A DNA stretch of 63,868 nt, counting the filler, from Blastocystis sp. subtype 4 (lineage: Eukaryota), in the NCBI RefSeq assembly GCF_000743755.1. It is 12 parts of 12 records of this genome, joined end to end, with 100 filler letters (N's around TTAATTAATTAA, not from the genome) between each part and the next. Parts side by side here need not be neighbours in the genome. Positions count along the whole stretch, not along the records: positions 39,145 to 44,022 come from NW_014569061.1; 11 more parts are not named here. One strand, given 5' to 3'. A program made the translations under genes and the position numbers. The notes under the pieces were generated by a model that did no database searches, had not been told where the DNA came from, and saw only the letters and a list, made by a program, of their open reading frames with translations. Numbering within the stretch: position 1 is the first letter of the stretch; each line of letters starts with the position of its first letter. This document shows, one piece after another, positions 1 through 63,868 of the stretch.

Positions 1-136
1 TGGTGTGAAGGAGGACAGCAAGGTTACGATTCCTACAACGAAGGGTGAGATGAAGAAGGAAGTGGAGAAGAGAAGAGAGAAACGGATGCTATCTCTTGGA
101 CAAAGAGCAAAAGCATTGGAGAAGGGAAAGAAGTGA
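1..136 (+). CDS. 3' end of an unidentified protein (lysine/glutamate-rich tail)
   Basis: Open frame ...EKRREKRMLSLGQRAKALEKGKK* ending TGA at 136, followed by TGTTTGTT near 160. Confidence 0.5.
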   Translation, partial: GVKEDSKVTIPTTKGEMKKEVEKRREKRMLSLGQRAKALEKGKK

Positions 137-196
137 ACGTTGTCTTTTATTCTGTTGTGTGTTTGTTTAGCTACATCTCTTGAGTGATTCATAATC

Positions 197-1568
197 ATGT
201 CCCACAAAGAGGCCATTGATTTTGAAAATGCACTCGATGGTGCGGGACCTCTGAAATCTGAAGTTGTTGCTCGCTGGCAACGAAAGATCCGTGACAAATC
301 TCAACAACAGGCTCAGTCTGTCCGAATTCAAATATTCTAGTGATGTGTAGAGTGGTCCTACAGTTGGAACCCATGATCAACTAGATATTGCTCGAAGTAG
401 TTATAACTTGACAGAAGAATCAAAATCATCGGAGCCACGTTCTGTTGATTCGGCTGTTCGTGTATTAGCCTATAAGGAAAGTGTTCCTACACCTGAAATC
501 GGATATCAGAATAGTCTGCGGATCCTATATTCCAAAGTAAATGAAAATGAACGGTTGACAGCGATCCCAACACGGCCGTTACCGCAATCTCCAGAGAAGA
601 CTTTGAATGCACCAGATTTGCGCAATGATTACTACTTGAACTTGTTAGATTGGGGATCCAACAACGTTTTGGCTGTTGCATTGGAGGACACCGTCTATCT
701 TTGGAATCCTTCCAGTGGTGGTGTGGATCAAATCCAAATATGTGATGATGGAAATTACATTTGTTCTGTTGCTTGGCTGAAAGATGGAGGAAATTACTTG
801 GCTGTCGGTACATCCAATAACGTGATTCAATTGTGGGACACGCAACAACACCGAAAGACACGAACAATGGGCGGTCATCAAGGTCGGGTAAGTAGTCTTG
901 CTTGGAACCATCATATTCTCAGTTCAGGAGGCAAAGACTCTATCGTAATCAACCATGATGTTCGTATCGCCAATCATATCTCTACTGTCTATCATGGTCA
1001 TGTCCAAGAAGTGTGTGGCCTTGCTTGGTCGCTTGACGGATCGTATCTTGCTTCAGGCGGAAATGATAACAAATTGTGCATTTACGATTCCTGTGCTGCA
1101 GGAGATGTTGATGCTACCTACATTCTCACAGATCATATGGCTGCTGTAAAGGCCCTTGCATGGTGTCCTTATCAGAGAAATGTACTTGCTACAGGAGGCG
1201 GTTCTGCAGATCGGTGCATTAAACTATGGAATGTGTCCACAGGGACGTTATTGAATAGTATGGACACTGGATCCCAAGTGTGCTCATTACGCTGGAATCC
1301 TCACGAAAAGGAACTTCTCTCCTCTCATGGATATGCCAAGAATCAACTATGTTTATGGAAGTATCCTAGTATGAGTTTAATCAAAGAGTTTTTCGGCCAT
1401 GAGTCTCGTATTCTTCATCTCGCGGTTTCTCCTGATGGAACTGTAGTCTGTTCGGCGGGTGCTGACGAGAAATTGTGTTTCTGGCGACTCTTCGGCACAA
1501 GTCGGACAGAAAAGAAGGGAATGAACTTTGATAATTCATCATATGCAAGTTTCGAACGTATTCGTTAG
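197..1568 (+). CDS. CDC20: APC/C activator Cdc20/Fizzy (WD40)
   Basis: ATG at 197, ARWQRK motif, 31-nt GT-AG intron 320-350, LNAPDLRNDYYLNLLDW, WD40 repeats, C-terminal IR tail. Confidence 0.93.
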
Positions 1569-1660
1569 AACCACGGTTTTTTTAGGATATCTTGTGTGTT
1601 CAAAACCAGTTGTTGTATTCATAATTGTCACCTTTTGTACTGTGACATTGTTTCCATCCC

Positions 1661-2407
1661 ATGAACCTAATGGATTCAGAGTTTGCTGGTCAACCGCCGA
1701 AGTTACCAGCATCAACGTATTATTCGGAAAGTGGTGATGGTCTACATCGTTCATCGACTACTCATTCAACTCTACCATACAGTGAGTTATCTTCGAGTCT
1801 TGGTGCTTCTTCTCTTTCTTCCAGCCGATTGCATTGTAAAATAGAGAGTGTCGTTAGTTCAGGTAGCAGCTACTCCTATAGTGGTAGTGGGTCACGCCGC
1901 AATTCGTATTCCTATGATTCTATCGAAAATGATAATATTGTCATGTCAAAGGACATCTCCCCTATTCGACGGCGCTTTTCTAATGATTCTCTAGACCAGA
2001 ATGTTCCTAAGAGTTCCCAAGGTGATATCATTTCTCCAAATCAAAGGAGTTCAATGAGTCACACCTATTATTCTGTTCCATCGAATGCAAGTTCGGAGAG
2101 TCTTGGTGATTCAATTCGCAACTCACTACCATTGAGTAGTTCTACATGGCAAGTAGTTCGCAAACCCTCAAGGGAATCCAATGTCACAAAGTATATATTT
2201 GTAAAATGTAAGAAGCGACATCCTTCAGAGAACAGCGATAGTGACTGTTCTCATAATCATTCGCAAAGTAAACGCAATAGCTTTGTCCTTGAAGAGAATA
2301 TTTCAGATCGCTCGACACCCGTTGTTGATAATTCATCTTTACGGGATATTTCTTCATCCGAACTGCTACGTATGTTAGATTCTGCATATGAATATGTGTT
2401 ATCTTGA
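1661..2407 (+). CDS. Serine-rich hypothetical protein
   Basis: 248-aa ORF followed by TGTTTGTT near 2416. Confidence 0.6.
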   Translation: MNLMDSEFAGQPPKLPASTYYSESGDGLHRSSTTHSTLPYSELSSSLGASSLSSSRLHCKIESVVSSGSSYSYSGSGSRRNSYSYDSIENDNIVMSKDISPIRRRFSNDSLDQNVPKSSQGDIISPNQRSSMSHTYYSVPSNASSESLGDSIRNSLPLSSSTWQVVRKPSRESNVTKYIFVKCKKRHPSENSDSDCSHNHSQSKRNSFVLEENISDRSTPVVDNSSLRDISSSELLRMLDSAYEYVLS

Positions 2408-2467
2408 TTGCAATTTGTTTGTTATCAATGCAAATTCGATGTGAAAGTTGTGCAAACAAACATATAA

Positions 2468-3289
2468 TCATTTCACATAGTTATAGGTCAATATGGATAC
2501 AACAAAAATAGTGATATTATCATAGTTGGGAATAGTTAAGGTTTCTGTCAAACCGCACACAATAGACACAATGAGTGCGTTCATTACATAATTCTTGTCT
2601 GCAATTCTCATGAGATTCTGTCTAGATATCAAATCATCAAACGGTTTCCACATGGAGAGATACTGACAGACACTGACAATACCCACTGTACTGAAAAAGA
2701 CGTAGGCAACTAGACCATACCATGATTTTGAACGGTTCCACCATAATGAACGATTACCACTTCGGATGGAACCAATCCAAGCTGCAAACCCATCTCCAAA
2801 TGACACCGTCATTATAATAAAGACTGCGTCCAACTGTTTCCAAAAGAAATATGTCACCAATGTCATAATCACACCATAGTGGACAGGTCCCATTGATAAC
2901 TCAGATGCTTTTCCCGTCCGGCTCATTGTTTTCACAATGACATCACTAGAGATGTATCCCTTCCCAACAACCCAAAAGACAATTGTAAACATAAAGGGAA
3001 CTAGATCATTAGACTACACATCGTCACAACACACTTGACATGGCTAAATACATTGCTTTTTCTGTATTGGGGAAAAGCGGCCAACACATCAAAAATACAG
3101 GTGCCATCACTACAAATAACGAATAAAATGCATATAAAGACAAATATGGAGTAGCTTTCTTGATACTGCTGATGAACACACATTGAAGTAACGAGTGATC
3201 ATAACAGAAAATGCAACTGCCGAGGTTGTTCCCAACGTATACAGGAACGCTTCTTGGTTGGTCAGAGGGAATGGACTGAATAGACCCAT
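2468..3289 (-). CDS. Phytol/farnesol/dolichol kinase-like membrane protein (CTP-dependent), intron-containing
   Basis: Motifs SRKLLHI, GPVHYG, GDGFAAWIG, KSWYG, DNITI across exons. Confidence 0.8.
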
Positions 3290-3340
3290 GAGATTGTGAC
3301 AAACAAACAAACGACCCACTAATCGTACACACCCAATTGA

Positions 3341-4730
3341 TCAAACAGAAAAGACTCTTTTGCCCCTTCACAAAGTGGAAGCATCTCTTTTAGCCTTATG
3401 TTCCTTTGCTTCAAATCTGCAATATAACCCTAGATTTCATTCCCCTTCAGTGTATTCACTTTCATTAATAAATCCATATCCGTCAAACGACCTTGAACCC
3501 GCCTACTTCGCATATGTCCATCGTATCGAGTACTAATCTTTATACAATGTGGCTACAATACCTCGGATGAGGAACATGTACAACAAAGGAGTGAAGTAAT
3601 ACTCGGAATGTATAATTCCTTTCACGTAATTGATATATCCAAATCAACTTGTTCATTCCATAATCGATATATCTCTCATCAAATGAAGGTAAAATGAAGG
3701 AACCCGAGATCATGTTCGATTAGGATATGTAAAGAAGAATCTCGCTTCACGACAACATATGGTTCATATCCCTCATTCTTAAAGCACTCCACATCAAAGA
3801 GATATTCTGAATGATTCGTTATGGATTCCCATCGATCGTAATCTGTTGATGTCTAATTCTCACTTCATTCCTCTTTTCATACATGTGTCAACTGCTGTTC
3901 TTTAAATCTCTCGCATGGTCCATACTTCAAACACGACATTAGTTCCATACGATGATGAGGAACCAAAAACAGATGTCTGAACCAGCATTTCTCCAAATCC
4001 AAGCAGACACCATCTTTCCGACGGTTGCTAACTCGTGTATTCTCGAGGACTCGGAATTGTTTACTGTTATAGTTCACTTCGTATGCAGGTATCACAATGG
4101 CCTGGTTTTGAATTTCTAAAATCTCTTTTGGAAGATCCTTGATCGTCTCATAGAGATCGGCTATATGTTACTTCTGACTCAATGCCAAACATGCTGGCCA
4201 CAGATCAATATCTGTTAGGAAGAAATGAGATGTATGAACTCCCTGAATAGCGACATTTCGCAGATGATTGATGGGATAATGCTCTGATGGATCGACCACG
4301 ATCGTTACATTTAACCGACTAGGAAATCGACTCTCAACAAGAAACGATTCCAATTGGCTTCTCTCATCTTCACTACGAACACAAACTGCTATACTCAAGA
4401 ATCTATATCATTATCCGTACACCAATCCCATTCCCATTCCAACGATGTACAATCTCATCAGCATACAATAGAAAACGATCCAGACTATTCCTTGAATCTC
4501 TCAATGGATTCTTACCTAGACTGAGAGACATAGGTCACATCAAAACTCTCTTTGTTTATTGTTTCTTCTTTTTCGCATTCTTCAGTCTCTTTGTTGCTAA
4601 ATAAAAGACTTCTAGAAATAAGATTCTTATCTTGGGAAACGAACAACAACAGCACAACTGTTGTCCCTATCCAAAACAGATTCGCAGATAAACCAAAGAG
4701 AAATCGTCTTTGGTTTCTAGTCCAAACCAT
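3341..4730 (-). CDS. LARGE/B4GAT1-like (GT49) glycosyltransferase, type II membrane protein, multi-exon
   Basis: N-terminal TM; YPINHLRNVA, FFLTDIDLWP (DxD), VIPAYEV, EPYVVVK. Confidence 0.8.
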
Positions 4731-4782
4731 TTTTGAACAAACAATCCATACAACTACAAGAGAAATATCAACAATGATTACA

Positions 4783-4845
4783 CAAGTAGTTCAGAGAGAA
4801 ACCAGCTTTGAAAAGCTTTCGGAGTCACCCATCATAGAAACTCGA
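4783..4845 (-). promoter_or_regulatory. SECIS element (type II-like) in the TrxR 3' UTR
   Basis: Minus strand AUGA-12 nt-AAA-GCUUU(UC)AAAGC-...-UGA, about 70 nt after the stop of a gene with an in-frame UGA. Confidence 0.75.
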
Positions 4846-4916
4846 TCCATCATCTTGACTTTCTCATTAAATACCCTTAGTTGTTGCAAGTGTCGAATAC
4901 TCACTCCAACTAAGGC

Positions 4917-5070
4917 TTAACCTCAGCATCCTCCTTTCTTCGCCGAGGCTCCACTCCGTTTGGTCACACTAAGTGTAGTGAATTCCTCTGCGATTGTTGG
5001 ATGAATACCTACCAAATCCATGAAGTTCTTATATGTAGCTCCTGTCTGGAAAGCCAATCCGAATCCCTGT
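4917..5070 (-). CDS. TXNRD: Thioredoxin reductase (high-MW, selenoprotein) C-terminus, partial
   Basis: QGFGLAFQTGATYKNFMDLVGIHPTIAEEFTTLSVTKRSGASAKKGGC-TGA-G-TAA, i.e. the GCUG redox tail. Confidence 0.9.
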
Positions 5071-5170
5071 NNNNNNNNNNNNNNNNNNNNNNNNNNNNNN
5101 NNNNNNNNNNNNNNTTAATTAATTAANNNNNNNNNNNNNNNNNNNNNNNNNNNNNNNNNNNNNNNNNNNN
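5071..5170. other. Artificial contig spacer (N run + TTAATTAATTAA); also at 10213, 15392, 24009, 29037, 34048, 39045, 44023, 49943, 54857, 59726
   Basis: Identical 100-bp linker with stops in all six frames. Confidence 0.98.
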
Positions 5171-5270
5171 GAAGAAATACATCAAGTTTGTACCAACTGT
5201 TGCTAATGATTATCAACTCATTCAATTCTTGAGTGATTCAAATATGAGTAAGAATCACTGGATTAATGAG

Positions 5271-5955
5271 AGGTCTGAGACCTAGCATGCACATCGGAAG
5301 CTACGGCGCTGGGTGCCGTGCTTCCTTGTGGTGATGCAATAATTGTGTGCTAAATGGTAGAGAAAATGATCAAGATGTGGGATTAAGAAGAACAGAATGC
5401 TTAATAATGTATACTAATTTACTTTGATACTAATATGCATTGATTATTAACTGGATAGAAAAATGGAAGATGGCTGGAGTGACGGGTAGTTTTAGAAAGT
5501 TTTATATAATATGCCAAAATGGAAATCGACCCATTTTTACCTTTCCATTTTGAAAGAGTTTTATGAAATCCACCCGTCATCCATCACTCCGTCACCTTTT
5601 AAGCCCATGATCAAGCCAAAAGATGGACCTATTTAAAGGAAAGGTGACGGGTTGATTTTGTCGTTTTCCATTTCCCCATACCAATTCATTTTGATGCAGT
5701 CATCCATCACTCAATCATCTTCCGTATTTCTATCCAGTTTTATGAACAACAAATTAACCCATATTTTCGGTCACACATTTGGTGGTTGTTCTTCACCCTG
5801 TTTGCTGTACCATCTTTAGTGTTAGAGAGTTTGTTTTACTTTGTTCACACCATTTAACCATTTTCTTTACCATTTAGCATACAATTATTGCGTCAGCACA
5901 AGGAGGTGCAGTGTTTGCGCTGCGCCCTCTGCAGTGCACGCTTGGCCTCAGGTCT
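5271..5955. mobile_element. Non-autonomous repeat-A derivative with two inverted, diverged hairpin ends and GTGACGGG-type iterons
   Basis: 5271-5470 is an imperfect inverted copy of about 5720-5955; both arms end in the A-type double hairpin; no ORF and no obvious TSD. Confidence 0.8.
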
Positions 5956-5984
5956 CTATACATCTTACAATGAACATTTTCAAT

Positions 5985-6692
5985 CCAACTTATCAAAATC
6001 GATAATACAAAGGCGTCTTATCACGCTTTCTTCAAAACACATTTTTCATTCATTCTTTCATATTTCATTCATATTCACATTTCTATTCGAATCATACTAT
6101 CCAAACATCCTTATTCACACTTCTATCTTCTCATCTATTCTTATCTATCACCAACCTAATCATCTTAGGCTGGTTTTCATTCCCTTCTTTACTCATCCCT
6201 TTCAATGATCGATTATCACTTCATTCATTTCTTGATAGTAAACAATCAGATTCACACTACCTTGTAATAGACTCGATTGTTCTTAACTTTCCCGAGGGGA
6301 CATCTTCATCTTATCAACCTCTAATCTGTATTCTTATGGTTCTCTATCATCTAACAACTATGTTCTCTTCTCATGATTTTGGTACTCATCATCTACTCTC
6401 ATTCACACAATGTCTCTTTCAGAACGGTGTCTCATCCATATACTCGGTCACCATTAGGACGTAACTTATGAATGTGTAATGGTACCATTCTCAGGGAAGC
6501 TTCGTGTTGCCAGGGTGTATGGTTGATTTGATGAAGAAGTCACCCTACTATTCTCCAACAGGAATAGTGGTTGGATTCATGAGCTGTCAAGCAATCACTC
6601 GAGACTTGGGCCACTCGGGAACTAGTCCGAGGCCTCGCAGGTATGGACGTTAAGTGCCCTCTAGGGCATCTATGTAGCGTGTATAGTGTTTA
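5985..6692 (+). repeat. Repeat B copy 1
   Basis: Homologous to 37126-37861 and 42659-43270; ends GGACGTTAAGTGCCCTCTAGGGCATCTATGTAG...AGTGTTTA. Confidence 0.9.
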
Positions 6693-6734
6693 ACAATAAC
6701 CCTTCCTTCATTGTCAACAAATAAGTCCAGTTTA

Positions 6735-9480
6735 CTAGAATACTTCACAACAACTATCATTCTTTAGTTGATTTGTGTTCCTCTGTCTTATGAAACGATC
6801 AAGAGAATCAGCATCTCAATGATTATTCATTATTCAATCACACTTGAACTATGCAGTTTATTCACACGGCCGAATGCACAATCCATCTGAATTCCTTCTT
6901 CAGTGAGTGATGGAATGTCTAATTCAAATTCAATATTATATCATACTCTCCAGTATCACTTTTCCCATATTCAATAAATTGTCACCATCTCCTTTGAGTG
7001 TAGATAAAGAAGGAAGATCTAGTTTTTCAATCATGCTCTTTCATACTCTTCATTATTAGTTGATTTGATTTTCTAGTGTCCCATTTACCTCTAAGAGACT
7101 CATATCCTAGAGTGATAGATTGAAGTTGAATCAAATCTCATTCATTATTCCATCATCAATGATACTCTCAAATACAATAGAATAACAATCATTGAATGCT
7201 TCTCTTCCCAATTCTATCATGTTGAGAGAAGGGAGATTAGACAAAATGAATCTTTCTTTTCCTACTCTCCCTTGAATAATAATGGATTTAACAGAACATA
7301 TTAGTTCTTCCATTTGACTGCTATCTGAAATCCAGAATGCAGATGTTTGATGTGATATCACGTTATTTGACGGAACTACTTCATTATTATTCTTGGTGAT
7401 GTAGTATTCAAGAGAATCAGCATCTTAATAACAATATAGTCTTTTTTTGTACTTGAACTGTCCATTTCTTTCACATAACCAAATGATCTTCTCATCTGTA
7501 TACTATCTTTAGTGAGTGATGGAATGTCTAATTCAAATTCAATTATCGATAATCACTATTCAATTGCACTTTGCCTATCCTTTCTAAACTGTAATAATCT
7601 CCTTTGAATGTAGATAGAGAAGGGAGATCTAATCAATCAATCATAATTACCATTCATACTTTTCATTATCAATTCATTTGTTTCTACATTACCATTATCA
7701 CCATATAGAGCCTTATTTCCAAGAATGATGGATTGAAGTCGAATCAGATCTCATTTATCATTCATTCAATCATTCATACTATCAAATACTATCCATTTAC
7801 AATTACAGAATGCACAACGATCTAATTGAATGGATATGAGAGAAGGTAGATTCTTCAATTCAAATGATTTATACCAATAGAATGATCCATCTTCAATGTG
7901 GATTTCACTCAATTGATCACAATTCATTATCACACATTTGCTTCCAATTCTATTACAGCAAATGAGTTCAAAGCTTTTCTTTCCGATGTACAATTTCTGC
8001 AATTCATTCAATCCATCAATCACAAATTGATCCATATTCTTAAAACAATCATTTCCAATCACAAGTCTCTCAATTCCATTCAAACAGTCAACATCAAATC
8101 CACTAAAATAATTTCCATATCCATCTTCAAATCGTTTGGTTGAAGCATATGCTCCTTCGATCCATCTTCCACTTCTAATCACTTCTCCATTCTCATTCAA
8201 TTCCTTTCCAGCTCCATGTCTCAATCCATTCTTCCATTCTCCAATATACGCAGCAGAGTATCCTTTGAATTCACTTCCATATCCTTCTCTCTTTCCATTC
8301 TTCCATCCACCTACATACAATGCACTCTTTCCATCATCTCCATATTCTTTACCTTCTCCTTCTCGAACAAATCCTTTCATATCTCCTTCAAATCCTCCTT
8401 CATATACTCTCATTCCATTATCATCATATTCAATCATACATTCTCCTTTCCATTCTCTCAATACTCTCATCATTACTCCATTCTTGTATTCACATTCTCG
8501 AACCATTCTTCCTCCTTCATACTCAAAACACTTACCATTCTTCAATAATCCAGATTCATCATATTCACTCACACTCAACAAATCTCCATTCATATTCACT
8601 TCTTTGAAGAATCCATCCATTCTTTCCATTTCAGGATGAATCACAAATCCATTCACCATATCTCCAAACCATACTCCTTCATACACCTTCTTTCCATTAT
8701 CATCAAACAATATCATTCTTCTTCCAATGAATTCTCGAATTACTCTCTTCATTCTTCCATTCTCATATACACATTCTCTCTTCAAGTGTCCTGATTCCAC
8801 TTCAAAACATATCCCATTCTTCATCCACTTATCATCATATTCACTCACACTCAACAAATCTCCATTCACACTTATCTCTGAATAGAATCCCTTCATTCCT
8901 TCTTGTTCTTTCAGTGCTACATATCGCTTTCCATTTTGATACAATCCTCTCCACACCTCATTTCCACTGTTATCATATTCTATCCACATTCCAACTTCCT
9001 TTCCTTTTGATACTCTTCCTTTCAATACTGTGTTTCCATACTTATTCATCTTGGTCACTTCTCCTTCACATTCATCATTCACAAACATCATTCTCATAAA
9101 TAGTGTTCCATCTTCTCTCACAATCATTCCAATTCCTTCTTTCTTTCCTTCATTCATTGATACTACCAACTCATATACATCATTATCTATCAATAATCCA
9201 ATAATTTCGTTTCCATTCAATTCATCACCATTCTTTACTTCAATACTCCTTATCTCACAATCACCAAGGAATTCAAGACATGAACTACTATTCCTAATAT
9301 CGATGTTACTCATATCAGTCTAAGAATCAATGAACAATTCATTACCCTTCATATTAATGAATTCATAATGAATATCATATGGAAGGAGGTTGACAATGAT
9401 TATCACTCATTCTATCCATATTCAACCATTCTATTCATATTCATCATTCCATTCCATTCATCTAATCTCACAATCAATCT
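6735..9480 (-). CDS. MORN-repeat plus BspA-like LRR protein, multi-exon, C-terminal CCEVF
   Basis: YEGGFEG/YVGGWKNGKREGYG MORN repeats in the 515-aa ORF, followed by LPSLISI-type LRR exons; start approximate. Confidence 0.8.
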
Positions 9481-10312
9481 TTTCATCGCATCATTCAATC
9501 ATTCATTCCCGTGATTCTAATCAGTTTATATCATTTCACATTACAATCAATCAAACATCAATACTAATTCTGTCATCATTCTTACCACAATTCGGATCCC
9601 CAATTACGCCATTCCACATTAGCCCATTTCATTCATTTCAATCCACATTCACTTTCATTCATATCTCATTATTCTACTATATTCTACTATCATCTCTTCA
9701 TTCCTATTCAATATTACTGAATACAATCACGGGGATATCATTCTCATCATTCATTACTCATATCATTCATTTCTTATTTCCATTTATATCTACACTCTCA
9801 TATCATATCAATTCTATTCATATCTCATCATCCATCAACATCACTTTGTTATCATTTCATTAATTCATATCTGTTGATTTCAATAGCTTTTGGAAGTTAT
9901 ATTCTCATTATGATTTCTAAGATTGAGCTGACAGAACTAAGGAACACCCTTCATGAATGATTTCCATGTAAAGAGTGTTGAAATGGCTGATTCAACAAAA
10001 CATGAAGAAGGAAATGCAGTGATTCTGTTTTCAGGAAAGCATGAAGGATACAAGATGAAAGTGAATTTGAAGAAAGGAATAAAGGGAAGGGAGTGATGTA
10101 TCGAGAGAACAATACAGTGTTTATGAAACCCTGATTTGTGAATGATATAGCAGAAGGAGAGTTCACAGAAAGGGATAGATAGGACTGTGATAAGGAAAGA
10201 ATGTTTGTATGANNNNNNNNNNNNNNNNNNNNNNNNNNNNNNNNNNNNNNNNNNNNTTAATTAATTAANNNNNNNNNNNNNNNNNNNNNNNNNNNNNNNN
10301 NNNNNNNNNNNN

Positions 10313-12149
10313 TTCATTCAAGTTTCTTCGAAGTGTTGTGATTGGTAATAGCTGTTTCGGATATGTTCTGGCATTCTCGATAGTGGGACTCAATTGGCTT
10401 GAATCAGTCAGGATTGGTTCTTCCAGTTTTGGGAGTGGTGGTCCATTATGGGAGGGCAGTGAGTTGAAGATTGTGAATTGTCCACAATTGAAGAGTTTGA
10501 GTATTGGAGGTGGTTCATTTGTTCGATACAATTGGTTTGAATTGTCTCATTTACCTCAACTGAAATCTGTAGAAATAGTAAGTGATCGTTACAATAATGG
10601 ACATGGTTTTCAATATGCTCCTAAAGCAGTATTCAGAGGTATGAATGATGGAAGAGATGGATTGTAGACTTGCCATCATTGGGAAGAATCAATTTAGAAT
10701 CTTATGTCTTCCAGAATGCAGAATATGTAGTATTTGAAAGTATGTGGTAATAGGAATTGAACATATCAGATCTTCCTAAGTTGACAGTGTTACGGTTAGG
10801 GAATTATTGCTTGGTTGGTTCGACTTCTACAAAGACAACTGATGTAATTCCCTATTACTATAAGAATACTCTTATCATGAGGAGTATGTATGTTAACAGT
10901 TCTAATCATCAGATCTACCATTGTTGACAATAAGTATTGGTGGTGCTGATGTATTTAGGAATATGGGTTTTGTAACATTAGAAAGTATCACATTTGGAAC
11001 TATCAAACAATAGATGTTCGATCACCTCTCCCTATTGGAGATTATAGTTCTAATCAATTCCAATACACTCACACTCTTGAAGTGAATAGTTGATGATTGG
11101 ATTGTTGATTGAGATGTAGATGCATCTAGTCTTGCTCAGTTGATATCATCCAGTAGTGTTTATGTGAAAGCAACAGGTAAAGTGATTGATCTCAGTTCAA
11201 TTCCATTATCAGTTGAGGATCTGAGGTTTGAGGATTATTCTCAAGTGGATTCAAGTGTTCTATCATTCAATCTGTCTCCATTCTCTCATCTCAAATCCGT
11301 CACTATTGGAGATGACTCTTTTGGTTCACCAATTGAGTTCATAGCCAATGAACTGAATGAATTGATTTCAATTGATATTGGAATGAACTCATTCACAAGG
11401 AGCAGAATGTCTTGTGCTGAAAGATGGAATCGAGAGTTTCATGTGAAGAACTGTGGATGTCTGAGAGAATTGATTATTGGACGATATTCATTCTCTGATT
11501 ATTGTGTATTCGATCTATCCAATCTTCCTCAACTCAGAACCATCTCCATTGGAACTGTTGATCGATCCAATAACTTCTATTATGCTTATGATGTTGATTT
11601 GATTGGTGAGAATGAATGTGAGAAATGATTGAAAGACTTGCCTTCACTTGAATCCATATCTATTGGAAGATATTCATTTGGTGGTTGTCATTCAGTTCGA
11701 TTTGAGAGTAATGATTGAATGAATGAGTAATAATCAGATCTGACATGTTTTCAATCCATGTATCTGTTTGAAGGAGCATTTTATGGAGATTGGAGAGATG
11801 ATCGTAAATCGAATAGCACAGCTCCTTTCAATTATCGAAACATTCTAACAATGAAGAGTGATGAATAGAAGCAAGAATGATGATTAGATCTGAGTCTTCT
11901 TGTGTCAATGCGAATCCCTTCCATTTGTTTCAGGTATATTGGATCTGTTGTTTTGGAGAGTATGACAAATGAATTGAGTTGAGAGTAGATATTCCAGTTC
12001 TTTCTTCAGGTATTATCACTAGCAGTGGTAATTATCAATTTGAGAGTGTTTATGAATTGAATGCAACGAGTCTGATTAACACTTGAAGATAAGATGTAGA
12101 TGCTGTTGCTCTTGAATCGTTTATTCGAAGCCGAAGTTCCTATGTGTAG
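10313..12149 (+). CDS. BspA-like LRR family protein, 5' partial, many ~30-nt introns
   Basis: LRR units such as CPQLKSLSIGGGSF, LPQLRTISIG; TAG followed by TGTTTGTT. Confidence 0.8.
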
Positions 12150-13231
12150 TCCATTTGTTTGTTCAAATACAAAGATGATTGATTTCTAGACCTATAAGTG
12201 ATTATCCACTAAATGTGTTGTTCTGTTGTGTGTAGAGTCGAGATCAGACAATCAACTGATGATGTGATTCATTGTATGATACCAACATAATGAATAGGGA
12301 TAATCTGTGAATCTTGAATTCTCAAGTTGAGTGATAATATGACTGTTTCTGAAGAGATTATGATGAATGATAACAGAAGATGTGGTAGTAGGAAGTGATT
12401 AGTTGAAGAGGTCATGAGACATCATATTCATAATACAAATGGAATCATTTGTTGTTTCCCACCTCATAACAGCATTTGTATAAGAGAATGAAGTACAAAA
12501 ATGATGTAATGATAATGGAATGATGGATATAGATGAGATGATGATGATAACAGGATTACAAACAATCACTAACAATGTCAAAATGCATACACTAGATGAT
12601 AGTATGTGAAGATATTGAATGGTATATGTGAGTAGAGATAATCCCTTCAAAGAATGATCTCAACACATACAACTTCCATTCATTGATCCTCCCTCAGATT
12701 GTTCAATTGTTCTATTGATATGATAACAAACAAAAAGGAGATATCATCCGAATTGGAGTTAGGAATGGTGATGAGGATGGACAAAGTGTCACAAACATCG
12801 TATTACCATCCCTTTGATCAGATTGGATGAATCCATGAGGGATCAGAATACATGAACTCAATACAAGATAGAGACAAATACAATACAATCTGGAATCAAC
12901 AAGAGTAGATTGAAGAAATCCAAGGAATGAGTGAAATGAAATGTAAGAGAAGCCATATCTGTTCTGACTTCATTGATGCATTTTGCCTTTGAATGAAGAT
13001 GAAGAACTGTATTCGATTAAGTGAATAAGTGATAAGTACTTTGATAGCAGATGGTGAATGAGATTGAGTGAATGATATAGTTGATATCATTCCAGATAAT
13101 ATCGATTTGACAATCAATAGTGTTGTAGTGAAGATCGATATCACTTCACATACTTGTGATAATCATTTCATTATTGTGTGAATCAATAGATATCTCTTTT
13201 AGTAATCATGTTTGTAACAAACTCATCATAC

Positions 13232-13360
13232 TTATGCCTTTCTTCTGAAACAGCTCTGACAGTCACCATTTCCACAAACATGAACCACACATACAGGTCT
13301 TCCACAAGAGCGACAAGGACGAACAGATTGAGTATTTCCACAGAACGAACAAGAAGGCAT
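13232..13360 (-). CDS. 42-aa Cys/His-rich putative zinc-binding microprotein
   Basis: MPSCSFCGNTQSVRPCRSCGRPVCVVHVCGNGDCQSCFRRKA. Confidence 0.5.
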   Translation of the reverse strand: MPSCSFCGNTQSVRPCRSCGRPVCVVHVCGNGDCQSCFRRKA

Positions 13361-13499
13361 TGAATGAAAGTGAGTGAAATAGAATATGATGAACCCAGTA
13401 AAGATGATGAAACTGGATTGTTGATAATGAATATAATTGATTGGATGATCCAATCTTAATTTGTTATTCATGTCACTAATGAACAGACTACTATTCAGT

Positions 13500-14670
13500 A
13501 GTAGTATTCACTGAAACATCATACAAGCAAGACTGAAGTCTGAAATGTGAAAGGGAGAGAAAGAATGAAGTATCTTCTTTCATTACTCGCTAACGATTTA
13601 AATCACCTAGAATACTCAATAGTGATGATTCACAACAAGAATCAAGTACTTCCACATCAATTTGGATTCATATTCCATCAGTTTCAATCATCATTTAACA
13701 TCATTACTTCATATTCACTAACTTCATCTCTCTTAATCATATCATTCAATGGACCACATCAATTGGATAGAAAAGGAGATTCAAAGGATTCAATACAACC
13801 AAAGAGTATTCAATCAAAAGGAAATCACACTTCATGAAGGAAAACCAAACAAACATATCACAACAATCCTTTTCATTGTAAGTATCTCAATTTCGCTGTT
13901 TCAATGTCCTTATCACTTAACGAAGAGACTGGAATATCCTCCTTCTTCTCTTCCTTCTCAATCTTCTCTCCTTTTGTTCTATACAATACCAATTCACTTC
14001 CTACACTCAATTTCACATCCTTCAGACCTCGAATTCGCTTCAATTGTTTCACTACTGCCTCTTCTGGCACTTCACAACAACTACGGAATCAACTATGAGT
14101 CATTGCTACTACTACACATCATTCTCTTTCTCTTCTCATACTTCTCCATACACAATATATCGTGGATAGTTGTTTCTGATCACCAGAGAACATGAAGGAT
14201 GGAACTCTCCAATTCGTGTTCCTCCATTATCGTGAAGATCAATCAACGTACGATAGTAATGATTGGAGCATCTTGGTGCCAGTGATAACACACATCCCTC
14301 ACAAAGAGCATATTGGAGTGATGTGAGAGTGTCTAGATGAGATTGATGTTGATCCTTGTTGTTGTCACTCTCTCTCTTCATTCTTTCTCCTTCATCTTCA
14401 CCTCTTCTTCCATTTCCATTCTATCTCACACCTGTCTTTAAGGATTTCTCCACTATTTCTTGTAACTCTCCATTGATATTCACTGCCATACGTAAACAAC
14501 GATAATGAACACCATTCTCCTTACACCACCATGATCGATTCTCTTCATGATTCACAAACTTCATGTATCTACACATCCATTCCCTTCTCTCATCCTACAC
14601 ATTCAAATATCTCAACTGATCTCCCAAATCTGATACAAATCGATGTTGTCGAGTAGAATCCTTTGACCTG
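13500..14670 (-). pseudogene. 5'-truncated DEAH-box helicase C-terminal region (HA2 + OB fold)
   Basis: GDQLRYLNV..WCKENGVHYRCLRMAVNI and FHPSCSL..PRYIVYGEV; no ATPase core upstream. Confidence 0.6.
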
Positions 14671-14753
14671 ATTCATGTCTCTCTTGTTCTGAGGACACAC
14701 TCTATGAATTGAGTGTTTATGTCATTGAGTGTTGATTTACTAGTTTGATCACA

Positions 14754-15302
14754 TCACAAACAGATACAACTGAATAGATGGTTACTAATACAGATTTGAG
14801 ATGTATTACGATGAATGAGAAGGAATTGGATTATCATAAACTGTGATATTGGATAACATGTTAGGAGGATTATCAACTGGAACAGATGATTTGTTGGTTT
14901 GAGGAGTATGATTTGAGTTGGTTTGATATGAGATTGGAAGCTTCCGAGACGATACAAATGTATATGAGACTTCTTTCGAATGATAACAAGAACAATGAGA
15001 ATGAGAATGATAAGAATAGCAAGAGAGATGAGAATGATAGTGAGAGTGGATAGAGCATTGACAGTAAAGGATAGTTGAGTTTGAATGAATCCGAGTTGAT
15101 TGGAAGCCTGAATAGTGATAGATGTAGATGGGAATGTAGATGAAGGAATACCAGAAATGATTCCAGTTGATTGATTGAGAGAGAGACCAGGAGGAAGAGT
15201 TCCTGAAGTGATTGTGAATAGAGGATTGTCTCCTGAAATGATTGGAGAGATTGAGAAAGATTGTCCTTTGATGAGAGTGAATGAGAATAAATAGTAACCC
15301 AT
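14754..15302 (-). CDS. Putative Ig (He_PIG-like) domain + TM fragment
   Basis: SGTLPPGLSLNQSTGIISGIP followed by a hydrophobic helix. Confidence 0.6.
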   Translation of the reverse strand: MGYYLFSFTLIKGQSFSISPIISGDNPLFTITSGTLPPGLSLNQSTGIISGIPSSTFPSTSITIQASNQLGFIQTQLSFTVNALSTLTIILISLAILIILILIVLVIIRKKSHIHLYRLGSFQSHIKPTQIILLKPTNHLFQLIILLTCYPISQFMIIQFLLIHRNTSQICISNHLFSCICL

Positions 15303-15491
15303 AATGAAAAAGATAATAAAAAGAGAGTATGTTTAAATAGTAGTTGATGTTATAAGGGGATTAAGGGGTAAAGATACTAGTTGATTAATGTNNNNNNNNN
15401 NNNNNNNNNNNNNNNNNNNNNNNNNNNNNNNNNNNTTAATTAATTAANNNNNNNNNNNNNNNNNNNNNNNNNNNNNNNNNNNNNNNNNNNN

Positions 15492-15615
15492 AGGAGTTCG
15501 TATGAGTGATTTGCGTTCGGTTCAGTTTGATGTGCGTGATCGTCATGGTGAAGTAGTATCAATCGCTTCAGACATCTACATCAACATCCGATTGAATGTG
15601 AACGGAAAGGTTTAA
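15492..15615 (+). CDS. C-terminus of Polinton/PLV-type minor capsid (penton)-like protein
   Basis: GVRMSDLRSVQFDVRDRHGEVVSIASDIYINIRLNVNGKV*; homologous to 29965-30085, 46330-46677 and 49590-49942. Confidence 0.6.
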
Positions 15616-15648
15616 TTTAATCTACGATTAAATAGCTGCTATGCAGCT
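15615..15648 (+). terminator. Double hairpin directly after the penton-like stop codon
   Basis: ATTTAATC-TAC-GATTAAAT then AGCTGC-TAT-GCAGCT; a terminator role is inferred only. Confidence 0.4.
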
Positions 15649-15689
15649 TAATGGGAAGGTTTAAGCTGTTGATTATTCACTTTGTGTGA

Positions 15690-16514
15690 GGAGTAGTTTT
15701 GGAGTAGGTTCAAAAATACAACCTACTCCACATTTCATTCAAAAAGGCTCATTAAATGGCTTATTTATAGGGATTAAATCATTTTGGAGTAGGAGGAGTA
15801 GGAAGAGTAGGTTGAAAATTCAATTTGACAAAATGTTTTGGTAGAATTCTTCTTAAGAAATAGAAAACCAACCTACTCCAACATCAAATAATCCTCATAA
15901 TCAAGCTAATTTATGGGCTATTCTAAAGGAATTTGGAGTAGGTTTGATATTTGAGACTACTCTTGAAACCTACTCCAAGTTTCTCCAACCAATATGTAAT
16001 CGATTATACTAATCCCTAATAACAAGGATATGTTGAATAGTTGCTCCGCAGTTGCTCTGCAACCATTGATCTTTGATCAATTCGTTTAATGTGTTAAACT
16101 CCAAATTCTCCACTTCACTTCATTTCTCAAAAGTCTTTAAAGATCGACACCCATGCCCATTTATCAACACCCTTAAAACATCCTGCTAAATCTATTTGTT
16201 ACCCCATAATAAGTACCGATTATATTCTTGCATATATAACTGAATACAATCATGGTACTATTGAGTCATTACTTAACAACTATCTCCCGTATTTCTATTC
16301 AGTTATATGAACACCAAAATTAGACCATATTTTGGTCACAGTTTTAGCGTTTGTTCGTCACCCTGTTTACGGCACCATCATTTGTGTCAGAAAGTTTGTT
16401 TTACTTTGTTCATACCATTTAACTGATTACTTAACCATTTTGCACACATTTATTGCGTCAGCTCAAGGAGGTGCGGCGCCGCGCCCTCCGCAGAGCATGC
16501 ACGGCCTCAGGCCT
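15690..16514 (+). mobile_element. Repeat A copy (GGAGTAGG iteron array + terminal GC hairpin)
   Basis: Many GGAGTAGG/CCTACTCC words; ends GCGTCAGCTCAAGGAGG...GGCCTCAGGCCT. Confidence 0.9.
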
Positions 16515-16657
16515 CAACTCATTTTAATGTAACATTCGTCAATTACTACTTGAATAAAAGTGTCTGGGTTAAGTAGCTGTATGATTCTTATTGTTAATGT
16601 GGCAATCAATTACTCTCACAAAACAGAAGAATAACTCAGGATACTACTTCAACACTC

Positions 16658-19600
16658 TTACTCTTGAGGATCATACTTGTTCATCAATACGTTCGCTTTC
16701 TTTATGAATAACTCGTCTCGTTCAACAAGATTTCCATATTCTAGTTCGCTGTTCTTACCACCAAATCCGCGTACTAAATTGTATTTACCTTTTCCTGTGT
16801 GTGTCATGTTTGCCATTTTGCGAGCTTCTTCTTTGGGATCTGCTTTCTTGAACAGTACTCTGCCTTTTGCCTTGCCACCTTCCCACATATCATTTGCGAA
16901 GTCTTTAACCTTTTCAACCGTTGTCTGTTTCTGTATCGTATCTTTGTGGGCTTCAATATCCATTTCCAATGCTTTTATACAGTTCTTCAATGCAATAGTA
17001 CATTTGTTCACTTCTTCCCATGGAGTCATGTTGTTTTCTGGATTCACTTTTTGATCTCTTATATCCTTTCCACCAAAATGGGATGCATATTCAAGTTGTT
17101 GAAGATCTCTGACCAGTTTTCTTGTATCATCCACGTATTCTCTCACAATGAAGTAGGCTTGAAGTGTTTTGGATACATTATCTCATGATTAGTCACTCAT
17201 GATTCCATTACCATATGAAGGAGTGTCACTCTTCCAGAAAGGTCCTCCTCCGTTCTTGGGTACTCTCAATGAAACCGAATCAAGAGCTGGAACATCTACT
17301 TTTCATATTGCCACCATATTACTACTTTTAATCCAAACAGTTCTTGGATTCTCAAAAGAACCAGACTCACTGACGGACTGAATCACTTTGAATTCTGGAA
17401 GACCTACATGTTTTAATAACCTAAATGCTACAATTCAGTAGAAGAGAACATGAATAATCCTGAGCACCATACAAGGCTTTCTCCCCCAAGTAAAGCGTAC
17501 GCAGACTGTCCAAACCTAGTTGACACTAATACTTCTTCTCCTACTGTCCAAAACCGTTTCAGTTGAATGGTAGAAGGATTCACCTCCAAGATCGATCGTC
17601 TTCAGCGATGGCAAATCTATGATCAACAGTGGATTAAATATGAACTCCTCAATATGAAGGAAGCATGATAAAAGTTGCATGATTTCTTGTGTCTGTCACC
17701 AATTGTCAGATGTTGAAGGTTATCAAGATCTTCCAGAATGAACTCTCCGTAATCACTGAAACTGAAACGACCAATTGAAATCGTATCCAACGACTTGCAT
17801 TCGGTGATGGAGAATGATTTTCCTTCATCGCCTCCTCCATTTGGAGATTCGGTAAATGAGTTATCTCCTATCTCTACAGTCTCTAATAAAGGAAGATTAG
17901 ACAATTCAAAAGATTTGACTCTCAAACAACAACCGTCTCTAATAATAACGTGTTTCAACTGGAGGTATATATTGTTCCACTTAAATGACATCAATTCAGT
18001 GCAGCTATTGTCTTCAACGTAAAGAATGGTCACCTTCTCAGTGACCTTCTTTTTCCCATCGTAAGTAACCTTTAATCCATTCTTATCAATAACATCATTA
18101 TGCTTCTTCATCGATTCCTCGATTATCTTCTCGATCTCTTTTTCCAAGGTGTCAGTTAACAATGTTTCTTTACCATCCACTAGATGAGTCGCACTTTTGC
18201 ACTTCTCTTCAAAACCCTTCATTGCTTCATATTTGATTTTGTTCAATTTGACTGCAAACTCCTCACTATCCATGCTATCATCTGAAATGATGTTATCTGC
18301 TTCCTTCTTGAAACTCTACACAACACTACTCAAATAACACAATACATNTCCTTCAATGTCAATGGTCTTCTGCAGGTGCTCTCTGTATCGAGTTTGCAGT
18401 TTATCACTGCCCTTCTTCTTCTCTTCAAACAACTTCCATGCAATATCATTGGCCTTCTTATGGATTGCTTCCAAGTCAGTATTGCCATACACCATATCTG
18501 GGCGAATTCTCTTATTCATTTCTCGTTTATACATCTACTACTTAATTGAATATCATTCACCAACCTCACAACATTCATCAACAAGCTGACTCAGCTTTGC
18601 CATATACAGATTGTCCATGATGCTATTCGTATCTGGGAAATGCTTTTGTTCCATAAACAAATGAGCTTGTTGAACTGCAAATCTACTCTTAATATCGTTT
18701 CATTCACTCACTCAACAAATGTTTTGACAGTGATTGTTTCACCTCCAATCTTTCTTGGTTCAATTCCTTTTCTCACTCCATCACCTTGAATCACTCGATC
18801 AATGTAGTAACTCAACATTTGCATAAACTGAGGTTTGATTTCAGATATGGATCCTTCATAATCCAAATTCATAACATCTTCTCCAGGAGAAGGAAAACAG
18901 AACATATCGAATTCATTAAAGCATTCCTCAATCTCTTTCACTTTGAATGCATCTTATTCAGTCTATTTATACCCAATTGAATTCCTTGCTCAATACTAGT
19001 TCTCTTACCGTAGTTTTCAAAATCACGAAGGAGAAAGTCCAGATGCTGAAATGGTTTACCATCCTTCTTAGATACTTCCTTACTAAACTTGGAAAGAACA
19101 GAGAATTTCTTCAATTGATCTGTATTCATATTGCCCTTCTGATTGAAGATTGCATATGAAGATATAAGAGAACTCAACCCGAAAATACTGCAATTGAACT
19201 CATTCTTTGTATCTAAATCCCATAATCCTTGAGTGTCCATCAACAGAATGCAGATCCTCTCTCCATTCTTTCGAGTGATAACAAAAGGCTTATTCCAAAA
19301 CAAGATTCCTCGAGTATTCCTTTCTGTTCCAGGGCTGATTGATTTGATGTTTGACTTCTTCGTTTCGACATTCTCCATTGTGTCAAAGTCTTTAATCTTA
19401 TTGCCTTCTGCTAACATCCATCGTGGAATACCATTGTCAGTTAATGTCATATCCACATGACCTTTCTCTATGGTTTACGAACCGTATTGATGTCTCACTT
19501 CTGAGTTGTTCTAAATAGAGATTCAAGAAGTACAGAAAGAAGGATTTCCCACTTCGAGAAGGACCCATAATACAAAGAACTCCCACAGGAAGGTCTTCAT

Positions 19601-19745
19601 CTACCTGTGCTTCAACTCCACATCATTCCACTACCTCTGAGAATAACCCATTCAAAGACTTGTCTTTCACTTTATACGACTCCCCCTTTTCTTCAATGAA
19701 CTAAAACTCATAGAAACAAGTCATCCTGACCTGTAAATCAGACAT
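16658..19745 (-). CDS. Atlastin/GBP-like GTPase - helical - LRR - coiled-coil fusion protein 1, multi-exon
   Basis: ATG 19745; GPSRSGKS (P-loop), TRGILFW, LLMDTQG, FLLRDF; LRR exons (LPLLETVEIGDNSF). Confidence 0.8.
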
Positions 19746-19844
19746 GAGGCAAATTAATTATGACCATTCACTGGTTCTTAATAATTTGTTAATACTTCCG
19801 CGGATATATCACTCATTCAGAATCATCCAATCATCAGTGTCAAC

Positions 19845-19870
19845 AGTAGTAGTAGATTGACACATGTTAC
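19845..19870 (+). mobile_element. Repeat C terminus (Polinton-like AGTAGTAG end) at an insertion junction
   Basis: AGTAGTAGTAGATTGACACATGTTAC matches AGTAGTAGTGTTTTGACGCATGTTAC at 43938. Confidence 0.65.
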
Positions 19871-19871
19871 A

Positions 19872-20640
19872 AGGCCTGAGGCCAAGTATGCACCTCCTTG
19901 AGCTGACGCAACAAATGTGTGCAAAATGGTTAAGTAAACAGTCAAATGGTATGAATAAAGTAAAACAAACTTTCTAATACTAATGATGGTGCAGTAAACA
20001 TCGTGACGAACAAACGCTAAAACTGTGACCAAAAATTTGGTCTAATTTTGCTGTTCATATAACTGGATAGAAACACGGGAGATGGTTGTTAAGTAATGTG
20101 TCAATAATACCGTGATTGTATTCAGTTATATACGCACGAATTTATTTGGAGTTTATTATGGGGTAACAAATTGATTTAGCAGGATTGTTTTAAGGATGTT
20201 GATGTTTAAAGACTTTTGAGAAATGAAGTAAATTGGAGAATTCGGATTATTCAACCAATGGATGATACCATTGTTATTAGGGATTAGTATAATCGATTAC
20301 ATATTGATTAGTTCATTATGAGATTAACAATAATGGAGTAGGTTTCAAGAGTAGTCTCAAATTTCAAACCTACTCCAAATTCCTTTAGAATAGCCCATAA
20401 ATGAGCTTGATTATGAGGATTATTTGTTGTTGGAGTAGGTGGAGTAGGTTGGTTATTCTATTTCTTAAGAATTCTATCAAAACTTTTTGTCTAATTGAAA
20501 TTTCAACCTACTCTTCCTACTCCTCCTACTCCAAAATGAATGAATCCTATAATCAAGCCATTTAATGAGCCTTTTTGAAGGTAATTTGGAGTAGTATTTT
20601 TGAACCTACTCCAAAACTACTCCAAAACTACTCCAACAAA
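19872..20640 (-). mobile_element. Repeat A copy, directly downstream of the primase-helicase gene
   Basis: Inverted homolog of 15690-16514; hairpin partly deleted. Confidence 0.9.
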
Positions 20641-20694
20641 TCATGATTATATAAAGCATAGCTTCCAAAGTAAAATAGAATCACATATTCATTA

Positions 20695-23600
20695 TCAAAC
20701 TTCACAATCACATACATGCAACAAGTTATAGACCACAAGATTATTACATTTTGTCGGACATTTTCTTATATACTGTGGATACTTCGATAGTTCTAACATG
20801 AATGATTTTGCACTTAGTTTATATCCATTATGATAGCTGCAACAGTAACTGTTAAACGCTTGTCCCAGACTTTTTGCAGGAATCATATATCCCTCAGTAA
20901 TGTATCTGATTGCTCTTCTTTGCTTATATTTTGACGTACAATACACATCAATCTCCGTGTCATCTTCAGATAATTGTTGAAGCCATTCTTCAACTGGATC
21001 AACAGATGCATCAATAATGTTCTGCATATATTCAGTGTCTTGGATTTCCAAGATATCTTCATCTGTGTATCTGACTTTGTTAAAGTAATTGTACAAACCA
21101 TGGCTGCTTCTTCCAAACATCGATTGTCTTAGCAAAGAAAGGCTGAGTGATGTATTGATCAGGCATGAAGTTTAAAGCACTAAATGCATTAATTCGAGCA
21201 TTACCATTAGCAACATCAAATGAAAATCCATTTGCATTGTTTGTTGTAGCAATGATTCGACTACGCATTGTGTATGTATAAGCTTGAATGTTCTTTCTGT
21301 TAGCAACCCTGTGTTTAGTACCATCAATGTAACTCTTCATCACATCAACGATATCTTTGCCAAATTCGGAAGCACGAGCTTCATTGATGTTCACAAGCAA
21401 TGTATTCTCAAATGGAACTCGATGAGCTCCAAGCAAATCATCCCTATTATTACATTCAACCACATATTCATCACCAATTATCTGACTGATCATTTTGATC
21501 AACAATCCTTTGCCTTGTCTGCATCTACTGTAGAATAGAATGCCAACAGGCAACAAATTAGCAGGATCTTGAATCATTTGAGCTACAAACTTCTTCACAT
21601 ATTCACAATATAATATATCACCAGAAATGTTGAGCATTGCCAAGATATAGATTCTCATGAATATAGGATGAAAGTTGATGTACATCTTCATCTGATCTGT
21701 TAACGCAGGAATCATGTCCATGAAATCATTGATCATAGGTACATATTCAGATAGATCAGGAACAGGATCAGTTGAACGAATATCTGGATTGTATCCTTTG
21801 AATGTGTTAAGCACTTTCTCACCAGTTGAAGGATCTCGTATCACTTCAACTGAACCACCACCAACTTTGTTGCATGGAATGAAATCTGCTCTGTTAGCAA
21901 CTCTTCTGATATTGAAATATGCATTGATAGCATCAATAGTTGGTTCTTTTGGTCCCTTGATGTCTTTGTCTTCGAAATATGATCTTGTCCCATAGATCTT
22001 ACCGATATTCTTCCATGTACCAACAATATCACTGTTTCGTTCAATATGTCCATTCACATAGCATGAATTGACAGGCGTTTGTAAGAACACAATTCGCTGT
22101 GATAGATAGCTCTTAATAATACTGATTGTCTTATTTCTATCTTTCCTATACTCATCTTCACTATCATAAGCACCAACACCTGGCTTCTTCATGTATCTCT
22201 TACAGATCTTCATTAATACCCAATCCTGAACAATCGGAAGATCTGCATCTCCACGCATGACCTCAGTATCATCATCAATTTCGTCATCACTGAAATCACA
22301 AATCGCATTCAAATCATATCTTCCATATTTCTCAGAACAGAAATCATCATAGAATGAAGGATTTGTATCTTTCACAATCTTCATCACAGTACCCATTGTA
22401 TAGATTTGATCTCGATCTGTCTTATATCCATTGTAGTATGTTTGTCTGAATGAATCAATATCATTGTTCTTAGGACGTCCAATGATTTGATTCCATTTCT
22501 CACAAACAATCTCATAACAGCCCATCCTTCATCATAATCATCTGTATCTTCAAAGTTTCTTGCAACTGCAGTGATTATAGGCAATTTGATTGTAGTATAG
22601 ATTCCTTCTGTAATAACACTGTAGTATAGATTCCTTCTGTAATAACACTATCAGGAATATGATCAAGCAGATCACGAACTTCTTTAACTGTGAACTTTTG
22701 ATGCTCTTCATTGTTTGATATTTCATCATGCTCTGTATTGTTTTTAACATCGTTAACACAGCTGTAAGCTGTGTTTAAAGATGGTTGTACTTGTTTGATA
22801 TTATCATTTGATGATGGAGGTTCAGGAAGTGTAAATCCTTCAGGAAGTTTAAAGGGTAAAATCTTGTTCTTATCAAAATCACTAAACACTGGTTGATCAG
22901 AATAATCAACATATTCATCTCTCAAAATGCAATCTGTGTATTTTGAATAATCAGCATCACCAAATTCTTTATCACCCAATTCAACGATATCAAATGATGA
23001 ACTAGTATAACTATCTTCTTCCATATCATAACATAGATACATATGACTTTCAGGCTTACAACTTCCATCTATCCAAAACACTCGTTTAGCGCCAAACATA
23101 CATTTATCAACAATTCTTTCAACATTGCCATAGAAGATCTTCTTAACTTCAATATCATTGATGATGTAGTTATATGTTGCTTCACGATGTTCATCATCTG
23201 TAAGTGCTTCAAGAATAATATGTGCTCCATGCTTATAGAGTTGCTTTGCAACATTTTGAGTGCTACTCAAATCTCCACATTGATATGGTGGTCTGATATA
23301 CAGATTGCTGTTGGTAGAGAACATTTCACACAATCGCTTATTGAATTGTTTGAATTGTTCTATTGGAACATCTTCAGATCCATTAGAATAATCCAGATCA
23401 ATACAAATCTTTCTTTTGCCTGTAAGAACAATACCAACAGCTACTGTATTTGTATATTCAATATCACAGTAATCTGCATGCCATTTGATAGCATACTGGA
23501 TAGATAGATTGTTGAAGAATTCATTCTTATCGTTTGGAACGTAAAATCCCATAGGGACTAGTTGTTTGTTGGGAGTACCATACCATACACACGAACATAG

Positions 23601-23758
23601 AATTGATGTTTATCTATTACAGTTTTTGGTTCACTCTTATAATAACATCCATTATTCCCATTTAAAAAGGAATGTAGATAATTAATTAGAGGATTTGCAA
23701 TTTGTTTTTCTTTGCTATTAGTAGGATTAATCGTTGTTCTATCAATTGTATCGCTCAT
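20695..23758 (-). pseudogene. Viral-type AEP primase - SF3 (D5-like) helicase - C-terminal winged-helix fusion, about 1000 aa, intronless, at least four frameshifts
   Basis: KICIDLDY, KHGAHII, VDKCMF..WIDGSCKP (AEP); VLNTFKGY, SRCRQGKG (Walker A), VNINEA (Walker B), IIATTNN (motif C); IPAKSLGQAFNSYC..SAKSF. Confidence 0.85.
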
Positions 23759-23859
23759 TTACTTATAGTGGAATAATCTATTAATTGATTATTTCACTTA
23801 GAATTTGATGATTTAGTTTTGATTCACAAAGTGACTGCAAATCTATGATTTGCTGGGTA

Positions 23860-24008
23860 GTTAGTGTAGTAGTTAGTATAGTAGGTTACAAAGAAGTAGG
23901 CTACTACACTTAATCCCTCATAAACAAGCTTGATTATGGGGGTATTCTTTAATTTATGAGGGTTTAACTGACTTGTTTATGAAGGTGTAGTAGGTGTAGT
24001 AGCCTGTT
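23860..24008. promoter_or_regulatory. Second iteron array (GTAGTAG type) upstream of the primase gene, cut by contig end
   Basis: GTAGTAGG/CTACTAC words around the scaffold CCTCATAAACAAGCTTGATTATGGG shared with repeat A. Confidence 0.6.
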
Positions 24009-24108
24009 NNNNNNNNNNNNNNNNNNNNNNNNNNNNNNNNNNNNNNNNNNNNTTAATTAATTAANNNNNNNNNNNNNNNNNNNNNNNNNNNNNNNNNNNN
24101 NNNNNNNN

Positions 24109-25870
24109 CCATTCATATCCAGACGGGCTCGCATCCTCACAATAGCTTCTGATAGATCTCCATAGATCTGATAGCAAGTCTCACGCCGATACAACTCGAA
24201 ATTACGAGCAAGGTAATCATGGAATGAGAGGAATTGAAGATTCAACTTTGGAAGTGCTGTTACAGTGCTTGTAGGAACTAGAGATCCACTCCAAAGAGTT
24301 TGTTCATCAGGAAGGAGAGAGAGAGAATTGATAGAGTCAAGTGGAGTATGAGGAACACAATATTCACAGGCAAAGATCTCCAATAACAGTTCCTCATTCA
24401 ATTCTCCTGATCCTGATGCAAACAGATCATTACTGGATTCAATAGTGCGTTGATTCATTGGTGGAACCAATCGTAAATGAATAGCAAGTGAATCCAAATC
24501 TTTGAAAGAGAGACGACGAAGTTGATCCATGAGAGTAGTACGAGAAGCGATATGATGCACTGAAGTCAAACATAACTCTTCCAACACTTCTGGATAGTAT
24601 CTATCAGTCATGATTTGATTCAAATCTCACTTGTACACAACATTCTGGAAGATGAGCATCTTCTTGTAATAATGTTCACTCGCTTCTTCTTCTGATAAGG
24701 CTTCACCAGTCACTTCATCGATTGCATAACTCTCATAATACGATAAACTCTCTGTTAGATCCCATAACAGACTGCGCTCAACATACATAGGACTCAGATG
24801 GAGACGAGGAAGGACTTGACGATCTTTCAGATACAGCAACAGATAACGTCGGGTAGTAATCTGTGTTAGCAATTCAACGAATAATTCCACAATACTACAT
24901 ACGATATTCTCATGAGTCTTATCGTCAAGGAGATGGAGAAGCACATTCACAAGGAAAGGGAAGAAATTGGAATTACGATCTGTTGGAGTGGATGACTGAT
25001 AGTGAGTTGCAGCAGAAAGCGATTTGAACAAAGCATGACCAGTACGAAGAGTCTCGCTAGGATCCTCACGAATAGCATCATTGAATTCAGAGAGATAATT
25101 CTCAACACTCTCAGACTCTTTCTCGAACTTTGCTGAGTTCAAATGTTCCAACAGACCCAATAGACTTCGTTTCACTTCATACATTTCCCAGGTCACCTTC
25201 AGACGAGGATTCCGATTCAATTCGAGAATACGACGACGACTGTGAACATGACTCCAAAGTCGCAAATTACACAATGGAACCAATTGACGACGAATGCAAT
25301 CAATCTCAAATGACTACAAATCAACAAACACCAACAGAGTCACTCGAAAAGCATATTTGAAGAAAGCAATATAGACAGGAAATTGCTCGAGAGTGACCTC
25401 TTTGTTCAAAAGCATATCGATCACTTTGGAGAAGAAAACGCCAAACTTGGCTTCATCGTTTAGAACAAAACCCCAACCTAGTGGATTATACATCTGAACT
25501 CATCTATATACCAAAAACACCTTCATCAAGTTTGTCAACAATCAACTCAACAAGACGAAATACTGCATCATTATCAGCATTCTCTGAGAATTGACTCCAC
25601 AATTCAATTTCCATTTCACAGTTTGGAGTTGAGGAGAGTTGATTAGTGATTGTGAGAAATGGAAATGAAATGAATGAAATTATCTGATACAAGTGAATGG
25701 AGAAGAGTGATATGGATAACGAGAAAAGAGTTGGAAATGAAATGGGGAGTTCAACTCAATCAAAATGGAAGTATCGACATCTTTCCAAACCATAGCAATG
25801 TTCATTTCTTCAAATTCAATAATGTCTCCCTACAACAATGGTTTTCAAGCAGCATAATGATACCCTGTTG
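24109..25870 (-). CDS. AQR: RNA helicase Aquarius (IBP160) N-terminal part, 3' partial
   Basis: LPKLNLQFLSFHDYLARNFELYRRE, FVELLTQITTRRY, YAIDEVTGEAL; start approximate. Confidence 0.85.
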
Positions 25871-26157
25871 ATTTGATTGAGATGACATTTCTAAAGAAAC
25901 AAGAATGAGAGATGAAGTCTAGAAACAGAATGGGATTATACAGGATTGAAATAGAGATAATGGTTTGGATTGGATGATGAACCATTTTGGTCAATATCTC
26001 CTATTCTAGACCGAATTGATAAGAATGAAACGTATGTTTTCAAAGAAGGGACTTGTTGAATCCTCCAAGGAAGAAAATATGGAGGATATAGATAGTGATG
26101 CTGATCTTCAAGAGTATGTATTGTTTTTGTATTCAATGAATTTGAAATAATCTAACG

Positions 26158-28666
26158 ATGGGATAGTATCACTCCTCCTCCTGAAAAGCCTTTAGAGCTT
26201 CCTCGAGAGTGGCGCAGTTTCGCATCTGAAGAGAAGGAAGGAAGCAAGACAAATCAGAAAGTAGATATTTGGAATTAGATTGATGAAGGAGTAGATTGTG
26301 AAGAGTATCTACAAACTACACATTGATGAGGAAATGAAGAAGAAGTTTGGGTTTGTTGGGAGATTTCATGTACAGTGAACCCGAATACACGACATTCCGT
26401 GAGTTGAAGCTGTGGATGGGAACCTGGAACGTGAATGGGAAGAAGATTGATGAGAATATCAACATCTGGATGACAGGTTCTGTGACTGGAAAGCCAACAG
26501 CAGATATCTATGTTGTGGGTTTGGAGGAAATGGTGGATCTGACAGCAACTACGGTAGTATTAGAAGCTCAAAGCCAGAAACGAGCAGGAATTTGGTTGGA
26601 AATGATCAGTAATGCATTGAACAAGAGTGCAAAGACGGATGTAGGTGTAAGAAGAAGGAATGAGGAATAGAATAACACATATGTGCTTGTAGAGAGTCAG
26701 ATCCTGGTGGGTGTGTTTCTGTGTGTGTTTGTTCGTAAGTCGTTACGTGAGCGTATAGCAGAGGTGTTGAGTGAGTTGTGAGAAGAGAGATTGATTCATA
26801 GCTACGACAGCAGCAACAGGTCTGTTAGGAATGATGGGTAACAAGGGTGGAGCAGCAATTCGAATGAAGATTCTGGATAGTACGGTCTGTTTTGTGTGTT
26901 CTCATCTGGCTGCCCATCGTGAGAATGTTGCTGGTAGAAATGCTGATTTCCACAAGTAGGACGAAGAGAATGAATGAATGAGATAGAATATGTGATAACA
27001 TTCGATTCAAAAGAGAAGAGAATGAAGAATCCTTTGGAATCATGGATCATCAATTTGTATTCTGGGTGAGGAATCATGATGAGAATTGAGAGATAGATTG
27101 GAGATCTGAACTATCGAATCACCTCCGATGTACCAACACTTCAAGTGTTTGATTATGCTGCTAATGATTTGGATTTCCTTCTTAAGAAGGATCAATTGAA
27201 AGTATCACAACGAGCTGGTTTGGCATTTGAAGAGTTCACAGAACCTGAAGTGAAGTTCCCTCCTACTTACAAATACAAGAAATACACNNNNNNNNNGGAA
27301 AGAAATGTCGTGCACCTGCTTGGTGTGATCGTATTCTGTATCATACAGGAGAAGGAGCTTCATTCTCGGATGTTACTGTTCATGCATATGATCATATTCT
27401 GAAGCTCAGTGGATCGGATCATAAACCTGTGTTTGCTGTGGCTACTGTGCGTGTGAAGGATTATGATCAAGCCAAGTTGAAGAAGACACGATTGCGTGTA
27501 GAGAGAGATTTGAAGAAGACAGAACATCCTGAAGCTAAAGTGGTGATGACTCTGAATACGGACACTATTGACTTTGGAGCATTGAAGTACAAGACGAAGG
27601 CAATACAAGAATTGACTCTGACTAATGAGGGTGAAGGCAATGGATACTTCCATTTCCTCCCGAAACCAGAAGATCAGCATATCTCAAAGCGTATGTTTAA
27701 TGTAACTCCTGCTTATGGAGTGGTTCAACCAGGTGAGACAATGACTGTTCAGATTGAAGCGTTCATTGATTCAGAGTCAGCTCATGTGAAGATAGAATGA
27801 GAGAATGATGATTAGGAGTTGAATGGAGGTCATGATGTGTTTGATGATGTGTTGGTATTACGTGTGGAGAATGATACAGATTACTATGTGCGAATTGGTG
27901 GCAGTTTCATCACTTCATGTTTCGGTCAGTCTTTGGAGACATTGATTCGAATGACTCAGCCAGGTACATAAATGAATGAGAGATTATGAATAGCCCGTGA
28001 GACAGAGGAAGTATCTGTTACAGGACCAGTAGCCATGTCCATTCCTAAGGAGTTGTGGCGAATGGTGGACTATCTATATCAGTGTGGTTGTGATGCATCT
28101 GGATTGTGGACAGATAAGGGAGTTGAGAGTGAAGAGGAGATCATTCGAGATATGTTGGATGAAGGTAAACCATTCCAAGGGATTGAGTGAGGGAATGAGA
28201 GTGAAATGATACTTAGTGTGCATTCTGTAGCTGATGCATTGTTGGATTGGTTCACTTCACTTCAGTCTCCTGTGATTCCTGAGAAGTGTACATCGAAACT
28301 AGAGAAAGGTGAGAAGATCAATAGTGAGTTTGTGAATGCATTTATGAGTATGGTAAGGATGAAGGAGAGATATGAGGATAGTTGTCACCAGTACGTAAGA
28401 ATGTATTCATTTATATGGTCACATTCCTACGAGAGTTATTGAAACATTCTGCTCAGAATGATCTCACTGCTGATTTCTTGGGTATGATCTTCTCGAAGGC
28501 ATTCATTGTGAATGCATCAAAAGAACAACAGTTGACAAAGGAATATCGTGTTGCTCAAGAGATTGTAACAGAGTTGTTGATCTTCCTCTTGAAGTCAACC
28601 TCTCAACAACTTTCAGGAGAGGCTGTTGCAGAAGAATCTGGATCAGAGGCTTCGGATGAAGAGTGA
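26158..28666 (+). CDS. OCRL/INPP5B-like inositol polyphosphate 5-phosphatase with ASH and RhoGAP-like domains
   Basis: GTWNVNG, GNKGGA, HLAAH, GDLNYRI, FPPTYKY, PAWCDRIL, SDHKPV, IPKELWRMVDYL; start approximate. Confidence 0.9.
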
Positions 28667-29136
28667 TAGGCATGATTGCGATTTGATGGATGTTTGTTTA
28701 GTAATAACTGTACAATCATTCGTGAGGATTTGATTATTAAGAGAGTCATTACTATTGATGATTATCATTATCTAAGAATTGGCAAATGGTACAACTAAGT
28801 GAGATCGTGTATTATGTATAGGAAGACTCAAACTCACCAATGGAGTTGACTGAGGGTATTTGGATCTGTATTTGGCTAATCCATAGAAGAGAAGCAGATT
28901 CTCGAAAAGAAGGCTGAAATGGATGCCACAAATGGAGAGACTAGTACTGAACTATCTCCTGTGGACATTGGCTCTGGTGTTTATCCCAAATCCTATTTCG
29001 ACTTGGAGAAGTATCCCACACATTGGAAGATTGTGANNNNNNNNNNNNNNNNNNNNNNNNNNNNNNNNNNNNNNNNNNNNTTAATTAATTAANNNNNNNN
29101 NNNNNNNNNNNNNNNNNNNNNNNNNNNNNNNNNNNN

Positions 29137-29643
29137 TTCACTTGAATCCATATCTATTGGAAGCTATTCATTCTGTCATTGTCATTCAGTTCGATTTGAG
29201 AGTAATGATTGAATGAAGGAGTAATAATCAGATCTGACATGTTTTCAATCCATGTATCTTTATCAAGGAGCATTTCAAGGAGATTGGGGAGATGATCGCA
29301 AATCGAATAGCACAGCTCCTTTCAATTATCGAAACACTCTAACAATGTAGAGTGATGAATAGAAGCAAGAATGATGATTAGATCTGAATCATCTTATTTC
29401 AATGCATATTCCTTCTATTTGTTTCAGATGTATTGGATCTGTTGTTTTGGAGAGTATGACTAATGAATTGAGTTGAGAGTAGATATTCCAATTCTTTCCT
29501 CAGGTAGTATCACTGGAGGTGATAATAATCAATTTGTGAGTGTTTATGAATTGAATGCAACGAGTTTGATTAACACTTGAAGATAAGATGTAGATGCTGT
29601 TACTCTTGAATCGTTTATTCGAAGCCGAAGTTCTTATGTCTAG
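29137..29643 (+). pseudogene. 3' end of an LRR paralog close to 11640-12149, with AAG>TAG nonsense change
   Basis: Near-identical exons and introns; ACAATGTAG here versus ACAATGAAG near 11850. Confidence 0.6.
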
Positions 29644-29964
29644 CCCATTTCTTTGTTCATTTGAATACAATATATGATAATCATTGCTCTTACTGACCTA
29701 GAAGGAACTATCTACTGAGTTCTTCATATTATTTGAGAACAGACAATCAGCTAACAGTGTCATTCAGTAGATATTACAACATGGTGAATAGAGATAACTT
29801 TGAACGTTAAATCTTTCAGATGATCGGTCAAGAGTATTACTGGATAGTAGCAGAAGATAAATTGGAACAATGACAGTAGAAACTAGAGTACTGAGCCTTT
29901 CTTCATATAGACAGCGGTGTTAATTCATGTCTCCAACCTCGCTAACTTCAACAGGCCGACAAGA

Positions 29965-30085
29965 AGATGTACTGATATGAAGCGATGGACACTACTTCAC
30001 CATGACCATCACGCACATCAAACTGAACCGAACGCAAATCACTCATATGAACTGCACATACATTCAAATGACTAAACGAACATAC
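29965..30085 (-). pseudogene. Penton-like gene fragment
   Basis: Reverse complement of 15492-15580 (HMSDLRSVQFDVRDGHGEVVSIASY). Confidence 0.6.
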
Positions 30086-30826
30086 AAAGTGAAGCAACAA
30101 CAACAAAACGACATCATTCAATACTACAATGCCAATTTCTTTGTTCTAGCAGCAACTTACCACAACTAACTGCTTGAGTTTGAAATCCTCCCACACCATT
30201 CAATGATTCGTAGGCTTTTCCCTTATTCTCTGTTTCTTCTGCTAAATCATTTGTAATGCGATCATCATACTCTTTGGAAGATAATCGTCCCTTTCACAAA
30301 TAAACGACTCTCATTTATATTTGTCATAACATGAGATTCACCTATTCAATCACACTCCTATGTGGTAAGAAAACAGATGATCTAAGACAATGAAGTTTTC
30401 GAATGAGCATCAAGAGAAAAAAATGTATCGATGACATTCAATCATTAACATAGAATACAATAGAATGGAAATAGATAGGAGTCTGTTTATCACATCCAAA
30501 GCATGTATTCTAATTCTATCATGTATCAATATATATGATCCTGTACTATGCAGCAGATATATCATATTGCTTCAATACTCTGTATTCACTCTTCTTGTCT
30601 TTCTTATCACAATTTGGTCATTCAATTAACAGATTAGTTTACAAGATAATTGTATAGTTACTGCCTAAAAGAGAAGTTGAAAGAAGGAGATTGACACGAG
30701 CAATGAATCAGAATATAGAAACTGGTGAATTACATTACTTTCATGAATAAAGTAGAATGAGGGATAGAGAATGACGAAAAACACTCACTTCATGCACTAT
30801 TACTCTTTTTTTGAACCGACAAACCC

Positions 30827-33800
30827 ATGTCTGGAGTCGGAATTGTTAGGCCAAAAACTTATAATGATTTAGTGCGTAAAGGCGTCGTCTTTTCTTTGAT
30901 GTCTAGCTCCGCCTAATTATGTTCCAGGACTTGGACGCGGTGCTAGAGGATTTGTTACACAGTAGTTTTTTTGGGTATTAGAGTGGTAATTTTCAGATCG
31001 GACATTGGACCCGCTAATGCTGTTGAATCTGTTTCTTTTTTGTCGTAGCATTGAAAATTAGACACAACCAGGAATGATGGCAAGTGCTGTAGCCAATATG
31101 GAAGAAGGAGGAAATTATGATTCCTTTACTGGACCACAAGAAAGTATTTTTGGGTATGAACCTATTTGAAGTGATACTGTAGGAATACTCCTTATGATGA
31201 CGATGATAAAGAGGCAGATCAGATTTATGAGCAGGTAGATGCTAGAATGAAGGAAAGAAGGGAAGATCAGCGTCAAAAAAGAGAAAAAGCTCGCATTGAG
31301 ATGCTATATGATGAACATATGGATCAGCAACGTCAATTTGAAGATTTAAAACGTGGATTGGCATCAGTAACAATGGAAGAATGGAATAATCTTCCTGAAA
31401 TCGAAGATAAATCGCTCAAACGCAAACGAGAAAAGGAACGAGAAATATATACTCCGGTTCCAGATTCTGTTATTGAAGCAAAGCGAATGCGTGATTCCAC
31501 TGAGATCTATCTTGATCCGCGACAGCAGGTGTTAGGTGGTTTTGAAACTCCCTCTGGAATAGCCTCAACTTCGTTAAGTGCTGCAAGAGAGAAGGTATGT
31601 TCAATATAGCAATAATAGTGTAGTTATTGTCTTTGAAACTCGATCATATGTCGGATAGTGTAAGTGGTCAAACAGTGATTGATCCCCGTGGTTATATGAC
31701 ATCTCTGAATAGTATGAAAAGTATCAGTGAGACAGAAATCGGTGATATCAATAAGGCGCGAGTCACTTTTCGAAGCCTCATAAATGCAGATCCAACTAAT
31801 CCACAAGGTTGGATAGCAGCAGCACGACTAGAAGAACAAGCTGGTAGTACAACGAATTTGTTCTTATTGTAGGCAAATTGACAGCGGCCAGGAAGCTTAT
31901 TAAGGAAGGATGTGAGAACTGTCCTAAGAGTGAAGCAGTGTGGTTGGAAGCTGTTCACTTACAGGATAAGGAGAATGGAAAGATTATTCTAGCTAATGCT
32001 GTTCAACAGCTCCCCAGATCTGTGAAGATCTGGCAAACTGCAGCCGATCTGGAAGATGATGTTGACAAAAAAAGGCGTGTATTGTGGCGGGCATTGGAGT
32101 TTATACCAAATTCTGTGGTACTATGGAAAGAAGCTGTGAGTCTGGAGAAGGAAGAAAGTGCGATATTGTTGCTGCGTCGTGCTGTGGAGCAAGTGCCTGA
32201 GTGTGTGGAATTGTGGTTAGCTCTCGCCAAGTTGGAAACTTATGAGAATGCTCGTAAGACACTGAATCGAGTATTGGTGTGAATGTTGATGAAGTGTAGG
32301 CACGTCTGGCTGTCCCTACGGAACCTTTAATCTGGTTCACAGCTGCTCAGTTAGAAGAAGCTAATGGAAGTATTCATCGAGTGGAGAGTATAATTGAGAA
32401 GTCAATCAAATCTCTTCGGAATAATGATGTGGTGATTGATCGAGAGAAATGGCTCCAGCATGCTTATGATATGGAGCGAGCTGGTGCTATTCAGACCTGT
32501 GGTGCTATTGTGAGGAATGTGTTGGGGATTGGAGTGGAGCCTGAAGATCGTCGTCGAACGTGGACCGATGATGGAGAGAAAGCCTTACGAGAAGGAGCCA
32601 TTGAAACAGCGAAAGCTATCTTTGCTTTCACGTTATCTTCATTTCCAAGTAAAGATGAATAAGAAGAATGAATGGATAGGTCGTGAGGATCTTTGGATTC
32701 GAGCTTATGAAATTGAGGATGATTTTGGCACAATGGAATCAGCAGAAGCTCTGTTACGTCAAGCAGTTCAAGCTTGTCCTGCTTCAGAACCTCTTTGGCT
32801 GCTTCTCATTCAATTGAAGTACAAGAAACAGAAGGATTGTGACGGTGCTCGAATTGCTGTTGAGGATGCTATGAAAGCTAATGTTTCCAATCCAGCCATC
32901 CTCAGTAGTGAGCGACTGTGGCTGACTGCTTTCCAAGTATATTTGGTTGGGTATGGTAATTGGTAGATTGAATGGGAAGTGAACGATTATGATCGGGCTC
33001 GATCTATCCTTCAGCGTGCAAGAGTTAATTGCTCTAGTGGGCGTGTTTGGATGAAGAGTGCTTTGCTTGAATGGGAAATGAACCATGATACTGAGGAACT
33101 CTCCCTGTTAACAGATGGTATTCAATCGTATCCGGAATATGCCAAGTTATATATGATGTTGGGACAGTATTATCAACAACATGATGATATTGATCAAGCT
33201 CGTAATACATATCGGTACTCATAGTGGATAACATTGTTACATTAGAAAAGGATTACTCAAATGTCCATTCTCTGTTCCTCTGTGGTTATTGTATGTTCGA
33301 TTAGAACGAGAATACACTTCTCTAACTAAAGCACGATCGCTTCTTGAGATTGCACGTCAGAAATGTCCTGATAGCGAGGATCTGTGGATTGAATCCATTC
33401 ATATGGAGCGAGACGCTAAGAATGAAGCTCTTGCGAACCAGCTCCTTGCAAAGGCTCGACAGACTCTTCCAACAAGTGGTAAGAATCAGGAGAGATGTTT
33501 ATTATCAGGGAGAATTTGGTCTGAGTCCATTATTACCATTCCCAAGATTCAACGTCGAACCTACATTTCCACTGCATTAAAGGAACATGAGGATGATCCT
33601 TATATCGTGATGGCTGCTGGAAAGCTGTTCTGGAGCATGCGAAAGAATGATCGTGCTCGTGTGTGGATGAAAAGGGCTGTTACGAAAAATCCTGATATTG
33701 GTGACTTTTGGGCCATTCTATATGTATTTGAACTTCAGAATGGAACCGAAAGTCAACAGAAGGAAGTCCTTCAGGATTGTGTCAAAGCTAATCCTCACCA

Positions 33801-33916
33801 TGGGGAAATCTGGCCTGTGATTCGGAAACAACGAGAGAATCGGAGAAAGACAACAACAGAGATTCTTAAACTGGTTGCTGATCAGTTAAAGGATTCGATT
33901 TTGGAGTTTTGTAATT
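30827..33916 (+). CDS. PRPF6: Pre-mRNA splicing factor PRP6 (HAT/TPR repeats), multi-exon; stop probably completed by poly(A)
   Basis: APPNYVPGLGRGARGF, DPRGYMTSL, GWIAAARLEE, PHHGEIW. Confidence 0.95.
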
Positions 33917-34147
33917 GGTATGTTTGTTCTTTTATCTTCACGTATATTAACAAACATTTCTACATTAGCTATCCTACAGACTCTTATCCTTTTCTTCTAA
34001 TCGTTTCTGGAATACAGTGATAATCTCGTTCAGCATATCTGGATTCANNNNNNNNNNNNNNNNNNNNNNNNNNNNNNNNNNNNNNNNNNNNTTAATTAAT
34101 TAANNNNNNNNNNNNNNNNNNNNNNNNNNNNNNNNNNNNNNNNNNNN

Positions 34148-34315
34148 AAAATGTCTGCCTTTTCGAGCTTGTTTATGGGCCTTTTTGTCTGCATTTTCGT
34201 GGCGTTTTTGTCTGGTAGGGTTAAGCGTGTATAGCTACCCAGGGTTAGAGGCCCATGTTTGCGACGGTTTGTCTGGATAATAAAAATACGTAACATACGT
34301 CAATTATCTACTGCT
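34148..34315 (-). mobile_element. Repeat C (Polinton-like terminal repeat), cut by contig start
   Basis: Reverse complement of 43938-44022; outer end AGCAGTAGATAATTGACGTATGTTAC. Confidence 0.7.
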
Positions 34316-34989
34316 TCTTCATCTTGTAATTGACCAGTTATTCTTGTTTATGGTTCTTCGTCCTCGGACCTTATTACGGTTTTATTGAATATTGGTCATT
34401 GCTTCTTGAATCTTGGTTCCTTTGGTTCCTTTGGTTCCTTTGGTTTCTGGATCTCGTAACCAGTTTCTTGGTATTTGGTTTGACTCTTGGTCCTTCAAAC
34501 TTGATTCTTGGCTTTCAGCTGTTATTCATTTATCTTCCTTCTTTGGCTCCTGATTTTGACTCTCGAAGTTGTTATTGACCACTAGTTCTTGATAATGGTT
34601 CTTTGTCCCCAGACCTGAGTGTTGGTTGTAGTACCTGGACCTTGGTTCCTCGTGTCGGTCCTTGATTCTTCATTCTTATGTCTTGGTTCTGGATCTCCGA
34701 CTCCTAATCATTGCTTCATGTTGTATTAATCATAAATGGTTCCTTCTTGACCTTGAGCCTTACTCATATTGACTCATTAGTTTTCATGCTGGCTCATTAT
34801 GTGGTATTGCCAAATGGTTCACGTCTTCGTCCTTCACCCTCGGACCTTAGTATCTTGGAGTCTTGGTTCGGTATATTGGATTCGCTCATAGTACTTGGTT
34901 CTTGATCCTTTGTTAGTTGGTTATGGTTTTGGGATCTTGAATCTTGGTTCTATGGGTCTCGCTCTTCGGTTCTGGTTTCCACTCATGGC

Positions 34990-35255
34990 TCATTGTTCTT
35001 GGCCCTTGAGTTTTGGTTCGTTGAGTCTTGGTCTTTGACTCTGGGTTATTGAATATTGAGTATAGGGAAAGGTTTAAACTCACTGTTCTTGGCCCTTGAG
35101 TCTTGGTTCGTTGATTTTGGTTTTTGACTCTAGGTCCTAGTATTTTGAGTAGAGGGAAATGGTGTGGCATAAACTCATGGTTCTTGACCCTTGAGTCTTG
35201 GTTCATTGGTTCTTGGTTTTGACTCTGGGTTCTCGAATTTTGAGTATAGGTTAGT
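34990..35255. repeat. Three diverged ~90-bp tandem units within a TCTTGGTT-rich tract (34330-35600)
   Basis: GTTCTTGGCCCTTGAG...TTTGACTCTGGG...TTGAGTATAGG at about 34995, 35085 and 35180. Confidence 0.8.
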
Positions 35256-35659
35256 GGTAATGGTTCATGGTTCTTTGGCGATTGGTGATGATACTGATAT
35301 TGGTATTGGTATCAGTATCGGTGTTGGATTCCTGTTATCATAGGATCGGTTCTCGATCCTCAATATGGATTTTGGGTCGTTTTGTTTATATGGATTGTTT
35401 TGGGAGTTTTATACAGGAGTTTTCTGTCTTCGGGCTTTTCTCCTATAGTTTCCTCCCTTTATCAGCAAGACTTGTTTACCGACCCTTTTGTCTTTCTCCT
35501 TGAGTTCACCTTTTTCATTCCATGGTCTCATGGAGTGTGCTTTTTGTTTTTGGTTATGTTTTTAGTTGTTTTTTGGTTTTACTTGAGGAGTTTTTGTGCG
35601 GTGAAATAACCGTCAGTTGCTTGTTGGTAGTAGACAACAGGGATTCAGGATATCTTGTG

Positions 35660-36044
35660 TAGTAGTGTTGTTTATTTCCTGAGGGACTTCATGATCTTAT
35701 CAGGCTCTGTTCTGGATTCCTTGAGTTTGCTATCATGTAAGAACTCTGTTCTCTTGTGATTGAAATGGTGTTCATCGACTATCTCAAATTAGACTATGTG
35801 GTACGGTATGGGAAGAATGTCTATTTGAGATAATGTCACCTGATGATGAGTGTTTCAAGGGTGGTAATGATACTACTCTTCTTTGGTTGGTATCTTGATT
35901 TCCTTTCAGGGAATCACCCTAATCTCTACAATCGCTGGAGATTAGTCTCAGGAAAGAGTCCGAGACCTGACGATATGGACGTAAAGTGCCCTCTAGGGCA
36001 TCTATGTAGTGTTTAAAGTGTTTAAAGTGTTTAAAGTGTTTAAA
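35660..36044 (+). repeat. Diverged repeat B copy with (GTGTTTAAA)4 tail
   Basis: GGACGTAAAGTGCCCTCTAGGGCATCTATGTAG; tail 36009-36044. Confidence 0.8.
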
Positions 36045-36117
36045 CTACTCCAGCAAATGTGATTATTGTATTAACAAGTGAATCAATTATATACCTAATC
36101 TATGATACTCAATCCAT

Positions 36118-36862
36118 TGTGATTGCGAAATTTGATAAGATATTTGTGATTCTATTTAACTATGATACTTGTGAATGCAAATCATAGATTACTAATGGAG
36201 TAGTGTTGGAGTAGGTTTGGAGTAGGTTCAAAAATACAACCTACTCCGGAATTCCTTCAAAATGGCTTATAAACTGGCTTGATTATAGGGATTAATTCAA
36301 TTTGGAGTAGGAGGAGTAGGAAGAGTAGGTTGAAGATTCAATTAGACAAAAAGTTTTGGTAGAATTCTTCTTAAGAAATAGAAAACCCAACCTACTCCAC
36401 CTACTCCAACCTACTCCAACATCATATAATCCTCATAATGAAGCTAATTTATGGGCTATTTGTAAGGAATTTGGAGTAGGTTTGAAATTTGAGACTACTC
36501 CTGAAACCTACTCCAAGCTACTCCAATCAAATTGTATCAATCATTACTGAATGCAATCACGGTATTATTGACACATTTACTTAACAACAACTGCTATGCA
36601 GCTATTTAATCTACGATTAAATCTCCCATATTTCTATTCAGCTATATGAACACCAAAATTATACCATATTTTTGTCACAGTTTTAGCGGTTGTTCGTCAC
36701 CCTGTGTTACTACACCATCTTTTAGTGTCAGAAAGTTTGTTTTACTTTGTTCATACTATTTGACTGATTACTTAACCATTTTGCACTCCTTCTTTAGCGT
36801 CAGCTCAAGGAGGTGCGGCGCTTGCGCCGCGCCCTCCGCAGAGCACGCACGGCCTCAGGCCT
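36118..36862 (+). mobile_element. Repeat A copy retaining the last codons of the primase-helicase (CDCEI*)
   Basis: TGTGATTGCGAAATTTGATAA matches the CDCEV* end at 20695; then iterons and the full hairpin. Confidence 0.9.
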
Positions 36863-37125
36863 CTTCACATACTCTATGCATCATATTCAACCGCCTTTCA
36901 TACCTAACTCTACATTCCATTCATATTCTGACAATACTGCAGGTTTCATCTCTCAGACACTCAGCTAAGCTTCAATTCTTATACTTCAATTCAAACCGCT
37001 TTCATCACTCATGCGAAATATACTATCCAATACTACAGATCTTACTCACAACTTGATCTCCACTAATACTTCGAACTTCATCCTTTCTATAATACCATTC
37101 AATTATACATCTTACTACTAATCAA

Positions 37126-37861
37126 ACCAACTTACCAAAATCGATAACTCAAATTGTACATGTCTTCTCACTTTCTTCAAAACACAGCTTTCTTTCATTC
37201 TTTCATATTTCATTCATATTCACATTTCCATTCTAATCATACTATCGATACGTCCTCACTCACACTTCTCTCTTTTCTCATCTGTTCTTATCTGTACTCT
37301 TCTATATTACCAACCTAATCATCTTAGGCTGGTTTTCAATTCTTCATTCCGTTCTTTTAGTCATCCCTTTCAATGATGGATTACCACTTCATTCACTTGT
37401 TGATAGTAGACAATCAGATTCACAGTACCTTATTCATAGACTTGATTGTTTTTAACTTTCCCGAGGAGACATCTTCATCTTATCAAGCTCTAATGTGTAT
37501 TCTTATTCTTCTCTATCATGTAAGAACTATGTTCTCTTGTGATGATTCTGGTATTCATCATCTACTCTCATTGAGACAATGTCTCTTTGAGAAGGGTGTC
37601 TCTTCGAGATACTCGGTCACCATTAGGACATAAGTTCTGAAGGTGAAATGGTACCATTCTCAGGGAAGCTTCGTGTTGCCAGGATGTATGGTTGATTTCA
37701 TGAAGAAAACACCCTACTATTCTCCAAGAGGAATAGTGGTTGGGTTCATGAGCTGTCAAGCAATCACTCGAGACTTGGACCACTTGGGAACGAGTCCGAG
37801 GCCTTAATGATATGGACGTTAAGTGCCCTCTAGGGCATCTAAGTAGTGTTTAAAGTGTTTA
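37126..37861 (+). repeat. Repeat B copy 3
   Basis: Homologous to 5985-6692. Confidence 0.9.
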
Positions 37862-38130
37862 CCCTCACTCTTTCCATCACCTAAACCTCATTTCTTTCTT
37901 ATCATATTATCCTTATTCATCATATGTCACACAATTGTTCTTCTGATTATATTCAACGAGTGAATATGTTGATAGAGCAAGATCCTGTTATTATGAAGAC
38001 TCGTTTTCTTCTCATATGGAGCATGACAATCAAGCAATATCATCACCGAGAAATGCCGAACAACATGAAATGGACTCAACAATGGTATGGCAACAAAGGC
38101 AAAAGAAATCATCCAAACAACCTAAACAAT

Positions 38131-39044
38131 CTACTCAACTAAATCCCACCTTGAATAGCCCCAAACCAACGCAAGTACAAACAACAACTTTAAGCAGATA
38201 ACCAAACAACTCTCCTTCTCCTCCTGTAGATACGCACTTCTTTGTCGAATGAATCGATCAAGACAATCAGCATCTCAAGATTATCAATCAATCAATCATA
38301 CTTGAACTATGCAATTCTCTCACTCTATTAAATCCCATGGAATACCCACGAATCCCTTCATTAGTGAGTGATGGAATGTCTAAGTTAAATTCAATCATCA
38401 ATTATCACTCTTCAATGTCACTTTGCCTATATGCCAGAAACCTCCATTGATCATTGATAGAGAAGGAAGATCTCATCAATCAATCATCACTATTCATTAT
38501 CAATTCATTTGATTCAGTAGTATTATAATCACAAGCTAATGCAATATTTCCAAGAATGATGGATTGAAGTTGATTCAGATCTCATTCATCAGTCATTCAA
38601 TTATTCATACTCTCAAATACTACAGAATGACACCAATAGAATGCCTCATCATCCAATTGAATGGATATCAGAGAAGGAAGATTCTTCAATTCAAATGATT
38701 CATACCAAAAGAATGAATTCTTCCCAATATGGATTTGTCTCAATCGGGCACAATTCATTAACAAACATTTGCTGCCTTCTCGATTATATTCATCAAGTTC
38801 AAAGCTCCTATCACCAATGACCAAACTCTCCAGTTCAGTCAATCCATCAATCACAAATCGATCTACTTCCGTAAAACAACCATCTCCAATGTCAATTCGT
38901 TTCAATGATATCAATGAATTGTTCAATATCAATGATGATATATCTGGAGGATTGAAATGATCAGCAATAATCAGAGATTCAATACAACTAGTAACAATCA
39001 ATTCACAATCATCAATCCATTTCATTCTCATATCATCATTAACA
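38131..39044 (-). CDS. BspA-like LRR family protein, 5' partial, C-terminal hydrophobic helix
   Basis: Paralogous to the LRR exons at 7400-8100. Confidence 0.75.
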
Positions 39045-39263
39045 NNNNNNNNNNNNNNNNNNNNNNNNNNNNNNNNNNNNNNNNNNNNTTAATTAATTAA
39101 NNNNNNNNNNNNNNNNNNNNNNNNNNNNNNNNNNNNNNNNNNNNAGGCAAATTAATTATGACCATTCACTGGTTCTTAATAATTTGTTAATACTTCCGCG
39201 GATATATCACTCATTCAGAATCATCCAATCATCAGTGTCAACACCATTATTTTCTTTTGCCTG

Positions 39264-42200
39264 ATGTCTGTTATTCAAGTAGAATCGATGGAGATAATGA
39301 ATAGTAGTATATCGAGAGGTCAAAGCAAGGAAAACTGATGGTAAGTGAAGATTGTCTCCGTCGGTTGTTGAGCGATGTAGTATTGTCATGATGAGTTGAT
39401 TAGAAGGATATAGCGAAATTGGATGTGGCAGTACTGGGTATTATGGGTCCATCTCGAAGTGGCAAATCACTATTTCTCAACTTTGTGAGACTGTATCTGG
39501 ACAACCTGGAGAGTATGTATTCAAGAGGGAAAGAATGTATAGAACAAGGAAGGAGTTATTCAAAACTGAGAATACCAGATGTACCAGAATGGATGACTTC
39601 TGAAGGCGACCAAATCAGCGGATTTGAGGTTAACGGAGGAACAATAGCGGTAACAAAGGGTATTCTCTTTTGGAATAAGCCATTTATCATTCGTCGCCCT
39701 AATGGAAAGAAGATGTGTTTGTTACTAATGGATACTCAGGGATTGTGGGACGACAATACTGATAACTATTTCAACTGCTGTATCTTTGGACTAAGTTGCG
39801 TGATATCATCCTATGTTATCTTCAATCAAAAGAGGAATATCAATTCAGAAGAGCTGAAGCGATTGGCCGGTCTTTCGATGTTGAGCAAGGAAATGGTATG
39901 TGATGGAAGGAAGAAGACGTTTCAGAAACTCGATATTCTGTTACGTGACTTTGAGAATCTGAGTCTCCGAAATGATACTGTAGCTACTTGTGAGATTAAG
40001 AGCAAGAAGCGATTAGATCAATTGCGAACCAAAGTTGCTGAAAGAGAGTCATTTGGACAAGTTGAGTCGTGTTTCGACAAGGTGGATGTCGTATGTTCGT
40101 TTGATCCAGGAGAAGATGTCCGAGATGTCGACTATAAAGGATTGATATCTCAGATCAGACCCAAATTCTTGCAATTGTTGAGCCAGTATATTGAACGTAT
40201 TGTGAGAGATATTGAGCCATTGAAGGTTGATGGAAGGGATTTGAAGTGTGAAGAATTTGTGAAGTGGAAGAGAGAATGGAGAATAAGATATAGGTTTGCG
40301 ACTGAAGAAGCGGATTTCTTTGGAAAGTGGAGTCATTGTCCAGATATGGATGACTCTCTGGATTCTGTTTATAAGAGTGAGATGGAGAAGTTGGTAGATG
40401 AAGCGTATACCGTTAGTATGTTCTTGATGAATGAGGAGTAGAAATACACCAATGACTTGTTCTTGATGGAAGGAGGAATATGTGCAGATTCTCTCTTCTT
40501 GGCCAATGGTAAGGTGCGAGATGAATCGATGCAAGTGGGATTGATTGGATGTGATAATGGGAAGTGTATTGTGGATGTAATGAAAGATGTCGATGTCTCC
40601 AACTTCAATCCATCGGTTCAGGTGTCATTGAGTAGTAGAGTGTCTAGTGCCAAAGAAATCGGACTGAAACATTTCCAAGAGAAGGCAAAAGGGAGTATGA
40701 ATCTGAGAAGAGAGTATGAGCGATTGTTGAAGAGTAAGATGGATGAAAAGGCAACAAATCTTCGATCAGATTGGAATCAATTTGAACAATCATGGACAAG
40801 AGTTTGGAGAGTGGGAGTGTATAGGATAAATGATCCTTAGTGGTATAGAAGAACAATGGAAGAAACAATTCAGATTCCAAATCAAGATTATGCTACATTT
40901 GAAAACAAAAACAAGAAGGCGAAAGAGCAGGCGCTAACAACAATGAAGAATGAATGCAGAGGATTGGAGTACATTTGCATCTACTATTTAGCTAAGGATA
41001 AGAAGATATGGAGAGGGCATGTAAATATAATCAATACAATGACAAAGGGGCTTGACAGACAATATGATCGATATAAAGGACTGTATGAGTCGTATGTGAA
41101 ACTCAATGGATTATCGATGGTTCTACAAGGAGATGATGAATGGAACGAGCGGAACAGATACATTACGAGTCTGAGAGTGGCTTCTGGAAGTGGAAATAAA
41201 CTATCTCAATTTGAACTTGTCAACTATGATCGGCTGAAGGAGATAATCATTGAGGACAACTGCTTTGAGAGAGTCATCAAATTCAAATTGGATCATTTGA
41301 CAAGACTGGAGAAGTTGGTTGTTGGAAAGAAATCATTCACAAGAGGAGAGTATGTGAATAAGATATACTATACCGACACGAGTTTCATCATCACGAATTG
41401 TCCATCATTGACACTCATTGATATTGGTGAATGTAGTTTTGCAGAGTTTGGTGGAGAATGGAAGTTGAGTGGATTAGAGAAACTGAAGAAGTTGAGAATA
41501 ATAAGTGAAGACCAAGAGAGTTACAACTTCAACGGTTCTCCATTTGTGATAGAGGGTGGAGTCATGTGTGTAACTGATTAATGATAGGTCTACCTAATCT
41601 GGAAGTTATCGAATTGGGATATAATGCCTTTATTTGGGCCTCTGAAATACGTTTAGAAAGTAGGATGAAAGAGAAGTTGAATAGTAGACTTGAAGAATCT
41701 TGAAAGGATTGAGTTGAATACTTGGGCACTTCAAGGTACTACAAGAGAAGAGAGAGCATGTACTTTAGCGATGATAAGTATGCAATGATAAACGAATTGA
41801 GAGTAGATTTGCCAAACTTATATACGATACGAGCGAAAGGGACATGCAACTTGACGCAACCACGAGAAGTGACCTTACGAAGTAGGTTTCAATGAAGAAT
41901 AAGACGATAGACGTTCCATTAGTGAGAACTGTGGACTTGCATAATCCATTCCAAGAGTGCAAGAGCAAAGAGATTGGTGATAATATTGAAGAAAGATAAC
42001 GAATAGGCAATGTTGGCATTGGTTTACGGTCATACTTTGTAATGAAACAATTGAAAAGTGAAATGAATGAGCTGTTGAATCTGGATGATTATGGATACGA
42101 GAGTAGTTCTGCTAGGGAAAGTATTCAGAACTGCAAAGAAGAACAAAGAAACTATGATATCACTTGTCATTCAGGATATGATGTGATGCGCAAGTTGAAG

Positions 42201-42548
42201 GGATTGCTTGAAAAGTATAAGGATGCATTGAAGACAGATTTGGACAAACAATACTCAGAGAAGAAACGAATTGATGAGAAGAAAAGAAAGACAAAGGAGA
42301 AGATAGATGGATTTGATATAGCAGGGATAGGTAGTTCTGTGGGATGTTTTATCCCAGGTCTGAATCTTATTGCCGCACCAATAGCAGTAGCCTCAGTGGT
42401 TGCCTCCAACAAAGCGAAAGAAGAGTTGAATACACTAAGAAGAAACTATGATGTATGCAATAATAGAATAAGTAGAGACGAGAAGTACTTGAGAAGAATT
42501 GATCAGATACTACAGAACTATGACTTGAGAAGTGTTTATACTGTTTAG
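39264..42548 (+). CDS. Atlastin/GBP-like GTPase - helical - LRR - coiled-coil/hydrophobic-hairpin fusion protein 2, multi-exon
   Basis: ATG 39264 with two ~30-nt introns; GPSRSGKS, TKGILFW, LLMDTQG, ILLRDF; LRR; GIGSSVGCFIPGLNLIAAPIAVASVV. Confidence 0.8.
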
Positions 42549-42658
42549 TTGATTAACAAGAATGAATGAGTGGTGTTGAGTGATGGTAAAAATAGGTGGG
42601 TAAAAGTGTCATTGGAAGTGTTAGGGGTAAGAATGAGTGTGTTTAGGGTTTAGGGTGC

Positions 42659-43270
42659 TAAACACTTTAAACACTACATAGATGCCCTAGAGGGCAATTA
42701 ACGTCCATACCTGCGTAGGCCTCGAACTAGTTCCCCAGTGGTCCAAGTCTCGAGTGATTGCTTGACAGCTCATGAATCCAACCACTATTCCTCTTGGAGA
42801 ATAGTATAGTGATTTCATGATGAAATCAACCATACGCCCTGGTAACACGAAGCTTCCCTGAGAATGGTACCATTTCACCTTCAGAACTTACGTCCTAATG
42901 GTGACCGAGTATCTCGATGAGACACCCTTCTCAAGAGACATTGTCTCAATGAGAGTAGATGAATACCAAAATCAACACAAGAGAACATAGTTCTAACATG
43001 ATAGAAAAGAATAAGAATACACATTAGAGCTTGAGTAGATCAAGATGTCTCCTCGGGAAAGTTAAGAACAATCGAGTCTATCAACAAGGTACTGTGAATC
43101 TCATTGTCTTCTATCAACAAGTGAATGAAATGGTAATCCATCATTGAAATGGATGACTAAATAAACGGAATGAAAAAGTGAAAAAACCAACCTAAGATGA
43201 TTAGGTTGGTAATATAGCAGATTGTAGAGAAGAGTATAGATGAGGATAGATGAGGATAGATGAGAAGAGG
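42659..43270 (-). repeat. Repeat B copy 4, abutting (TTTAGGG)2
   Basis: Reverse complement of 37270-37861. Confidence 0.9.
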
Positions 43271-43394
43271 AAAAGATATAGGAGGCATTGATTTGAATCT
43301 CCTATAGTAGATGAATGTATTTTGTTGGGTATAAGGGTATATAAAGAGTACATAAAGAGATACAGGATAAGGAGACGAATGAAGTTATGCAGGG

Positions 43395-43937
43395 AGGCCT
43401 GAGGCCGTGCGTACTCTGCGGAGGGCGCGGCGCAAGCGCCGCACCTCCTTGAGCTGACGCAATAAATGTGTACAAAATGGTTAAGTAAACAGTCAAAATG
43501 GTGTGAACAAAGTAAACATACTTTCTGACACTAAAAAGATGATGCAGTAAACAGGGTGACGAACAAACGCAAAAAATGTGTGACCAATAATATGGATTAT
43601 CTTTGATGTTCATATAACTGAATAGAATAACGGATATAAGGGTTTAGTATAATCGAAACCATATTGATAGGGAGTAGCTTGGAGTAGGTTTCAGGAGTAG
43701 TCTCAAATATCAAACCTACTCCAAATTCCTTACAAATAGCCCATAAATTAGATTCATTATGAGGATTATTTGATGTTGGAGTAGGTGGAGTAGGTGGAGT
43801 AGGTTAGATTTTCTATTTCTTAACAAGAATTCTATCAAAAACTTTTGTCTAATTGAATTTTCAACCTACTCTTCCTACTCCTCCTACTCCAAAATGAATT
43901 AATCCCTATAAATAAGCCATTTTATGAGCCATTTATG
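43395..43937 (-). mobile_element. Repeat A copy, truncated by repeat C
   Basis: Full hairpin 43395-43460 plus iterons. Confidence 0.9.
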
Positions 43938-44022
43938 AGTAGTAGTGTTTTGACGCATGTTACGTATTTTTTTCATCCAGACAAACCGTCGCAAACATGG
44001 GCCTCCAACCCTGGGTAGCTAT
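43938..44022 (+). mobile_element. Repeat C (Polinton-like AGTAGTAGT terminus), cut by contig end
   Basis: AGTAGTAGTGTTTTGACGCATGTTACGTATT...CCAGACAAACCGTCGCAAACATGGGCC. Confidence 0.7.
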
Positions 44023-44122
44023 NNNNNNNNNNNNNNNNNNNNNNNNNNNNNNNNNNNNNNNNNNNNTTAATTAATTAANNNNNNNNNNNNNNNNNNNNNN
44101 NNNNNNNNNNNNNNNNNNNNNN

Positions 44123-46111
44123 ATTCAATGAGGCAATGTTGAATGTCTTCTTGTACAACTGAATACGATTTGTAGAAGTAGGGAATGATCCTCTAGCAGC
44201 CTGAGACCAACCAGAAGTATCGGCGCTATGCCAATTGGTAGGCACTTCACCCATCTTATAATACCATTGTTCTGAATGATTGATAACAGGACGACGAACA
44301 TACACATTGCTTATACTATTCTGGTTGCTGTCATATCGACCCTTCACTACCATCTCTTGCTCACCATCAGGTAACAGAGCATACATGTAATAATATGAAC
44401 CAGATATCCAATAATTGGATGTGGAATAGAAGGCCACATCGAATCGCTCGACAGTGATACACAAATATGTTTCCCAATTAAGATTTGCAGGATGAGTATG
44501 ACCAGATTGAATCTCATACACAATGTTATCATTGGATGAATCACGAATTCTGAAATACTCATTCTGAGGACTACTTGCGTAAGTTCGAACAATCTTGTAA
44601 TAGGCACCAGTACATTCGGTAAATGCAATACTGATTGAAGTCTGAAGTGGAGTTGTTCCCATTGTTGATGTAATCTGATAGGATGTCGATGGAGAGGCAA
44701 CAGTTGAAACTCCAGAAATGATACAGGTATTGGCATCCATTGTCACACCAGAAGGAAGTGCAGGAGAGATAGTACAGCCACTGTAACCATGCATTGTTGG
44801 CGCAATATTCACTTGTTCATAAGTACTGTAGAAGGAATACTGAGTTTGAGGATAGGATATACTGGTAGGAGGAGCACGATTACAAACAAGGAATTGGAGC
44901 TCATAAACATACACACTTCCAGACTGCGATGATTGACCATTGAATCGAATCAAAGGATACTTGGGAAGTACACTCACTAAATCCCATTGAGCCCATGTAC
45001 TTGATTCATATGTTTGATCAGAAATTGAGAGAACAGTCTGCCAACTAGATGTTGTTGACATGGCACCTTCAATTGAAAACACTCTAGGACTTAAGGTGGG
45101 ACTTGTATAAGGCCACACACGGAAAGAATTGATTTGAGGAATGGATCCTGAAATCTCGAACGTGAGTGAACCAGGAGGAGAAGAGGTATAGGCATATGTA
45201 TTTCGCGTAAACGTTACAGCATAGGTAGGATTTGTAAATCCTGTAGTTGTAACAGCCATATCATTTGGAACGACAAAACAATTGTTTGTTGAACTCAAAC
45301 CGGCCATAAGCGAGAGGAATCCATCAAATTGAATGAATGCAGTAGTTGTAAGATCCACTGGATGGACTTCAACAGCCAAAACACTCGACGCAGTCACATC
45401 AGTAGCAGGACGAATGAGTCCATGATAGCTATAAGTTGTATAGCTTCCTGTAGCTGGAGTACTACTCGATGGAGTTCCATCAGCCATGTTATCTCGATAC
45501 AAACAACTCCGTAGCGATAGTTCAGTTGCAATTCAAAAGCAGCCATATCATTGACTCCAACGAACTGTCTACGGAAGTATTGAACTCCTTGTCCAGTTAC
45601 TGCTTCACCACCTGCTTCGTAGTTAGTCCAAGTAGAATCCACATAGTTTATCGCTTTCCAGTCTGTAGGGGCATTAGCGGTGTATTTCCATACCTCATTC
45701 TTGTTGATGGGAGAATACAAAGACAAAGGCTCTGTTTGGGTTCTCCCTTCAGTCATCATTGCCTTGTATATCACATTTCCATTGATACTCTCGAATTTGA
45801 TCCAAGCGCCATCAGACCAGGAATCACCATAAGTATCGGACATCTCCAGAGTGTACTGATGGTTTGTAGAACCGGACAGACACACCTCAATCACTCTTTC
45901 CTCGTTGTTAGTCAGTGAAGGAGAAGAATAAACGACTGTGGAACCAGAATAGATCGTAAACGACTCTTCAGATGCAAAAGATGCCGTCTTCTTGGTAATC
46001 TTTGTATAAACCTGGTTTGAGGAACAATCAAGAGCAGAAGCGAATACAGCTACACGTGATATAAACAAAACACATTATACAAAGAACCAACAATAATACA
46101 AACCGATGCAT
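44123..46111 (-). CDS. Large secreted/surface protein with He_PIG-like Ig and beta-sandwich modules; frameshift near 45500, 3' partial
   Basis: Signal peptide MHRFVLLLVL, DTYGDSWSDG, SPALPSGVTMDANTCIISG; frame switch between the 224-aa and 475-aa ORFs. Confidence 0.7.
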
Positions 46112-46329
46112 TATGACTATAAATTATAATGTGAATGATCATGTCGATTGTGTGTGTTTCGAATTCTATTAGAGTGCATGAGTAGTGATTCTATATATAA
46201 TAATAGAAATCTTGTGTCTCCTAATGGTAGATGTATTAGACTCGTTATCTGTAACTGATTATTGCCTAGACACAATTGTATCCATTGTCGAAATTAATTG
46301 GAATAATAAATACATTGCTTAACTGGATT

Positions 46330-46677
46330 GCTAGAAATGATTCGTGGAAGAGATGTTTGGTTCATATATGACATTTACAGAAGACAGATATGCACATCAT
46401 CAGGAATTGGTTATAATCTAGTGTTTCAACAAGCTCCTTATTTATGTCCAATATTGATACTTGATGAGATTCAATCAAATGATGTGAACCAAATAGAACC
46501 AGTAGATCTATCAAATGGATTGAACTGTATCAGAATCTATCGTAACCTGATTCGATAGATGATTCCATTTGAAACAAGTCTATTAGTGGATTGTATGATC
46601 TACTCAACAACGGGATTGAACAATGTGTGGTCGTTTAGTTATTTGAATATAGGTGCAGTTCGTATGAGTGATTTACT
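46330..46677 (+). pseudogene. Penton-like gene fragment
   Basis: LVFQQAP...EPVDLSNGLNCIRIYRNLIR*MIPFETSLLVDCMIYST...VRMSDL. Confidence 0.6.
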
Positions 46678-48436
46678 ATTGTTTGACACCACTTTTGAGC
46701 ACCCAACCTCCAGGAGCTATTCTTTCTAAACCATGTTATTCATTCTGTATTAACCAAGAGAGACTAGTAGGTACCATGAACATGTTCTTATCGCTGCTAG
46801 TCTTTCACATGGCATATCGAGGCAATACTATATGAATGTGAAAAGCGGACCAAGACCTATTATGGATAAACAAACAACTGAACAACCTGGTTACCTATAT
46901 TATGACTGATATCATTCTGATATACGAGTGTATATCTACTATCATTGTTTCCACAATATTTCTCATAAGACATCTATACCAATAGAATCATTGTTGAAAG
47001 ATATGACAAATATGCAAGCCAAGAGAGAGGTGATGATTCTTTGATACTTTCTATGACCACTGATACATCACAAAAAAGAAATGAGTAGCAGTCAGAGGTT
47101 AATTGTACTCTTCAATACTGTACAATGGATACGGGAAAGCGATAACCAAAATCACTACGATCTCACGAATGGAGTTCGAGAGATGAATTCATCTTCCTCT
47201 TTGTTAATATAATCACACTCATCTGATTCACCTCGATGATCTCAGATGTTTGAATGAGAATGAGAGTGGTAGAAGGAGGGAATGAAATTGGATCCTCCTT
47301 CTTCAATTCATTCAACACAGATTCGATCTTCAATTCCACTTCATTCTTCACTCTCATCTCATCTCTCTGTTTCACCATGATTGATACTCCACTGACTCCT
47401 CCAATCGTCTTTCTCTTCCCACCTTCATCCACACATTCACCAAATCAATGGAGATTCCCAGAATACGAGAATACACCAAACGAATCAAATACTCAATAAA
47501 GAGTTGATTGGATTGAAGAGAGAACCGAATGGTGAAGTGAATAATAGAGTATCCTGAAGGAGGTTGTGTTGGTCTGCATTGTGAATTATCAGTTTTGATC
47601 CATGATACCACGAACAAAAACATCGCGATTCCACAGATACTTCCAGAACACTGATGGAAAGAGAACCACATTCCTAGAGACATCAATTAAACCAGATCTT
47701 TCATAGAAACACTAGTAGAAGAATAACCAAGAACAACACGAGGCAATATTTGATAAGAACTTATGAGCGGAACAGAAGAATCAGAAAAACAAAACTAAGG
47801 ACCAAAATAAACGAAATAAAGCAAATTGAAGCAATGGTAGGGAGAGGCGAATGATCTCCATCAATATAAGCTAACAACAGAATTGTAGTTATATAGGAGT
47901 GCATATATAATCAGAAACAACAGATCAAAGCTGCATTTTACGAATAGTGAGAAAGGAATCCCAGTTACGATAATCAGTAAAAAAGATGAAGAAGTAAAGA
48001 AGATATAGTATCAGAATAGGAATCAAAGTGATGAATCGAAAGACCATGAATATATTGGGCTACTGACGCAAGGCGCAAAAAACAGGAATAGGAATAAGAG
48101 GGAAAGAATTGTATGGCTGAATGAAAGGAATGAAATTAAATCGAGCTATGTGAAAATAATGCAATTACTTTGTGTGAAGTTTGGTGTAGGAACAGATTAT
48201 GTTCTCTGAATTACCTAGTGTCAGCAATGGCTCAATTATTCATGTAATCATCACTTATATCCAGTATTTGTATGGGGAGGAGAGAAGACAGAATGAAGTC
48301 GATGAATTGATAACGGGCATACAGTTAATTAGGATTCTATTCTTGAAGTCAGATAATGTGTTTACATATTACATACAATAAGGAGTTTCATCGAAGTTGT
48401 GACGGAGAAACAAAGACGCTAAATATTGGTATTGAA

Positions 48437-49489
48437 ATGGAAAGAGTAGTATTGAACAATGGAATAGCCATTCCAGCATTGGGACTGGGGTATTAACTTG
48501 GTTGTGCTTGTGATTTTCAGAACATATCTTTCTAAAGAGAATTCGTGTGCTTTGGCTGTGGAAACAGCTATTAAGGACGGATATCGTCTAATTGATACTG
48601 CTGTATCGTACTGTAATCATAAAGAGATTGGAAGCGCTATTCAGAAGTGTATTCAAGAAGGGGTCGTTAAGAGAAATGATTTGTTCATTTGTACAAAGTT
48701 ATGGTTATGTGATTGGCATAAGGAAGATGTTCCAATTATTGTGGATAGAATATTGAATGAGTTGCAAACGGATTCTATTGATCTACTTCTGATTCATCAT
48801 AGTGTATTGTTCAATCTCCCTCCTGAAGAATATGAGAAGCGAAAGAAAGGCCTTCCTTGTATGAAGATTCCAGATGATGATCCGAAATATCGTCTTGGTT
48901 ACAACATTGAGAATTTGAAGGAGTTGTGGGGTGCTATGGAAGGTGTCTGTAGAGAGGTGAGGATCATTGGGTTGGAGTGATGATTAGGGTAAGGTTCGTT
49001 CGATTGGAGTATCGAACTTCTCGGGCAAGCGAATTCGTGATTTGATGGAGTTTGCTACAATCAAGCCTGTAGTGAATCAGGTTGAATTGCATCCATATTT
49101 ACAACAATGGGAAGTGAAGGAAGTATGTGATAGATTTGGAATCTACTTGATGGCTTATTATCCTCTTGGGGGTCAGCAGGGTACTCGATGCCTTGATTCT
49201 TACAATCTTCTGGAAGATCCCACCATAGTGAATATTGCAAAGACTCACTCCAAGACATGTGCTCAAGTGTTGATTCGATGGGCCATTCAACGAGGAACGA
49301 TTTGTATACCCAAATCTGTTACTCCAAGTCGAATTGCTGAGAATATGGCTGTGTTTGATTTCTCATTAAGTGATGATGAAATGACAGCTATTCGAGGCAT
49401 TGATAAAAGGACTCGCTTTGTGCGAATTGGTGTATTCTTACCGAGTCCACAGACATGGAAAGATTTGTGGGATGGAGAATATGTAGATT
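48437..49489 (+). CDS. Aldo-keto reductase; stop probably completed by poly(A)
   Basis: LNNGIAIPALGLG, GYRLIDTA, TKLW, NQVELHPY, IPKSVTPSRIAEN. Confidence 0.93.
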
Positions 49490-49589
49490 GGAGTGTTTGT
49501 TCTATTGATAGCAATGTGGGCCTCAGTTGAGAATGAGTCTGTACATATTCTAATATCAGGACGCACACATGATTATCGGCAACAACAGT

Positions 49590-49942
49590 AAATGTTTGAA
49601 GCGATTGATACTACTTCATCATGACGATCACGCACATCAAACTGAAACGAACACAAATCACTCATACGAACTCCTGGCATGTTCAAATGACTAAACAAAC
49701 ATTGTTCAATCCCATTGTTGAGTAGATCATACAATCCACTAATGGACTTGTTTCAAATGATATCATCTGCTTTACCAGATTACTGTAGATTCGAATCCAG
49801 TTCAATCCATTTGATAGATCTACTGGTTCTCTTCCTTTCACACCACTTGCCTGAATCTCATCAAATCCCAATATTCGACTCAAATCAGGTGCTTGTTGAA
49901 ATACTAGATCATAAGCAGGACCAGAAGGATGTGGATATCCAT
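49590..49942 (-). pseudogene. Penton-like gene fragment (best preserved)
   Basis: APDLSRILGFDEIQASGVKGREPVDLSNGLNWIRIYSNLV...VRMSDLCSFQFDVRDRHDEVV. Confidence 0.65.
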
Positions 49943-51021
49943 NNNNNNNNNNNNNNNNNNNNNNNNNNNNNNNNNNNNNNNNNNNNTTAATTAATTAANN
50001 NNNNNNNNNNNNNNNNNNNNNNNNNNNNNNNNNNNNNNNNNNGTTCAAGTGGGGAGCGAAGAAACTGAACTATGTGGTATTGATGAAAGTAATCTATCAC
50101 GAATAGACATTGTTGAAGAAGTATGCTCCGTTGATGGCCTTGGCTATTTTTGTTGTGATGGTTCTCTACTTCCGTTTCCGATAGATTGTTTTGGTTTCAT
50201 TGTTTGATTGATCAACAGAACAGAATGATGAACTTAGCTATGAATCCTTTTGATAGCGTGATAATAGAGGGAGCAGTTCAATGTTCACATCTGTCGATGG
50301 ATGGTCGGAAAGAAAGTACTTTTCGATAACAGAATCATCCATTCCCCTATCGCAACAGGAAGCATCGGCAGTTACTCGAAGAAATGGGTGATTCCATGGG
50401 TGATTGGAAAGCGGAAGACAGTGATCACAAATGTAGAAATGAGGACATTGAATGCACTCTAATAGTATTAGAGAAGGTGGAGTCTTATGGCACTACACAT
50501 AAACGCACTGTTCTCAACAAACAAGAGAGCACGCATGGTTGTGAAGCACCTTATTCTTGCGCTTTCCATGTCTACCATTCAACAGTCTCAACACAACTAC
50601 TTCAGACTTCTTCTGGATTGATCTTGTCGAGTATAGGCACTCCACAGACGCTACAGATGATGTGTATCGCTCTATATTGTACGTTTACAATATTCTCAGC
50701 ATTATAAAGGAAGTGAGTAAAGTGATCGACACTACAATGAAGCCATTCCGCACCCTTACAACTGTGAATCATTATGTTCCATCATATGTTGTCGATTCTA
50801 GGTAATATTCTGACGGCATATGTACTATTTCCAGAGTAGGTCGAAGGATCTTTGTGGAATGAGCCCGTGCAGTTTCAGTATCAGGCATGAGTAAAGAAAA
50901 GAAAGAAAGTGTCACAGTGATAATTCATATCCTTTCAAGTGATATACAATAATAGACACCCCTAGCAAATCTCCACATTCACAAATCATCTTAATATCAA
51001 TACCAAATAAGAAAAAGAATA

Positions 51022-51094
51022 CTCCGAAGCGGGGAATCGAACCCCGGTCGTCCGCGTGACAGGCGGAAATACTTAACCACTATACTACTTCGGA
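51022..51094 (-). tRNA. tRNA-Asp (GTC)
   Basis: TCCGAAG acceptor stem, TAGTGG D-loop, CTGTCAC anticodon loop, GGTTCGATTCC T-loop. Confidence 0.95.
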
Positions 51095-51399
51095 ACCAAG
51101 ATAAGTCTCCTTCTATACAATATTAAACTTATATTTGATTAATCATTTCGTTTATCACTAAAACACTACGCTATGAAGACAATTCTATGGAAATTAATAT
51201 GTAATAGCTCAAACATAAATTTTCTGATGTTATGTAGGGAGACAGTTTAACTACAGAGGCGGAAGCCTATGGATGTTGAATTATCTCATAAACCTATACT
51301 ACATTTTATTCTCTATATAATGTCATGTGCTGAACTGGATAGTGGGGGCAATTTTAGAAGGTCAGTTTATTCTCAGTGTCATATTTTACTTATCTCTTT

Positions 51400-52343
51400 T
51401 CTTTCTATGTTTGAGCAGGGCGAAGAAAACACTCCTATGGTATCATTTAACGGAGAACTTGAGAGCCTTATGCCAATTAACAGAAACAACTCTTTTGTGG
51501 ATAATAATAATCCGAATGTGCCCAATACAGAGTACAATAGTTTTCAAGGTCGTCATATTCCTTTCCCAGTGATGGTGTCTTCAGAGGATCAGTCACCGCT
51601 AACTGCTCCGACTTCTTATACCTCTGATAGTGTTTATAACCCGTTTTTGGTACAGTCTATTAGTACTGTTGGTAGTAAATTCGATGTGTCGGACAATCCT
51701 GCCGATCATGCTGTTCCATCTTCCCTATCTACCTCTACAAACAGTCAATTTGATAGCGCTGCTTATGACGATAGTATTCTTATTGTGGCACATCCATCTC
51801 CAGATGACGCCTTTACTCCTAAGGGTTCTAGTAGTTACTTATCTTGATGCTTTATGTCTAGTGTCACATCTTGGAACCGATTCTAACGGTGATTCTATGT
51901 TTAGCCTGACCGAACCTTCTGAAACGAAGTCATCTAGGCTAACCAATCTTTATGAAGAAGCATGTGATATTGAGCCACGTCTTCGATCGTTACAGTATTT
52001 GGCTCCACTTCGTCATTGCAAACGAGAAGAAAATATAGTAACGATTCCTGGTGATCGAAGACGCTCAAAGATTCCTGGTAGTCGAAGAAGACGTTCAAAG
52101 ATTCCCTCAGGAGTGAAGAAAGTGTCTTTGTATCTTTATGAACTCTATCTCAAAAATTACAGCAGTGCCTCAATCAAAGATATTGCTGAAACTATTCAAA
52201 TTGATTACCTATCTCCATGGCTTCGGTACCTTCTTCTCCTCGGACTTATTCTTAGATTTGAAGCAGACTCTTGCGTTATTCGTCAATTTATCTACAATCA
52301 GGTTAAAAACCGAACGCCAAGATACAATCGACGTGCTGATTAG
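51400..52343 (+). CDS. Hypothetical protein, low-complexity N-terminus with basic patch and helical C-terminal domain
   Basis: Consecutive ORFs 51269-51847 and 51630-52343 probably joined by short introns; boundaries approximate. Confidence 0.45.
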
Positions 52344-54013
52344 TAGTTCTTTAGCCATCTTTACAGAGGTGATTCTCTGTATTTTTCATTTTTGTTCGGC
52401 TACTTCTATCTTTCTTATTAGTCTGTTTGATCATAAACACAAAATGAAAAGGGATTATTCTGATAGTTGTTATTATTCATTTCACTGGATGTAGATTTGA
52501 CATTTGGAAGCGGAGTTACATGAGATATAGGTTTTCCCGAAGTCTGGATTTCCGAAGGTGTAGTCACCACCTCCATATTCAATATCCTTTCTTCTGTTGG
52601 TTCAGGTAGTGTTCTAGATGTCAGCACAAGGGATCACTCCTACGTATGTTTGTGAACAGAAACTGGATCATCTCTCGCCTCTCGATTCTAGAATCAATTT
52701 CCATGGAGTCACCTACCATCCTCAACCTGTACTTTTGTAGATGACTGCGAATCTGAGCGACATTACGACTACCAACATATATACTGATAGCTTTCTTGTT
52801 TTTCTCTCCGAATCTGTAAGTTAGTTACAATACATGTACAAACAATTGCAAGGCATCCAGAAATCGCTTGTGCTCATATGCAGTCCAATACCGAGGTTGC
52901 TGTGACGAAGACCGCTCGTTATTATCTGAAACTATTGATAACCGAAGAACCTCTAACTCATTCTTGATTCTCTCATTCTACATGGTATTATCTCGAAGAG
53001 TAAATACTTCGTGAAAGAGGCTCTTTACTTTAGCTTCTAACTGTCGAATCTTCTCATGACTGCGAATCTATCATCATGACCCAACAACAGTACTACTAAT
53101 TCTGAATTCAGCTCTTCTTCTCTTCGCGAGGCCGAAAAGTACTTCTGTTGAGTTCCATCACTACCCAAGAGTTCCGCAATTCCGGGAGCTGATATATTTT
53201 GAAAACACGAATTTTGCTCTAGAATGTCAAATAATTAAGGAAATTGGACGATTACTCGGTAAAGAGAACGAATGAGGCATCCCACCTCCATTCTCATCAC
53301 CCAGGAAAGTAATTGACACTATGAGTAATAATATACCCAATCTACTACAGCTCCTTTCACGATCCATTTCCAAAGTATCTACACCATGAATGAACTAGCA
53401 AACTATCACCTGAGTTTAAATGGTCAGCATTTGTATCCATAGATACTACATTAAAATCCTTTCTCTAGACGTACCTTTCTCCAAATCATATTGCAAATCA
53501 TTTACAATCGCTGGAGATTCTTTGGAACACTGAGATCTTGCTCTTTCCATTAGAATCACGGGCCAATGATTTGCAAATGGATTACTCCTCCGCAAGCTAT
53601 ACTATTCAAAACTAGCGTCGTTGGACTGTCTAGTGGTATAGCAATGACAACAAAAGTGGGACCCCAAGTATTGCAATATGTGGCCAATTTGTTAGCTCAA
53701 ATTCATTATTCAATGTAGTAGTGTGAAAACGTACTGTGAATACATGGGTAGGTCTTGTCGATTGTGCTTTGATAAGCAGTCATTGTGAAATATAATAATT
53801 ATAAAAGTGACCAAACCACTATACTACATGGCATAACCAAGTGAAGGGTCACAATCCGTGGTATTGGGATGTCCGAGTTTACTTCGCTTTGCAAAGTCCC
53901 TTCACATCTCGATAATGGATGTGAAGATGCAAGCGCTCTGGACACATGTAGTATTATTGGTTATTAGTATCTGATACCTAGCTTCCTGCAATAACGAAAG
54001 CGGTATTAACCTG

Positions 54014-54700
54014 ATGAAGGGAATGTCATTTCTACCGATAGAAATACCGGTAAACAATGATCTAAATCCTGTGGAACAACAAAAATGTGCAAATAATGAA
54101 ATAATCTTACAAAAATATGATTCAGCATTGTTAGCGAATCATGATGCTAAAGAATGTGGTCTGAGTTGCCAAATGACGAGCTCATCGTCAGCAACTGTCT
54201 TTAGTGAGTCCAGTTCAACGCTTTCAAATCGTACGCCGTCATCTTTGTCGACGCAATTGTCAAATACGGATTATAGTGAATTCAGGTTGTGTCGGCCATC
54301 AAGTTACTGCTTTCTTAACATTGGTGGGAACAGATACGTGTCCATTCATGTTCAAACACCTGATGAGTACACTCGTCTTATGGCTACAAGGAAAGATGAA
54401 GTGCCTAATGAGAGTCCCCGCTATCGGAAGAGGCCGGGAAAGAAACGTCGTCATCGAAAGAACTTCGATCAGAATGTGAAGAAGCGGATTTTGGATCTTT
54501 ACTTGAAATTGATCACTGAAGATCCTAGTTACTCTATTCGAAACGTCGCGTTAGCTATCTACAATACATTGAGTAAAGAAGCGTAAGAATGTACTGTTGC
54601 TTCTATCATAGGGGATTTGATCATACATACAAGAATATTCTTACTCTTCTTTACAACTTTAGACAAAAGCAATGATTGCTTGAAAAGTTCAGGAAAAGCA
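54014..54700 (+). CDS. Hypothetical protein with similar basic patch + helical domain
   Basis: RKRPGKKRRHRKNFDQNVKKRILDLY..SIRNVA resembles RRRRSKIPSGVKKVSLYLY..SIKDIA; end approximate. Confidence 0.5.
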
Positions 54701-55260
54701 AACCCTTTTCTACTTTTGTCAGCTTCTGTTTGTTCTACTGTATTCAATACTATAATATTTGTTTTTATCAAGTCCAAAACTGCGATATCGATTTGAGGGG
54801 ATCCCCCATATTCGATATAGTGAATCCAAACTCATAGAACCTTGTATCACGAAATGNNNNNNNNNNNNNNNNNNNNNNNNNNNNNNNNNNNNNNNNNNNN
54901 TTAATTAATTAANNNNNNNNNNNNNNNNNNNNNNNNNNNNNNNNNNNNNNNNNNNNAGATTCAACAAATCCTGTAGAATTGACACAATCCATCCAATGAC
55001 AAAAGAAGAAGGTATTTTGGTGATAGAATTGGGAGTGTTTTGGGAATCAGAAGATATCTTAGAGATGTGAGAAATGCGTTGTTGGAGTGGTAGATAGTAA
55101 TCAAAATAGGTTCTGAGTTTGGTTACTGATCTCCATTCACAACTAGCTTTGATCACTGAAATAGTCTCTCTTTTTGGAAGTAATAACAAATAATCCCCAA
55201 CTTTTTGGAATTGCATAAACCCAATTACATCACTTTCGTTTGTACATCGTTGAATTGAGT

Positions 55261-57081
55261 ATGGAAACATCTCCTTCTACGGCTATTGGAATTGATTTGG
55301 GAACAACCAATTCATGTGTTGCAGTATGGAAAAACGGTCAAATCCAAATTGCTCCTAGCGATATGGGAACCCGGACGATTCCGTCGGTTGTATCATTTAC
55401 AGACACGGAGAGAATTATTGGAGTTGCTGCGAAGAAGCGAATGAAGTCAAATTTTGAAAATACGGTATATGATGTGAAACGACTGATTGGTCATGCCTAC
55501 AAGGATCCTGAAGTTCAGAATGATATGAAAATGTGGTCTTTTAAGGTATCGGAAAGCGTGGAAGGAAAACCTGTCATCAACCTGAAGTACAAGAAAGAGC
55601 CGTATGTCGTGAGTCCTGAGCAGATTAGTGCAATGATTTTGGAACAAATGAAGAAGCAGGCTGAAGCCTTTTTGGATGCTAAAGTGACAAAAGCAGTAAT
55701 CACAGTTCCAGCCTATTTCAACGATAGTCAGCGTCAAGCTACGAAGGATGCTGCTACTATTGCTGGTTTGCAGGTACTCCGAATTCTGAATGAACCCTCT
55801 GCAGCTGCCTTTGCCTACGGATTTGAGAACCAGAATACCGAAAAGAATATTTTAATTTATGATTTAGGAGGAGGTACTTTTGATGTATCGATTCTGCATG
55901 TAAAGGATGGTCAGTTCGAGGTGATTTCCTGTAACGGAGATAGTCATCTCGGAGGAAACGATTTTGATTCGAATTTGTCTCGGTATGTGATGGAACAATA
56001 TAAACGAGAAACAGGCGAGGATATTAGTGAGAATCGACGCTGGCGAGCGCGTGTGCGTGATGCCTGCGAAAGCTGTAAGATGGAACTCTCGTTTACATCC
56101 ACATCACGAGTGGAATTCGAGGATTCTGGCTTTGAATGTGCGATTTCGCGATTCCTTTTCGAAGATTTGAATGCATCACTTTTCAAGAAGACTATCACAA
56201 TTGTTGAGAAGACCCTCCGAGATGCGAATCTTGATAAGAATAGTATTCATGAAGTAGTGTTGGTTGGAGGATCAACACGTATACCAAAGATTCAGGAAAT
56301 GCTTACAAATTGCTTTCCTCATAGTAAGGTGTGTAAGAGTATCAATCCTGACGAGGCTGTGGCTATGGGAGCATTGATTATGGCTCAGAAGGAAGATGGC
56401 GATAAGTCGGATGAGAAGGGTCCGTTTGAAGATATCAGTATTCTTGATTGTACTCCTCTATCATTGGGTGTGGAAACAGTTGGAGGAATGATGAGTGTGA
56501 TGATCCCTCGCAACACACGTATTCCAACATCGTATACTGATGTATATACTACTCCAACGGACAATCAAACTACGGTAGAGATCAAAGTATTCCAAGGCGA
56601 ACGGTTATTAACCCGAGATAACTGTCTATTAGGGAAATTCATGATTACAGATATTCCTATGATGAAAGCAGATGAACCAATTATTGAGATCACGTTTTAT
56701 ATTGATGAAAACAATATTCTGAGTGTATCTGCTATTGAAAAGGGAAGTCAGAAACAGAGCAAGATTCTAATTGACAATGCAAATACCAATCTTTCTCAAG
56801 CACAAATTCAGATGATGGTGGAAACGGCCAAGAAGTTCCGTCGAGATGACGAGGAGAATGCAAAGAAGTTGATGTATATCAATGACCTAGAGAATTTGGT
56901 CCGTCAGATCCATGATCTGTTTGAGCAGAAGAGACTTCCTGAGGAGGTCACCCTCCAGGTCAGTGATGAAGTGAATAGCTTGCAGGACTTCTTATATTCA
57001 TGTTCTGGAGCTGAAATGAACGATATTCTAGCAAGCATTCAGAGTGCGCAAATGGTTATCGATACGCTCCAAAGTTATTAA
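55261..57081 (+). CDS. HSP70: Divergent HSP70, intronless, no EEVD
   Basis: IGIDLGTTNSC, ITVPAYFNDSQRQAT, YDLGGGTFDVS, VLVGGSTRIPK. Confidence 0.95.
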   Translation: METSPSTAIGIDLGTTNSCVAVWKNGQIQIAPSDMGTRTIPSVVSFTDTERIIGVAAKKRMKSNFENTVYDVKRLIGHAYKDPEVQNDMKMWSFKVSESVEGKPVINLKYKKEPYVVSPEQISAMILEQMKKQAEAFLDAKVTKAVITVPAYFNDSQRQATKDAATIAGLQVLRILNEPSAAAFAYGFENQNTEKNILIYDLGGGTFDVSILHVKDGQFEVISCNGDSHLGGNDFDSNLSRYVMEQYKRETGEDISENRRWRARVRDACESCKMELSFTSTSRVEFEDSGFECAISRFLFEDLNASLFKKTITIVEKTLRDANLDKNSIHEVVLVGGSTRIPKIQEMLTNCFPHSKVCKSINPDEAVAMGALIMAQKEDGDKSDEKGPFEDISILDCTPLSLGVETVGGMMSVMIPRNTRIPTSYTDVYTTPTDNQTTVEIKVFQGERLLTRDNCLLGKFMITDIPMMKADEPIIEITFYIDENNILSVSAIEKGSQKQSKILIDNANTNLSQAQIQMMVETAKKFRRDDEENAKKLMYINDLENLVRQIHDLFEQKRLPEEVTLQVSDEVNSLQDFLYSCSGAEMNDILASIQSAQMVIDTLQSY

Positions 57082-57122
57082 TTTTAAATGTGGTATGGAT
57101 ATTTGTTGCTCACATTTTCTTC

Positions 57123-57734
57123 ATGGATACCAATTCATCCCGAATAAACTACGACGACTTGTTCTCCGTTCGAATTGATGGTCTTTCTCGTGATGCCACG
57201 TTCGCCTTAGAGAGATCAACTGATTTCGTAGAAAGGACGACTTAAGAAGCCTTTTTGATAAGTACGGAAAGATTGAGGATATATACATCCCTCGAGATAA
57301 TTATTCAGGTGGTAACAAGGGTTTCGGATTTGTTCGCTACGTAACGGAAGCTGAAGCAAATGATGCTGTGAAAGAGAACGGAGAACAATTTATGGGCCAG
57401 CAAATCCGTGTAGAGTTTGCTGGGAAGCGTCCTCCAAGAAGACAGTTCTGTTGTTTTGGAAAGGTAACTAAATAGGAACCGGAATCGCTCTCGCAGTTAT
57501 GATCGCTACCGTCGCAGTTCTAGCTCTCATCGTCATTATCGTCGTAGTTCGAGCCGCAGTCCCAGCTACAGTCGCAATCGTGATTCAAGAAGACGTTCGA
57601 GTCGTAGCTACAGTCGCAGTCGTGACTCAAGAAGACGATCAAGTCATCGTGAACGCAGTGTGAGTCGTGATGGCGATTCCAACAAGAGACGGAGTTACAA
57701 CCGCAACCAGGATCAGAGACGTTCTAGATCATGA
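57123..57734 (+). CDS. SR-family splicing factor (RRM + RS domain)
   Basis: IEDIYIPRD, KGFGFVRY, RVEFA, RS-rich tail. Confidence 0.8.
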
Positions 57735-57764
57735 TTTGTTTGTTCAAAACAGATTTGATACACG

Positions 57765-59395
<1,631 letters not shown>

Positions 59396-59427
59396 TACAT
59401 CTTTGTTGTTATATCGTTACCAATCAA

Positions 59428-59511
59428 AACAATTGATAAGTATATCAACTGACGTCTGAAAAAGGATAACAATTGATAAGTATATCCACTGACGTCTGAA
59501 AAAGGATAACA
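59428..59511. repeat. 40-bp tandem duplication
   Basis: AACAATTGATAAGTATATC(A/C)ACTGACGTCTGAAAAAGGAT x2. Confidence 0.9.
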
Positions 59512-59989
59512 TGATTATTATCACTCTACAATGCTGTAGAACACAAGAGAATGAACATTTCTTTAGTAAAGAGAAGATAAGAGTGTAATATTACGAATCA
59601 AAACAACATATGAATCTCTTCAAATGAAATGGTTTCAACAGAATCAGTAGTTATCTATTGAATCATGAATTGTCTGGTTTCTGTGTTTTTCTTATTAGTG
59701 ATTCTGTTCTATTCTTCTATCTATCNNNNNNNNNNNNNNNNNNNNNNNNNNNNNNNNNNNNNNNNNNNNTTAATTAATTAANNNNNNNNNNNNNNNNNNN
59801 NNNNNNNNNNNNNNNNNNNNNNNNNAGCAGCGTGCTTTCATGGGACTGAGACAAGCTCGTTGTGATGCTCGTAACTATGGACGTCGTCTGAAGCGTGCTA
59901 GTGAGGCTGAGGAAGAGAACTAAGGAGTGTGGAATAAGGACAATGATATTGTGTTTGTGAAGAAACAACAGACATTGCTTTGAGCGATT

Positions 59990-62900
59990 GGGCAATAGGA
60001 ATGGAGAGTACTTTTCGAATCGAAGAGACTGTTGTAATGATTTGACCAGCTAAGCATATACAGATGGAAATTAGGATCGAGTGAGGTCAAAGATCACTTT
60101 GAAGATTGTTACAGGATATAACACTATTCACCTTAAATCCCAGTGGAATATCTATAATAAGCGACTCTTGCTTACAAATGATAAAGGCGATCAGAATCCC
60201 CGCACCCATTCCGCAAAGCAATGGAGATAGCATAATAGACGCAGTAATTACAAGATATCTATTCATGTAACAGCAACAAAATGAATACGCTATGTAGATG
60301 TGTCTTTTGGTAAAACCAATGGCCCTCAGAATGTTAATTTCTACAGAATGATTTGAAACGAAAATAGAAAGATTCGAAATCACCGAAAATACGGTGATGA
60401 GATTAGCGATGACAGTAATCACCGTGAACAACAGAACGAGCATATCACAGGACCACTTAATAGTCTACAGATTGGATATTTAGAAGGTCAATACGTCATA
60501 TTCGGACACGATACTTCGAGTGTTGATTCCCTTATACTTCCTTAGGAGATAATCCATAATCATATTCACCTGTCCTGTATTGATAACAGAGTCCTGATTT
60601 GGGGTCTTTACATAGATGTCATCTACAATGACCTGAATCTCAATCCTTCATTATCACTACTTCACCGAACTGTGAAAACTGCTTTTCTGTAGTGATCACA
60701 GTAGATGGATTACCATTCATGAATGTGAGAGGAGGAGAGAACTTATATATAGGACTAGAAGAGACAAAACGATAATCAATCGTACAACCACTTAAGAGAT
60801 GTGTAAGGATATACAGAATGATAATTTCCATCCACAAGCATTGAATAATGATCCTCATGAAGGTTACTACTCAAAACATCTTGAAGATTCTGAGGAACAA
60901 TCAACATCACTAGGATTCAGTTGTGTCATTTGAATGGACATTTCTCTTCATTATCATAGATCATATCCATTTCAGAGAGTACTGAAGATAATCCTTTGCT
61001 GCTTTCAGCGTATTTGCTACGAGGACCCTCCTTAATCCACTCATGAAACATCGTATCAAAGAGACCCTCAGAGGCAGCCAATCTAGTGTTAAGAGAATGG
61101 AACAAGATTACAGACGCAAATCCTGTTTCTGTACTCGTCCTAATGTGTAGAGGGTTGGTTGAGTATCAAGTGGCTTGGATAACCATGAGAACTGAAGGTG
61201 ATTTATAACTGGATCTGCTTGACATTGAGAGATGAATGATTCAACCTCTGAAACGGTATTCTGAGAGGGAATAATCGTGAATATAGACCCATAATAGTAT
61301 TTGAGATTAATCAGTAACATTGCTGACTGAGATGAAGCAATTGTATCAATGAATAGAATCAAAGTGTATCCAAATAGAAGGGATAATTGCATATTAAGTG
61401 TCTTTCGTCGATTATTCCGAAGTGTTAAGTGCGAATAGGCTCGGATTCCTCCAGATACAAAGATGGTAAAGAATTGTTGAAGGAGTACAGCTAGAGGGTG
61501 GAGAAGAGGCATCAAGAGGAGTATTAGACCAACAATAAACACGATCAGAATCAACATAAAAACATAGAATACAATCTAAGGTTCAATAATACTTGAATTC
61601 ATACTGTCATGTTATTGCTAATGAATCCAAGAGGAAGAAAGTAATAAATACAAACACCTAGATCATACATCCTTTCTGATTCATACCACACACAGCCATC
61701 AACAGAGAGATAAATACAACTAGCGATGGAAGCATGGGTTTACTAGAAGAAGTGACAATCTTATATTCAATCACTTGATTCCCATCAGATCTTGCATTCT
61801 GATCTACTTCTTGGAGCATGGATCGGATAGATGGCACAGCAGCTGCTACAGGAACAACAATTCCTAAGAAGAGAGCCAATAGAACTGTTTTCAAAGTAAA
61901 CGAAAGAGAAATGGAAAGATGAAGGAGTGAAGAGAGAACTCCGAGAAGAATACCACAGAGGAGCTGAGGATAAATCATTCAATCAATGCATACAAAACAT
62001 ACTAATAGACCAAGTATTGTTGAAATCAGTGCATACTGAATCACTTGAAGGAATAGCATGGCTCTATTATCATGAAGCCTATTCGAATTCTACACAATTG
62101 TCTCTTTGGTACTACCCATATGAAGCATCGAGCGATAGTCACCCATCCGATTGTGAATCTATCAATCAATAGCTTAAGAATCATGAACCATGATCTTGGT
62201 GAGATTATAGAGAAGATTCGCTGAGAGATAGACTAATAGCAATAGTAAGAGATCTGTGATTAGTGAGAGATACATGTTCACATTCCCTCTCACTGCTAAT
62301 TCTGAAAGAAGAGGAGCATCAGTATGAACAAGTGAGAAACCTAACTGATAATTAATGGATTCCATCAGAGTTGAGAGTGATTCTGTCAAACGATCGTAAT
62401 TTGGCTGACTGTATTCATTCACCTTTCTATTATCATCCATGTTAACACCAATCTAACTAACATCTCATCATCAATTAGAGTACATAGTGAGAATAAGCAT
62501 CAAGGAATGAAGTGGTATCGATTGTAGGTGCGAACTCCAAATCAGCCATCTCTAGGTTCGATCAAGGAATCAATATAGGAATGAAGGAGGATATTCCACT
62601 GATCATATCTTCTAGTAGAGAAGGGTTATAATCAGCAGGGATAAAGATGTAATTCTTCTGCCCCCTTGTTATTTTATTCTATATCATATCAGTTGTACAG
62701 AGATACATGATTATCATAAGAAATACAAACAGGTCGTTTGATAGTGGTATATGGATTATCAGAGAATCTTATTGTCATATCTTGAATAAGAAGTACTCTT
62801 CTCTCCATGCTGTTATGTTTGCTGTGGATGATTTGTGTTGAAGAAGAGTGGCAAAGGCTTTTCTCATCATCAAGAGGCTCTCTGGATCTTACTCTAATTG

Positions 62901-63700
62901 AATCTGAAGAATCACATCATCTCCTTCTTTGATTCCTAGAGTGTTTGCAATGGCCTCCGATATAACAATTGATTGAGATGGTAGTGGTCCATCGGTTCCT
63001 GCAGAATTGAATCCACGTCCCCATCCGATGTCCTGTTCTTGTGTGTCATTCACCACATAGATACTGGTGTACACACCAGACTTATCACATAAAAATACAG
63101 TGTTAGAATCCCTCAATATCGATGAACAGGAAGGACTGGACGGAGAATAGACCCAGCCTACATATTCTTGTCTAGGGGAGAGTTGTAATCCCTTGTTTTG
63201 TCATCAATTCTACAATTCTACTTTCAGAGTCTCATCAGCTCCCTTCTTTTGATAACGAATCGGTTCATGGATCAACTGATCCACTGCCCTGAAATCAATA
63301 TATGGGTTCGAACTGTTCTGGAGTCGGATAATAAAGTCAATCTAATGGGAAATACCATCAACGAGACTCACATCACCAACAGCTTTCTCAGCCTCCATCA
63401 GGAAGATCAGTGGCATATACTGGATCACTGTATTTACTGCTACAATGGCCACAACAGAGAGGAGACAACAAACAAACGACATCCAGAATCTACATCTCAT
63501 CCGATTCCAATGTCTCACATAAGTGGATGTTGTTTAGTCTGATTCCATGCAATTGAAATCTCATTGTGAAGGAAGAACAAAAACTAGAAATGCAGGATAT
63601 GATACTGAGAATGGAGGTTGTATATTTCTTCTCGACAACCTTTTTCTTCCTTGATCGTTCAGACATCCCAATAAAGCAGACTTCTCACTTGTCAATCTTC
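59990..63700 (-). CDS. FtsX-like (ABC-type) permease family protein, multi-exon
   Basis: Two TM bundles, EINILRAIG, SEAIANTLGIKEGDDV; boundaries approximate. Confidence 0.7.
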
Positions 63701-63868
63701 GTCACGAAAGGACTCAAAAGGAGTTTAACAAACAACTATTATGACAATTAACATCCGAAGTGATCAGACAAGCACACTTAGTGGTGATGATGAGCACGAC
63801 GCATCTTAGAATAGGACTCCTTAACAGCGTCTCTCTTGGCAAGAGCTCTCTTGTGAGAACCAAGCTAC

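What the first reader, a model, noticed from the sequence alone, without database searches (positions are those of the whole stretch)
5460..5720. Iteron word swapped on a conserved scaffold: at least three origin specificities
Seen: standard A copies read CCTCATAATCAAGCTAATTTATGGGCTATTCTAAAGGAATTTGGAGTAGGTTTG, with GGAGTAGG/CCTACTCC repeated many times in both orientations. The 5271-5955 copy keeps the scaffold (CCCATGATCAAGCCAAAAGATGGACCTATTTAAAGGAAAGGTGACGGGTTG), but its repeated words are GTGACGGG/GATGGATGAC types. The array at 23860-24008 keeps part of the scaffold with GTAGTAG words. Inference: concerted replacement of binding sites, as expected if each subfamily's primase-helicase winged-helix domain recognises its own origin, like plasmid incompatibility groups, here in a eukaryote.
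Basis: partly seen in the sequence, partly recalled or inferred. Interest (0 to 1): 0.8.

Follow-up and report, generated by a model that had tools for sequence, protein, structure and literature searches.

The report
Swappable origin-like repeats in protist mobile element
Short DNA words repeated in both arms of a small mobile element of a gut protist change between subfamilies while the sequence around them stays alignable, and they are likely the docking sites where the element's own primase-helicase would start DNA copying, a design known from bacterial phage satellites.

Summary
GGAGTAGG occurs 31 times (0.74 expected) in four arrays. The 5469-5720 array has TGACGGG-type words around a weakly but significantly alignable scaffold island. 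The 23845-24008 array has GTGTAGTAG words.

The context needs correcting. The window is 12 unrelated contigs joined by N spacers. The arrays are not simply "primase 3' ends". They sit in both inverted arms of a mobile element of about 4.2 kb whose only gene is an AEP-primase/SF3-helicase. 5270-5956 is a complete gene-less miniature of it.

Seven gut-metagenome loci hold the same element and show the A, A' and C arrays to be collinear, with the word replaced at homologous places (10 of 10 words T>G between two types).

The window's gene is 99.3% identical to C-type copies until 81 codons before the stop. Identity then falls to 66% and the downstream array changes type. So the C-terminal domain, predicted winged-helix-like, and its adjacent array moved as one module.

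The layout matches SaPI/P4 iteron origins: words facing each other across a 56-61 nt AT-rich spacer, starting 61 nt after the stop codon. Binding and replication are untested, only three protein/word pairs exist, two loci have mismatched arms, and the B type has no known protein. Verdict: a new eukaryotic variant of a known design.

The parts
5270..5956 (+). Complete gene-less miniature element (B type): both termini in inverted orientation, with the B array between them
   Evidence: The terminus motif is at 5270-5282(-) and 5944-5956(+). The arms are collinear, with 48 of 55 columns identical at offsets 53-108 from each end. The left boundary 5269|5270 is marked in 4 of 4 runs by a deeper contig that continues differently.
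5469..5720 (+). B-type word array: word, 86-nt AT-rich spacer, inverted words, scaffold island, word, spacer, inverted word
   Evidence: A homologous array is at L005 3807-4060.
5606..5656 (+). Scaffold island shared with A arrays (near-palindromic CCCAT..ATGG core) plus the following word
   Evidence: Local alignment to A1 scores 33, reached by 1 of 500 shuffles.
5712..5956 (+). Terminal module of B with GC hairpin and terminus GGCCTCAGGTCTC
   Evidence: 80-82% identical to the A terminal modules. Alignment; fold.
15690..16031 (+). A1 array (GGAGTAGG words), with no primase-helicase gene upstream
16163..16515 (+). Linker and terminal module of A1, ending at terminus GGCCTCAGGCCTC
19871..20203 (-). 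Terminal module of the right arm of the gene-bearing element
20265..20634 (-). A2 array, right arm; its first word lies 61 nt after the stop codon
20698..20940 (-). Last 81 codons (winged-helix-like domain), of A type; identity to C-type copies falls to 66% here
20695..23758 (-). Primase-helicase gene, a decayed copy read in three frames
   Evidence: Against the runs' contigs the window copy lacks 11 nt after 21094 and 4 nt after 22513 and carries 5 extra nt at 23576 (each in 4 of 4 runs). Its 29 nt at 22591 are absent in 2 of 4 runs.
23845..24008 (-). Left arm array of the same element, C type (GTGTAGTAG words), cut by the contig end
   Evidence: It aligns with the left arms of L006-L008.
36118..36552 (+). 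A3: 90-nt remnant of the gene's 3' end followed by the fullest A array
36621..36863 (+). Terminal module of A3 with hairpin and terminus
43394..43938 (-). A4: array cut at its gene-proximal side by another repeat, plus terminal module and terminus

Best explanation
The word arrays are real and lie in both inverted arms of a small single-gene mobile element, and they are likely iterons: sites that the predicted winged-helix tail of the element's own primase-helicase would bind to open a replication origin in each arm.

Shown:
- The element is terminus, GC hairpin, terminal module, array, gene, array, module, hairpin, terminus. It measures about 4.2 kb, composed from two loci.
- Its only ORF has an AEP PrimPol fold, an SF3 helicase domain and a confidently folded C-terminal domain.
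- Each array holds clusters of 8-10 nt words facing each other across a 56-61 nt AT-rich spacer, starting 61 nt after the stop codon.
- The subfamilies (A TGGAGTAGG, A' GTGGAGTAG, C GTGTAGTAG, B GTGACGGG) keep the layout and the scaffold and change the word at every site.
- The last 81 codons and the adjacent array were exchanged together between lineages.

Inferred:
- The C-terminal domain reads the word.
- Two helicase rings would load head to head on the AT-rich spacer, as in SaPI satellites.
- Different words define separate replication specificities.
- The gene-less miniature (5270-5956) and the truncated copies would be replicated or mobilised in trans by a matching protein.
For: Anatomy. 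In loci L006, L007 and L008 the gene is flanked on both sides by C-word arrays, with the hairpin and terminus beyond them. The L008 left arm (reverse complement) and the L007 right arm share 489 of 509 columns.

Protein.
- DUF5906 (SF3 helicase) scores E 7e-9.
- The N-terminal model matches ASFV and human PrimPol: best E 2.9e-5, 25 matches at E<=0.001, model pLDDT 61.
- C-terminal residues 50-145 of the model have pLDDT 84-94.
- By my reading of the titles, most of the 50 VIA rows are winged-helix domains, at Z 4.7-6.1. They include the phage P4 origin-binding domain (Z 5.3, 76 aligned), ORC/Cdc6 winged helices and the ASFV PrimPol C-terminus.

Layout. The central spacers are 56-61 nt between the innermost words, with GC 0.23-0.30 against 0.378 for the window. 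This matches the SaPI description of iterons just after rep, on both sides of an AT-rich centre and pointing in opposite directions, read by a C-terminal winged helix (PMC9371898, introduction passages).

Concerted change. All 10 of 10 words of the L007 array align to L009 words with the same T>G change, and at 8 of the 10 places the A-type row also carries its GGAGTAG core. Consensus A against C shares 130 of 203 columns; A' against C shares 208 of 258.

Constraint. Variable columns in words against elsewhere are 2/63 against 31/122 for the C type (p 8e-5) and 7/58 against 34/145 for the A type (p 0.08).

Module exchange.
- Window against L007: gene body 99.3% (18 mismatches), last 243 nt 65.7%, array 75%.
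- L007 against L009: 88.3%, 88.5% and 83%.
- At protein level, by my count from the alignment, 40 of the last 84 residues are identical against 51 of 52 just before.
- The junction is bridged in an independent run (X7 record 27, 20782-20979, 0 differences). An X6 contig leaves the window at the same point, 20941.

A distant marine relative (L013, 23% identity) also has arrays of one word on both sides of its ORF.
Against: - No binding, melting or replication has been measured.
- The winged-helix call rests on middling Z scores (under 8), and Foldseek found no match at E<=0.001.
- Only three protein/word pairs exist. In each, the domain and the array are adjacent, so co-transfer may be plain linkage.
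- L009's domain is 84% like the C type (14 of 85 residues differ), yet its word core GGAGTAG equals that of the A type, whose domain is only 48% identical. The mapping is therefore not simple.
- Arms are mismatched in 2 of 5 loci where both are visible: window piece 4 (C left, A right, decayed gene) and L005 (A left, C right, intact 1017-aa ORF).
- The arrays are inside terminal inverted repeats and are kept by a miniature element, which also fits end recognition for transposition.
- 3 of 4 A arrays in the window have no gene beside them.
- No protein is known for the B words.
- A profile of the protein finds no solved structure by sequence, SaPI Rep included (0 hits at E<=1).
Confidence: 0.55

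Rival explanations
1. The words are subterminal end-recognition sites for mobility, as in CACTA, hAT or Mutator transposons. They would be bound by a recombinase supplied in trans, or by the same winged-helix tail acting in end synapsis rather than origin opening.
For: The arrays lie within ~505-nt terminal inverted repeats, in both orientations, at both ends. A 687-bp miniature element keeps termini and array but no gene. Its left boundary is an insertion boundary in 4 of 4 runs.
Against: The ~4.2-kb unit holds one ORF and no transposase or integrase. No target-site duplication is visible at the one insertion that could be compared with empty copies (read by eye). The head-to-head clusters across an AT-rich spacer, starting right after the ORF, are the satellite-origin layout. 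The exchange breakpoint sits at the DNA-binding domain of the replication protein.
Confidence: 0.2
2. The arrays are transcription control elements: a promoter or enhancer upstream and a terminator downstream of the gene, read by host factors.
For: One array lies about 105 nt upstream of the ATG and the other 61 nt after the stop codon. The scaffold island is a conserved near-palindrome that could be a host-factor site.
Against: Host-factor sites would not be expected to change word in concert between co-resident subfamilies, nor to be swapped together with the protein's C-terminal domain. The same array sits at both ends in inverted orientation as part of the terminal repeat.
Confidence: 0.1
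3. The arrays have no function. They would be repeat-prone DNA homogenised by slippage and gene conversion, and the word differences would be drift fixed by conversion.
For: Word copy number varies between copies: 1 to 3 inverted words in A1, A2 and A3. The two arms of an element are kept alike, so conversion or copying between repeats does occur.
Against: The words are separated by unique, alignable scaffold rather than being tandem. Words vary less than spacers. All 10 of 10 words carry the same change between two lineages that differ at 19% of other aligned positions. A distant relative has the same gene-flanking design with an unrelated word.
Confidence: 0.1

Closest known systems
SaPI/PICI replication modules of staphylococcal and enterobacterial phage satellites (Rep or fused PriRep plus iteron ori)
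   Same: An SF3 helicase initiator, fused to a primase in some satellites. A C-terminal winged helix that reads short iterons. The origin lies immediately after the ORF, with iterons on both sides of an AT-rich centre pointing towards each other, and island-specific words (PMC9371898, introduction passages).
   Different: Here the host is a eukaryote and the primase is of the AEP type. The array is duplicated in both terminal inverted repeats of a 4.2-kb element that has no integrase or packaging genes. There is no detectable sequence similarity to solved Rep structures. Function is untested.
Phage P4 alpha primase-helicase with ori and crr
   Same: One protein combines primase, SF3 helicase and a C-terminal winged-helix origin-binding domain. 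The solved P4 domain 1ka8 is among the fold matches (Z 5.3). Octamer iterons lie at two separate cis sites (recalled, not from a call).
   Different: The P4 primase is not of the AEP type (recalled). P4 is a circular or integrated satellite with many genes. Here the two sites are mirror-image arms.
ASFV C962R / NCLDV D5-like primase-helicases and those of polinton-like viruses
   Same: The domain order is shared: AEP PrimPol, then SF3 helicase (DUF5906), then a C-terminal winged-helix-like domain. The best fold matches are ASFV PrimPol for the N-terminus (E 2.9e-5) and for the C-terminus (Z 5.0).
   Different: Those proteins sit in viral genomes of 15 kb to hundreds of kb with capsid genes (PMC10120064 passages). 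Here the gene is alone between the termini. Close relatives in the viral contig collection are lacking (best 21-24% identity).
TIR transposons with subterminal repeats and their MITEs
   Same: Long terminal inverted repeats, short words in both orientations near the ends, gene-less miniature derivatives, and insertion into other repeats.
   Different: No transposase gene and no target-site duplication was seen. The encoded protein is a replication initiator.

Membership tests
SaPI/PICI-type Rep-ori module | SF3 helicase initiator | tested here: met
   DUF5906 scores E 7e-9 to 1.3e-8 in the window ORF, L007, P0002 and P0003.
SaPI/PICI-type Rep-ori module | C-terminal winged-helix DNA-binding domain | tested here: inconclusive
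   AF2 pLDDT is 84-94 over residues 50-145. VIA top rows are mostly winged helices by my reading of the titles, at Z 4.7-6.1, which the tool calls middling. Foldseek has no match at E<=0.001.
SaPI/PICI-type Rep-ori module | Iterons immediately downstream of the ORF, at least two on each side of an AT-rich centre, facing each other | tested here: met
   The first word lies 61 nt after the stop. There are 3 forward words, a 56-61 nt spacer of GC 0.23-0.30, then 1-4 inverted words.
SaPI/PICI-type Rep-ori module | Sequence homology to SaPI Rep/PriRep | tested here: not met
   A profile of 5 relatives against all PDB chain sequences gives 0 hits at E<=1.
SaPI/PICI-type Rep-ori module | Cognate, specific binding and protein-dependent replication | not testable with these tools
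   Needs EMSA or footprinting and a replication assay.
D5/ASFV C962R-like AEP primase-helicase | N-terminal AEP PrimPol fold | tested here: met
   Foldseek gives E 2.9e-5, prob 1.00, to ASFV PrimPol, with 25 matches at E<=0.001. Model mean pLDDT is 61 and its core 65-92. Invariant D119, D121 and H168 appear in the alignment; I read these as the catalytic motifs.
Polinton-like virus / virophage / transpoviron | Capsid, packaging ATPase or several genes between the terminal repeats | tested here: not met
   A single ORF of 1003-1017 aa lies between arms of about 585 nt. No single locus shows both termini, so the 4.2-kb unit is composed from L007 and L008.
Class II TIR transposon / MITE | Terminal inverted repeats | tested here: met
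   489 of 509 columns are identical between the left and right arms. The B element has both termini.
Class II TIR transposon / MITE | Transposase gene in the autonomous copy | tested here: not met
   The only ORF is the primase-helicase. Pfam finds no transposase or integrase above threshold.
Class II TIR transposon / MITE | Target-site duplication | tested here: inconclusive
   One case only. The flank ...GGATTAATGA|element|TATACATC... compares with empty copies ...GGATTAATGA|TACTACAG... and shows no duplication by eye, but the empty copies are paralogues.

The most novel reading that the evidence does not exclude
This is an undescribed class of eukaryotic selfish DNA. It is a 4.2-kb plasmid-like replicon that lives integrated in a protist genome, carries only an initiator primase-helicase, and has an iteron origin in each terminal arm. 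Recombination shuffles a cassette of DNA-reading domain plus iterons. This creates incompatibility-like specificity groups and leaves origin-only miniatures that parasitise matching initiators.
Probability: 0.35. Interest if true: 0.8.

Novelty: new variant of a known kind. Interest (0 to 1): 0.62.

Why it matters
How the many primase-helicase-bearing DNA elements and small viruses of protists start replication is unknown. This family offers a compact case that can be tested directly. It has one protein, two mirror-image candidate origins, at least three natural word variants, and a natural domain swap that says which 81 residues to test. If the reading holds, origin specificity in a eukaryotic mobile element evolves by the same cassette exchange as in bacterial satellites and plasmids. 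It would also give trichomonad-like protists, which lack good episomal vectors, a candidate self-replicating module.

Tried and rejected
The words of the 70%, 48% and 40% relatives therefore stay unknown.
- The protein scan of viral contigs gave only 21-24% relatives.
- The 16-base terminal-module pattern gave 120+ hits in genome contigs and 31 in viral contigs. None of the fetched loci has word arrays or a terminus at low GC, so these are chance matches and the pattern was too short.
- Earlier-findings look-ups by place and by sequence returned nothing.
- PHROG 'DNA primase' hits fall on the helicase part, not the N-terminus, so I did not use them as evidence for a primase.
- Contig depth: the A-type C-terminal segment (20708-20851) has no cover in X1 and X4 and about half the body's depth in X6 and X7. 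A hole in contigs proves nothing, so I draw no conclusion.
- Phasing of left arm, domain and right arm from Logan contigs failed, because no piece spans the gene.
- An empty site for the B element at high identity was not found as a joint. Only paralogous copies of the flank continue without it.
- I considered that the arms bound a GBP-LRR gene cassette (A1> gene <A2, and piece 8). I rejected this because B and the L007/L008 loci show the termini pointing outward from the gene-bearing unit.
- The species cannot be named. The window's GC is 37.8%, against 29.5% reported for Tritrichomonas musculus (PMC11978803 passages).
- One literature search failed on a term that was too short and was not repeated.
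Foldseek was used instead.

Full report
**What the window is.** The 63,868 bases are twelve contigs of about 5 kb, joined by N44-TTAATTAATTAA-N44 spacers. Sequence on either side of a spacer is not known to be linked. The ORFs are eukaryotic in character: WD40/Cdc20-like, HSP70, guanylate-binding-protein domains, and MORN and BspA-like leucine-rich repeats. The public runs that hold the 5171-10212 piece best are labelled mouse gut metagenome. I take the organism to be a gut protist, probably trichomonad-like; this is an inference. I do not name a species, because the window's GC is 37.8% while 29.5% is reported for Tritrichomonas musculus (PMC11978803, passages).

**The observation.** GGAGTAGG occurs 31 times against 0.74 expected, all within four arrays: A1 15690-16031, A2 20265-20634 on the minus strand, A3 36195-36552, and A4 43635-43938 on the minus strand.
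- In 5469-5720 the words are GTGACGGG and relatives. Window-wide that word is at chance level (15 found, 15.5 expected), but four of the fifteen sit within 170 nt. Four 8-mers recur three times or more there, and 0 of 300 shuffles do so.
- The scaffold island 5606-5656 aligns to A1 with a local score reached by 1 of 500 shuffles (11 of 500 against A3).
- The 23800-24008 array aligns to A1 with 0 of 500 shuffles reaching the score.
The B scaffold match is modest on its own and is strengthened by position: it lies directly upstream of a 245-nt module that is 80-82% identical to the A copies.

**Anatomy.** Each array is followed by a variable linker and a conserved module of about 250 nt. The module ends in a GC-rich hairpin and the motif GGCCTCAGGCCTC, after which the copies diverge. 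That motif has 6 matches within 2 mismatches against 0.27 expected.
- The hairpin folds better than shuffles in 3 of 4 copies tested (0 to 3 of 200 shuffles fold as well; the B copy does not stand out, 72 of 200). By my reading it keeps its outer stem through paired changes (GCTC/GAGC against GCAC/GTGC).
- 5270-5956 has this terminus at both ends in inverted orientation and no gene, so it is a complete miniature element.
- In 4 of 4 runs, a contig 2.5 to 28 times deeper than the B-element contig in the same run covers 5171-5269 and then continues with other sequence. 5269|5270 is therefore a true insertion boundary within a high-copy repeat. By eye the continuation is alignable with the element's right flank, and no target duplication is visible.

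**The gene.** Only A2 follows a gene (20695-23758, minus strand). It reads in three frames. Against contigs of four runs the window copy lacks 11 nt after 21094 and 4 nt after 22513 and has 5 extra nt at 23576 (each in 4 of 4 runs). It also has a 29-nt duplication absent in 2 of 4 runs. It is a decayed copy.
- Pfam finds DUF5906, an SF3 helicase family.
- An AlphaFold model of the N-terminal 310 residues (mean pLDDT 61, core 65-92) matches ASFV and human PrimPol (best E 2.9e-5, 25 matches at E<=0.001).
- The last 100 residues fold with pLDDT 84-94. Foldseek gives no match at E<=0.001.
- An exhaustive structural search lists mostly winged-helix domains (my reading of the titles) at Z 4.7-6.1. 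Among them are RFX, ORC/Cdc6, the phage P4 origin-binding domain (Z 5.3) and the ASFV PrimPol C-terminus (Z 5.0). The tool rates such Z values as middling, so the domain is winged-helix-like but not proven.

**Relatives.** An all-against-library search found 395 proteins at E<=0.001, but only four at E<=1e-30 (99, 70, 48 and 40% identity), all unnamed. A metagenome scan returned 13 loci, seven of them close.
- Six of these are 96-99% identical in DNA to the window's gene, and one (L009) is 86-91% identical in its aligned segments.
- They show what the window alone could not. In L006, L007 and L008 the gene is flanked on both sides by arrays of GTGTAGTAG words, with the hairpin and terminus beyond them.
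- The left arm of L008 (reverse complement) and the right arm of L007 share 489 of 509 columns.
- The unit is therefore about 585 nt of arm, a 1003-1017-codon ORF (intact in L005, L006 and L007), and about 585 nt of arm, roughly 4.2 kb in all. It is composed from two loci, because none shows both termini.
- The window's 23845-24008 array is the left arm of the element whose right arm is A2.

**Word replacement on a common scaffold.** I aligned fourteen arrays: eight C type, one A' (L009, GTGGAGTAG) and five A type. They are collinear, and words fall at the same places.
- All 10 of 10 words of L007's array align to L009 words carrying the same T>G change, and at 8 of the 10 places the A-type row also has its GGAGTAG core.
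- Consensus A against C shares 130 of 203 aligned columns; A' against C shares 208 of 258.
- Within types, word columns vary less than the rest: 2/63 against 31/122 for C (p 8e-5) and 7/58 against 34/145 for A (p 0.08). Many C rows may be the same element seen in different assemblies, so that test is not made of independent copies.
- A B-type array with the same spacer and a scaffold island closer to A's also lies outside the C array in L005 and L006.

**The domain and the array move together.** Between the window and L007 the gene body is 99.3% identical (18 mismatches in 2751), the last 243 nt 65.7%, and the array 75%. Between L007 and L009 the three values are 88.3, 88.5 and 83%.
- The body and the 3' module therefore have different histories, with a breakpoint at 20941.
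- In the protein model this breakpoint lies just before the first strand of the C-terminal domain.
- At protein level, by my count from the alignment, 40 of the last 84 residues are identical, against 51 of 52 just before.
- An independent run bridges the junction without a difference (X7 record 27). An X6 contig departs from the window at exactly 20941.
- The three readable pairs are: A domain with TGGAGTAGG, C domain with GTGTAGTAG, and the L009 domain (14 of 85 residues different from C, eight of them in the terminal hairpin and tail) with GTGGAGTAG.

**How it most likely works.** In the central module, three forward words and one to four inverted words face each other across 56-61 nt of GC 0.23-0.30. 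The first word lies 61 nt after the stop codon. This is the published layout of SaPI satellite origins, where a C-terminal winged helix of the SF3 helicase Rep reads iterons set on both sides of an AT-rich centre just after the rep ORF (PMC9371898, introduction passages). I therefore rate at 0.55 the reading that the words are iterons for the element's own protein, that each arm is an origin, and that the domain-plus-array cassette sets specificity. The binding, the melting and the specificity are all inferred.

**What speaks against it.**
- The domain and the right array are neighbours, so a crossover moves both whether or not they interact.
- Both arms are visible in five loci. In two of them the arms differ in type: window piece 4 has C left and A right with a dead gene, and L005 has A left and C right with an intact gene. 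Contigs in two runs also join an A-type left arm to the gene's 5' end. Because the gene bodies are 99% identical over 2.8 kb, short-read assemblies could have produced such hybrids, and I could not phase them.
- The A and A' words share a core although their domains differ greatly.
- The arrays are part of the terminal repeats and survive in a miniature element, which fits end recognition for mobility equally well (rival, 0.2).
- Transcriptional control and non-functional homogenised repeats are less likely (0.1 each).

**Comparison and novelty.** By function the closest systems are SaPI/PICI Rep-ori modules and phage P4 alpha with ori and crr. By protein architecture they are ASFV C962R and other D5-like primase-helicases.
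- The element is not a member of the SaPI family by sequence (0 PDB sequence hits at E<=1).
- It lacks the capsid and other genes of polinton-like viruses (PMC10120064 passages) and the transposase of TIR transposons.
- Four literature searches listed no paper describing a single-gene primase-helicase element with iteron-bearing terminal repeats in a eukaryote. None of the 12 papers listed holds all four terms.
- The two trichomonad genome papers I searched by term do not mention primase or helicase. Their supplements were not examined.
- Earlier notes of this scan describe the same design in phages and satellites, and once beside the primase-helicase of a polinton-like virus. These are unchecked leads, not evidence.
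- I rate this a new eukaryotic variant of a known design, interest 0.62.

Noticed in passing
window, spacers at 5071-5170, 10213-10312, 15392-15491, 24009-24108 and eight more: The window is a chain of 12 contigs joined by N44-TTAATTAATTAA-N44. Features that seem to span pieces are artefacts of concatenation.
   Followed up: yes
window 43939-44022 and 34148-34310: Another repeat, ending ...ACGTAACATGCGTCAA, cuts the A4 array and recurs at the start of piece 7. It is probably the end of a different mobile element.
   Followed up: no
window 5171-5269 + 5957-6692, 37122-37861, 42656-43214: A high-copy repeat F (contig depth up to about 700 in run X1) lies beside or around three arm termini. A further terminus-like loose end abuts position 6366 in run X6. 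F may be a preferred target or simply abundant.
   Followed up: partly
window 16515-19871 and 39337-43394: Arm termini face genes of one GBP-plus-leucine-rich-repeat family (25-60% protein identity between pieces 4 and 8). In piece 4 two arms point at the gene from both sides.
   Followed up: partly
L013 452-585 and 3597-3752: A distant marine relative (23% identity, 952-aa ORF at 588-3446) has arrays of GGGTTCAAG on both sides of the gene, all in one orientation. This hints that gene-flanking word arrays are widespread in this protein family.
   Followed up: partly
window 36797-36863, 5890-5956; L007 3775-3845; L009 3412-3479: A ~50-nt GC-rich hairpin lies 10-15 nt inside each terminus. By my reading it has paired changes in its outer stem between subfamilies. 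The 13-nt terminus is itself made of nested palindromes.
   Followed up: partly
window 15620-15660 and 36590-36625: Two small palindromes (GCTGCTATGCAGC and TTTAATCTACGATTAAA) occur together before the A1 array and after the A3 array. They form a movable linker module of unknown role.
   Followed up: no
L005 3650-4100 and L006 3380-3640: In two loci the C array continues outward into a B-word array instead of the terminal module. The 4 kb beyond L005's right arm mirrors the 4 kb before L006's left arm. This is either very long inverted flanks or an assembly path error through the inverted arms.
   Followed up: partly
window 34300-35300: About 1 kb of low-complexity GGTTCTTGG-like repeats lies upstream of the truncated A3 copy.
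   Followed up: no

Follow-up and report, generated by a model that had tools for sequence, protein, structure and literature searches.

The 99-bp identity shared by two contigs of this stretch of DNA (hereafter the window, 63,868 bases in 12 contigs, with spacers of N44-TTAATTAATTAA-N44) is probably the overlap at a real fork. At this fork, a gene for a GBP-like GTPase (gene 1) and the intergenic stretch beside it run into a second such gene (gene 2) in some molecules and into the terminus of a repeated PrimPol-helicase element in others, the latter arrangement likely having been joined by integration or transposition in one allele or copy. There is good support for an element end having joined the shared spacer in one of the two forms of the locus. 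The contigs and features immediately around the fork are the following:

15492-24008: contig 4
39145-44022: contig 8
19747..19845, no strand assigned: shared stretch, contig 4 copy; bulk of a 120-bp ATG-to-ATG spacer, continuous with both genes in the public contig L002 (see below)
39145..39243, no strand assigned: shared stretch, contig 8 copy; first bases of contig 8
16658..19745, minus strand: gene 1, GBP-like GTPase with an LRR-like middle part (PF02263, E 9.9e-19; ATG at 19745-19743)
39264..42548, plus strand: gene 2, paralog of gene 1 (PF02263, E 2.1e-24; ATG at 39264)

The earlier note on this DNA had reported that 99 bp of contig 4 recur at the start of another contig, and this is exact, with 99/99 bases the same between 19747-19845 and 39145-39243 and all of the note's coordinates correct. 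The pair (repeat family D20, 2 copies in the window) is the sole 100% repeat in the window, the remaining repeats between contigs 4 and 8 reaching at most 97%. In an exact-match survey of all 24 contig ends, the 99 bases at the start of contig 8 were followed by matches of only 27 and 22. Since contig 8 starts at 39145, the 99 bases can only be a minimum length for the identity, set by the contig boundary and not by biology. Past ...GTGTCAACA, contig 4 continues as GTAGTAGTAGATTGAC... (in a longer extract, GTAGTAGTAGATTGACACATGTTACA), and contig 8 continues as CCATTATTTTCTTTTGCCTG to an ATG 20 bases on, at 39264, which is the gene 2 start that the earlier note had placed there. On the other side, the CAT at 19743-19745 provides the minus-strand ATG of gene 1 one base to the left of the shared stretch, again as had been proposed. 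Other contigs of the window carry ordinary eukaryotic genes by Pfam, including CDC20, Aquarius, PRP1/Prp6, Hsp70 and an OCRL-type phosphatase.

A 28-base query from the gene 2 side, run against public metagenome contigs, matched 2 loci, L001 and L002, and revealed the uninterrupted form of the locus. L002, a SPAdes contig of 5471 bp and 2.1x coverage, comes from another metagenome and is labelled human gut. It equals contig 8 at 100% from 41294 back to 39145 (2150 bases) and leads on without a break from gene 2, by way of the shared stretch, into all of gene 1, down to 16508. Against contig 4, over 3.3 kb, it shows 4 substitutions, 63 additional bases at the N at 18348 and 19 additional bases after 18941. 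Since L002 spans gene 2, the stretch and gene 1, the two GBP-like paralogs sit head to head; their ATG-to-ATG spacer of 1 + 99 + 20 = 120 bp agrees with the approximately 120 bp that had been predicted from the window. The site itself reads GTGTCAACACCATT in L002, without duplicated bases. L001 (4382 bp) is 100% identical to contig 8 and starts 10 bases further in, inside the shared stretch. Among genome contigs, the end of the shared stretch had 0 matches. The absence of any footprint or duplicated bases at the site, together with the mirror-image starts of the two genes, suggests that the uninterrupted form is ancestral. The opposite polarity, with the gene 2 form as the derived one, was considered and rejected on the grounds that the terminal element module after gene 2 is only 85–88% like the one at 19872.

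Genes 1 and 2 are collinear paralogs, with 46% identity across the GTPase part and 28% across the LRR-like part, and both have a GBP N-terminal GTPase domain with a P-loop (CIMGPSRSGKS in gene 1 and GIMGPSRSGKS in gene 2). At both ATGs, a frame of five codons (MSDLQ in gene 1, MSVIQ in gene 2) is followed by GT, and the P-loop exon lies approximately 125–130 bases after the start, behind an AG, in both genes. It is this mirror symmetry of the two starts that points to the putative starts and first introns; the predicted first intron of gene 2 extends to 39403. The three in-frame stops examined in otherwise open frames, at 40439 and 40838 (gene 2) and at 24627 in the Aquarius gene, all fall inside candidate 30-nt GT...AG segments (3/3). 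The available text of a study of Blastocystis ST1 reports that over half of the introns are 30 bp (PMC5608401), and the candidate 30-nt introns seen here would match those, a correspondence that, together with the gut metagenome labels of the public contigs, suggests a Blastocystis-like host and is to be taken as a lead only.

The reading frames of gene 1 are broken by predicted short introns, by a 1-N gap (18348) and by a 19-bp deficit after 18941. According to public contigs, the single N at 18348 hides 63–67 bases, which is either a local fault of contig 4 or a strain difference. The 19 bases after 18941 are missing from contig 4, but L002 has them, as do contigs of two public runs, X1 and X2. 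This deficit splits the GTPase frame of gene 1 into 178 + 81 aa, versus an unbroken 261 aa in L002. Gene 2 is fragmented into many short contigs in X1 and X2, and at 39715-39987 both runs hold a 98.5% identical paralog of the conserved GTPase stretch with different upstream sequence. The loose end in X1 and X2 at 39715 was considered as another element end and ruled out; the branch is this 98.5% GTPase paralog, and its 30 letters are absent from the window.

Evidence for the interrupted form, and for the fork itself, comes from the assembled contigs of these public runs, not from raw reads. Runs containing the stretch are labelled as mouse and rat gut metagenomes, plus coded organisms. Contigs of runs X16 and X8 matched nothing in 39145-41200, and those of X6 matched nothing in the part with gene 1 and the junction, results that carry no weight in either direction. 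In X1, record 5 (2092 bases) runs unbroken over 18056-20032 and thereby crosses 19845/19846; gene 2 is present in the same run from 39289 on, with 39244-39288 uncovered. In X2, record 19 (3049 bases) covers 16882-19845 and stops exactly at 19845, record 20 (217 bases) starts at 19816 and enters the element, and record 10 (526 bases) runs unbroken over 39214-39739 into gene 2. Records 10 and 20 each overlap the end of the stretch by 30 bases. These are Logan contigs, which we take to have been built with k=31, and 30-base overlaps equal k-1 at a graph branch. From the ends of the X2 contigs it follows that the stretch is preceded by gene 1 alone, for 3 kb or more, and is followed by two different sequences. 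The X2 assembly graph thus branches precisely at 19845/19846, and both continuations belong to one run. The loose end after 39243 in both X1 and X2 has the same letters as the element terminus. Over the shared left part, of at least 3 kb, the window, X1, X2 and L002 differ at only 5 single-base sites in all.

What lies on the element side of the fork is a discrete terminus that is used repeatedly in the window. Its copies, and the modules behind them, are as follows:

19845..19871, plus strand: terminus at the fork, AGTAGTAGTAG + ATTGACACATGTTACA
19872..20712, plus strand: terminal module E, starting AGGCCTGAGGCC, approximately 0.85 kb, repeated in other contigs in both orientations at 85–91% identity
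15690..16550, minus strand: E_L, second terminus and module, pointing away from gene 1, 86–90% identity
43938..43964, plus strand: third intact terminus, leading into an interior F and interrupting the E module of contig 8
34289..34312, minus strand: fourth intact terminus, with the same F interior as at 43938

Searching the window for the motif ATTGACNNATGTTACA with at most 2 mismatches gave 5 matches, 4/5 of which have AGTAG 3–7 bases before them. The intact terminus, AGTAG..TTGACnnATGTTAC, therefore occurs 4 times, each time beside unrelated outside DNA, with tips beginning at 19845 (plus strand), 16550 (minus), 43938 (plus) and 34312 (minus). The outer limit of the motif and the fork at 19845/19846 are no more than 1 base apart, so that the comparison of forms and the comparison of copies, which are independent lines, place the end at the same base. 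The join is at 19844/19845 or 19845/19846, as A19845 is common to the uninterrupted form. The earlier note had one version of the locus running into an element terminus, and this holds: the end is discrete and repeatedly used, and both forms are present in X2.

The tips at 19845 and 16550 lead into the E module, which recurs in contigs 2, 7 and 8 with decayed tips. The E_L tip at 16550 lies 107 bp past the gene 1 stop and is found in L002 (which reaches 16508) and in X1 and X2 contigs, which makes it a neighbour common to both forms. The inverted 0.85-kb module and 26-bp tip at 15690-16550 belong to a copy other than the fork copy. A unit of 16528-19871, regarded as an element carrying gene 1, was rejected, since the variable boundary falls at the inner side of what would be its right repeat. 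The tip at 43938 interrupts an E module, judged against three other E copies. Interior F stands behind the same 26-bp terminus at 43938-44022 and at 34148-34312, both contigs ending 85–165 bases after it; two different elements appear to share this end sequence. No element copy was observed with both of its ends. In IMG/VR, the terminus motif matched 5 loci without other similarity, and for that reason these matches are ascribed to chance.

Other repeats accompany these modules. A repeat of 0.6–0.74 kb, R2, occurs at 5980-6692, 37122-37861 and 42656-43254 with 86–90% identity, and in the three contigs it has a decayed E tip on one side and, on the other, the 3' end of an LRR-type gene. Among the E-module ends in the window, 4/5 adjoin the 3' end of an LRR-type gene, and the fifth, at the fork, adjoins the shared stretch. 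Short and very abundant repeats are embedded in the terminal modules at 15492-15775 and 20320-20603, where summed contig depths are 270–400 and 97–156, respectively, versus 7–10 for gene 1. In contig 7, a tandem array with units of approximately 47–95 bp (34885-35250) lies between an E module and an F tip.

The element's only recognizable gene is the following:

20695..23609, minus strand: predicted PrimPol (AEP)-SF3 helicase gene in three frames (22575-23609, 21080-22528 and 20695-21171)

The gene ends approximately 0.85 kb from the element tip. Its middle frame matches PF19263, the SF3 helicase core of D5-type proteins, with an E of 7e-09 in Pfam. A relative that is 99% identical, P0001 (633 aa), reads through and matches phrog_1156, 'DNA primase', with an E of 1.2e-12. 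The upstream frame of 344 aa had no Pfam match even at E 10 and no PDB match by sequence. An exhaustive search found 6 relatives of this frame, some of approximately 1000 aa with PF19263 further on. One of these, P0010, is a fused protein of 1014 aa with 52% identity to the primase frame and the same helicase family, PF19263; another, P0013, has PriCT-2 directly after the part matching the primase frame, and P0007 spans both window frames. A structural model of the upstream frame, built from 8 sequences with a mean pLDDT of 60.7 and good for residues 30–250, matched the PrimPol C962R of African swine fever virus (ASFV) at ranks 1–10 and 14 (E 6.6e-05 to 2.6e-04, TM-scores of 0.30–0.43), with human PrimPol next. 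The Atlas lead was AEP_C962R with a score of 0.96, a recognition below its threshold. Taken together, the fused relatives, P0007, the fold matches, the Atlas lead and PF19263 point to a PrimPol-helicase gene. Public contigs of several-fold higher depth carry 11 more bases after 21094 and 4 more after 22513, where the window frames break, and the window copy may thus be either decayed or locally misassembled. The element proteins have only 9, 1 and 6 database relatives. In IMG/VR, P0001 alone gave no match, and alignment A2 gave one locus, with 27% identity in the helicase and uninformative neighbours.

On the preferred reading, a head-to-head gene pair with an uninterrupted spacer would be the starting form, and an element end would have entered the spacer upstream of both genes, 20 bp from the gene 2 ATG and 100 bp from that of gene 1, and so would have separated gene 2 from the upstream region that the pair shares. 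Of the marks of an insertion polymorphism, a left flank common to both forms for 3 kb or more and a break at the element end are present, but a second junction that rejoins the site was not found in the public contigs. A simple insertion would, at its other side, show the far end of the element, next to it a short duplication (GTCAAC or TCAACA), and after that CCATTATT...; as read from the sequence, an element beginning at A19845 would have GTCAAC as its 6-bp duplication, and one beginning at G19846 would have TCAACA. A search with the terminus motif found the far end to be absent from the window. Similarly, neither of the two public contigs with the gene 2 start (0/2) shows an element end; in each, the sequence before gene 2 is that of the shared stretch. 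Nor was a far end seen beside the gene 2 start in the contigs of X1 and X2. Were a simple insertion present in the X2 sample, gene 2 would be expected to have another neighbour on its upstream side, and the X2 contig would break there. In X2, the gene 2 start has no second upstream neighbour and the 39214-39739 contig is unbroken, at a depth of approximately 4–7 that could hide one. This unbroken contig into gene 2 counts moderately against a simple insertion.

The same observation would fit two paralogous loci that are not alleles, where a recent duplication or composite transposition copied E_L, gene 1 and the stretch to a second place abutting an element, and the original kept gene 2. Such an origin, which we regard as unlikely, would account for the presence of both forms together in X2 and in the window assembly, for the element junction plus gene 2 in X1 and for the lack of a second upstream neighbour at the gene 2 start in X2, and the bracketing of gene 1 by facing element ends (16550 and 19845) is the geometry of a composite unit. 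It would leave a single insertion in place, but 'filled' and 'empty' would not be states of one population site. Against it stands the left part, which is near-identical over at least 3 kb within each data set; with only the 5 single-base sites differing across data sets, any duplication must be very recent. Nor is the depth of the shared part visibly doubled in X2, being 7.59 on the way in and 7.5 and 6.5 on the way out, a weak measure in that such depths cannot be ranked and fit no model. The depth of gene 2 in X1, approximately half that of gene 1, likewise comes from contig depths that are unreliable and cannot be ranked.

The break at the exact element end, with no far-end junction seen at gene 2, could also be the product of a rearrangement in which a nearby element end attacked the site 20 bp upstream of gene 2 intramolecularly and produced an adjacent deletion or inversion, deleting or moving gene 2 and leaving no duplication. 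A candidate end does exist, as in the uninterrupted form another E end of the same orientation follows approximately 4.1 kb further right (from 43394). However, the E module from 19872 is only 85–88% identical to that after gene 2, so the fork module is not the same copy, and to our knowledge such end-mediated rearrangement is not documented for this kind of element; we find this course of events improbable, and less credible than a duplication. Finally, the earlier note had named the outcome in which the 99 bp would be a dispersed repeat or a misassembly with no molecules spanning the two genes. An artefact of that sort, in which a dispersed repeat or an assembler chimera left neither junction as a real fork, would explain why the identity begins exactly at a contig end, as assembler overlaps do, and contig 4 does have local faults in its 1-N gap hiding 63–67 bases and its 19-bp deficit. 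Yet the stretch occurs only twice in the window and has a single left neighbour in X2, L002 spans both genes, and both junctions recur in the independently built contigs X1, X2 and L002, with the proviso that source data of the window may also underlie X2 or L001, which then would not be independent. An artefact is accordingly very improbable. Integration or transposition into the spacer of one allele or copy remains the reading that we prefer.

As it stands, the fork is real, and as a difference in a mobile element between alleles, copies or strains it is ordinary and opens no new question. With the join 20 bp upstream of gene 2 and inside the 120-bp shared spacer, the interrupted form would likely change the expression of at least gene 2. 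It is conceivable, but on present evidence doubtful, that the fork reflects a virophage- or polinton-like family that is mobile at present in a Blastocystis-like gut protist, encodes a C962R-type PrimPol-helicase and is hemizygous in a promoter shared by two GBP-like GTPase genes. If true, integrating virus-like elements would be active in this lineage and would switch immune-type GTPase genes on or off between strains. The fork itself is of value as a clean and testable case of recent mobility by a poorly known PrimPol-helicase element in a gut-associated eukaryote. Among the titles and abstracts listed for Blastocystis together with polintons or with endogenous viral elements, none describes such elements in this genus, and the available part of 10.1101/2024.03.23.586382 holds nothing bearing on the present element.

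The way in which the fork presents itself resembles an ordinary branch overlap of an assembler, in that contig 8 begins with an exact copy of the interior of contig 4 that ends at the divergence. It is unlike one in that the branch here is real, being reproduced by k=31 contigs and resolved by the independent L002. As for the replication gene, its likeness to ASFV C962R and the poxvirus D5 primase-helicase would lie in the order of an AEP PrimPol, PriCT-2 (in the relative P0013) and an SF3 helicase (PF19263); the differences are an identity of approximately 10% with TM-scores of 0.30–0.43, and a window copy that is split into three frames.

A 5'-AG start is typical of the Maverick/Polinton family. 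The present element shares with that family a discrete 5'-AG terminus, a long terminal module, multiple copies and intergenic insertion, whereas in the part available here neither of the hallmark genes, pPolB and the retrovirus-like integrase, was found, and its replication gene is a PrimPol-helicase. Indeed, a Pfam scan of all long frames in 19846-24008, which is 4.1 kb of the element, found only PF19263 and no pPolB, integrase or capsid, and no rve integrase was found in the 49 long frames scanned with Pfam (of 67 frames of at least 110 aa plus two more). Membership in Maverick/Polinton is therefore not supported, as judged on 4.1 kb of the element.

Closest among described systems are the endogenous virophages and polinton-like viruses of protists. 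According to the available text of a study of such elements in Cafeteria (PMC8547959), these EMALEs have terminal inverted repeats, with a primase/helicase gene marking one end, and occupy strain-specific integration sites without sequence preference; their target-site duplications are mostly 3–5 bp, and those of mavirus and Mavericks are 5–6 bp. The present element departs from the EMALEs in that its 4.1 kb shows no gene for a capsid, packaging ATPase, protease or integrase, in that no target-site duplication is seen here and its far end was not found, and in that its proteins are almost without relatives, the sole IMG/VR relative being the one with 27% identity in the helicase. To the extent that the available description of EMALEs allows, the likenesses are a primase/helicase gene beside one end of the present element, a terminal module of a few hundred bases that is inverted in other copies, several near-identical copies, and integration sites that differ between genomes and are not sequence-specific, as with the four unrelated flanks here.

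Follow-up and report, generated by a model that had tools for sequence, protein, structure and literature searches.

A broken primase-helicase gene between origin-like repeat arrays at one end of a probable Polinton-like element in Blastocystis

The window, a stretch of 63,868 nucleotides of Blastocystis sp. subtype 4 assembled from 12 contig parts, contains at one contig end a primase-helicase gene lying between two arrays of short opposed repeats, next to a sub-terminal repeat (repeat A) and an element terminus that abuts host DNA (Table 1).

Table 1. Positions of the element and host features in the window
Feature	Position	Strand	Remark
Element terminus (AGT)3-AGATTGACACATGTTAC; base 19845 host or element	19845..19870	+	Exact branch relative to the empty allele
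Repeat A, sub-terminal, starting AGGCCTGAGGCC	19873..20078	+	5 window copies and 3 in loci begin alike
Downstream palindromic array, CTACTCC-type 9-bp units around AT-rich spacers, putative origin	20330..20640	.	
Alternative C-terminal winged-helix segment	20695..20956	-	51% identity to the common type
AEP-PriCT-SF3 helicase-winged-helix primase-helicase pseudogene	20695..23758	-	Four indels
Perfect 29-bp tandem duplication, one of the gene's four frame breaks	22591..22649	.	
Upstream palindromic array, CTACTAC-type units	23845..24008	.	Ended by the contig end
Second element end, opposite-facing, on the same contig: penton-like C-terminal fragment, CTACTCC array, repeat A, AGTAG terminus	15492..16550	.	
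Empty-site allele at the start of contig 8	39145..39243	+	Equals 19747-19845, then host sequence

The gene had been described as a single reading frame of ~1000 aa. Compared with intact relatives, however, the window copy carries four indels, namely the tandem duplication, whose site is crossed by single contigs of runs X6 and X12 with 72 and 33 gap letters, together with +5 near 23588, -4 near 22513 and -11 near 21096; it is a pseudogene, dead at this locus. The predicted catalytic motifs were nevertheless found within the broken frames: those of the AEP domain (DLD, KHGAH and WIDGSCK) in frame 22575-23609, and Walker-like A, B and C motifs of the SF3 helicase (YSRCRQGKG, VNINE and IATTN) in frame 21080-22528, which also matches Pfam DUF5906 (E 7e-9). 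The expected C-terminal domain is likewise present, although it models as a winged helix rather than as a plain helical domain. In a search with a multi-domain fold model built from the intact relative P0001 (pTM 0.35), residues 645-1007 matched the NrS-1 helicase (Z 10.9), with further matches to human PrimPol (Z 10.4), the ASFV PrimPol AEP (Z 10.4) and the SaPI5 primase-helicase (7ola, Z 9.5), while residues 916-1010 gave a middling match to the RFX winged helix (Z 5.9) with consistent secondary structure. The Foldseek comparison proposed in the original prediction returned ASFV C962R (E 5e-10), with virophage primase-helicases among the viral matches; identity to the ASFV and NCLDV matches was 9-17%. 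ESM features of the protein pointed to AEP_C962R (score 0.96, with recognition under the tool's threshold), and its ESM clusters were in the majority Nucleocytoviricota. Sequence searches of the PDB gave 0 matches. Fold and features support a gene product of the virus-type AEP-SF3-winged-helix primase-helicase class.

Intact relatives of ~1000 aa are on record, with 99% identity and in a cluster of 368; Blastocystis sp. BT1 carries one of them. The gene is intact in 4 of 6 full-length loci. These relatives are under purifying selection, as shown by a dN/dS of 0.29 between loci L003 and L006 (975 codons), with 0.17 in the AEP and 0.21 in the SF3 domain. The proposal of a self-replicating element is inapplicable to the broken window copy and could hold for such intact relatives only. 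The winged-helix segment of the window gene is of the type found in the BT1 protein KAK8802167.1, and this alternative type also occurs in three ENA proteins; the stretch 20598-20986 forms a separate piece in the contigs of runs X1 and X2. Five sister or lineage pairs, with genes otherwise near-identical, are split over two clades in C-terminal trees (support 99/99), which shows that the winged helix has been swapped within each pair. Read depth in the X1 and X2 contigs, 29-34 over the gene versus 7-10 over the flank, hints at several copies of the gene, although these values are not a copy number.

Iterons had been predicted on both sides of the gene, and both arrays stand out from shuffled sequence. 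The downstream array, which starts 55 bp from the stop codon and comprises 10-12 units in opposed orientation with an AT-rich spacer, contains 10 CTACT[C/A]C units where shuffles average 0.08 and never exceed 2 (folding z -10); the upstream array has 4 units where they average 0.2 and never exceed 3 (z -3.8). Further copies of the downstream array lie at 15688-15995, 36195-36525, 43670-43935 and L001:1-205. In the window, as in all five loci covered on both flanks (first units only in L005), opposed arrays of 9-bp units bracket the gene; in L002-L004 the upstream array repeats the downstream one in inverted form. All 10 units of L006 read CTACTCCA on the scaffold versus CTACTACA in L002, a concerted change. 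A strict correspondence of winged-helix type with unit sequence finds no support, since L006 pairs a common-type C-terminus with CTACTCC units. Linkage alone could cause C-terminus and array to be swapped as a block. Like those of bacterial phage satellites, the arrays would act as replication origins.

The predicted Polinton-like end, AGTAGTAG at 19845, proved to lie at an exact junction, with contig 8 carrying the empty allele. The element begins AGTAGT, and AGTAGTAGT at 19845 sits exactly on the empty-site branch, at this one end only. An AGTAG-N-TTGAYRHATGTTAC motif occurs at 4 separate window sites, with 0 matches in 100 shuffles for a pattern derived from those same sites, and the end motif of 19845 recurs at 16550, 34312, 43938 and L004:3012. 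Comparison of the 6-nt flank of 19845 with five other ends revealed no identical flank, and neither a second end nor a target duplication (TSD) was found. The passage from host to element is contained in one X2 contig (18349-20032), with a loose end in both X1 and X2. As Blastocystis is diploid (PMC12129017), filled and empty alleles could coexist. Run X1 has both continuations, at a depth of 7.6 into the element and 7.5 on the empty path; its depth does not halve at the branch, which speaks against a simple heterozygote. The X2 hole at 39244-39288 and the lack of contig 8 coverage in X5 and X7 are non-diagnostic.

A GC hairpin ascribed to repeat A is absent from the copy beside this end, whose fold does not rise above shuffles (z -0.9); the copies at 36859 and 43398 do have it, and those at 16511 and 5952 have a shorter or variant form. 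Only 2 of the 8 repeat A copies carry an AGTAG terminus, and 27 matches to the repeat A motif in prokaryote genomes were chance only. Element pieces were counted on 6 of the 12 contigs (2, 4, 6, 7, 8 and 9), one fewer than originally proposed. Another repeat, repeat C, shows no recognisable open frame and looks like a repeat of its own more than a demonstrated part of the element.

The primase-helicase and a penton-like cassette share a contig, in opposite orientations, in the metagenome contigs L001 and L003. The penton label is tentative and comes from motifs, the 1124-aa protein having two penton-like motif modules. Its model is poor (pLDDT of 29), nothing significant was found for it in Pfam, PHROG or PDB, and a window fragment aligned weakly with the penton-like family (hhalign, prob 9.5, E 0.003). 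Blastocystis sp. BT1 has relatives of both the primase-helicase and the penton-like gene, the latter on a 923-kb contig. The ORFs of the window and of L001-L004 include no recognised MCP, A32 packaging ATPase, integrase, recombinase or pPolB; the contigs surveyed for capsid, ATPase and integrase genes do not exceed 13.8 kb, and host DNA cuts the L001 cassette. Table S1 of Bellas 2023 leaves the MCP column blank for each of the 10 Blastocystis assemblies. Flanks of up to 10 kb on these short contigs yielded no recognisable NCLDV gene, and Rfam identified a single tRNA, outside the element. Among IMG/VR candidates, 0/9, 0/78 and 0/2 were related and 2/22 had matches of 9-14 aa, L008 being phage-like among the matches; two more IMG/VR scans gave 0; a motif scan of IMG/VR gave 21 matches, none related by blastn or tblastn except for one 59-nt match. 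A strand-specific C-to-G hypermutated tract (211/255 C) was also observed.

Among known systems, the locus resembles the group 2 Maverick-Polintons, in which an AEP-SF3 protein often replaces pPolB, and Polinton-like viruses with AEP-SF3 replication modules (PLVs; Polisuviricotina), in having an AEP-SF3 fusion adjoining an element end, an (AGT)n terminus, integration in a protist, a putative penton-like gene nearby and domain swapping below the level of the gene; (AGT)2 is the commonest end of vertebrate Mavericks (PMC8097293). Unlike in those elements, the gene here has opposed-unit arrays of its own at either side, and the swaps affect the C-terminal winged helix instead of the helicase or the primase. 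Moreover, no major capsid gene, ATPase, integrase/YR, second end (TIR) or target duplication was found here, so that membership of the Polinton-like viruses is unproven. The Blastocystis MELD virus shares the host genus and has divergent virion proteins unrecognisable by sequence; the accessible part of its description (Starrett et al. 2021) reports PolB and an integrase, and no primase-helicase. ASFV C962R, poxvirus D5 and NrS-1 primase-helicases share domain order and fold with the present protein, which differs from them in its low identity, in the unusual form of its Walker A (YS-CRQGK) and Walker B (VNINE) motifs and in a context that is not that of a giant virus. In entomopoxvirus TIRs and their PLVs, too, mobile D5-like helicase genes lie between repeats at element ends, and inverted repeats have been proposed as origins (Barth et al. 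2024), but no adjacent tyrosine recombinase or GIY-YIG/T5orf172 nuclease was seen here.

The matching bacterial replicon is that of the SaPIs, in which the gene is closely followed by 6-12 iterons that face in opposite directions about an AT-rich centre (PMC9371898). As in SaPI5 PriRep and the SaPI Rep-ori, primase, SF3 helicase and winged helix are fused here and opposed iterons surround an AT-rich spacer downstream, whereas the host is eukaryotic, the gene has an array at either side, the units are of 9 bp, and there is no phage-type integrase or repressor. The likeness would be one of working and not of membership, given that SaPIs have a bacterial host and a phage-type integrase.

The reading that we consider probable is that of an integrated Polinton-like element of Blastocystis whose replication end module, SaPI-replicon-like in its working, is represented here by a dead copy. 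Less probably, the ~3.6-kb array-gene-array cassette is itself a capsid-less mobile replicon, satellite- or transpoviron-like, that may invert and would enter Polinton-like ends and other repeats by recombination, either at its arrays or at the boundary of repeat A marked by GGCCTGAGGCC. The inverted arrays bracketing the gene fit such a replicon, as do the two orientations of the gene relative to the penton-like cassette (L001 versus L003) and relative to repeat A (L002, L006 and the window versus L004), and the single boundary common to 8/8 A copies with differing flanks, one of them in the middle of an endonuclease ORF (L004); Barth et al. propose autonomous mobility for repeat-bracketed AEP replicases. 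Yet the cassette encodes no recombinase or nuclease, multicopy repeats of ~250 bp can mis-join short-read metagenome contigs so that the opposite orientations may be artefacts, and the sole demonstrated polymorphism begins at the AGTAG end, not at an array or repeat A.

A terminal-region fragment of an endogenized giant virus (NCLDV) with a D5/C962R-like gene would accord with the best Foldseek matches, to primase-helicases of ASFV and other NCLDVs, and with the mainly Nucleocytoviricota ESM clusters, but is very unlikely given the distant identity, flanks with no recognised NCLDV gene, the short Polinton-type end and an egovirus study that found no signal of gene flux with Blastocystis. It is very unlikely that the junction, frame breaks and flanks are largely an assembly product of collapsed repeats: the contig does stop inside an array, the window contigs are short and the four indels are absent from the run contigs, but this absence proves nothing either way because collapsed contigs lose minority alleles, the junction is spanned by one X2 contig with its loose end seen in two runs, and the alternative C-terminus recurs in BT1 and three ENA proteins. 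We give hardly any credence to a cellular gene or a bacterial or phage contaminant, despite the similarity of the helicase domain to phage NrS-1-type proteins, as it shares contiguous sequence with host genes in the window, L001, L002 and L004. The check for contamination proposed at the outset argues the same way, no relative being present in 185,579 prokaryote genomes, plasmids or phages, where 0/73 candidate prokaryote stretches encoded one.

Under the favoured reading of an integrated Polinton-like element, the module would combine a terminus and repeat A with a primase-helicase gene flanked by two origin-like arrays. In intact copies, as in SaPI PriRep, the 9-bp units would be the binding sites of the winged helix. 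Two hexamers, loaded to the left and right of the AT-rich spacer, would melt it, with the priming of DNA, and perhaps its extension, falling to the AEP domain. Integration may have involved a retroviral-type integrase acting on the AGTAGT end and encoded elsewhere in the element or supplied in trans. The homologous arrays may act as exchange points at which the gene is moved or flipped, a new winged helix arriving with its downstream array. More speculatively, the cassette might be a eukaryotic counterpart of the SaPI replicon, capsid-less and invertible, with two iteron origins, hopping among Polinton-like ends and changing origin specificity through swaps of winged helix and adjacent array.

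The replication origin of primase-helicase-type PLVs is hypothesised, not defined, and the autonomous mobility of PLV replicases is a 2026 proposal. This family supplies short, countable candidate origins together with natural specificity variants, in the form of two unit types and two winged-helix clades, and since Blastocystis is culturable and diploid and has a long-read assembly, both questions become testable. The family also suggests that an endogenous DNA virus lineage resides in the commonest eukaryote of the human gut, a host whose assemblies gave 0 matches in a screen based on the MCP. If the capsid-less hopping cassette were true, it would offer a directly visible mechanism of replicase turnover in Polisuviricotina.

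The element on contig 4, one of 12 contigs joined by linkers in the window, is a real integrated replication module, inactivated at the window locus. Its primase-helicase gene, which the original prediction took to be one reading frame of ~1000 aa, is split over four frames; relative to intact relatives, the window copy carries indels of +5, +29, -4 and -11 nt and, with the last 270 nt excluded, fewer than 20 substitutions. In the longer-protein search, 20 of 2324 candidates matched (916-1025 aa); the top one is 99% identical and belongs to a cluster of 368 members. KAK8802167.1 from Blastocystis sp. BT1 falls in the gene's 90% cluster and shares the C-terminal type of the window copy. On this basis the host is probably a Blastocystis near subtype 4, a genus that the original prediction named too. 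Profile searches gave 548 matches at E<=0.001 and 10 at <=1e-30, and in most of those outside the family the helicase domain alone was covered. Among 79 full-length members, the catalytic positions of the AEP (primase) and helicase domains are kept in the commonest motif variants. Four of six full-length metagenome loci are intact, with frameshifts in L004 and L006, and dN/dS between the L003 and L006 genes is 0.29. The C-terminus of nearly all family proteins P0001-P0020 is C-[ED]-[LFV], in a few cases extended by a short tail; their PriCT-like domain is followed by a similar motif, CEF plus acidic residues.

Coordinates of the element and of neighbouring features (window positions unless a metagenome locus is named)
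Feature	Position	Remark
Contig 4	15492-24008	holds element
Host segment	16551-19844	3.3 kb
Element terminus	19845	
Repeat A	19873-20078	
Downstream array	20330-20640	
Primase-helicase gene	20695-23758	minus strand
Upstream array	23845-24008	at contig end
Repeat B	43938-44022; 34148-34312; L004:3012-3185	
Tandem-unit end of repeat C	36008-36050; 42620-42670	
Third array type	5470-5712; L001:3790-4060; L003:5779-5822	
Penton-like fragments	15492; 29978; 46387; 49588	weak matches to 1124-aa family
AP-endonuclease ORF	L004:7286-9340	Pfam E 4e-10
5' part of that ORF	37887-38171	contig 7, after repeat C
hAT transposase fragment	L002:4429-5529	Pfam E 3e-8
tRNA gene	51022-51094	unrelated to element

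The predicted structure of P0001, an intact natural relative (pLDDT 59, pTM 0.35), matched ASFV PrimPol (E 5e-10) and primase-helicases of NCLDV, phage and virophage. VIA comparisons of this model gave Z 10.9 for NrS-1, 10.4 for human PrimPol and the ASFV AEP domain, and 9.5 for the SaPI5 primase-helicase, while residues 916-1010 scored 5.9 against the RFX winged helix. From position, helical structure and Pfam matches on distant relatives we infer a PriCT-2 domain at about 355-470, to which there was no direct match.

At the host junction, 19747-19845 is identical to 39145-39243 at the start of contig 8, which past 39243 continues as host sequence to a paralogue of the flanking gene. Sequencing run X1, which differs from the window at a few flank positions and is possibly related to its source (and so not counted as fully independent), contains both continuations; in run X2 the host-to-element junction is internal to a single contig. 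A hemizygous insertion is the simplest reading, given signs of diploidy in Blastocystis isolates (PMC12129017), although depth across the branch is not halved in X1. The element starts with (AGT)3, the most frequent Maverick end type in vertebrates (PMC8097293). Its 22-26-nt end motif occurs at four window sites and in L004, followed by repeat A in two of the five and by repeat B in three. The host segment lies between two outward-facing element ends and carries an LRR-type gene and a GTPase-like gene, presumably encoding a guanylate-binding protein; LRR-type gene families adjoin many element ends in the window.

The second array predicted upstream of the gene was borne out, being of CTACTAC type with CTACTCC downstream, an arrangement reversed in L001. 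The metagenome loci number seven, out of 409 candidate stretches, and in each of the five that cover both flanks the gene has an array on either side. Every array shares a scaffold of opposed 9-bp units arranged around AT-rich spacers, and the window's downstream array holds 10 core units against a maximum of 2 in 500 shuffles. In L002-L004 each array is an inverted copy of the other, about 250 bp long. The scaffold of L006 is that of L002, but every unit is altered at one position, a concerted change consistent with homogenisation or with selection for a binding protein. The closest working model for these arrays is the SaPI origin, in which 6-12 iterons directly follow rep, run in opposite directions on either side of an AT-rich centre and are the target of a C-terminal winged helix (PMC9371898). 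Units of GTGACGGG/CCGTCAC make up a third type of palindromic array, which adjoins repeat A or the penton-like cassette and may serve another replicase as its origin.

The last ~85 residues diverge sharply between genes whose AEP domains are 97-100% identical, C-terminal identity being 51% for P0001/P0021, 29% for P0017/P0018, 25% for P0005/P0019 and 24% for P0008/P0009. In trees of 18 representatives chosen from the 79 full-length members, five N-terminal sister or same-clade pairs are divided by a C-terminal split with support 99/99. The switch point in the window copy lies near 20956. The short scaffold occurs with the common C-terminus (L001-L004 and L006), the long CTACTCC array with the alternative one (the window and contigs of X1 and X2). 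Linkage by itself would suffice to explain such pairing, and in L006 the unit core does not track C-terminal type.

A 5.9-kb stretch with six intronless ORFs is common to L001 and L003 (97.5% identity). One of these ORFs is part of a 1124-aa protein with 256 members and a BT1 relative encoded on a 923-kb contig; we take it from its motifs to be penton-like, a label that model, Pfam, PHROG and PDB did not confirm. Relative to the gene, this cassette is on the 3' side in L001 and on the 5' side in L003, and repeat A is on the 3' side in L002, L006 and the window and on the 5' side in L004. Either these opposite orientations are genuine, through inversion or movement, or contigs were mis-joined at the arrays. 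Because host DNA interrupts it at residue 249, the L001 penton-like gene is a remnant.

The boundary AGGCCTGAGGCC, or a close variant of it, is common to all eight repeat A copies, of which only two carry an AGTAG end; the GC hairpin expected downstream of the gene is missing from the copy there. The repeat B copies share an AGTAG...ATGTTAC terminus, and a Polinton-type partner may terminate in repeat B. The B copy at 43938 directly adjoins a CTACTCC array and cuts it short, which suggests nested insertion. Repeat C is closed by tandem AGTGTTTAA units, with an ACTACT closure once and two adjoining TTTAGGG units once. The AP-endonuclease ORF, of non-LTR retroelement type, stops exactly at the repeat A boundary, and the hAT fragment lies 600 bp outside a repeat A end.

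Between a B-type end and an endonuclease ORF, L004 carries a strand-specific hypermutated tract: 211 of 255 plus-strand C of window 10313-12147 are G in L004:4070-5973, other changes are rare, and C after G is partly spared (13/27). G content is 2% in L004:3200-6600. The tract destroys LRR-type host genes. Our guess at the cause is deamination followed by abasic-site bypass; a literature search, judged by title, gave nothing relevant. Primase-helicase copies show no C->G bias. On contig 2, the repeat C copy (5980-6710) differs by 18 private G-to-C changes; the other two copies have 0 and 2. In the region of window 36864-37267, G makes up 5% of the stretch 36870-37300, whose identity to L004:6591-7006 is 92%, so the bias extends beyond one assembly.

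Among published systems, Starrett 2021 reports PolB and integrase in a Blastocystis MELD virus, and a search of its supplement gave no match. In the Bellas 2023 supplement, at least 10 Blastocystis assemblies have an empty MCP column. AEP-SF3 (primase-helicase) end modules, repeat-bracketed replicases and domain swapping are described in Barth 2024 and 10.64898/2026.10.13.758929, and AEP-SF3 is present in group 2 Maverick-Polintons (10.64898/2026.06.19.733378, whose main text leaves Blastocystis unmentioned). The literature searched, with many journals and preprint supplements outside its coverage, held no description of the element itself. On balance, the module is likely to be part of a Polinton-like element and to work much as a SaPI replicon would. 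What sets it apart from known systems is the combination of origin-like arrays on both sides with an exchangeable winged helix.

Follow-up and report, generated by a model that had tools for sequence, protein, structure and literature searches.

The double hairpin at positions 36797–36862 is best understood as the outermost tip of a mobile element of ∼4.2 kb that carries a gene for a D5/C962R-type primase-helicase, with the hairpin likely acting as an end signal of folded DNA. We place this reading at somewhat better than even (a probability of ∼0.55). The window, i.e. the whole 63.9-kb stretch of DNA that was analyzed, consists of 12 assembly pieces (4.0–8.5 kb each) that are joined by eleven identical 100-nt spacers. 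Each spacer is composed of 44 N, TTAATTAATTAA, and another 44 N, and they are located at 5071–5170, 10213–10312, 15392–15491, 24009–24108, 29037–29136, 34048–34147, 39045–39144, 44023–44122, 49943–50042, 54857–54956, and 59726–59825. Because the window is a concatenation, features that span a spacer have no real adjacency. Window ORFs match the CDC20, Hsp70, aquarius, PRP1/Prp6, guanylate-binding protein, and He_PIG surface-protein families, one tRNA-Asp is present, and the window, judged by its sequence, is eukaryotic nuclear DNA.

Structure and exact terminus of the double hairpin

The sequence that had been quoted for the double hairpin is found at 36797–36862. Its large imperfect palindrome (36797–36848, plus strand) is 52 nt long and is built of three stacked helices, with a bulged C, a T·G pair, and CA, AA, and GCA internal loops. 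In the stems, GCGT pairs with ACGC, GCTC with GAGC, and GGAGG(T)GCGGCGC with GCGCCGC(G)(C)CCTCC. In this copy, the mini-hairpin GGCC-TCA-GGCC begins two bases after the large palindrome and is followed by TC (36851–36863, plus strand), position 36863 being the last base of the element. A search with GGCCTCAGGCCT (≤2 mismatches; 1.06 matches expected by chance) returned 10 matches that correspond to exactly six hairpin sites in the window, four of which were read on both strands. All six copies contain both the 52-nt imperfect palindrome and the mini-hairpin, in agreement with the sequence-only reading. The palindrome is the sole GC-rich part of an AT-rich arm and is placed exactly at the terminus, and its asymmetric bulges have one orientation relative to the terminus in all 23 copies. 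Over the window, Rfam at gathering thresholds identified only the tRNA-Asp and no family at the hairpin.

Folded as single-stranded DNA, the 36797 copy reaches −22.1 kcal/mol (z = −2.89; 2 of 200 shuffled sequences were equally good), and the minus-strand copy at 43394 reaches −20.5 kcal/mol (z = −2.62). The most diverged copy, at 5271 on the minus strand, has an unchanged architecture and a folding energy of −17.8 kcal/mol (z = −4.46), which none of 200 shuffles equaled. All of the substitutions that had been listed for this copy (GCAT/ATGC, GGAAGC/GCTTCC, ACGGC/GCCGT, and GGTC/GACC) are present, as are both of those listed for the copy at 5890 (GCAC/GTGC and GCAGT/GCTGC). Weaker folds were obtained for the copies at 16455 (z = −0.48) and 5890 (z = −0.55), for locus L025 (z = −0.49), and for the deleted copy at 19872 (z = +0.16); the first three, out of nine distinct ends, do not fold better than shuffles. 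Hairpin-tip deletions had been described for the 16455 and 19872 copies. The former indeed lacks seven tip bases, but the loss at 19872 is not confined to the tip, since ∼29 nt that comprise the inner stem and the whole 3′ arm are missing. Locus L011, which comes from another assembly, has the identical deletion.

Pairing was counted over nine distinct ends, of which six are window copies and three are loci, a small and related sample for which shuffle controls overstate significance: 96.0% of 199 cells are paired (shuffles averaged 92.1, with 1 of 500 reaching the observed value), and both sides have changed in 7 of 24 pairs (shuffles averaged 2.5, again with 1 of 500 reaching the observed value). 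Among the both-side changes is a T-A/A-T swap that divides the sequences 4 versus 4. The covariation score is 0.197, compared with 0.134 in shuffles, none of which scored as high (0/500), and when the 3′ partners were slid by 1–3 columns, only 30–53% of cells were paired. The proposal that structure rather than sequence is kept is borne out by these nine ends, in which the fold with its asymmetric bulges is retained through both-side changes. The paired changes could also come from templated repair inside the palindrome. Wobbles had further been taken to favor DNA over RNA. Both kinds do occur, but the argument is weak, with 14 G·T versus 6 A·C cells; the non-Watson-Crick cells also include 2 of other kinds, and a clear strand bias is absent. 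Counted as independent events in our own reading, the wobbles amount to roughly 7 G·T versus 5 A·C, and several A·C cells belong to copies with a different fold or with a deletion.

When metagenome contigs were scanned with a tip pattern of 20 letters, 27 stretches were obtained, 17 of which carry the element, the other 10 being GC-rich chance matches. All 17 loci end at the identical base (...GGCCTCAGGCCTC). Similarly, all window copies end after AGGCCTC, with T as the last base in the 19872 copy. There are 16 distinct junctions after this end, six from the window copies and 10 with new flanks from the 17 loci. Four pairs of loci share a site (L018 with L005, L014 with L013, L026 with L021, and L027 with L020), and several loci occupy window sites, namely those of the copies at 19872 (L011), 43394 (L013 and L014), and 5890 (L025). 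Contigs over 36540–37140 diverge at 36863/36864 in four of four runs, with differing continuations. Summed contig depth, which is not a copy number here, is much greater within the unit than in the adjoining sequence.

The statement that homology among the ends stops at AGGCCT(C) holds generally (17/17 loci, 16 junctions), but three paralogous copies share DNA downstream. Homology past AGGCCT, which was looked for as the case that speaks against this statement, was found only in the copies at 5890, 36797, and 43394, where the shared DNA starts directly after the end, ∼240 bp on, and ∼140–180 bp on, respectively. Homology seems to resume in these copies because a ‘B/C’ repeat follows their tips at different distances. 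This second repeat family is 71–90% identical between 5957–8074 and 37104–38906, and is also found at 42659–43250 (minus strand). An unrelated repeat abuts the element end at 36864–37104 (plus strand) and is absent from the paralogous junction at 5957. It is not clearly a diverged duplicate of the start of the downstream repeat, as the global alignment score is 49 versus 46.4 ± 5.1 for shuffled sequences and 89 of 300 shuffles score as high.

No target duplication was found at 5270–5956, the sole two-ended copy, which is old and has diverged arms (flanks ...TTAATGA and TATACAT...). NNNN-CAT directly follows ...AGGCCT(C/T) in the flank of 6 of the 16 distinct junctions, compared with ∼2% per site estimated from base composition. 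Such junctions are located at 36864–36871, 5957–5964, 43386–43393 (minus strand), 16516–16523, and 19863–19870 (minus strand), and in locus L003, and they may reflect a weak target preference. In locus L012, a truncated tip (120 bp) is joined to sequence that matches the window from 13937 onward with 98% identity, the left side of the window there being unrelated. The left side of L012 is itself rearranged, with a gene start 16 nt away, so this locus yields no clean empty site or target duplication. A 99-bp stretch in the flank of the 19872 tip (19747–19845) is 100% identical to the first bases of another piece (39145–39243), which probably reflects overlap in the assembly graph or else a very recent duplication.

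Inverted-repeat arms and the primase-helicase gene

Repeat A, to which the sequence-only reading had assigned the hairpin, is not free-standing. It is the outer ∼245 bp of a terminal inverted repeat of 0.5–0.84 kb, hereafter unit A. From inside to outside, the arm is composed of module M, unit A, the 52-nt palindrome, GGCC-TCA-GGCC, and TC. Module M comprises arrays of one 8–9-nt motif in both orientations, and the motif is specific to the subfamily, with three flavors at homologous positions: a-type (GGAGTAGG), b-type (GTGTAGTAG), and d-type (GTGACGG(GT)). In b-type arms, GTAGTAG cores occur 6–7 times forward and 4–5 times in reverse. The spacer sequence between the arrays is, in our own reading, recognizably related in a-type and b-type arms. 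By analogy, the arrays resemble iterons to which the protein of the element itself would bind.

In the solo arm that ends at 36863, unit A spans 36621–36863 (plus strand) and the inner part is an a-type module M at 36206–36536 (plus strand), with GGAGTAGG and CCTACTCC arrays in both orientations. A 32-bp insert between M and A (36577–36620) contains two small palindromes, GCTGCTATGCAGC-like and TTTAATCTACGATTAAA-like, and these recur in reverse order at 15620–15660, just outside another arm. Another unit A copy (43394–43634, minus strand; hairpin 43394–43460, M 43635–43934) lies on a piece other than that of the 36797 copy. The apparent 36797/43394 inverted pair is an artefact, as the 100-nt spacer between pieces lies within it, and the idea of cargo capture by inverted pairs of A around GBP genes was dropped because of this artefactual pair. 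The only inverted pair of A on a single piece is 16455/19872, the right member of which is part of the gene-bearing copy. Its left member is the copy at 16282–16515 (plus strand; shortened hairpin 16455–16515, M 15690–16021). The gene-bearing copy has an a-type left arm at 19871–20712 (minus strand), with a crippled hairpin at 19871–19909, unit A up to 20083, and M at 20275–20712. Its right arm begins with b-type M (GTGTAGTAG and CTACTACAC arrays) at 23820–24008 (plus strand) and is cut off by the end of the piece. The two-ended copy at 5270–5956 is a 687-bp miniature, in which unit A on the minus strand (5270–∼5480) and on the plus strand (5717–5956), with hairpins outward, flank a core with the d-type motif (GTGACGG/CCGTCAC) and without the gene. 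Each remaining copy in the window is either a solo arm or truncated at the end of a piece.

Mosaic copies are found among the loci: L005 and L018 share an identical 553-bp flank and differ in their arms, and a difference between L013 and L014 lies immediately ahead of the hairpin. The orthologous ends at window position 5890 and in L025 differ at three of eight tip bases. A dispersed repeat was observed at 15492–15633, 29978–30083 (minus strand), 49588–49702 (minus strand), and bases 1–100 of L019. In the window, it adjoins the inner edge of an a-type arm on the inside, as it does for a b-type arm in L019, and it may be the internal part of a non-autonomous relative.

The layout of the b-type element is given by two loci. 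Bases 3–80 of L018 encode residues 988–1013 of the protein P0004, and M, A, and the hairpin come next on that strand. Bases 82–2 of L021 encode residues 1–27 of P0004 on the opposite strand, and M, A, and the hairpin run the other way. The arms of the two loci are 96.07% identical over 509 columns. These gene ends and matching arms therefore define a b-type element with the order hairpin-A-M, gene, M-A-hairpin, a length of ∼4.2 kb, and hairpins at its extreme tips, its two ends being taken from different contigs and not from a single molecule. The P0004 gene encodes 1013 aa and abuts both arms, with nothing else between them. The 90% cluster of P0004 has 368 members, and the contigs that carry it are ≤3.7 kb.

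In the window, the arm (19871–20712) is followed by the gene (23758–20698) and by the start of the second arm (23820–24008). The gene (20698–23758, minus strand) is 99% identical to P0004 over residues 1–882 and 63% over the last 140. The 63%-identical part (20698–21129 on the minus strand versus residues 874–1013) lies beside the a-type arm, and the other arm is b-type. This gene copy is chimeric, and its C-terminal domain may be what recognizes the motif arrays. Three minus-strand ORFs adjoin the 19872 copy on one piece, one of them with a DUF5906 match. The reading frame of the window gene is broken near 23582, 22611, 22513, and 21129, and these four breaks may be assembly errors. Host genes at 31175–34017, 48468–49527, and 24109–25313 (PRP1/Prp6-like, aldo-keto reductase, and aquarius) are split over several stop-to-stop frames, which suggests indel errors of the assembly or small introns. 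Since host genes in this assembly are equally broken, the broken frames in the gene of the element need not indicate a dead gene. The hairpin of the gene-bearing window copy is crippled, so an intact hairpin is not needed for persistence in the genome.

A search for relatives of the protein gave 20 full-length proteins of 916–1025 aa. The only Pfam match is PF19263 at residues 733–832 (E = 1.4e-8), and in our reading of the translation the N-terminal domain contains the AEP-like motifs ICIDLD, HGAHII, and VDK...IDGSCK. The AlphaFold model is mediocre (mean pLDDT 59, pTM 0.35). Its best Foldseek matches are the full-length ASFV PrimPol chains (8iqh and 8iqi; E = 5e-10, probability 1.00), with TM values of 0.15–0.22 to the Foldseek matches. 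A sequence-profile search of the PDB with the protein gave no match, and its look-alikes in the Atlas are viral DUF5906/PriCT_2/AEP_C962R clusters. The protein is predicted to be D5/C962R-like, with an N-terminal AEP primase and a C-terminal SF3 (DUF5906/D5) helicase. The family is narrow, as only 7 representatives in 1.84 billion reach E = 1e-30 and further matches cover the helicase core only. Neither Pfam nor structure matching detected an integrase, transposase, nuclease, or HUH domain in the protein, no transposase ORF was found in the 63.9-kb window (17 and 58 ORFs scanned), and a collection of viral contigs contained neither the tip pattern nor relatives of the protein.

Proposed mechanism and alternative explanations

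The P4 α protein of satellite phage P4 binds its ori/crr iterons. By analogy, the primase-helicase would bind the motif arrays of the element as an origin and would then unwind the arm. The GC-rich palindromes could extrude as hairpins that mark the boundary of the element, where copying might end or be primed or where a structure-specific nuclease might cut. Since the element encodes no integrase, host repair or the enzyme of another element would have to join copies to a new site. Such an element would represent an undescribed eukaryotic class with a single gene, for an NCLDV-type primase-helicase, iteron arms, and hairpin tips, which moves without a transposase, integrase, or HUH nickase of its own. 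We put this forward as a tentative proposal, jointly with origin-directed copying in which the extruded tip hairpins would be a boundary and processing signal, a part that is equally tentative. A role at the DNA level is the more economical reading because the same sequence is found, facing outward, at both tips of an inverted-repeat element. A structure-specific role of the DNA is favored since the fold is located on both tips, exactly at the junction, with its asymmetry in one orientation.

If the fold acted in RNA, it could be the 3′ end or terminator of the primase-helicase transcript, or the precursor of a small silencing RNA. This would fit the stop-codon side, on which the gene, M, A, and the hairpin share one strand (L018), and the excess of G·T over A·C cells (14 to 6), and transposon-matched small RNAs are described for Trichomonas vaginalis in an excerpt of PMC7845603. 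However, the same sense-strand fold is present at the other tip, away from the gene (L021), where no such transcript would be expected. In addition, A·C cells are present (n = 6), an Rfam family match is absent, and an 835-nt contig passes through the hairpin into the flank (run X7, only guessed to be RNA), so that we regard action in RNA as improbable. Run X18, which is on record as RNA, contains no contig over unit A. It is also unlikely, in our estimate, that the palindrome is functionless and kept by templated repair or strand switching between the arms and by gene conversion among copies. The mosaic copies (L005/L018 and L013/L014) do indicate frequent conversion, the orthologous ends at 5890 and in L025 differ at those three of eight tip bases, and three ends fold no better than shuffles. 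Nevertheless, arm-to-arm copying should erase or invert the bulged C, the T·G pair, and the unequal loops, which are found in one orientation in 23/23 copies, and the palindrome is the only GC-rich stretch of the AT-rich arm and stands exactly at the terminus.

The arms might instead be ordinary terminal inverted repeats that are cut and pasted by a transposase acting in trans, the primase-helicase being cargo or a replication aid. The palindrome would then be an enzyme binding site or have no role; the tip reads GAGGCCTGAGGCC. The absence of a recognizable integrase or transposase from the element is consistent with this, as is the existence of solo arms and of a miniature form, which resembles the situation in non-autonomous DNA transposons, and DNA transposons make up 25–33% of the genome in a species called related, according to an excerpt of PMC13735942. 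On the other hand, the two-ended miniature (5270–5956) lacks a target duplication, the 63.9-kb window has no transposase ORF, and the covariation keeps the fold and not the sequence, which is unusual for the site of a DDE transposase. We therefore assign this explanation a low probability.

A very improbable alternative, although it was our first guess, is that the hairpin is the 3′ terminal hairpin of a Helitron-like rolling-circle transposon. Like the hairpins of Helitron 3′ ends and of IS200/IS605, the one described here is GC-rich and imperfect and lies a few bases before a sharp, precise end without target duplication, and its fold counts more than its sequence. The 5′ extent is variable, with a higher summed contig depth over 36708–36863 than over 36624–36707. 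However, those systems have no inverted repeats and use HUH enzymes, whereas the hairpin here is located at both ends, within inverted repeats, and the gene encodes an AEP primase and SF3 helicase. The Helitron RepHel protein combines an HUH Rep with a Pif1-like SF1 helicase, and no Helitron/PIF1 family was found among the 17 and 58 window ORFs. Helitron ends, as described in an excerpt of PMC11417382, are 5′-TC...CTRR-3′ with only a 3′ hairpin (HLE1), or have 12–16-nt inverted ends with the hairpin after the right one (HLE2). Moreover, the part of PMC13735942 that includes Table 3 gives zero rolling-circle repeats for two T. foetus assemblies. The element differs from TC...CTRR and has ...GGCCTCAGGCCTC on both tips of inverted repeats of 500–840 bp. 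Geometry, protein, and termini all contradict a Helitron, which was therefore dropped.

Comparison with known systems and significance

In poxviruses and ASFV, short repeats are arrayed in the inverted terminal repeats, beside sequence that forms terminal hairpins. The arms described here also place short-repeat arrays beside such sequence, and the AEP primase and SF3 helicase architecture is common to both, ASFV PrimPol being the best structural match. In contrast to these viruses (>150 kb), the element is 4.2 kb long, has one gene, and is found integrated at numerous places in the chromosomes. The palindromes of the element are in-line sequences located within a few bases of the junction, whereas the virus ends are covalently closed, and flip/flop forms are absent among the 23 element copies. 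Replication starting from telomere hairpins is mentioned in an excerpt of PMC11296320. With parvoviruses such as AAV, the element shares branched palindromes on both ends, an SF3 helicase protein, and structure-specific recognition, which is proposed here. However, an HUH nickase domain was not found, and the N-terminal domain reads as an AEP primase. The element is double-stranded and chromosomal, with a palindrome of 65 nt at the tip of a 500–840-bp repeat, and parvovirus-style flip/flop is excluded because the asymmetric bulges have one orientation in 23/23 copies.

The phage P4 α protein is a primase-helicase of the DUF5906 kind, and P4 has octamer arrays in both orientations. In contrast to the element, P4 is a bacterial plasmid-prophage with an integrase and without terminal hairpins, and binding of the arrays is, for the element, a proposal by analogy. 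Polintons/Mavericks carry a protein-primed PolB and an rve integrase inside inverted repeats, are 15–20 kb long, and generate a 6-bp target duplication. They were rejected, as the element has a single 1013-aa gene, no PolB or rve was found among the window ORFs, and 5270–5956 has no duplication. Polinton-like viruses and transpovirons have terminal inverted repeats and a D5-like primase-helicase, as the element does, but they are 7–40 kb long and contain genes for capsid and packaging together with an integrase or recombinase. The capsid and packaging genes of a Polinton-like virus were not found here: both arms directly adjoin the primase-helicase gene, and the contigs are ≤3.7 kb. In an excerpt of PMC11296320, homologues of the primase-helicase are reported to be abundant in Trichomonas vaginalis and are guessed to be polinton-like.

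No description of a single-gene element with hairpin-tipped arms was found in searches of freely accessible full-text literature. To our knowledge, structured palindromes at the ends of mobile DNA always occur with an HUH nickase, a telomere resolvase, or a viral genome. Here, the hairpin caps a tiny chromosomal element, the sole product of which is a primase-helicase of the giant-virus type. If the element proves autonomous, eukaryotes would have an additional route of transposition that is driven by replication, and a small, tractable model would be available of how D5-type enzymes recognize origins and ends. In that case, it would also explain part of the large ‘unclassified repeat’ fraction in trichomonad genomes, as well as the many Trichomonas primase-helicase homologues that are noted in the excerpt of PMC11296320.

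Follow-up and report, generated by a model that had tools for sequence, protein, structure and literature searches.

The last 85 bp of one short contig (positions 43938–44022; repeat C) lie inside an iteron array of a second repeat (repeat A). This arrangement raises two questions: what kind of element has its end here, and does repeat A belong to that element or to another one? The window, by which we mean the whole stretch of 63,868 bases that was analyzed, consists of 12 short contigs (c1–c12, 3.2–8.5 kb) joined by linkers of the form N44-TTAATTAATTAA-N44. Its long unbroken ORFs, among them those for CDC20, HSP70, Aquarius, an OCRL-like phosphatase, and GBP, show that the source is an intron-poor eukaryote. 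The best matches to its CDC20 are at 92%, 81%, and 74%, and those from named organisms at about 55%; a parabasalid source is no more than a guess. Public sequencing runs with c7 sequence are mostly labeled as mouse or rat gut metagenomes. Three contigs are relevant to repeats C and A:

c4, positions 15492–24008
c7, positions 34148–39044
c8, positions 39145–44022

The motif AGTAGTAG..TTGACRYATGTTAC is present at 19845(+), 34315(-), and 43938(+), where the sequences, read directly, are AGTAGTAGTAGATTGACACATGTTAC, AGCAGTAGATAATTGACGTATGTTAC, and AGTAGTAGTGTTTTGACGCATGTTAC, respectively. The initial annotation had described these three ends and had noted that two of them run into contig breaks; both statements hold, the copy at 43938 reaching the contig end at 44022 and the copy at 34315 reaching the contig start at 34148. 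A fourth, weaker copy at 16554(-) had been missed; its core match (16529–16542(-)) adjoins AGTAGTA at 16554. With at most one mismatch allowed, the core TTGACRYATGTTAC has four matches in the window versus 0.11 expected, and none of 100 shuffles reaches four. The copies at 43938 and 34315 have 73 bp in common at 94.5% identity, up to the contig end, and the common part of the C-like copies at 19845 and 16554, both in c4, is limited to the first 22–26 bp. The two longer copies are as follows:

43938–44022, + strand, C-type Maverick terminus, first 85 bp (5′-AGTAGTAGTG...), ending at the contig end and lying inside an A iteron array
34148–34315, - strand, C-type terminus, first 168 bp, variant AGCAGTAGATAA..., running to the contig start and containing four CAGACA(A/T) words

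Logan contigs of other copies, which have loose ends at 34303, read AACACTACTACT there, equal to the major tip form, AGTAGTAGTGTT. Summed Logan contig depth, which is not copy number, amounted to 429, 50, 305, and 9.3 over positions 34148–34311 in four public runs, versus 1.8, 0.02, 0.25, and 0 in the next bin; depth over the C copy in c7 thus fits a multicopy repeat. At the C tip, no single-strand fold was found beyond that of shuffles (z = 0.14).

Scanning metagenome contigs with a 27-mer of C yielded 20 loci; the same 27-mer had no matches in the viral contig collection, and the genome contig scan gave none either. The tip is visible in 19 of the 20 loci, oriented alike, the remaining locus (L007) beginning 33 bases inside the tip. 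The window copy at 43938–44022 is 100% identical to the termini of L003, L011, L012, and L014, and the copy at 34148–34315 is 92–97% identical to 15 loci over 156–168 bp. At every metagenome locus with a flank, homology ends at AGTAGTAG or a variant of it, and there are 12 distinct outside flanks among the 19 (one of them adapter-like). The terminus is therefore placed where the initial annotation had put it, at AGTAGT: homology stops at AGTAGTAG, and the 12 flanks differ. AGTAGTAG itself forms the boundary in 15 of the 20 loci and in two window copies, with variants elsewhere, and a TGA..ATG.TAC block at positions 13–26 is invariant over nine tip variants. Past the tip, about 230–245 bp are common before the interiors diverge, as seen in the alignment of the interior types that we call class I and class II; the class II loci (L007 and L012) share only about 209–245 bp with class I, at 95%.

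The flanks of the C copies are protist genes and repeats (L003 is flanked by an ABC transporter ORF, c8 and L010 by A arrays), which means that these copies are integrated. Target-site duplication (TSD) pairs were sought by reverse complement among 14 insertion flanks, and no pair was seen by eye. Two side observations concern the flanks. In L012, positions 1–44 are an adapter-like sequence ending five bases before the AGTAGTAG tip, which we take to be a library adapter and perhaps only a chimeric contig end. A tandem family with units of about 610–730 bp, present in the window at 6548–8137 and 38217–39044, adjoins many C insertions; it occurs in the flanks of L001, L003, L008, L009, L015, L016, and L019 and also within the element of L016.

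Class I interiors are highly uniform. Over 10,066 bp, L003, L006, and L008, each with a flank of its own, are 99.5–99.6% identical, and L004 and L009 agree as far as they reach; near-identity at three sites (99.5% over 10 kb) points to recent spread. In three copies, a protein-primed PolB (pPolB) gene lies 1.6 kb inside the terminus (1602-aa ORF, L003 4024–8832). By eye, this ORF contains DANNLYG, KLLANSIYGKF, and QDTDS (polymerase motifs A, B, and C), as well as the exonuclease/polymerase motifs VYADFE, HNGMRYD, YELYNLLD, and KPKMY. Among its homologues (E 1e-60), some carry PF03175 (P0014, P0033, P0045, and P0112) and others bear the name DNA-directed DNA polymerase; the 90% cluster to which the ORF belongs counts 1031 members. 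Pfam gave no polymerase match on the ORF itself, and a viral contig scan with the polymerase gave three pattern matches, none of which was confirmed. For 8 of the 17 top polymerase relatives, the longest contigs measure 20.4–23.5 kb. Class I also has an rve integrase gene (L003 9985–11004(-); PF00665, E 5.8e-11, 43 bits versus a cut-off of 32.6). A 387-aa ORF of L003 (11308–12471) had no Pfam or PDB match, and phmmer searches of the PDB with the polymerase, the 387-aa ORF, and the putative ATPase described below returned nothing meaningful.

Class II loci carry ORFs of 1019 and 227 aa that resemble each other. An AF2 model of the 227-aa ORF, built from four sequences, is of low confidence (pLDDT 50.7), and its fold matches are therefore weak; those in BFVD include “Putative penton capsid protein [MELD virus sp.]” (E 2e-7) and a mavirus minor capsid protein (E 8e-4). 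A 445-aa ORF (L007 4716–6053) reached a language-model score of 0.98 to Pox_A32 clusters in 24 of 30 matches, a lead only, and shows, by eye, a Walker A motif (APSKSGKS) and a Walker B motif (IYIFDD). This ORF probably encodes an A32-like packaging ATPase. A 139-aa ORF (L007 6048–6467(-)) is protease-like by eye (GHYVS...NNCGY, His...Cys), and Pfam matched neither this ORF nor the putative ATPase.

An 827-aa ORF at L007 7547–10030(-) is conserved in the element family, with 40 representatives at E<=0.001. It was considered as a major capsid protein and rejected, since AF2 folds it into a mostly helical model (pLDDT 62, pTM 0.37) and 17 members show no consistent Pfam family. A language-model search with this ORF gave a best score of 0.76 and no lead. 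A double-jelly-roll major capsid protein was not found in 20 kb of interior, the estimated 3-kb centre of the element lying outside, and DUF4106 had no Pfam match in these 20 kb. At least 10 kb are available behind each kind of end, and the contig of L007, which starts inside C, measures 22,984 bp; the records to which L003 and L008 belong measure 23,995 and 24,736 bp. A third interior, class III (L016), is related to class II but degraded, and c3 and c6 contain pieces of it. Positions 29137–29643 match, at 93%, the same region of L016 as the following piece:

10313–12150, - strand, degraded Maverick interior piece, class III, 95.4% over 1841 bp to L016

Repeat C marks the outer end of a virus-like element of Polinton/Maverick type. 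Its assignment to the Maverick/Polinton family follows from the sharp AGTAGTAG boundary, the 12 flanks, the shared segment, and two complementary gene sets. This assignment agrees with the initial annotation; C leads either into pPolB and an rve integrase or into penton-like, ATPase, and protease-like genes. The family has a pPolB, an rve integrase, a probable packaging ATPase, and a 5′-AG tip with a short reiteration, all features of Mavericks/Polintons, and the class I and class II genes together make up the usual Maverick/Polinton core, the major capsid protein excepted. None of the 20 metagenome loci holds two inverted C ends in one contig, each having one terminus; because no contig carries both ends, we infer pairing of C as terminal inverted repeats (TIRs) from gene complementarity and contig sizes. 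As the gene sets of classes I and II are complementary and contigs of 20.4–23.5 kb and 22,984 bp occur, C is read as the TIR of a 21–23 kb element, of which classes I and II would be the two ends. We hold it to be probable that C is the TIR of a Maverick of ~21–23 kb with an rve integrase and that the same 26-bp tip caps an unrelated arm, repeat A, itself most likely a TIR, belonging to a smaller element.

Two other origins of C are conceivable. The repeat could terminate a DNA transposon or LTR-like element that bears an integrase but is not a Maverick, given that rve integrases occur also in Ginger/Tdd transposons and LTR elements (PMC2836005), or it could be the end of a free, nonintegrated linear virus, as relatives have been deposited as metagenomic “MELD virus sp.” We consider such origins very improbable: the pPolB gene 1.6 kb inside the terminus in three copies speaks against a non-Maverick element, and flanks made of protist genes and repeats (the ABC transporter ORF, A arrays) show integration, which a free virus would lack. 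One could also attribute the common motif to chance or to the concatenation of contigs, since the window is an artificial chain, two contigs of which start with exact 99-bp overlaps. Yet none of the 100 shuffles reaches four matches, and the terminus recurs in metagenome contigs (19 independent ones) and in the Logan contigs from four runs, leaving this explanation a negligible probability. The overlaps match a part of c4 and the class I Maverick interior, respectively:

39145–39243, + strand, 99 bp identical to 19747–19845 in c4, continuing as ACCATTATTTTC (ACCATT...) instead of AGTAGTAG
5171–5269, + strand, 99-bp overlap with the class I Maverick interior (positions 777–875), 100% to L004 and 99% to L003, L006, and L008

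These overlaps look like de Bruijn graph overlaps left where the assembler broke at repeat branch points, and the C/A repeat structure accounts for the breaks of the draft assembly at these points.

Repeat A is ordered from a GGCCTGAGGCC end with a G+C-rich hairpin through about 400 bp (A1) to three GGAGTAGG/CCTACTCC palindromes. The copies, the modules at their outer ends, and the genes directly inside them are as follows:

19873–20712, + strand, A-type arm c4R: GGCCTGAGGCC end with the hairpin partly deleted, A1, and three GGAGTAGG/CCTACTCC iteron palindromes
15690–16515, - strand, A-type arm c4L, 80% identical to c4R and inverted
36118–36870, - strand, A copy c7, complete through the iterons and adjoining repeat B
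43397–43934, + strand, A copy c8, truncated by the C-type insertion, with a degenerate C26-like module and adjoining repeat B
19845–19870, + strand, C-like terminal module, 26 bp, outer end of arm c4R, four substitutions from the major C terminus
16533–16554, - strand, C-like terminal module, 22 bp (AGTAGTAATTGACGAATGTTAC), outer end of arm c4L
15492–15614, + strand, 3′ end of a penton-like gene (38 codons of 227 aa), directly inside arm c4L, matching L010 ORF 557–1240(-)
20695–23609, - strand, D5-like helicase region (DUF5906), three ORFs of 344, 482, and 158 aa, directly inside arm c4R

At 43934/43938, the C tip replaces the last ~60–70 bp of the A array that are kept in c4R, c4L, c7, and L010. 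The central iteron palindrome of the c8 copy (43760–43900) folds with z = -5.8. The interruption of an A iteron array by C, already noted in the initial annotation, has a second case at a different A position: in L010, a C-type tip lies in the central A palindrome, in the opposite relative orientation to the insertion in c8. C-type elements have thus landed in A iteron arrays at least twice, independently. A proposed role of A as an internal module of the virus did not hold for the part of the Maverick covered here, because A is absent from 2 x 10 kb of its interior.

The junction at 19871 bears on what A is. An A hairpin end does lie near the 26 bp, as had been noted, but the accompanying idea that A was inserted into the virus there is the weaker reading, since the C26-like module stands outside GGCCTGAGGCC in five of five aligned A copies. 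The GGCCTGAGGCC end follows the 26-bp module after two bases at 19871–19873 and the c4L module after 15 bases at 16515–16532. The module is intact in c4R and c4L (AGTAGTA..TTGAC..ATGTTAC) and degenerate in c2, c7, and c8 (e.g., GATTGAAAATGTTCAT, GGTTGAATATGATGCAT, and GACGAATG), where it then runs into repeat B. The 15 bases past the c4L module are unlike the sequence that follows in C (by eye, about 3 of 15 agree), and the remainder of C (GTATTTTT..CCAGACAAACC) was not found behind either c4 arm within the contig. The presence of the module in all five copies and the failure of the c4L bases to continue C suggest that the 26 bp are the terminus of A itself and not what is left of a C-type TIR. 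The junction of c4R with its flank (19840–19881) is at single-copy contig depth at 85% likeness, and A is many-copy in summed depth. This single-copy value, which counts only forms close to that of c4R, does not support the notion that every A-type arm starts with the c4R form of the 26 bp.

A competing account holds that the 26 bp in c4 are stumps of C-type TIRs into which a separate element A, with GGCCTGAGGCC as its own end, inserted 28 and 37 bp from the tip. The neighbors of A at GGCCTGAGGCC do vary (C26 twice, B in two contexts), and insertions of this kind occur, repeat B sitting in a C terminus after position 88 in L005. For such a history, however, two Maverick tips 3.3 kb apart would each have had to be hit, independently, within 40 bp of the end, and no C remainder is seen behind either c4 arm within the contig. 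Moreover, the 15 bases between ATGTTAC and GGCC in c4L mismatch the continuation of C, and the B-A copies in c2, c7, and c8 retain a degenerate TTGA..ATG.. module and spacer at the same place, so that the module is A's. We regard insertion of A into Maverick TIRs as unlikely. With moderate confidence, we instead read A as a terminal arm, ~0.8 kb long, that belongs to another, smaller virus-like element; this element and the Maverick would have nothing but the 26-bp tip in common. Counting against A as an arm, three of the five A copies adjoin repeat B instead of a host flank, and the helicase family is small (nine homologues).

The interiors behind A bear on this reading of A as an arm. Past the iterons, a penton-like gene follows in c4L and L010, and in c4R the helicase region comes after a stretch of about 60 bp that c7 also has. 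Two interior classes behind one repeat are what a TIR with unlike inner sides would show, and the A-type element may carry both a penton-like gene and a D5-like helicase. The penton-like ORF is intact in L010 (557–1240(-), 227 aa), where it is 30% identical to the class II 227-aa ORF (E 2e-27), and the helicase region has an intact 633-aa homologue (P0121, 99% identity), one of the nine. A comparable geometry was seen in c9, where an aldo/keto reductase gene (48468–49530) lies between outward-facing, 81% identical fragments (46387–46674 and 49655–49939) of the penton-like gene region seen behind A in L010; it matches that of c4, in which a GBP-like gene (16658–19474) lies between two outward-facing A-type ends.

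The 99 bp at 39145–39243 show the place of the c4R insertion without the insertion, or else a graph branch there. In run X7, one contig of 3049 nt has its end exactly at 19845, and together with the start of c8, this indicates that the c4R insertion is polymorphic or that the assembly graph branches there, in either case exactly at the tip. GBP-family paralogues at 39404–40441(+) and 18938–19474(-) appear head to head across the c4/c8 branch point, with the A-type element within their shared upstream region in one form only.

Repeat B was observed at 42657(+), 37862(-), and 6693(-), and in L005 from about 668 onward, with a different outside flank each time. It starts with TAAACACT(T/A)TAAACACTAC.TAGATGCCCTAGAGGGCA and adjoins the degenerate A tip in c2, c7, and c8. 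Its position after position 88 of the C terminus in L005 indicates that B inserted into a Maverick TIR there.

How the tip might work can be outlined by analogy. TIRs of protein-primed PolB replicons are described in PMC4046053 as origins, with terminal proteins encoded upstream of, or fused to, PolB. By the logic of such replicons, the C tip may be a replication origin, and its AGT-AGT-AG reiteration would support jump-back after priming. The priming complex, the integrase, or both may bind the invariant TGA..ATG.TAC block at positions 13–26. In the polymerase, an N-terminal extension of ~560 aa is predicted to be, perhaps, a fused terminal protein, and the rve integrase would insert a double-stranded copy with a short TSD. 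Adenovirus, which uses jump-back priming, has the terminal trinucleotide reiteration CAT CAT C, versus AGT AGT AG in C, each followed by a conserved core about 10–26 nt from the tip, and the parallel is a functional analogy only. The conserved 26-bp tip, common with a second element, is a candidate origin or integrase site. A bolder proposal, which we put forward tentatively and hold to be rather doubtful, is that this tip (the AGT reiteration plus TTGACRYATGTTAC) is a portable module of two otherwise unrelated elements in one host, that the A element is a satellite using the priming or integration proteins of the Maverick, and that the Maverick prefers A arrays.

Exact termini, a terminal segment of ~240 bp, and a gene layout are now given for a recently active Maverick family, whose host is a gut protist met in rodent-gut and other metagenomes. 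The C family is another Maverick/Polinton, a kind already known and ordinary for such genomes: these elements are well known in parabasalid genomes, and close class II relatives have been deposited as “MELD virus sp.” Less ordinary are two features that rest on few copies: one tip occurs on two different arms, and the Maverick has landed more than once in A arrays. Kapitonov and Jurka (2006) reportedly described Polintons with a 5′-AG terminus and a short terminal reiteration. Polintons measure 13–25 kb, with TIRs of 100–1500 bp and TSDs of 5–8 bp, according to bioRxiv 10.1101/2023.08.22.554363.

Among known systems, the parabasalid Mavericks of Trichomonas vaginalis and Tritrichomonas foetus resemble the C family in having very many copies in an intron-poor gut or mucosal protist and in carrying pPolB, rve integrase, and packaging ATPase genes; the protease and penton genes of these Mavericks have candidate counterparts in the C family. 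In the genomes of T. vaginalis and T. foetus, Mavericks/Polintons fill about a third of the sequence, as reported in PMC10120064. The C family differs from these Mavericks in that no DUF4106-type major capsid gene is seen in 20 kb of its interior, and the G+C content of the window is 35–40%, versus the 29.5% given for T. musculus in PMC11978803, a difference that disfavors T. musculus as the host. The A arm has its closest parallel in Polinton-like viruses and endogenous viral elements (EVEs) with a primase-helicase, as it likewise adjoins a penton-like gene on one side and a DUF5906 helicase on the other; protist EVEs are reported to carry either pPolB or a primase-helicase (PMC10120064). Unlike in such EVEs, no major capsid protein (MCP), ATPase, or integrase is seen in about 4 kb plus 0.2 kb behind the two A arms.

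Relatives are also filed as MELD viruses, metagenomic midsize eukaryotic linear dsDNA viruses, a term used in the title of PMC8502044. One protein of MELD virus sp. is 65% identical to the 227-aa ORF, another matches the 827-aa ORF (E 3e-27), and the 1019-aa ORF has a parallel in a “putative penton capsid protein” of 996 aa. The MELD records are filed as free viral genomes, whereas C copies are integrated at many sites between host flanks; because the relatives are filed in this way, integrated and possibly virion forms of these elements can be compared.

What the first reader, a model, noticed from the sequence alone, without database searches (positions are those of the whole stretch)
49590..49942. 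Four scattered fragments of a penton-like minor capsid gene
Seen: homologous intronless pieces at 15492-15615, 29965-30085, 46330-46677 and 49590-49942. The consensus reads LSRILGF..PVDLSNGLNWIRIYSNLV..MSDLRSVQFDVRDRHGEVV..IYINIRL. From my recall of the family pattern, this matches Polinton/PLV single jelly-roll minor capsids (LGF; beta-strand then D-x-x-G). The copy at 15492 lies about 75 bp from an A iteron array. Inference: the element family is, or was, virion-forming.
Basis: partly seen in the sequence, partly recalled or inferred. Interest (0 to 1): 0.7.

Follow-up and report, generated by a model that had tools for sequence, protein, structure and literature searches.

The report
Viral penton relics in gut protist
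These are broken copies of a gene for a predicted capsid-corner (penton) protein from a Polinton-like DNA virus integrated in the genome of the gut protist Blastocystis, and the intact gene sits between palindromic repeat arrays that likely helped it spread separately from the rest of the virus.

Summary
The four pieces, plus a fifth at 12999-13148, derive from an intronless 227-codon gene. Its predicted fold is a single jelly-roll with an insertion; best matches are the mavirus penton (Foldseek E 3e-6) and MELD-virus proteins. The window is 12 unplaced Blastocystis contigs joined by linkers. The pieces lie on four of them, and two end at contig edges. Intact copies in gut metagenomes are under purifying selection (dN/dS 0.05-0.16). 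Three lie beside an A32-like ATPase and a 1024-1139 aa multi-domain penton paralogue. A 56% relative lies with an RVE integrase and pPolB-like gene, and relatives occur on 27-31 kb contigs. In 5 of 5 loci with both flanks, the near-identical penton gene is bracketed by palindromic iteron-like arrays. The same arrays bracket a broken AEP-SF3 primase-helicase gene in the window and lead to one shared element end. No major capsid gene, and no integrase of the window's lineage, was found; target-site duplications could not be tested. Verdict: decayed endogenous Polinton-like virus with cassette-like organisation. A Blastocystis MELD virus is already in print, so novelty is moderate.

The parts
49588..49942 (-). 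Penton gene piece, codons about 98-216; frameshifted near 49700, truncated at its 3' end beside a host aldo-keto reductase gene, cut by the contig edge at its 5' end
   Evidence: 95% nt to the intact copy in L003; tblastn; contig bounds
46331..46684 (+). Older penton gene piece, codons about 84-197, with an in-frame stop and a frame break
   Evidence: 83% nt to L003 over 46347-46674
29966..30086 (-). Penton gene piece, codons 178-217, truncated on both sides
   Evidence: 89% nt to L003
15492..15615 (+). 3' end of the penton gene, codons 188-227 plus stop; starts at a contig edge and may be the tail of an intact gene
   Evidence: 98% nt to L003
12999..13148 (+).
   Evidence: 80% nt; tblastn E 9e-8
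15674..15992 (+). Palindromic iteron-like array, type A (GGAGTAGG/CCTACTCC units in both orientations)
   Evidence: self reverse-complement score 77 vs shuffle maximum 44
16000..16515 (+). Terminal segment ending in the shared element end
   Evidence: six ends align up to one sharp boundary and then diverge
19872..20634 (-). Second element end plus array A; the same host flank carries an end followed by the penton gene in L003
20698..23758 (-). AEP primase-SF3 helicase gene, broken into several frames (breaks near 23582, 22510-22620 and 21080-21130); intact relatives are about 1000 aa
   Evidence: 99% to P0125; DUF5906 E 7e-9; phrog_1156 primase E 4e-12; motifs
23839..24008 (+). Array type A' (same layout as A, changed repeat unit), cut by the contig edge
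   Evidence: 89% to the array downstream of the penton gene in L005; A/A' alignment above 200 of 200 shuffles
36118..36863 (+). Element end: short remnant like the replicase 3' tip, array A, terminal segment
43394..43934 (-). Element end with internally deleted terminal segment and array A
5367..5956 (+). Element end preceded by a third, more diverged array-like segment also seen at the left of L008

Best explanation
The pieces are decayed copies of an intronless 227-codon gene for a predicted single jelly-roll penton (minor capsid protein) of a Polinton-like virus family integrated in Blastocystis, and the gene was likely over-amplified because it lies between palindromic repeat arrays next to the element's ends. 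Shown: homology of the pieces; an intact ORF under purifying selection; a penton-like predicted fold; linkage of intact copies to an ATPase with A32-type motifs and to a long penton paralogue; arrays on both sides of the penton gene and of the AEP-SF3 gene; one shared sharp element end. Inferred: the protein would form the pentamer at capsid vertices. The arrays would be binding and origin sites for the primase-helicase. Deletion or recombination between arrays and ends would give short non-autonomous elements carrying only the penton gene, moved in trans by an integrase of a complete relative. Inserted copies then decay and are spread further by duplication of the repeat-rich host regions (LRR and Ig-domain gene families) in which they sit.
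For: Fold: Foldseek PDB ranks 1-6 are the mavirus penton, E 3.3e-6 to 5.5e-5, next entry 7e-3. VIA top four: PBCV-1 capsid chains (Z 10.5, rmsd 6.7, 190 aligned; Z 9.4, rmsd 3.3, 123 aligned), mavirus penton (Z 8.2, rmsd 3.5, 123) and Sputnik (Z 7.8, rmsd 3.6, 118). BFVD top hits: a 236-aa MELD-virus protein (E 2e-16) and a 996-aa MELD 'putative penton' (E 4e-10). ESM Atlas neighbours score 0.97 and are viral clusters. Selection: dN/dS 0.08 (L003/L010), 0.16 (L003/L006), 0.05 (L006/L007); ATPase 0.07. Context: ATPase upstream in L003, L008 and L010 (3 of 10 window-type loci, motifs in 117); long paralogue with three penton-like stretches (profile E 2e-27 and 7e-30); the 56% relative L006 carries RVE (Pfam 33.2 bits, cut-off 32.6), KilA-N-like, DUF5906 and pPolB-motif genes. 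Of 42 listed members of three related clusters, all are full length and 10 have a longest contig of 26.9-30.7 kb, none longer. Integration: the fibre-like gene and the ATPase are named on one 571,055-bp Blastocystis contig, three locus tags apart; penton copies are on 485-kb and 816-kb contigs. Arrays flank the gene in 5 of 5 loci with both flanks (L003, L004, L005, L008, L009). Three window ends lie at different positions in paralogous host sequence.
Against: No major capsid gene in any of the 12 loci or the window, and no integrase or pPolB in the 10 window-type loci. No target-site duplication could be shown; the two flanks of L009 share only 2 bp. The model is middling (pLDDT 68, pTM 0.59, 8 sequences), TM-scores to mavirus are 0.33-0.37, and non-viral jelly-rolls (nucleoplasmin Z 6.8-7.0, Kex2 Z 7.0) are close behind. 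There is no sequence-level match to Pfam, PHROGs or PDB. Four of the five window pieces have no array on their contig. In 5 of 10 window-type loci the gene start is not preceded by an array (L010-L014). Penton-only elements rest on short-read contigs that must cross 325-bp repeats; L005 has low cover and a cut left end.
Confidence: 0.8

Rival explanations
1. The family is modular or multipartite: virion module, penton cassette and replicase cassette are separately maintained array-bounded segments that share one terminus and complement each other.
For: Both the penton gene and the AEP-SF3 gene are bracketed by A/A' arrays. All 20 AEP-SF3 relatives found have longest contigs of 3.0-6.5 kb. One is on an 8,787-bp contig of a named Blastocystis assembly. 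L008 runs from an array-like left end through the virion module to A' without polymerase, integrase or MCP. L006's replicase is flanked by its own small inverted repeats.
Against: Short contigs are what flanking repeats produce in short-read assembly. L010 joins ATPase and penton with no array. A replicase member and a fibre member share a longest contig of 9,606 bp, hinting at one molecule. Relatives assemble as single 27-31 kb contigs.
Confidence: 0.1
2. The host keeps and expresses intact penton cassettes, for example to interfere with capsid assembly of the related active viruses.
For: Cluster P0005 has 408 members and 7 of 15 listed are exactly 227 aa. Intact copies differ by only 2-6 nt changes. 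Contigs of two RNA runs cover parts of the gene.
Against: All five window pieces are incomplete and copies of 80-98% identity show continuous decay. Intact copies lack the host's polyadenylation motif downstream. The RNA contigs do not show transcription and may be DNA.
Confidence: 0.06
3. The protein is a cellular jelly-roll protein (for example nucleoplasmin-like) caught in a transposon-like repeat.
For: Nucleoplasmin and other cellular jelly-rolls score Z 6-7.
Against: Only the mavirus penton passes E 0.001 in Foldseek PDB. The gene is intronless, has viral-type neighbours and relatives on virus-sized contigs. No prokaryotic genome hit.
Confidence: 0.03

Closest known systems
Blastocystis MELD virus and rumen MELD viruses (Starrett et al. 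2021, PMC8502044)
   Same: Same host genus. [quoted passage not shown] MELD-virus proteins of 236 and 996 aa are the best predicted-structure matches, mirroring the short and long penton pair here.
   Different: Only 26% identity to the best MELD protein, and which MELD genome it comes from was not shown. The window lineage is integrated, fragmented and linked by arrays to an AEP-SF3 replicase. The section read reports no chromosomal copies, arrays or mini-elements.
Polinton-like viruses with AEP-SF3 replicases (PMC11161782; bioRxiv 10.64898/2026.10.13.758929)
   Same: SJR minor capsid, packaging ATPase, AEP-SF3 replicase. The preprint describes repeats separate from the TIRs that bracket replication genes.
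   Different: Here the same arrays also bracket a virion gene, and that gene is the most scattered part in the window. MCP and integrase were not located.
Mavirus penton (PDB 6G41/6G42), Sputnik minor capsid (3J26)
   Same: Single jelly-roll with an insertion; top solved-structure matches.
   Different: 227 aa against about 300-360 residues; 8-14% identity; no virophage-type MCP found.
PBCV-1 pentons P1 and P1v1 (PMC9617893)
   Same: A short penton and a long variant with large insertion domains in one virus, as for the 227-aa and 1024-1139-aa paralogues. PBCV-1 chains are the top VIA matches (that they are P1 and P1v1 is my inference from length).
   Different: PBCV-1 is a giant virus; which paralogue sits at which vertex here is untested.
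Polintons/Mavericks sensu stricto (PMC4028283)
   Same: Penton, ATPase, long terminal repeats, chromosomal integration; RVE, pPolB-like and protease-like genes in relative L006.
   Different: The window lineage shows AEP-SF3 and no pPolB or RVE in the loci held; TSD not shown.

Membership tests
SJR penton / minor capsid protein of double jelly-roll viruses | Single jelly-roll fold with an insertion between strands | tested here: met
   Model pLDDT 68; strands at 6-47 and 145-225 around an alpha/beta insertion; mavirus penton E 3e-6, Z 8.2-8.7
SJR penton / minor capsid protein of double jelly-roll viruses | Forms a pentamer at five-fold vertices | not testable with these tools
   The complex tool takes at most four copies; no complex prediction was obtained
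SJR penton / minor capsid protein of double jelly-roll viruses | Encoded near the MCP gene | tested here: inconclusive
   No MCP recognised in 12 loci of 1.3-14.3 kb; the 27-31 kb contigs could not be fetched
Polinton-like virus | A32/FtsK-like packaging ATPase linked to capsid genes | tested here: met
   434-aa ORF upstream of the penton gene in L003, L008, L010 with Walker A, Walker B, GRH and Q motifs; motif pattern recalled; Pfam gives only weak P-loop hits
Polinton-like virus | [quoted passage not shown] | tested here: inconclusive
   Not found in window or loci; loci are partial
Polinton-like virus | Own replicase (AEP-SF3, PolA-SF3 or pPolB) | tested here: met
   AEP-SF3 gene at 20698-23758 shares arrays and ends with the penton cassette; linkage on one molecule is not shown
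Polinton-like virus | Terminal inverted repeats with a sharp end | tested here: met
   One shared end at five window sites and in L003, L005, L009; both orientations in L009
Polinton sensu stricto | RVE integrase | tested here: inconclusive
   Present in 56% relative L006; not in the 10 partial window-type loci
Polinton sensu stricto | Protein-primed PolB | tested here: inconclusive
   Motifs A, B, C in L006 but no Pfam or PDB hit; not in window-type loci
Polinton sensu stricto | Target-site duplication (5-6 bp, recalled) | tested here: inconclusive
   Only L009 has two ends and its flanks share 2 bp; no whole genome held
Blastocystis host gene | Introns, or stop codon completed at a TGTTTGTT motif | tested here: not met
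   Continuous ORFs with full stops and no motif within 60 nt in 7 of 7 gene ends examined

The most novel reading that the evidence does not exclude
The commonest eukaryote of the human gut carries a modular Polinton-like virus system in which the penton gene and the primase-helicase gene ride on separate iteron-bounded cassettes with a shared terminus; penton-only mini-elements act as satellites or capsid-interfering defectives of a widespread, undescribed family of roughly 28-kb gut viruses, with iteron variants (A, A') setting replicase specificity.
Probability: 0.2. Interest if true: 0.8.

Novelty: new variant of a known kind. Interest (0 to 1): 0.5.

Why it matters
Blastocystis is described as the most common microbial eukaryote of the human gut (PMC10690189), and a 2026 review calls its sequence-based viral records uncertain in source (PMC12835684). 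This finding ties a Polinton-like virion module to Blastocystis chromosomal contigs and points to several clusters of intact relatives on 27-31 kb gut contigs, which are candidate Blastocystis viruses (host inferred). A capsid gene bracketed by origin-like arrays would extend the mobile-replicase-cassette idea to virion genes and make it testable in a culturable host. It also flags unannotated viral DNA: about 12.7% of this window's bases are element-derived, although the window is made of repeat-rich unplaced contigs.

Tried and rejected
No whole genome was held, so copy number, complete elements and TSDs could not be counted. Viral-contig scans with the fragment (two short weak matches, L001 and L002, dropped as chance), alignment A3 (29), ATPase (49), helicase (50), pPolB-like ORF (65) and the terminal pattern (75) gave no relative. 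Genome-contig scans (55, 76) gave none. Sequence searches against PDB, Pfam and PHROGs did not name the penton, ATPase, pPolB-like or protease-like ORFs. The single-sequence model of the 1139-aa paralogue was unusable (pLDDT 30) and was not searched. The Atlas search for the 190-aa ORF gave only scores under 0.9. No complex prediction was obtained. Contig depths are higher over the penton 3' part and the arrays, but contig depth cannot rank genes, so I did not use it. RNA-run contigs do not show transcription. That the same host flank carries the replicase end in the window and the penton end in L003 could mean inversion between repeats or an assembly switch; identity falls from 100% to about 90% inside the repeat, and this is unresolved. 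Earlier scan findings: none.

Full report
Window and host. The window is 12 contigs of 4.0-8.5 kb joined by identical N-linkers, so distances across linkers mean nothing. It holds eukaryotic genes: CDC20, PRP6-like, aquarius, OCRL-like, HSP70, aldo-keto reductase, GBP-domain and Ig-domain genes. The closest named homologue of the fragment is a Blastocystis hypothetical protein at 95%. No whole genome was held.

Observation. All four pieces are present and far above chance, and a fifth lies at 12999-13148. They are 98, 95, 89, 83 and 80% identical in DNA to an intact copy, which suggests copies of different ages. The five pieces lie on four contigs; the 15492 and 49942 ends are contig edges. 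The array beside the 15492 copy is real: 31 of 31 occurrences of its 8-mer are in four arrays, and it is self-complementary beyond 100 shuffles.

The gene. The natural full-length protein is 227 aa (P0005, 408 members). A profile search found 75 proteins at E up to 0.001, mostly 210-270 aa or fragments, plus five of 806-1121 aa. The model from an 8-sequence alignment has pLDDT 68. Foldseek on PDB gave six matches at E up to 0.001, all mavirus penton chains. VIA ranked two PBCV-1 capsid chains, mavirus penton and Sputnik first among 48,161 chains; adenovirus chains follow in the second look, among non-viral jelly-rolls at Z about 7. In BFVD the top two are MELD-virus proteins. No sequence library names the family. 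Intact copies are intronless with full stop codons, and dN/dS between diverged intact copies is 0.05-0.16. Window pieces against L003 give 0.27-1.31 on few codons, which is uninformative alone.

Context in 12 gut-metagenome loci (10 window-type, 2 of a 56% relative). Upstream of the start codon there is an inverted array A in 5 of 10 window-type loci, the ATPase directly in 1, a decayed third penton-like ORF in 3, and other sequence in 1. Downstream, seen in 5, there is array A in 3 and array A' in 2. L003, L008 and L010 carry a 434-aa ATPase with A32-type motifs (pattern recalled) and a divergent 1024-1139 aa protein with three penton-like stretches; L008 adds a 314-aa fibre-like ORF (my reading of its composition). 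L006 carries RVE integrase, a pPolB-motif ORF, a protease-like ORF (motif recalled), KilA-N-like ORFs and an 809-aa helicase fusion. All 42 listed members of three related clusters are full length, and 10 reach contigs of 26.9-30.7 kb. In the window-type cluster 7 of 15 listed are 227 aa; short contigs can also cause truncation. The fibre-like gene and ATPase are named on one 571-kb Blastocystis contig. Of 24 sequencing runs listed, 14 hold half or more of the ATPase-penton words, and those with a stated habitat are rodent metagenomes. No major capsid gene was found.

Element anatomy in the window. One sharp end occurs five times (5956, 16515, 19872, 36863, 43394) and in L003, L005 and L009. 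Three window ends lie at different points in paralogous host sequence, which suggests independent insertions into one repeat-rich region. On the contig of the 15492 piece, an AEP-SF3 gene lies between array A and array A'. It is 99% identical to a 1013-aa protein with 368 members but broken in several frames. Contigs from four other runs cover it. A and A' share a layout with a changed repeat unit.

Mechanism. Shown: the homologies, predicted fold, selection, linkage, bracketing and shared end. Inferred: vertex pentamer; arrays as replicase binding or origin sites (by analogy with iteron origins, recalled); penton-only derivatives mobilised in trans; later spread by host duplication, which fits the four pieces without arrays. 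Confidence is about 0.9 for a viral penton relic, about 0.5 for the hitch-hiking step taken alone, and 0.8 for the statement as hedged.

Literature. PMC8502044 (passages and section 3.4; its supplement is cut and gave no hit) reports a Blastocystis MELD virus with PolB, integrase and divergent virion genes. PMC12835684 (passages) calls those annotations uncertain. PMC10120064 (passages; supplement rows) screened 10 Blastocystis assemblies; the genus appears only in its input table within the stored text, which is cut, so results tables may be unseen. PMC10690189 (passages) showed no viral elements in the matched passages. bioRxiv 10.64898/2026.10.13.758929 (passages and one section) describes repeat-bracketed replicases. 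PMC11161782, PMC4028283, PMC9617893, 10.64898/2026.06.19.733378, 10.1101/2022.05.25.493380 and 10.1101/2024.03.23.586382 were seen as passages. Searches listed no paper describing chromosomal copies, arrays or penton-only elements in Blastocystis; most listed papers were seen only as listings, preprint supplements were not seen, and subscription papers are not covered.

Verdict. The finding is a decayed endogenous Polinton-like virus in a host genus where such a virus is already reported. The array-bracketed penton cassette is the part I did not find in print. Interest 0.5.

Noticed in passing
window 1-63868: The window is 12 contigs joined by N44-TTAATTAATTAA-N44 linkers, apparently an unplaced-contig pseudo-scaffold.
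   Followed up: yes
window 20698-23758 (-): Broken AEP-SF3 primase-helicase between two array types; relatives form at least 20 clusters at 43-99% identity, all with short longest contigs.
   Followed up: partly
L011 595-1350, L013 1268-2002, L014 1766-2378: A decayed third penton-like ORF lies directly upstream of the penton start (profile E 5e-10 in L011).
   Followed up: partly
L006 11050-11560 and 14130-14313: The 809-aa helicase fusion of the related virus is flanked by its own small inverted repeats, alongside a pPolB-like gene: two replicases in one genome.
   Followed up: partly
window 34148-34316 and 43938-44022; L004 1047-1338; L009 5332-5566: A separate repeat, probably a hAT transposon end (L009 has a hAT dimerisation-domain ORF next to it), abuts array A at two different points.
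   Followed up: no
window 5957-6695, 37104-37861, 42656-43250, 35620-36025: A multi-copy host segment near MORN/LRR-type genes follows three element ends at different offsets, suggesting a preferred insertion region.
   Followed up: partly
window 17474-19474 (-) and 39404-41578 (+): GBP-domain GTPase genes followed by LRR-like repeats; the first is wedged between two element ends.
   Followed up: no
window 49694-49701: The frame break in the 49 kb copy coincides with a TGTTTGTT motif on the gene's strand; probably chance.
   Followed up: no
window 19872 flank and L003 4106: The same host flank leads into the replicase end in the window and into the penton end in L003: inversion or assembly switch.
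   Followed up: partly
L009 295-759 and L008 2068-2376: HNH-endonuclease-like ORF (phrog_959, E 9e-5) inside the left part of L009; a short ORF in L008 may be similar.
   Followed up: no
window 16661-17182 (-): 174-aa open frame without Pfam or PHROGs match just outside an element end.
   Followed up: no
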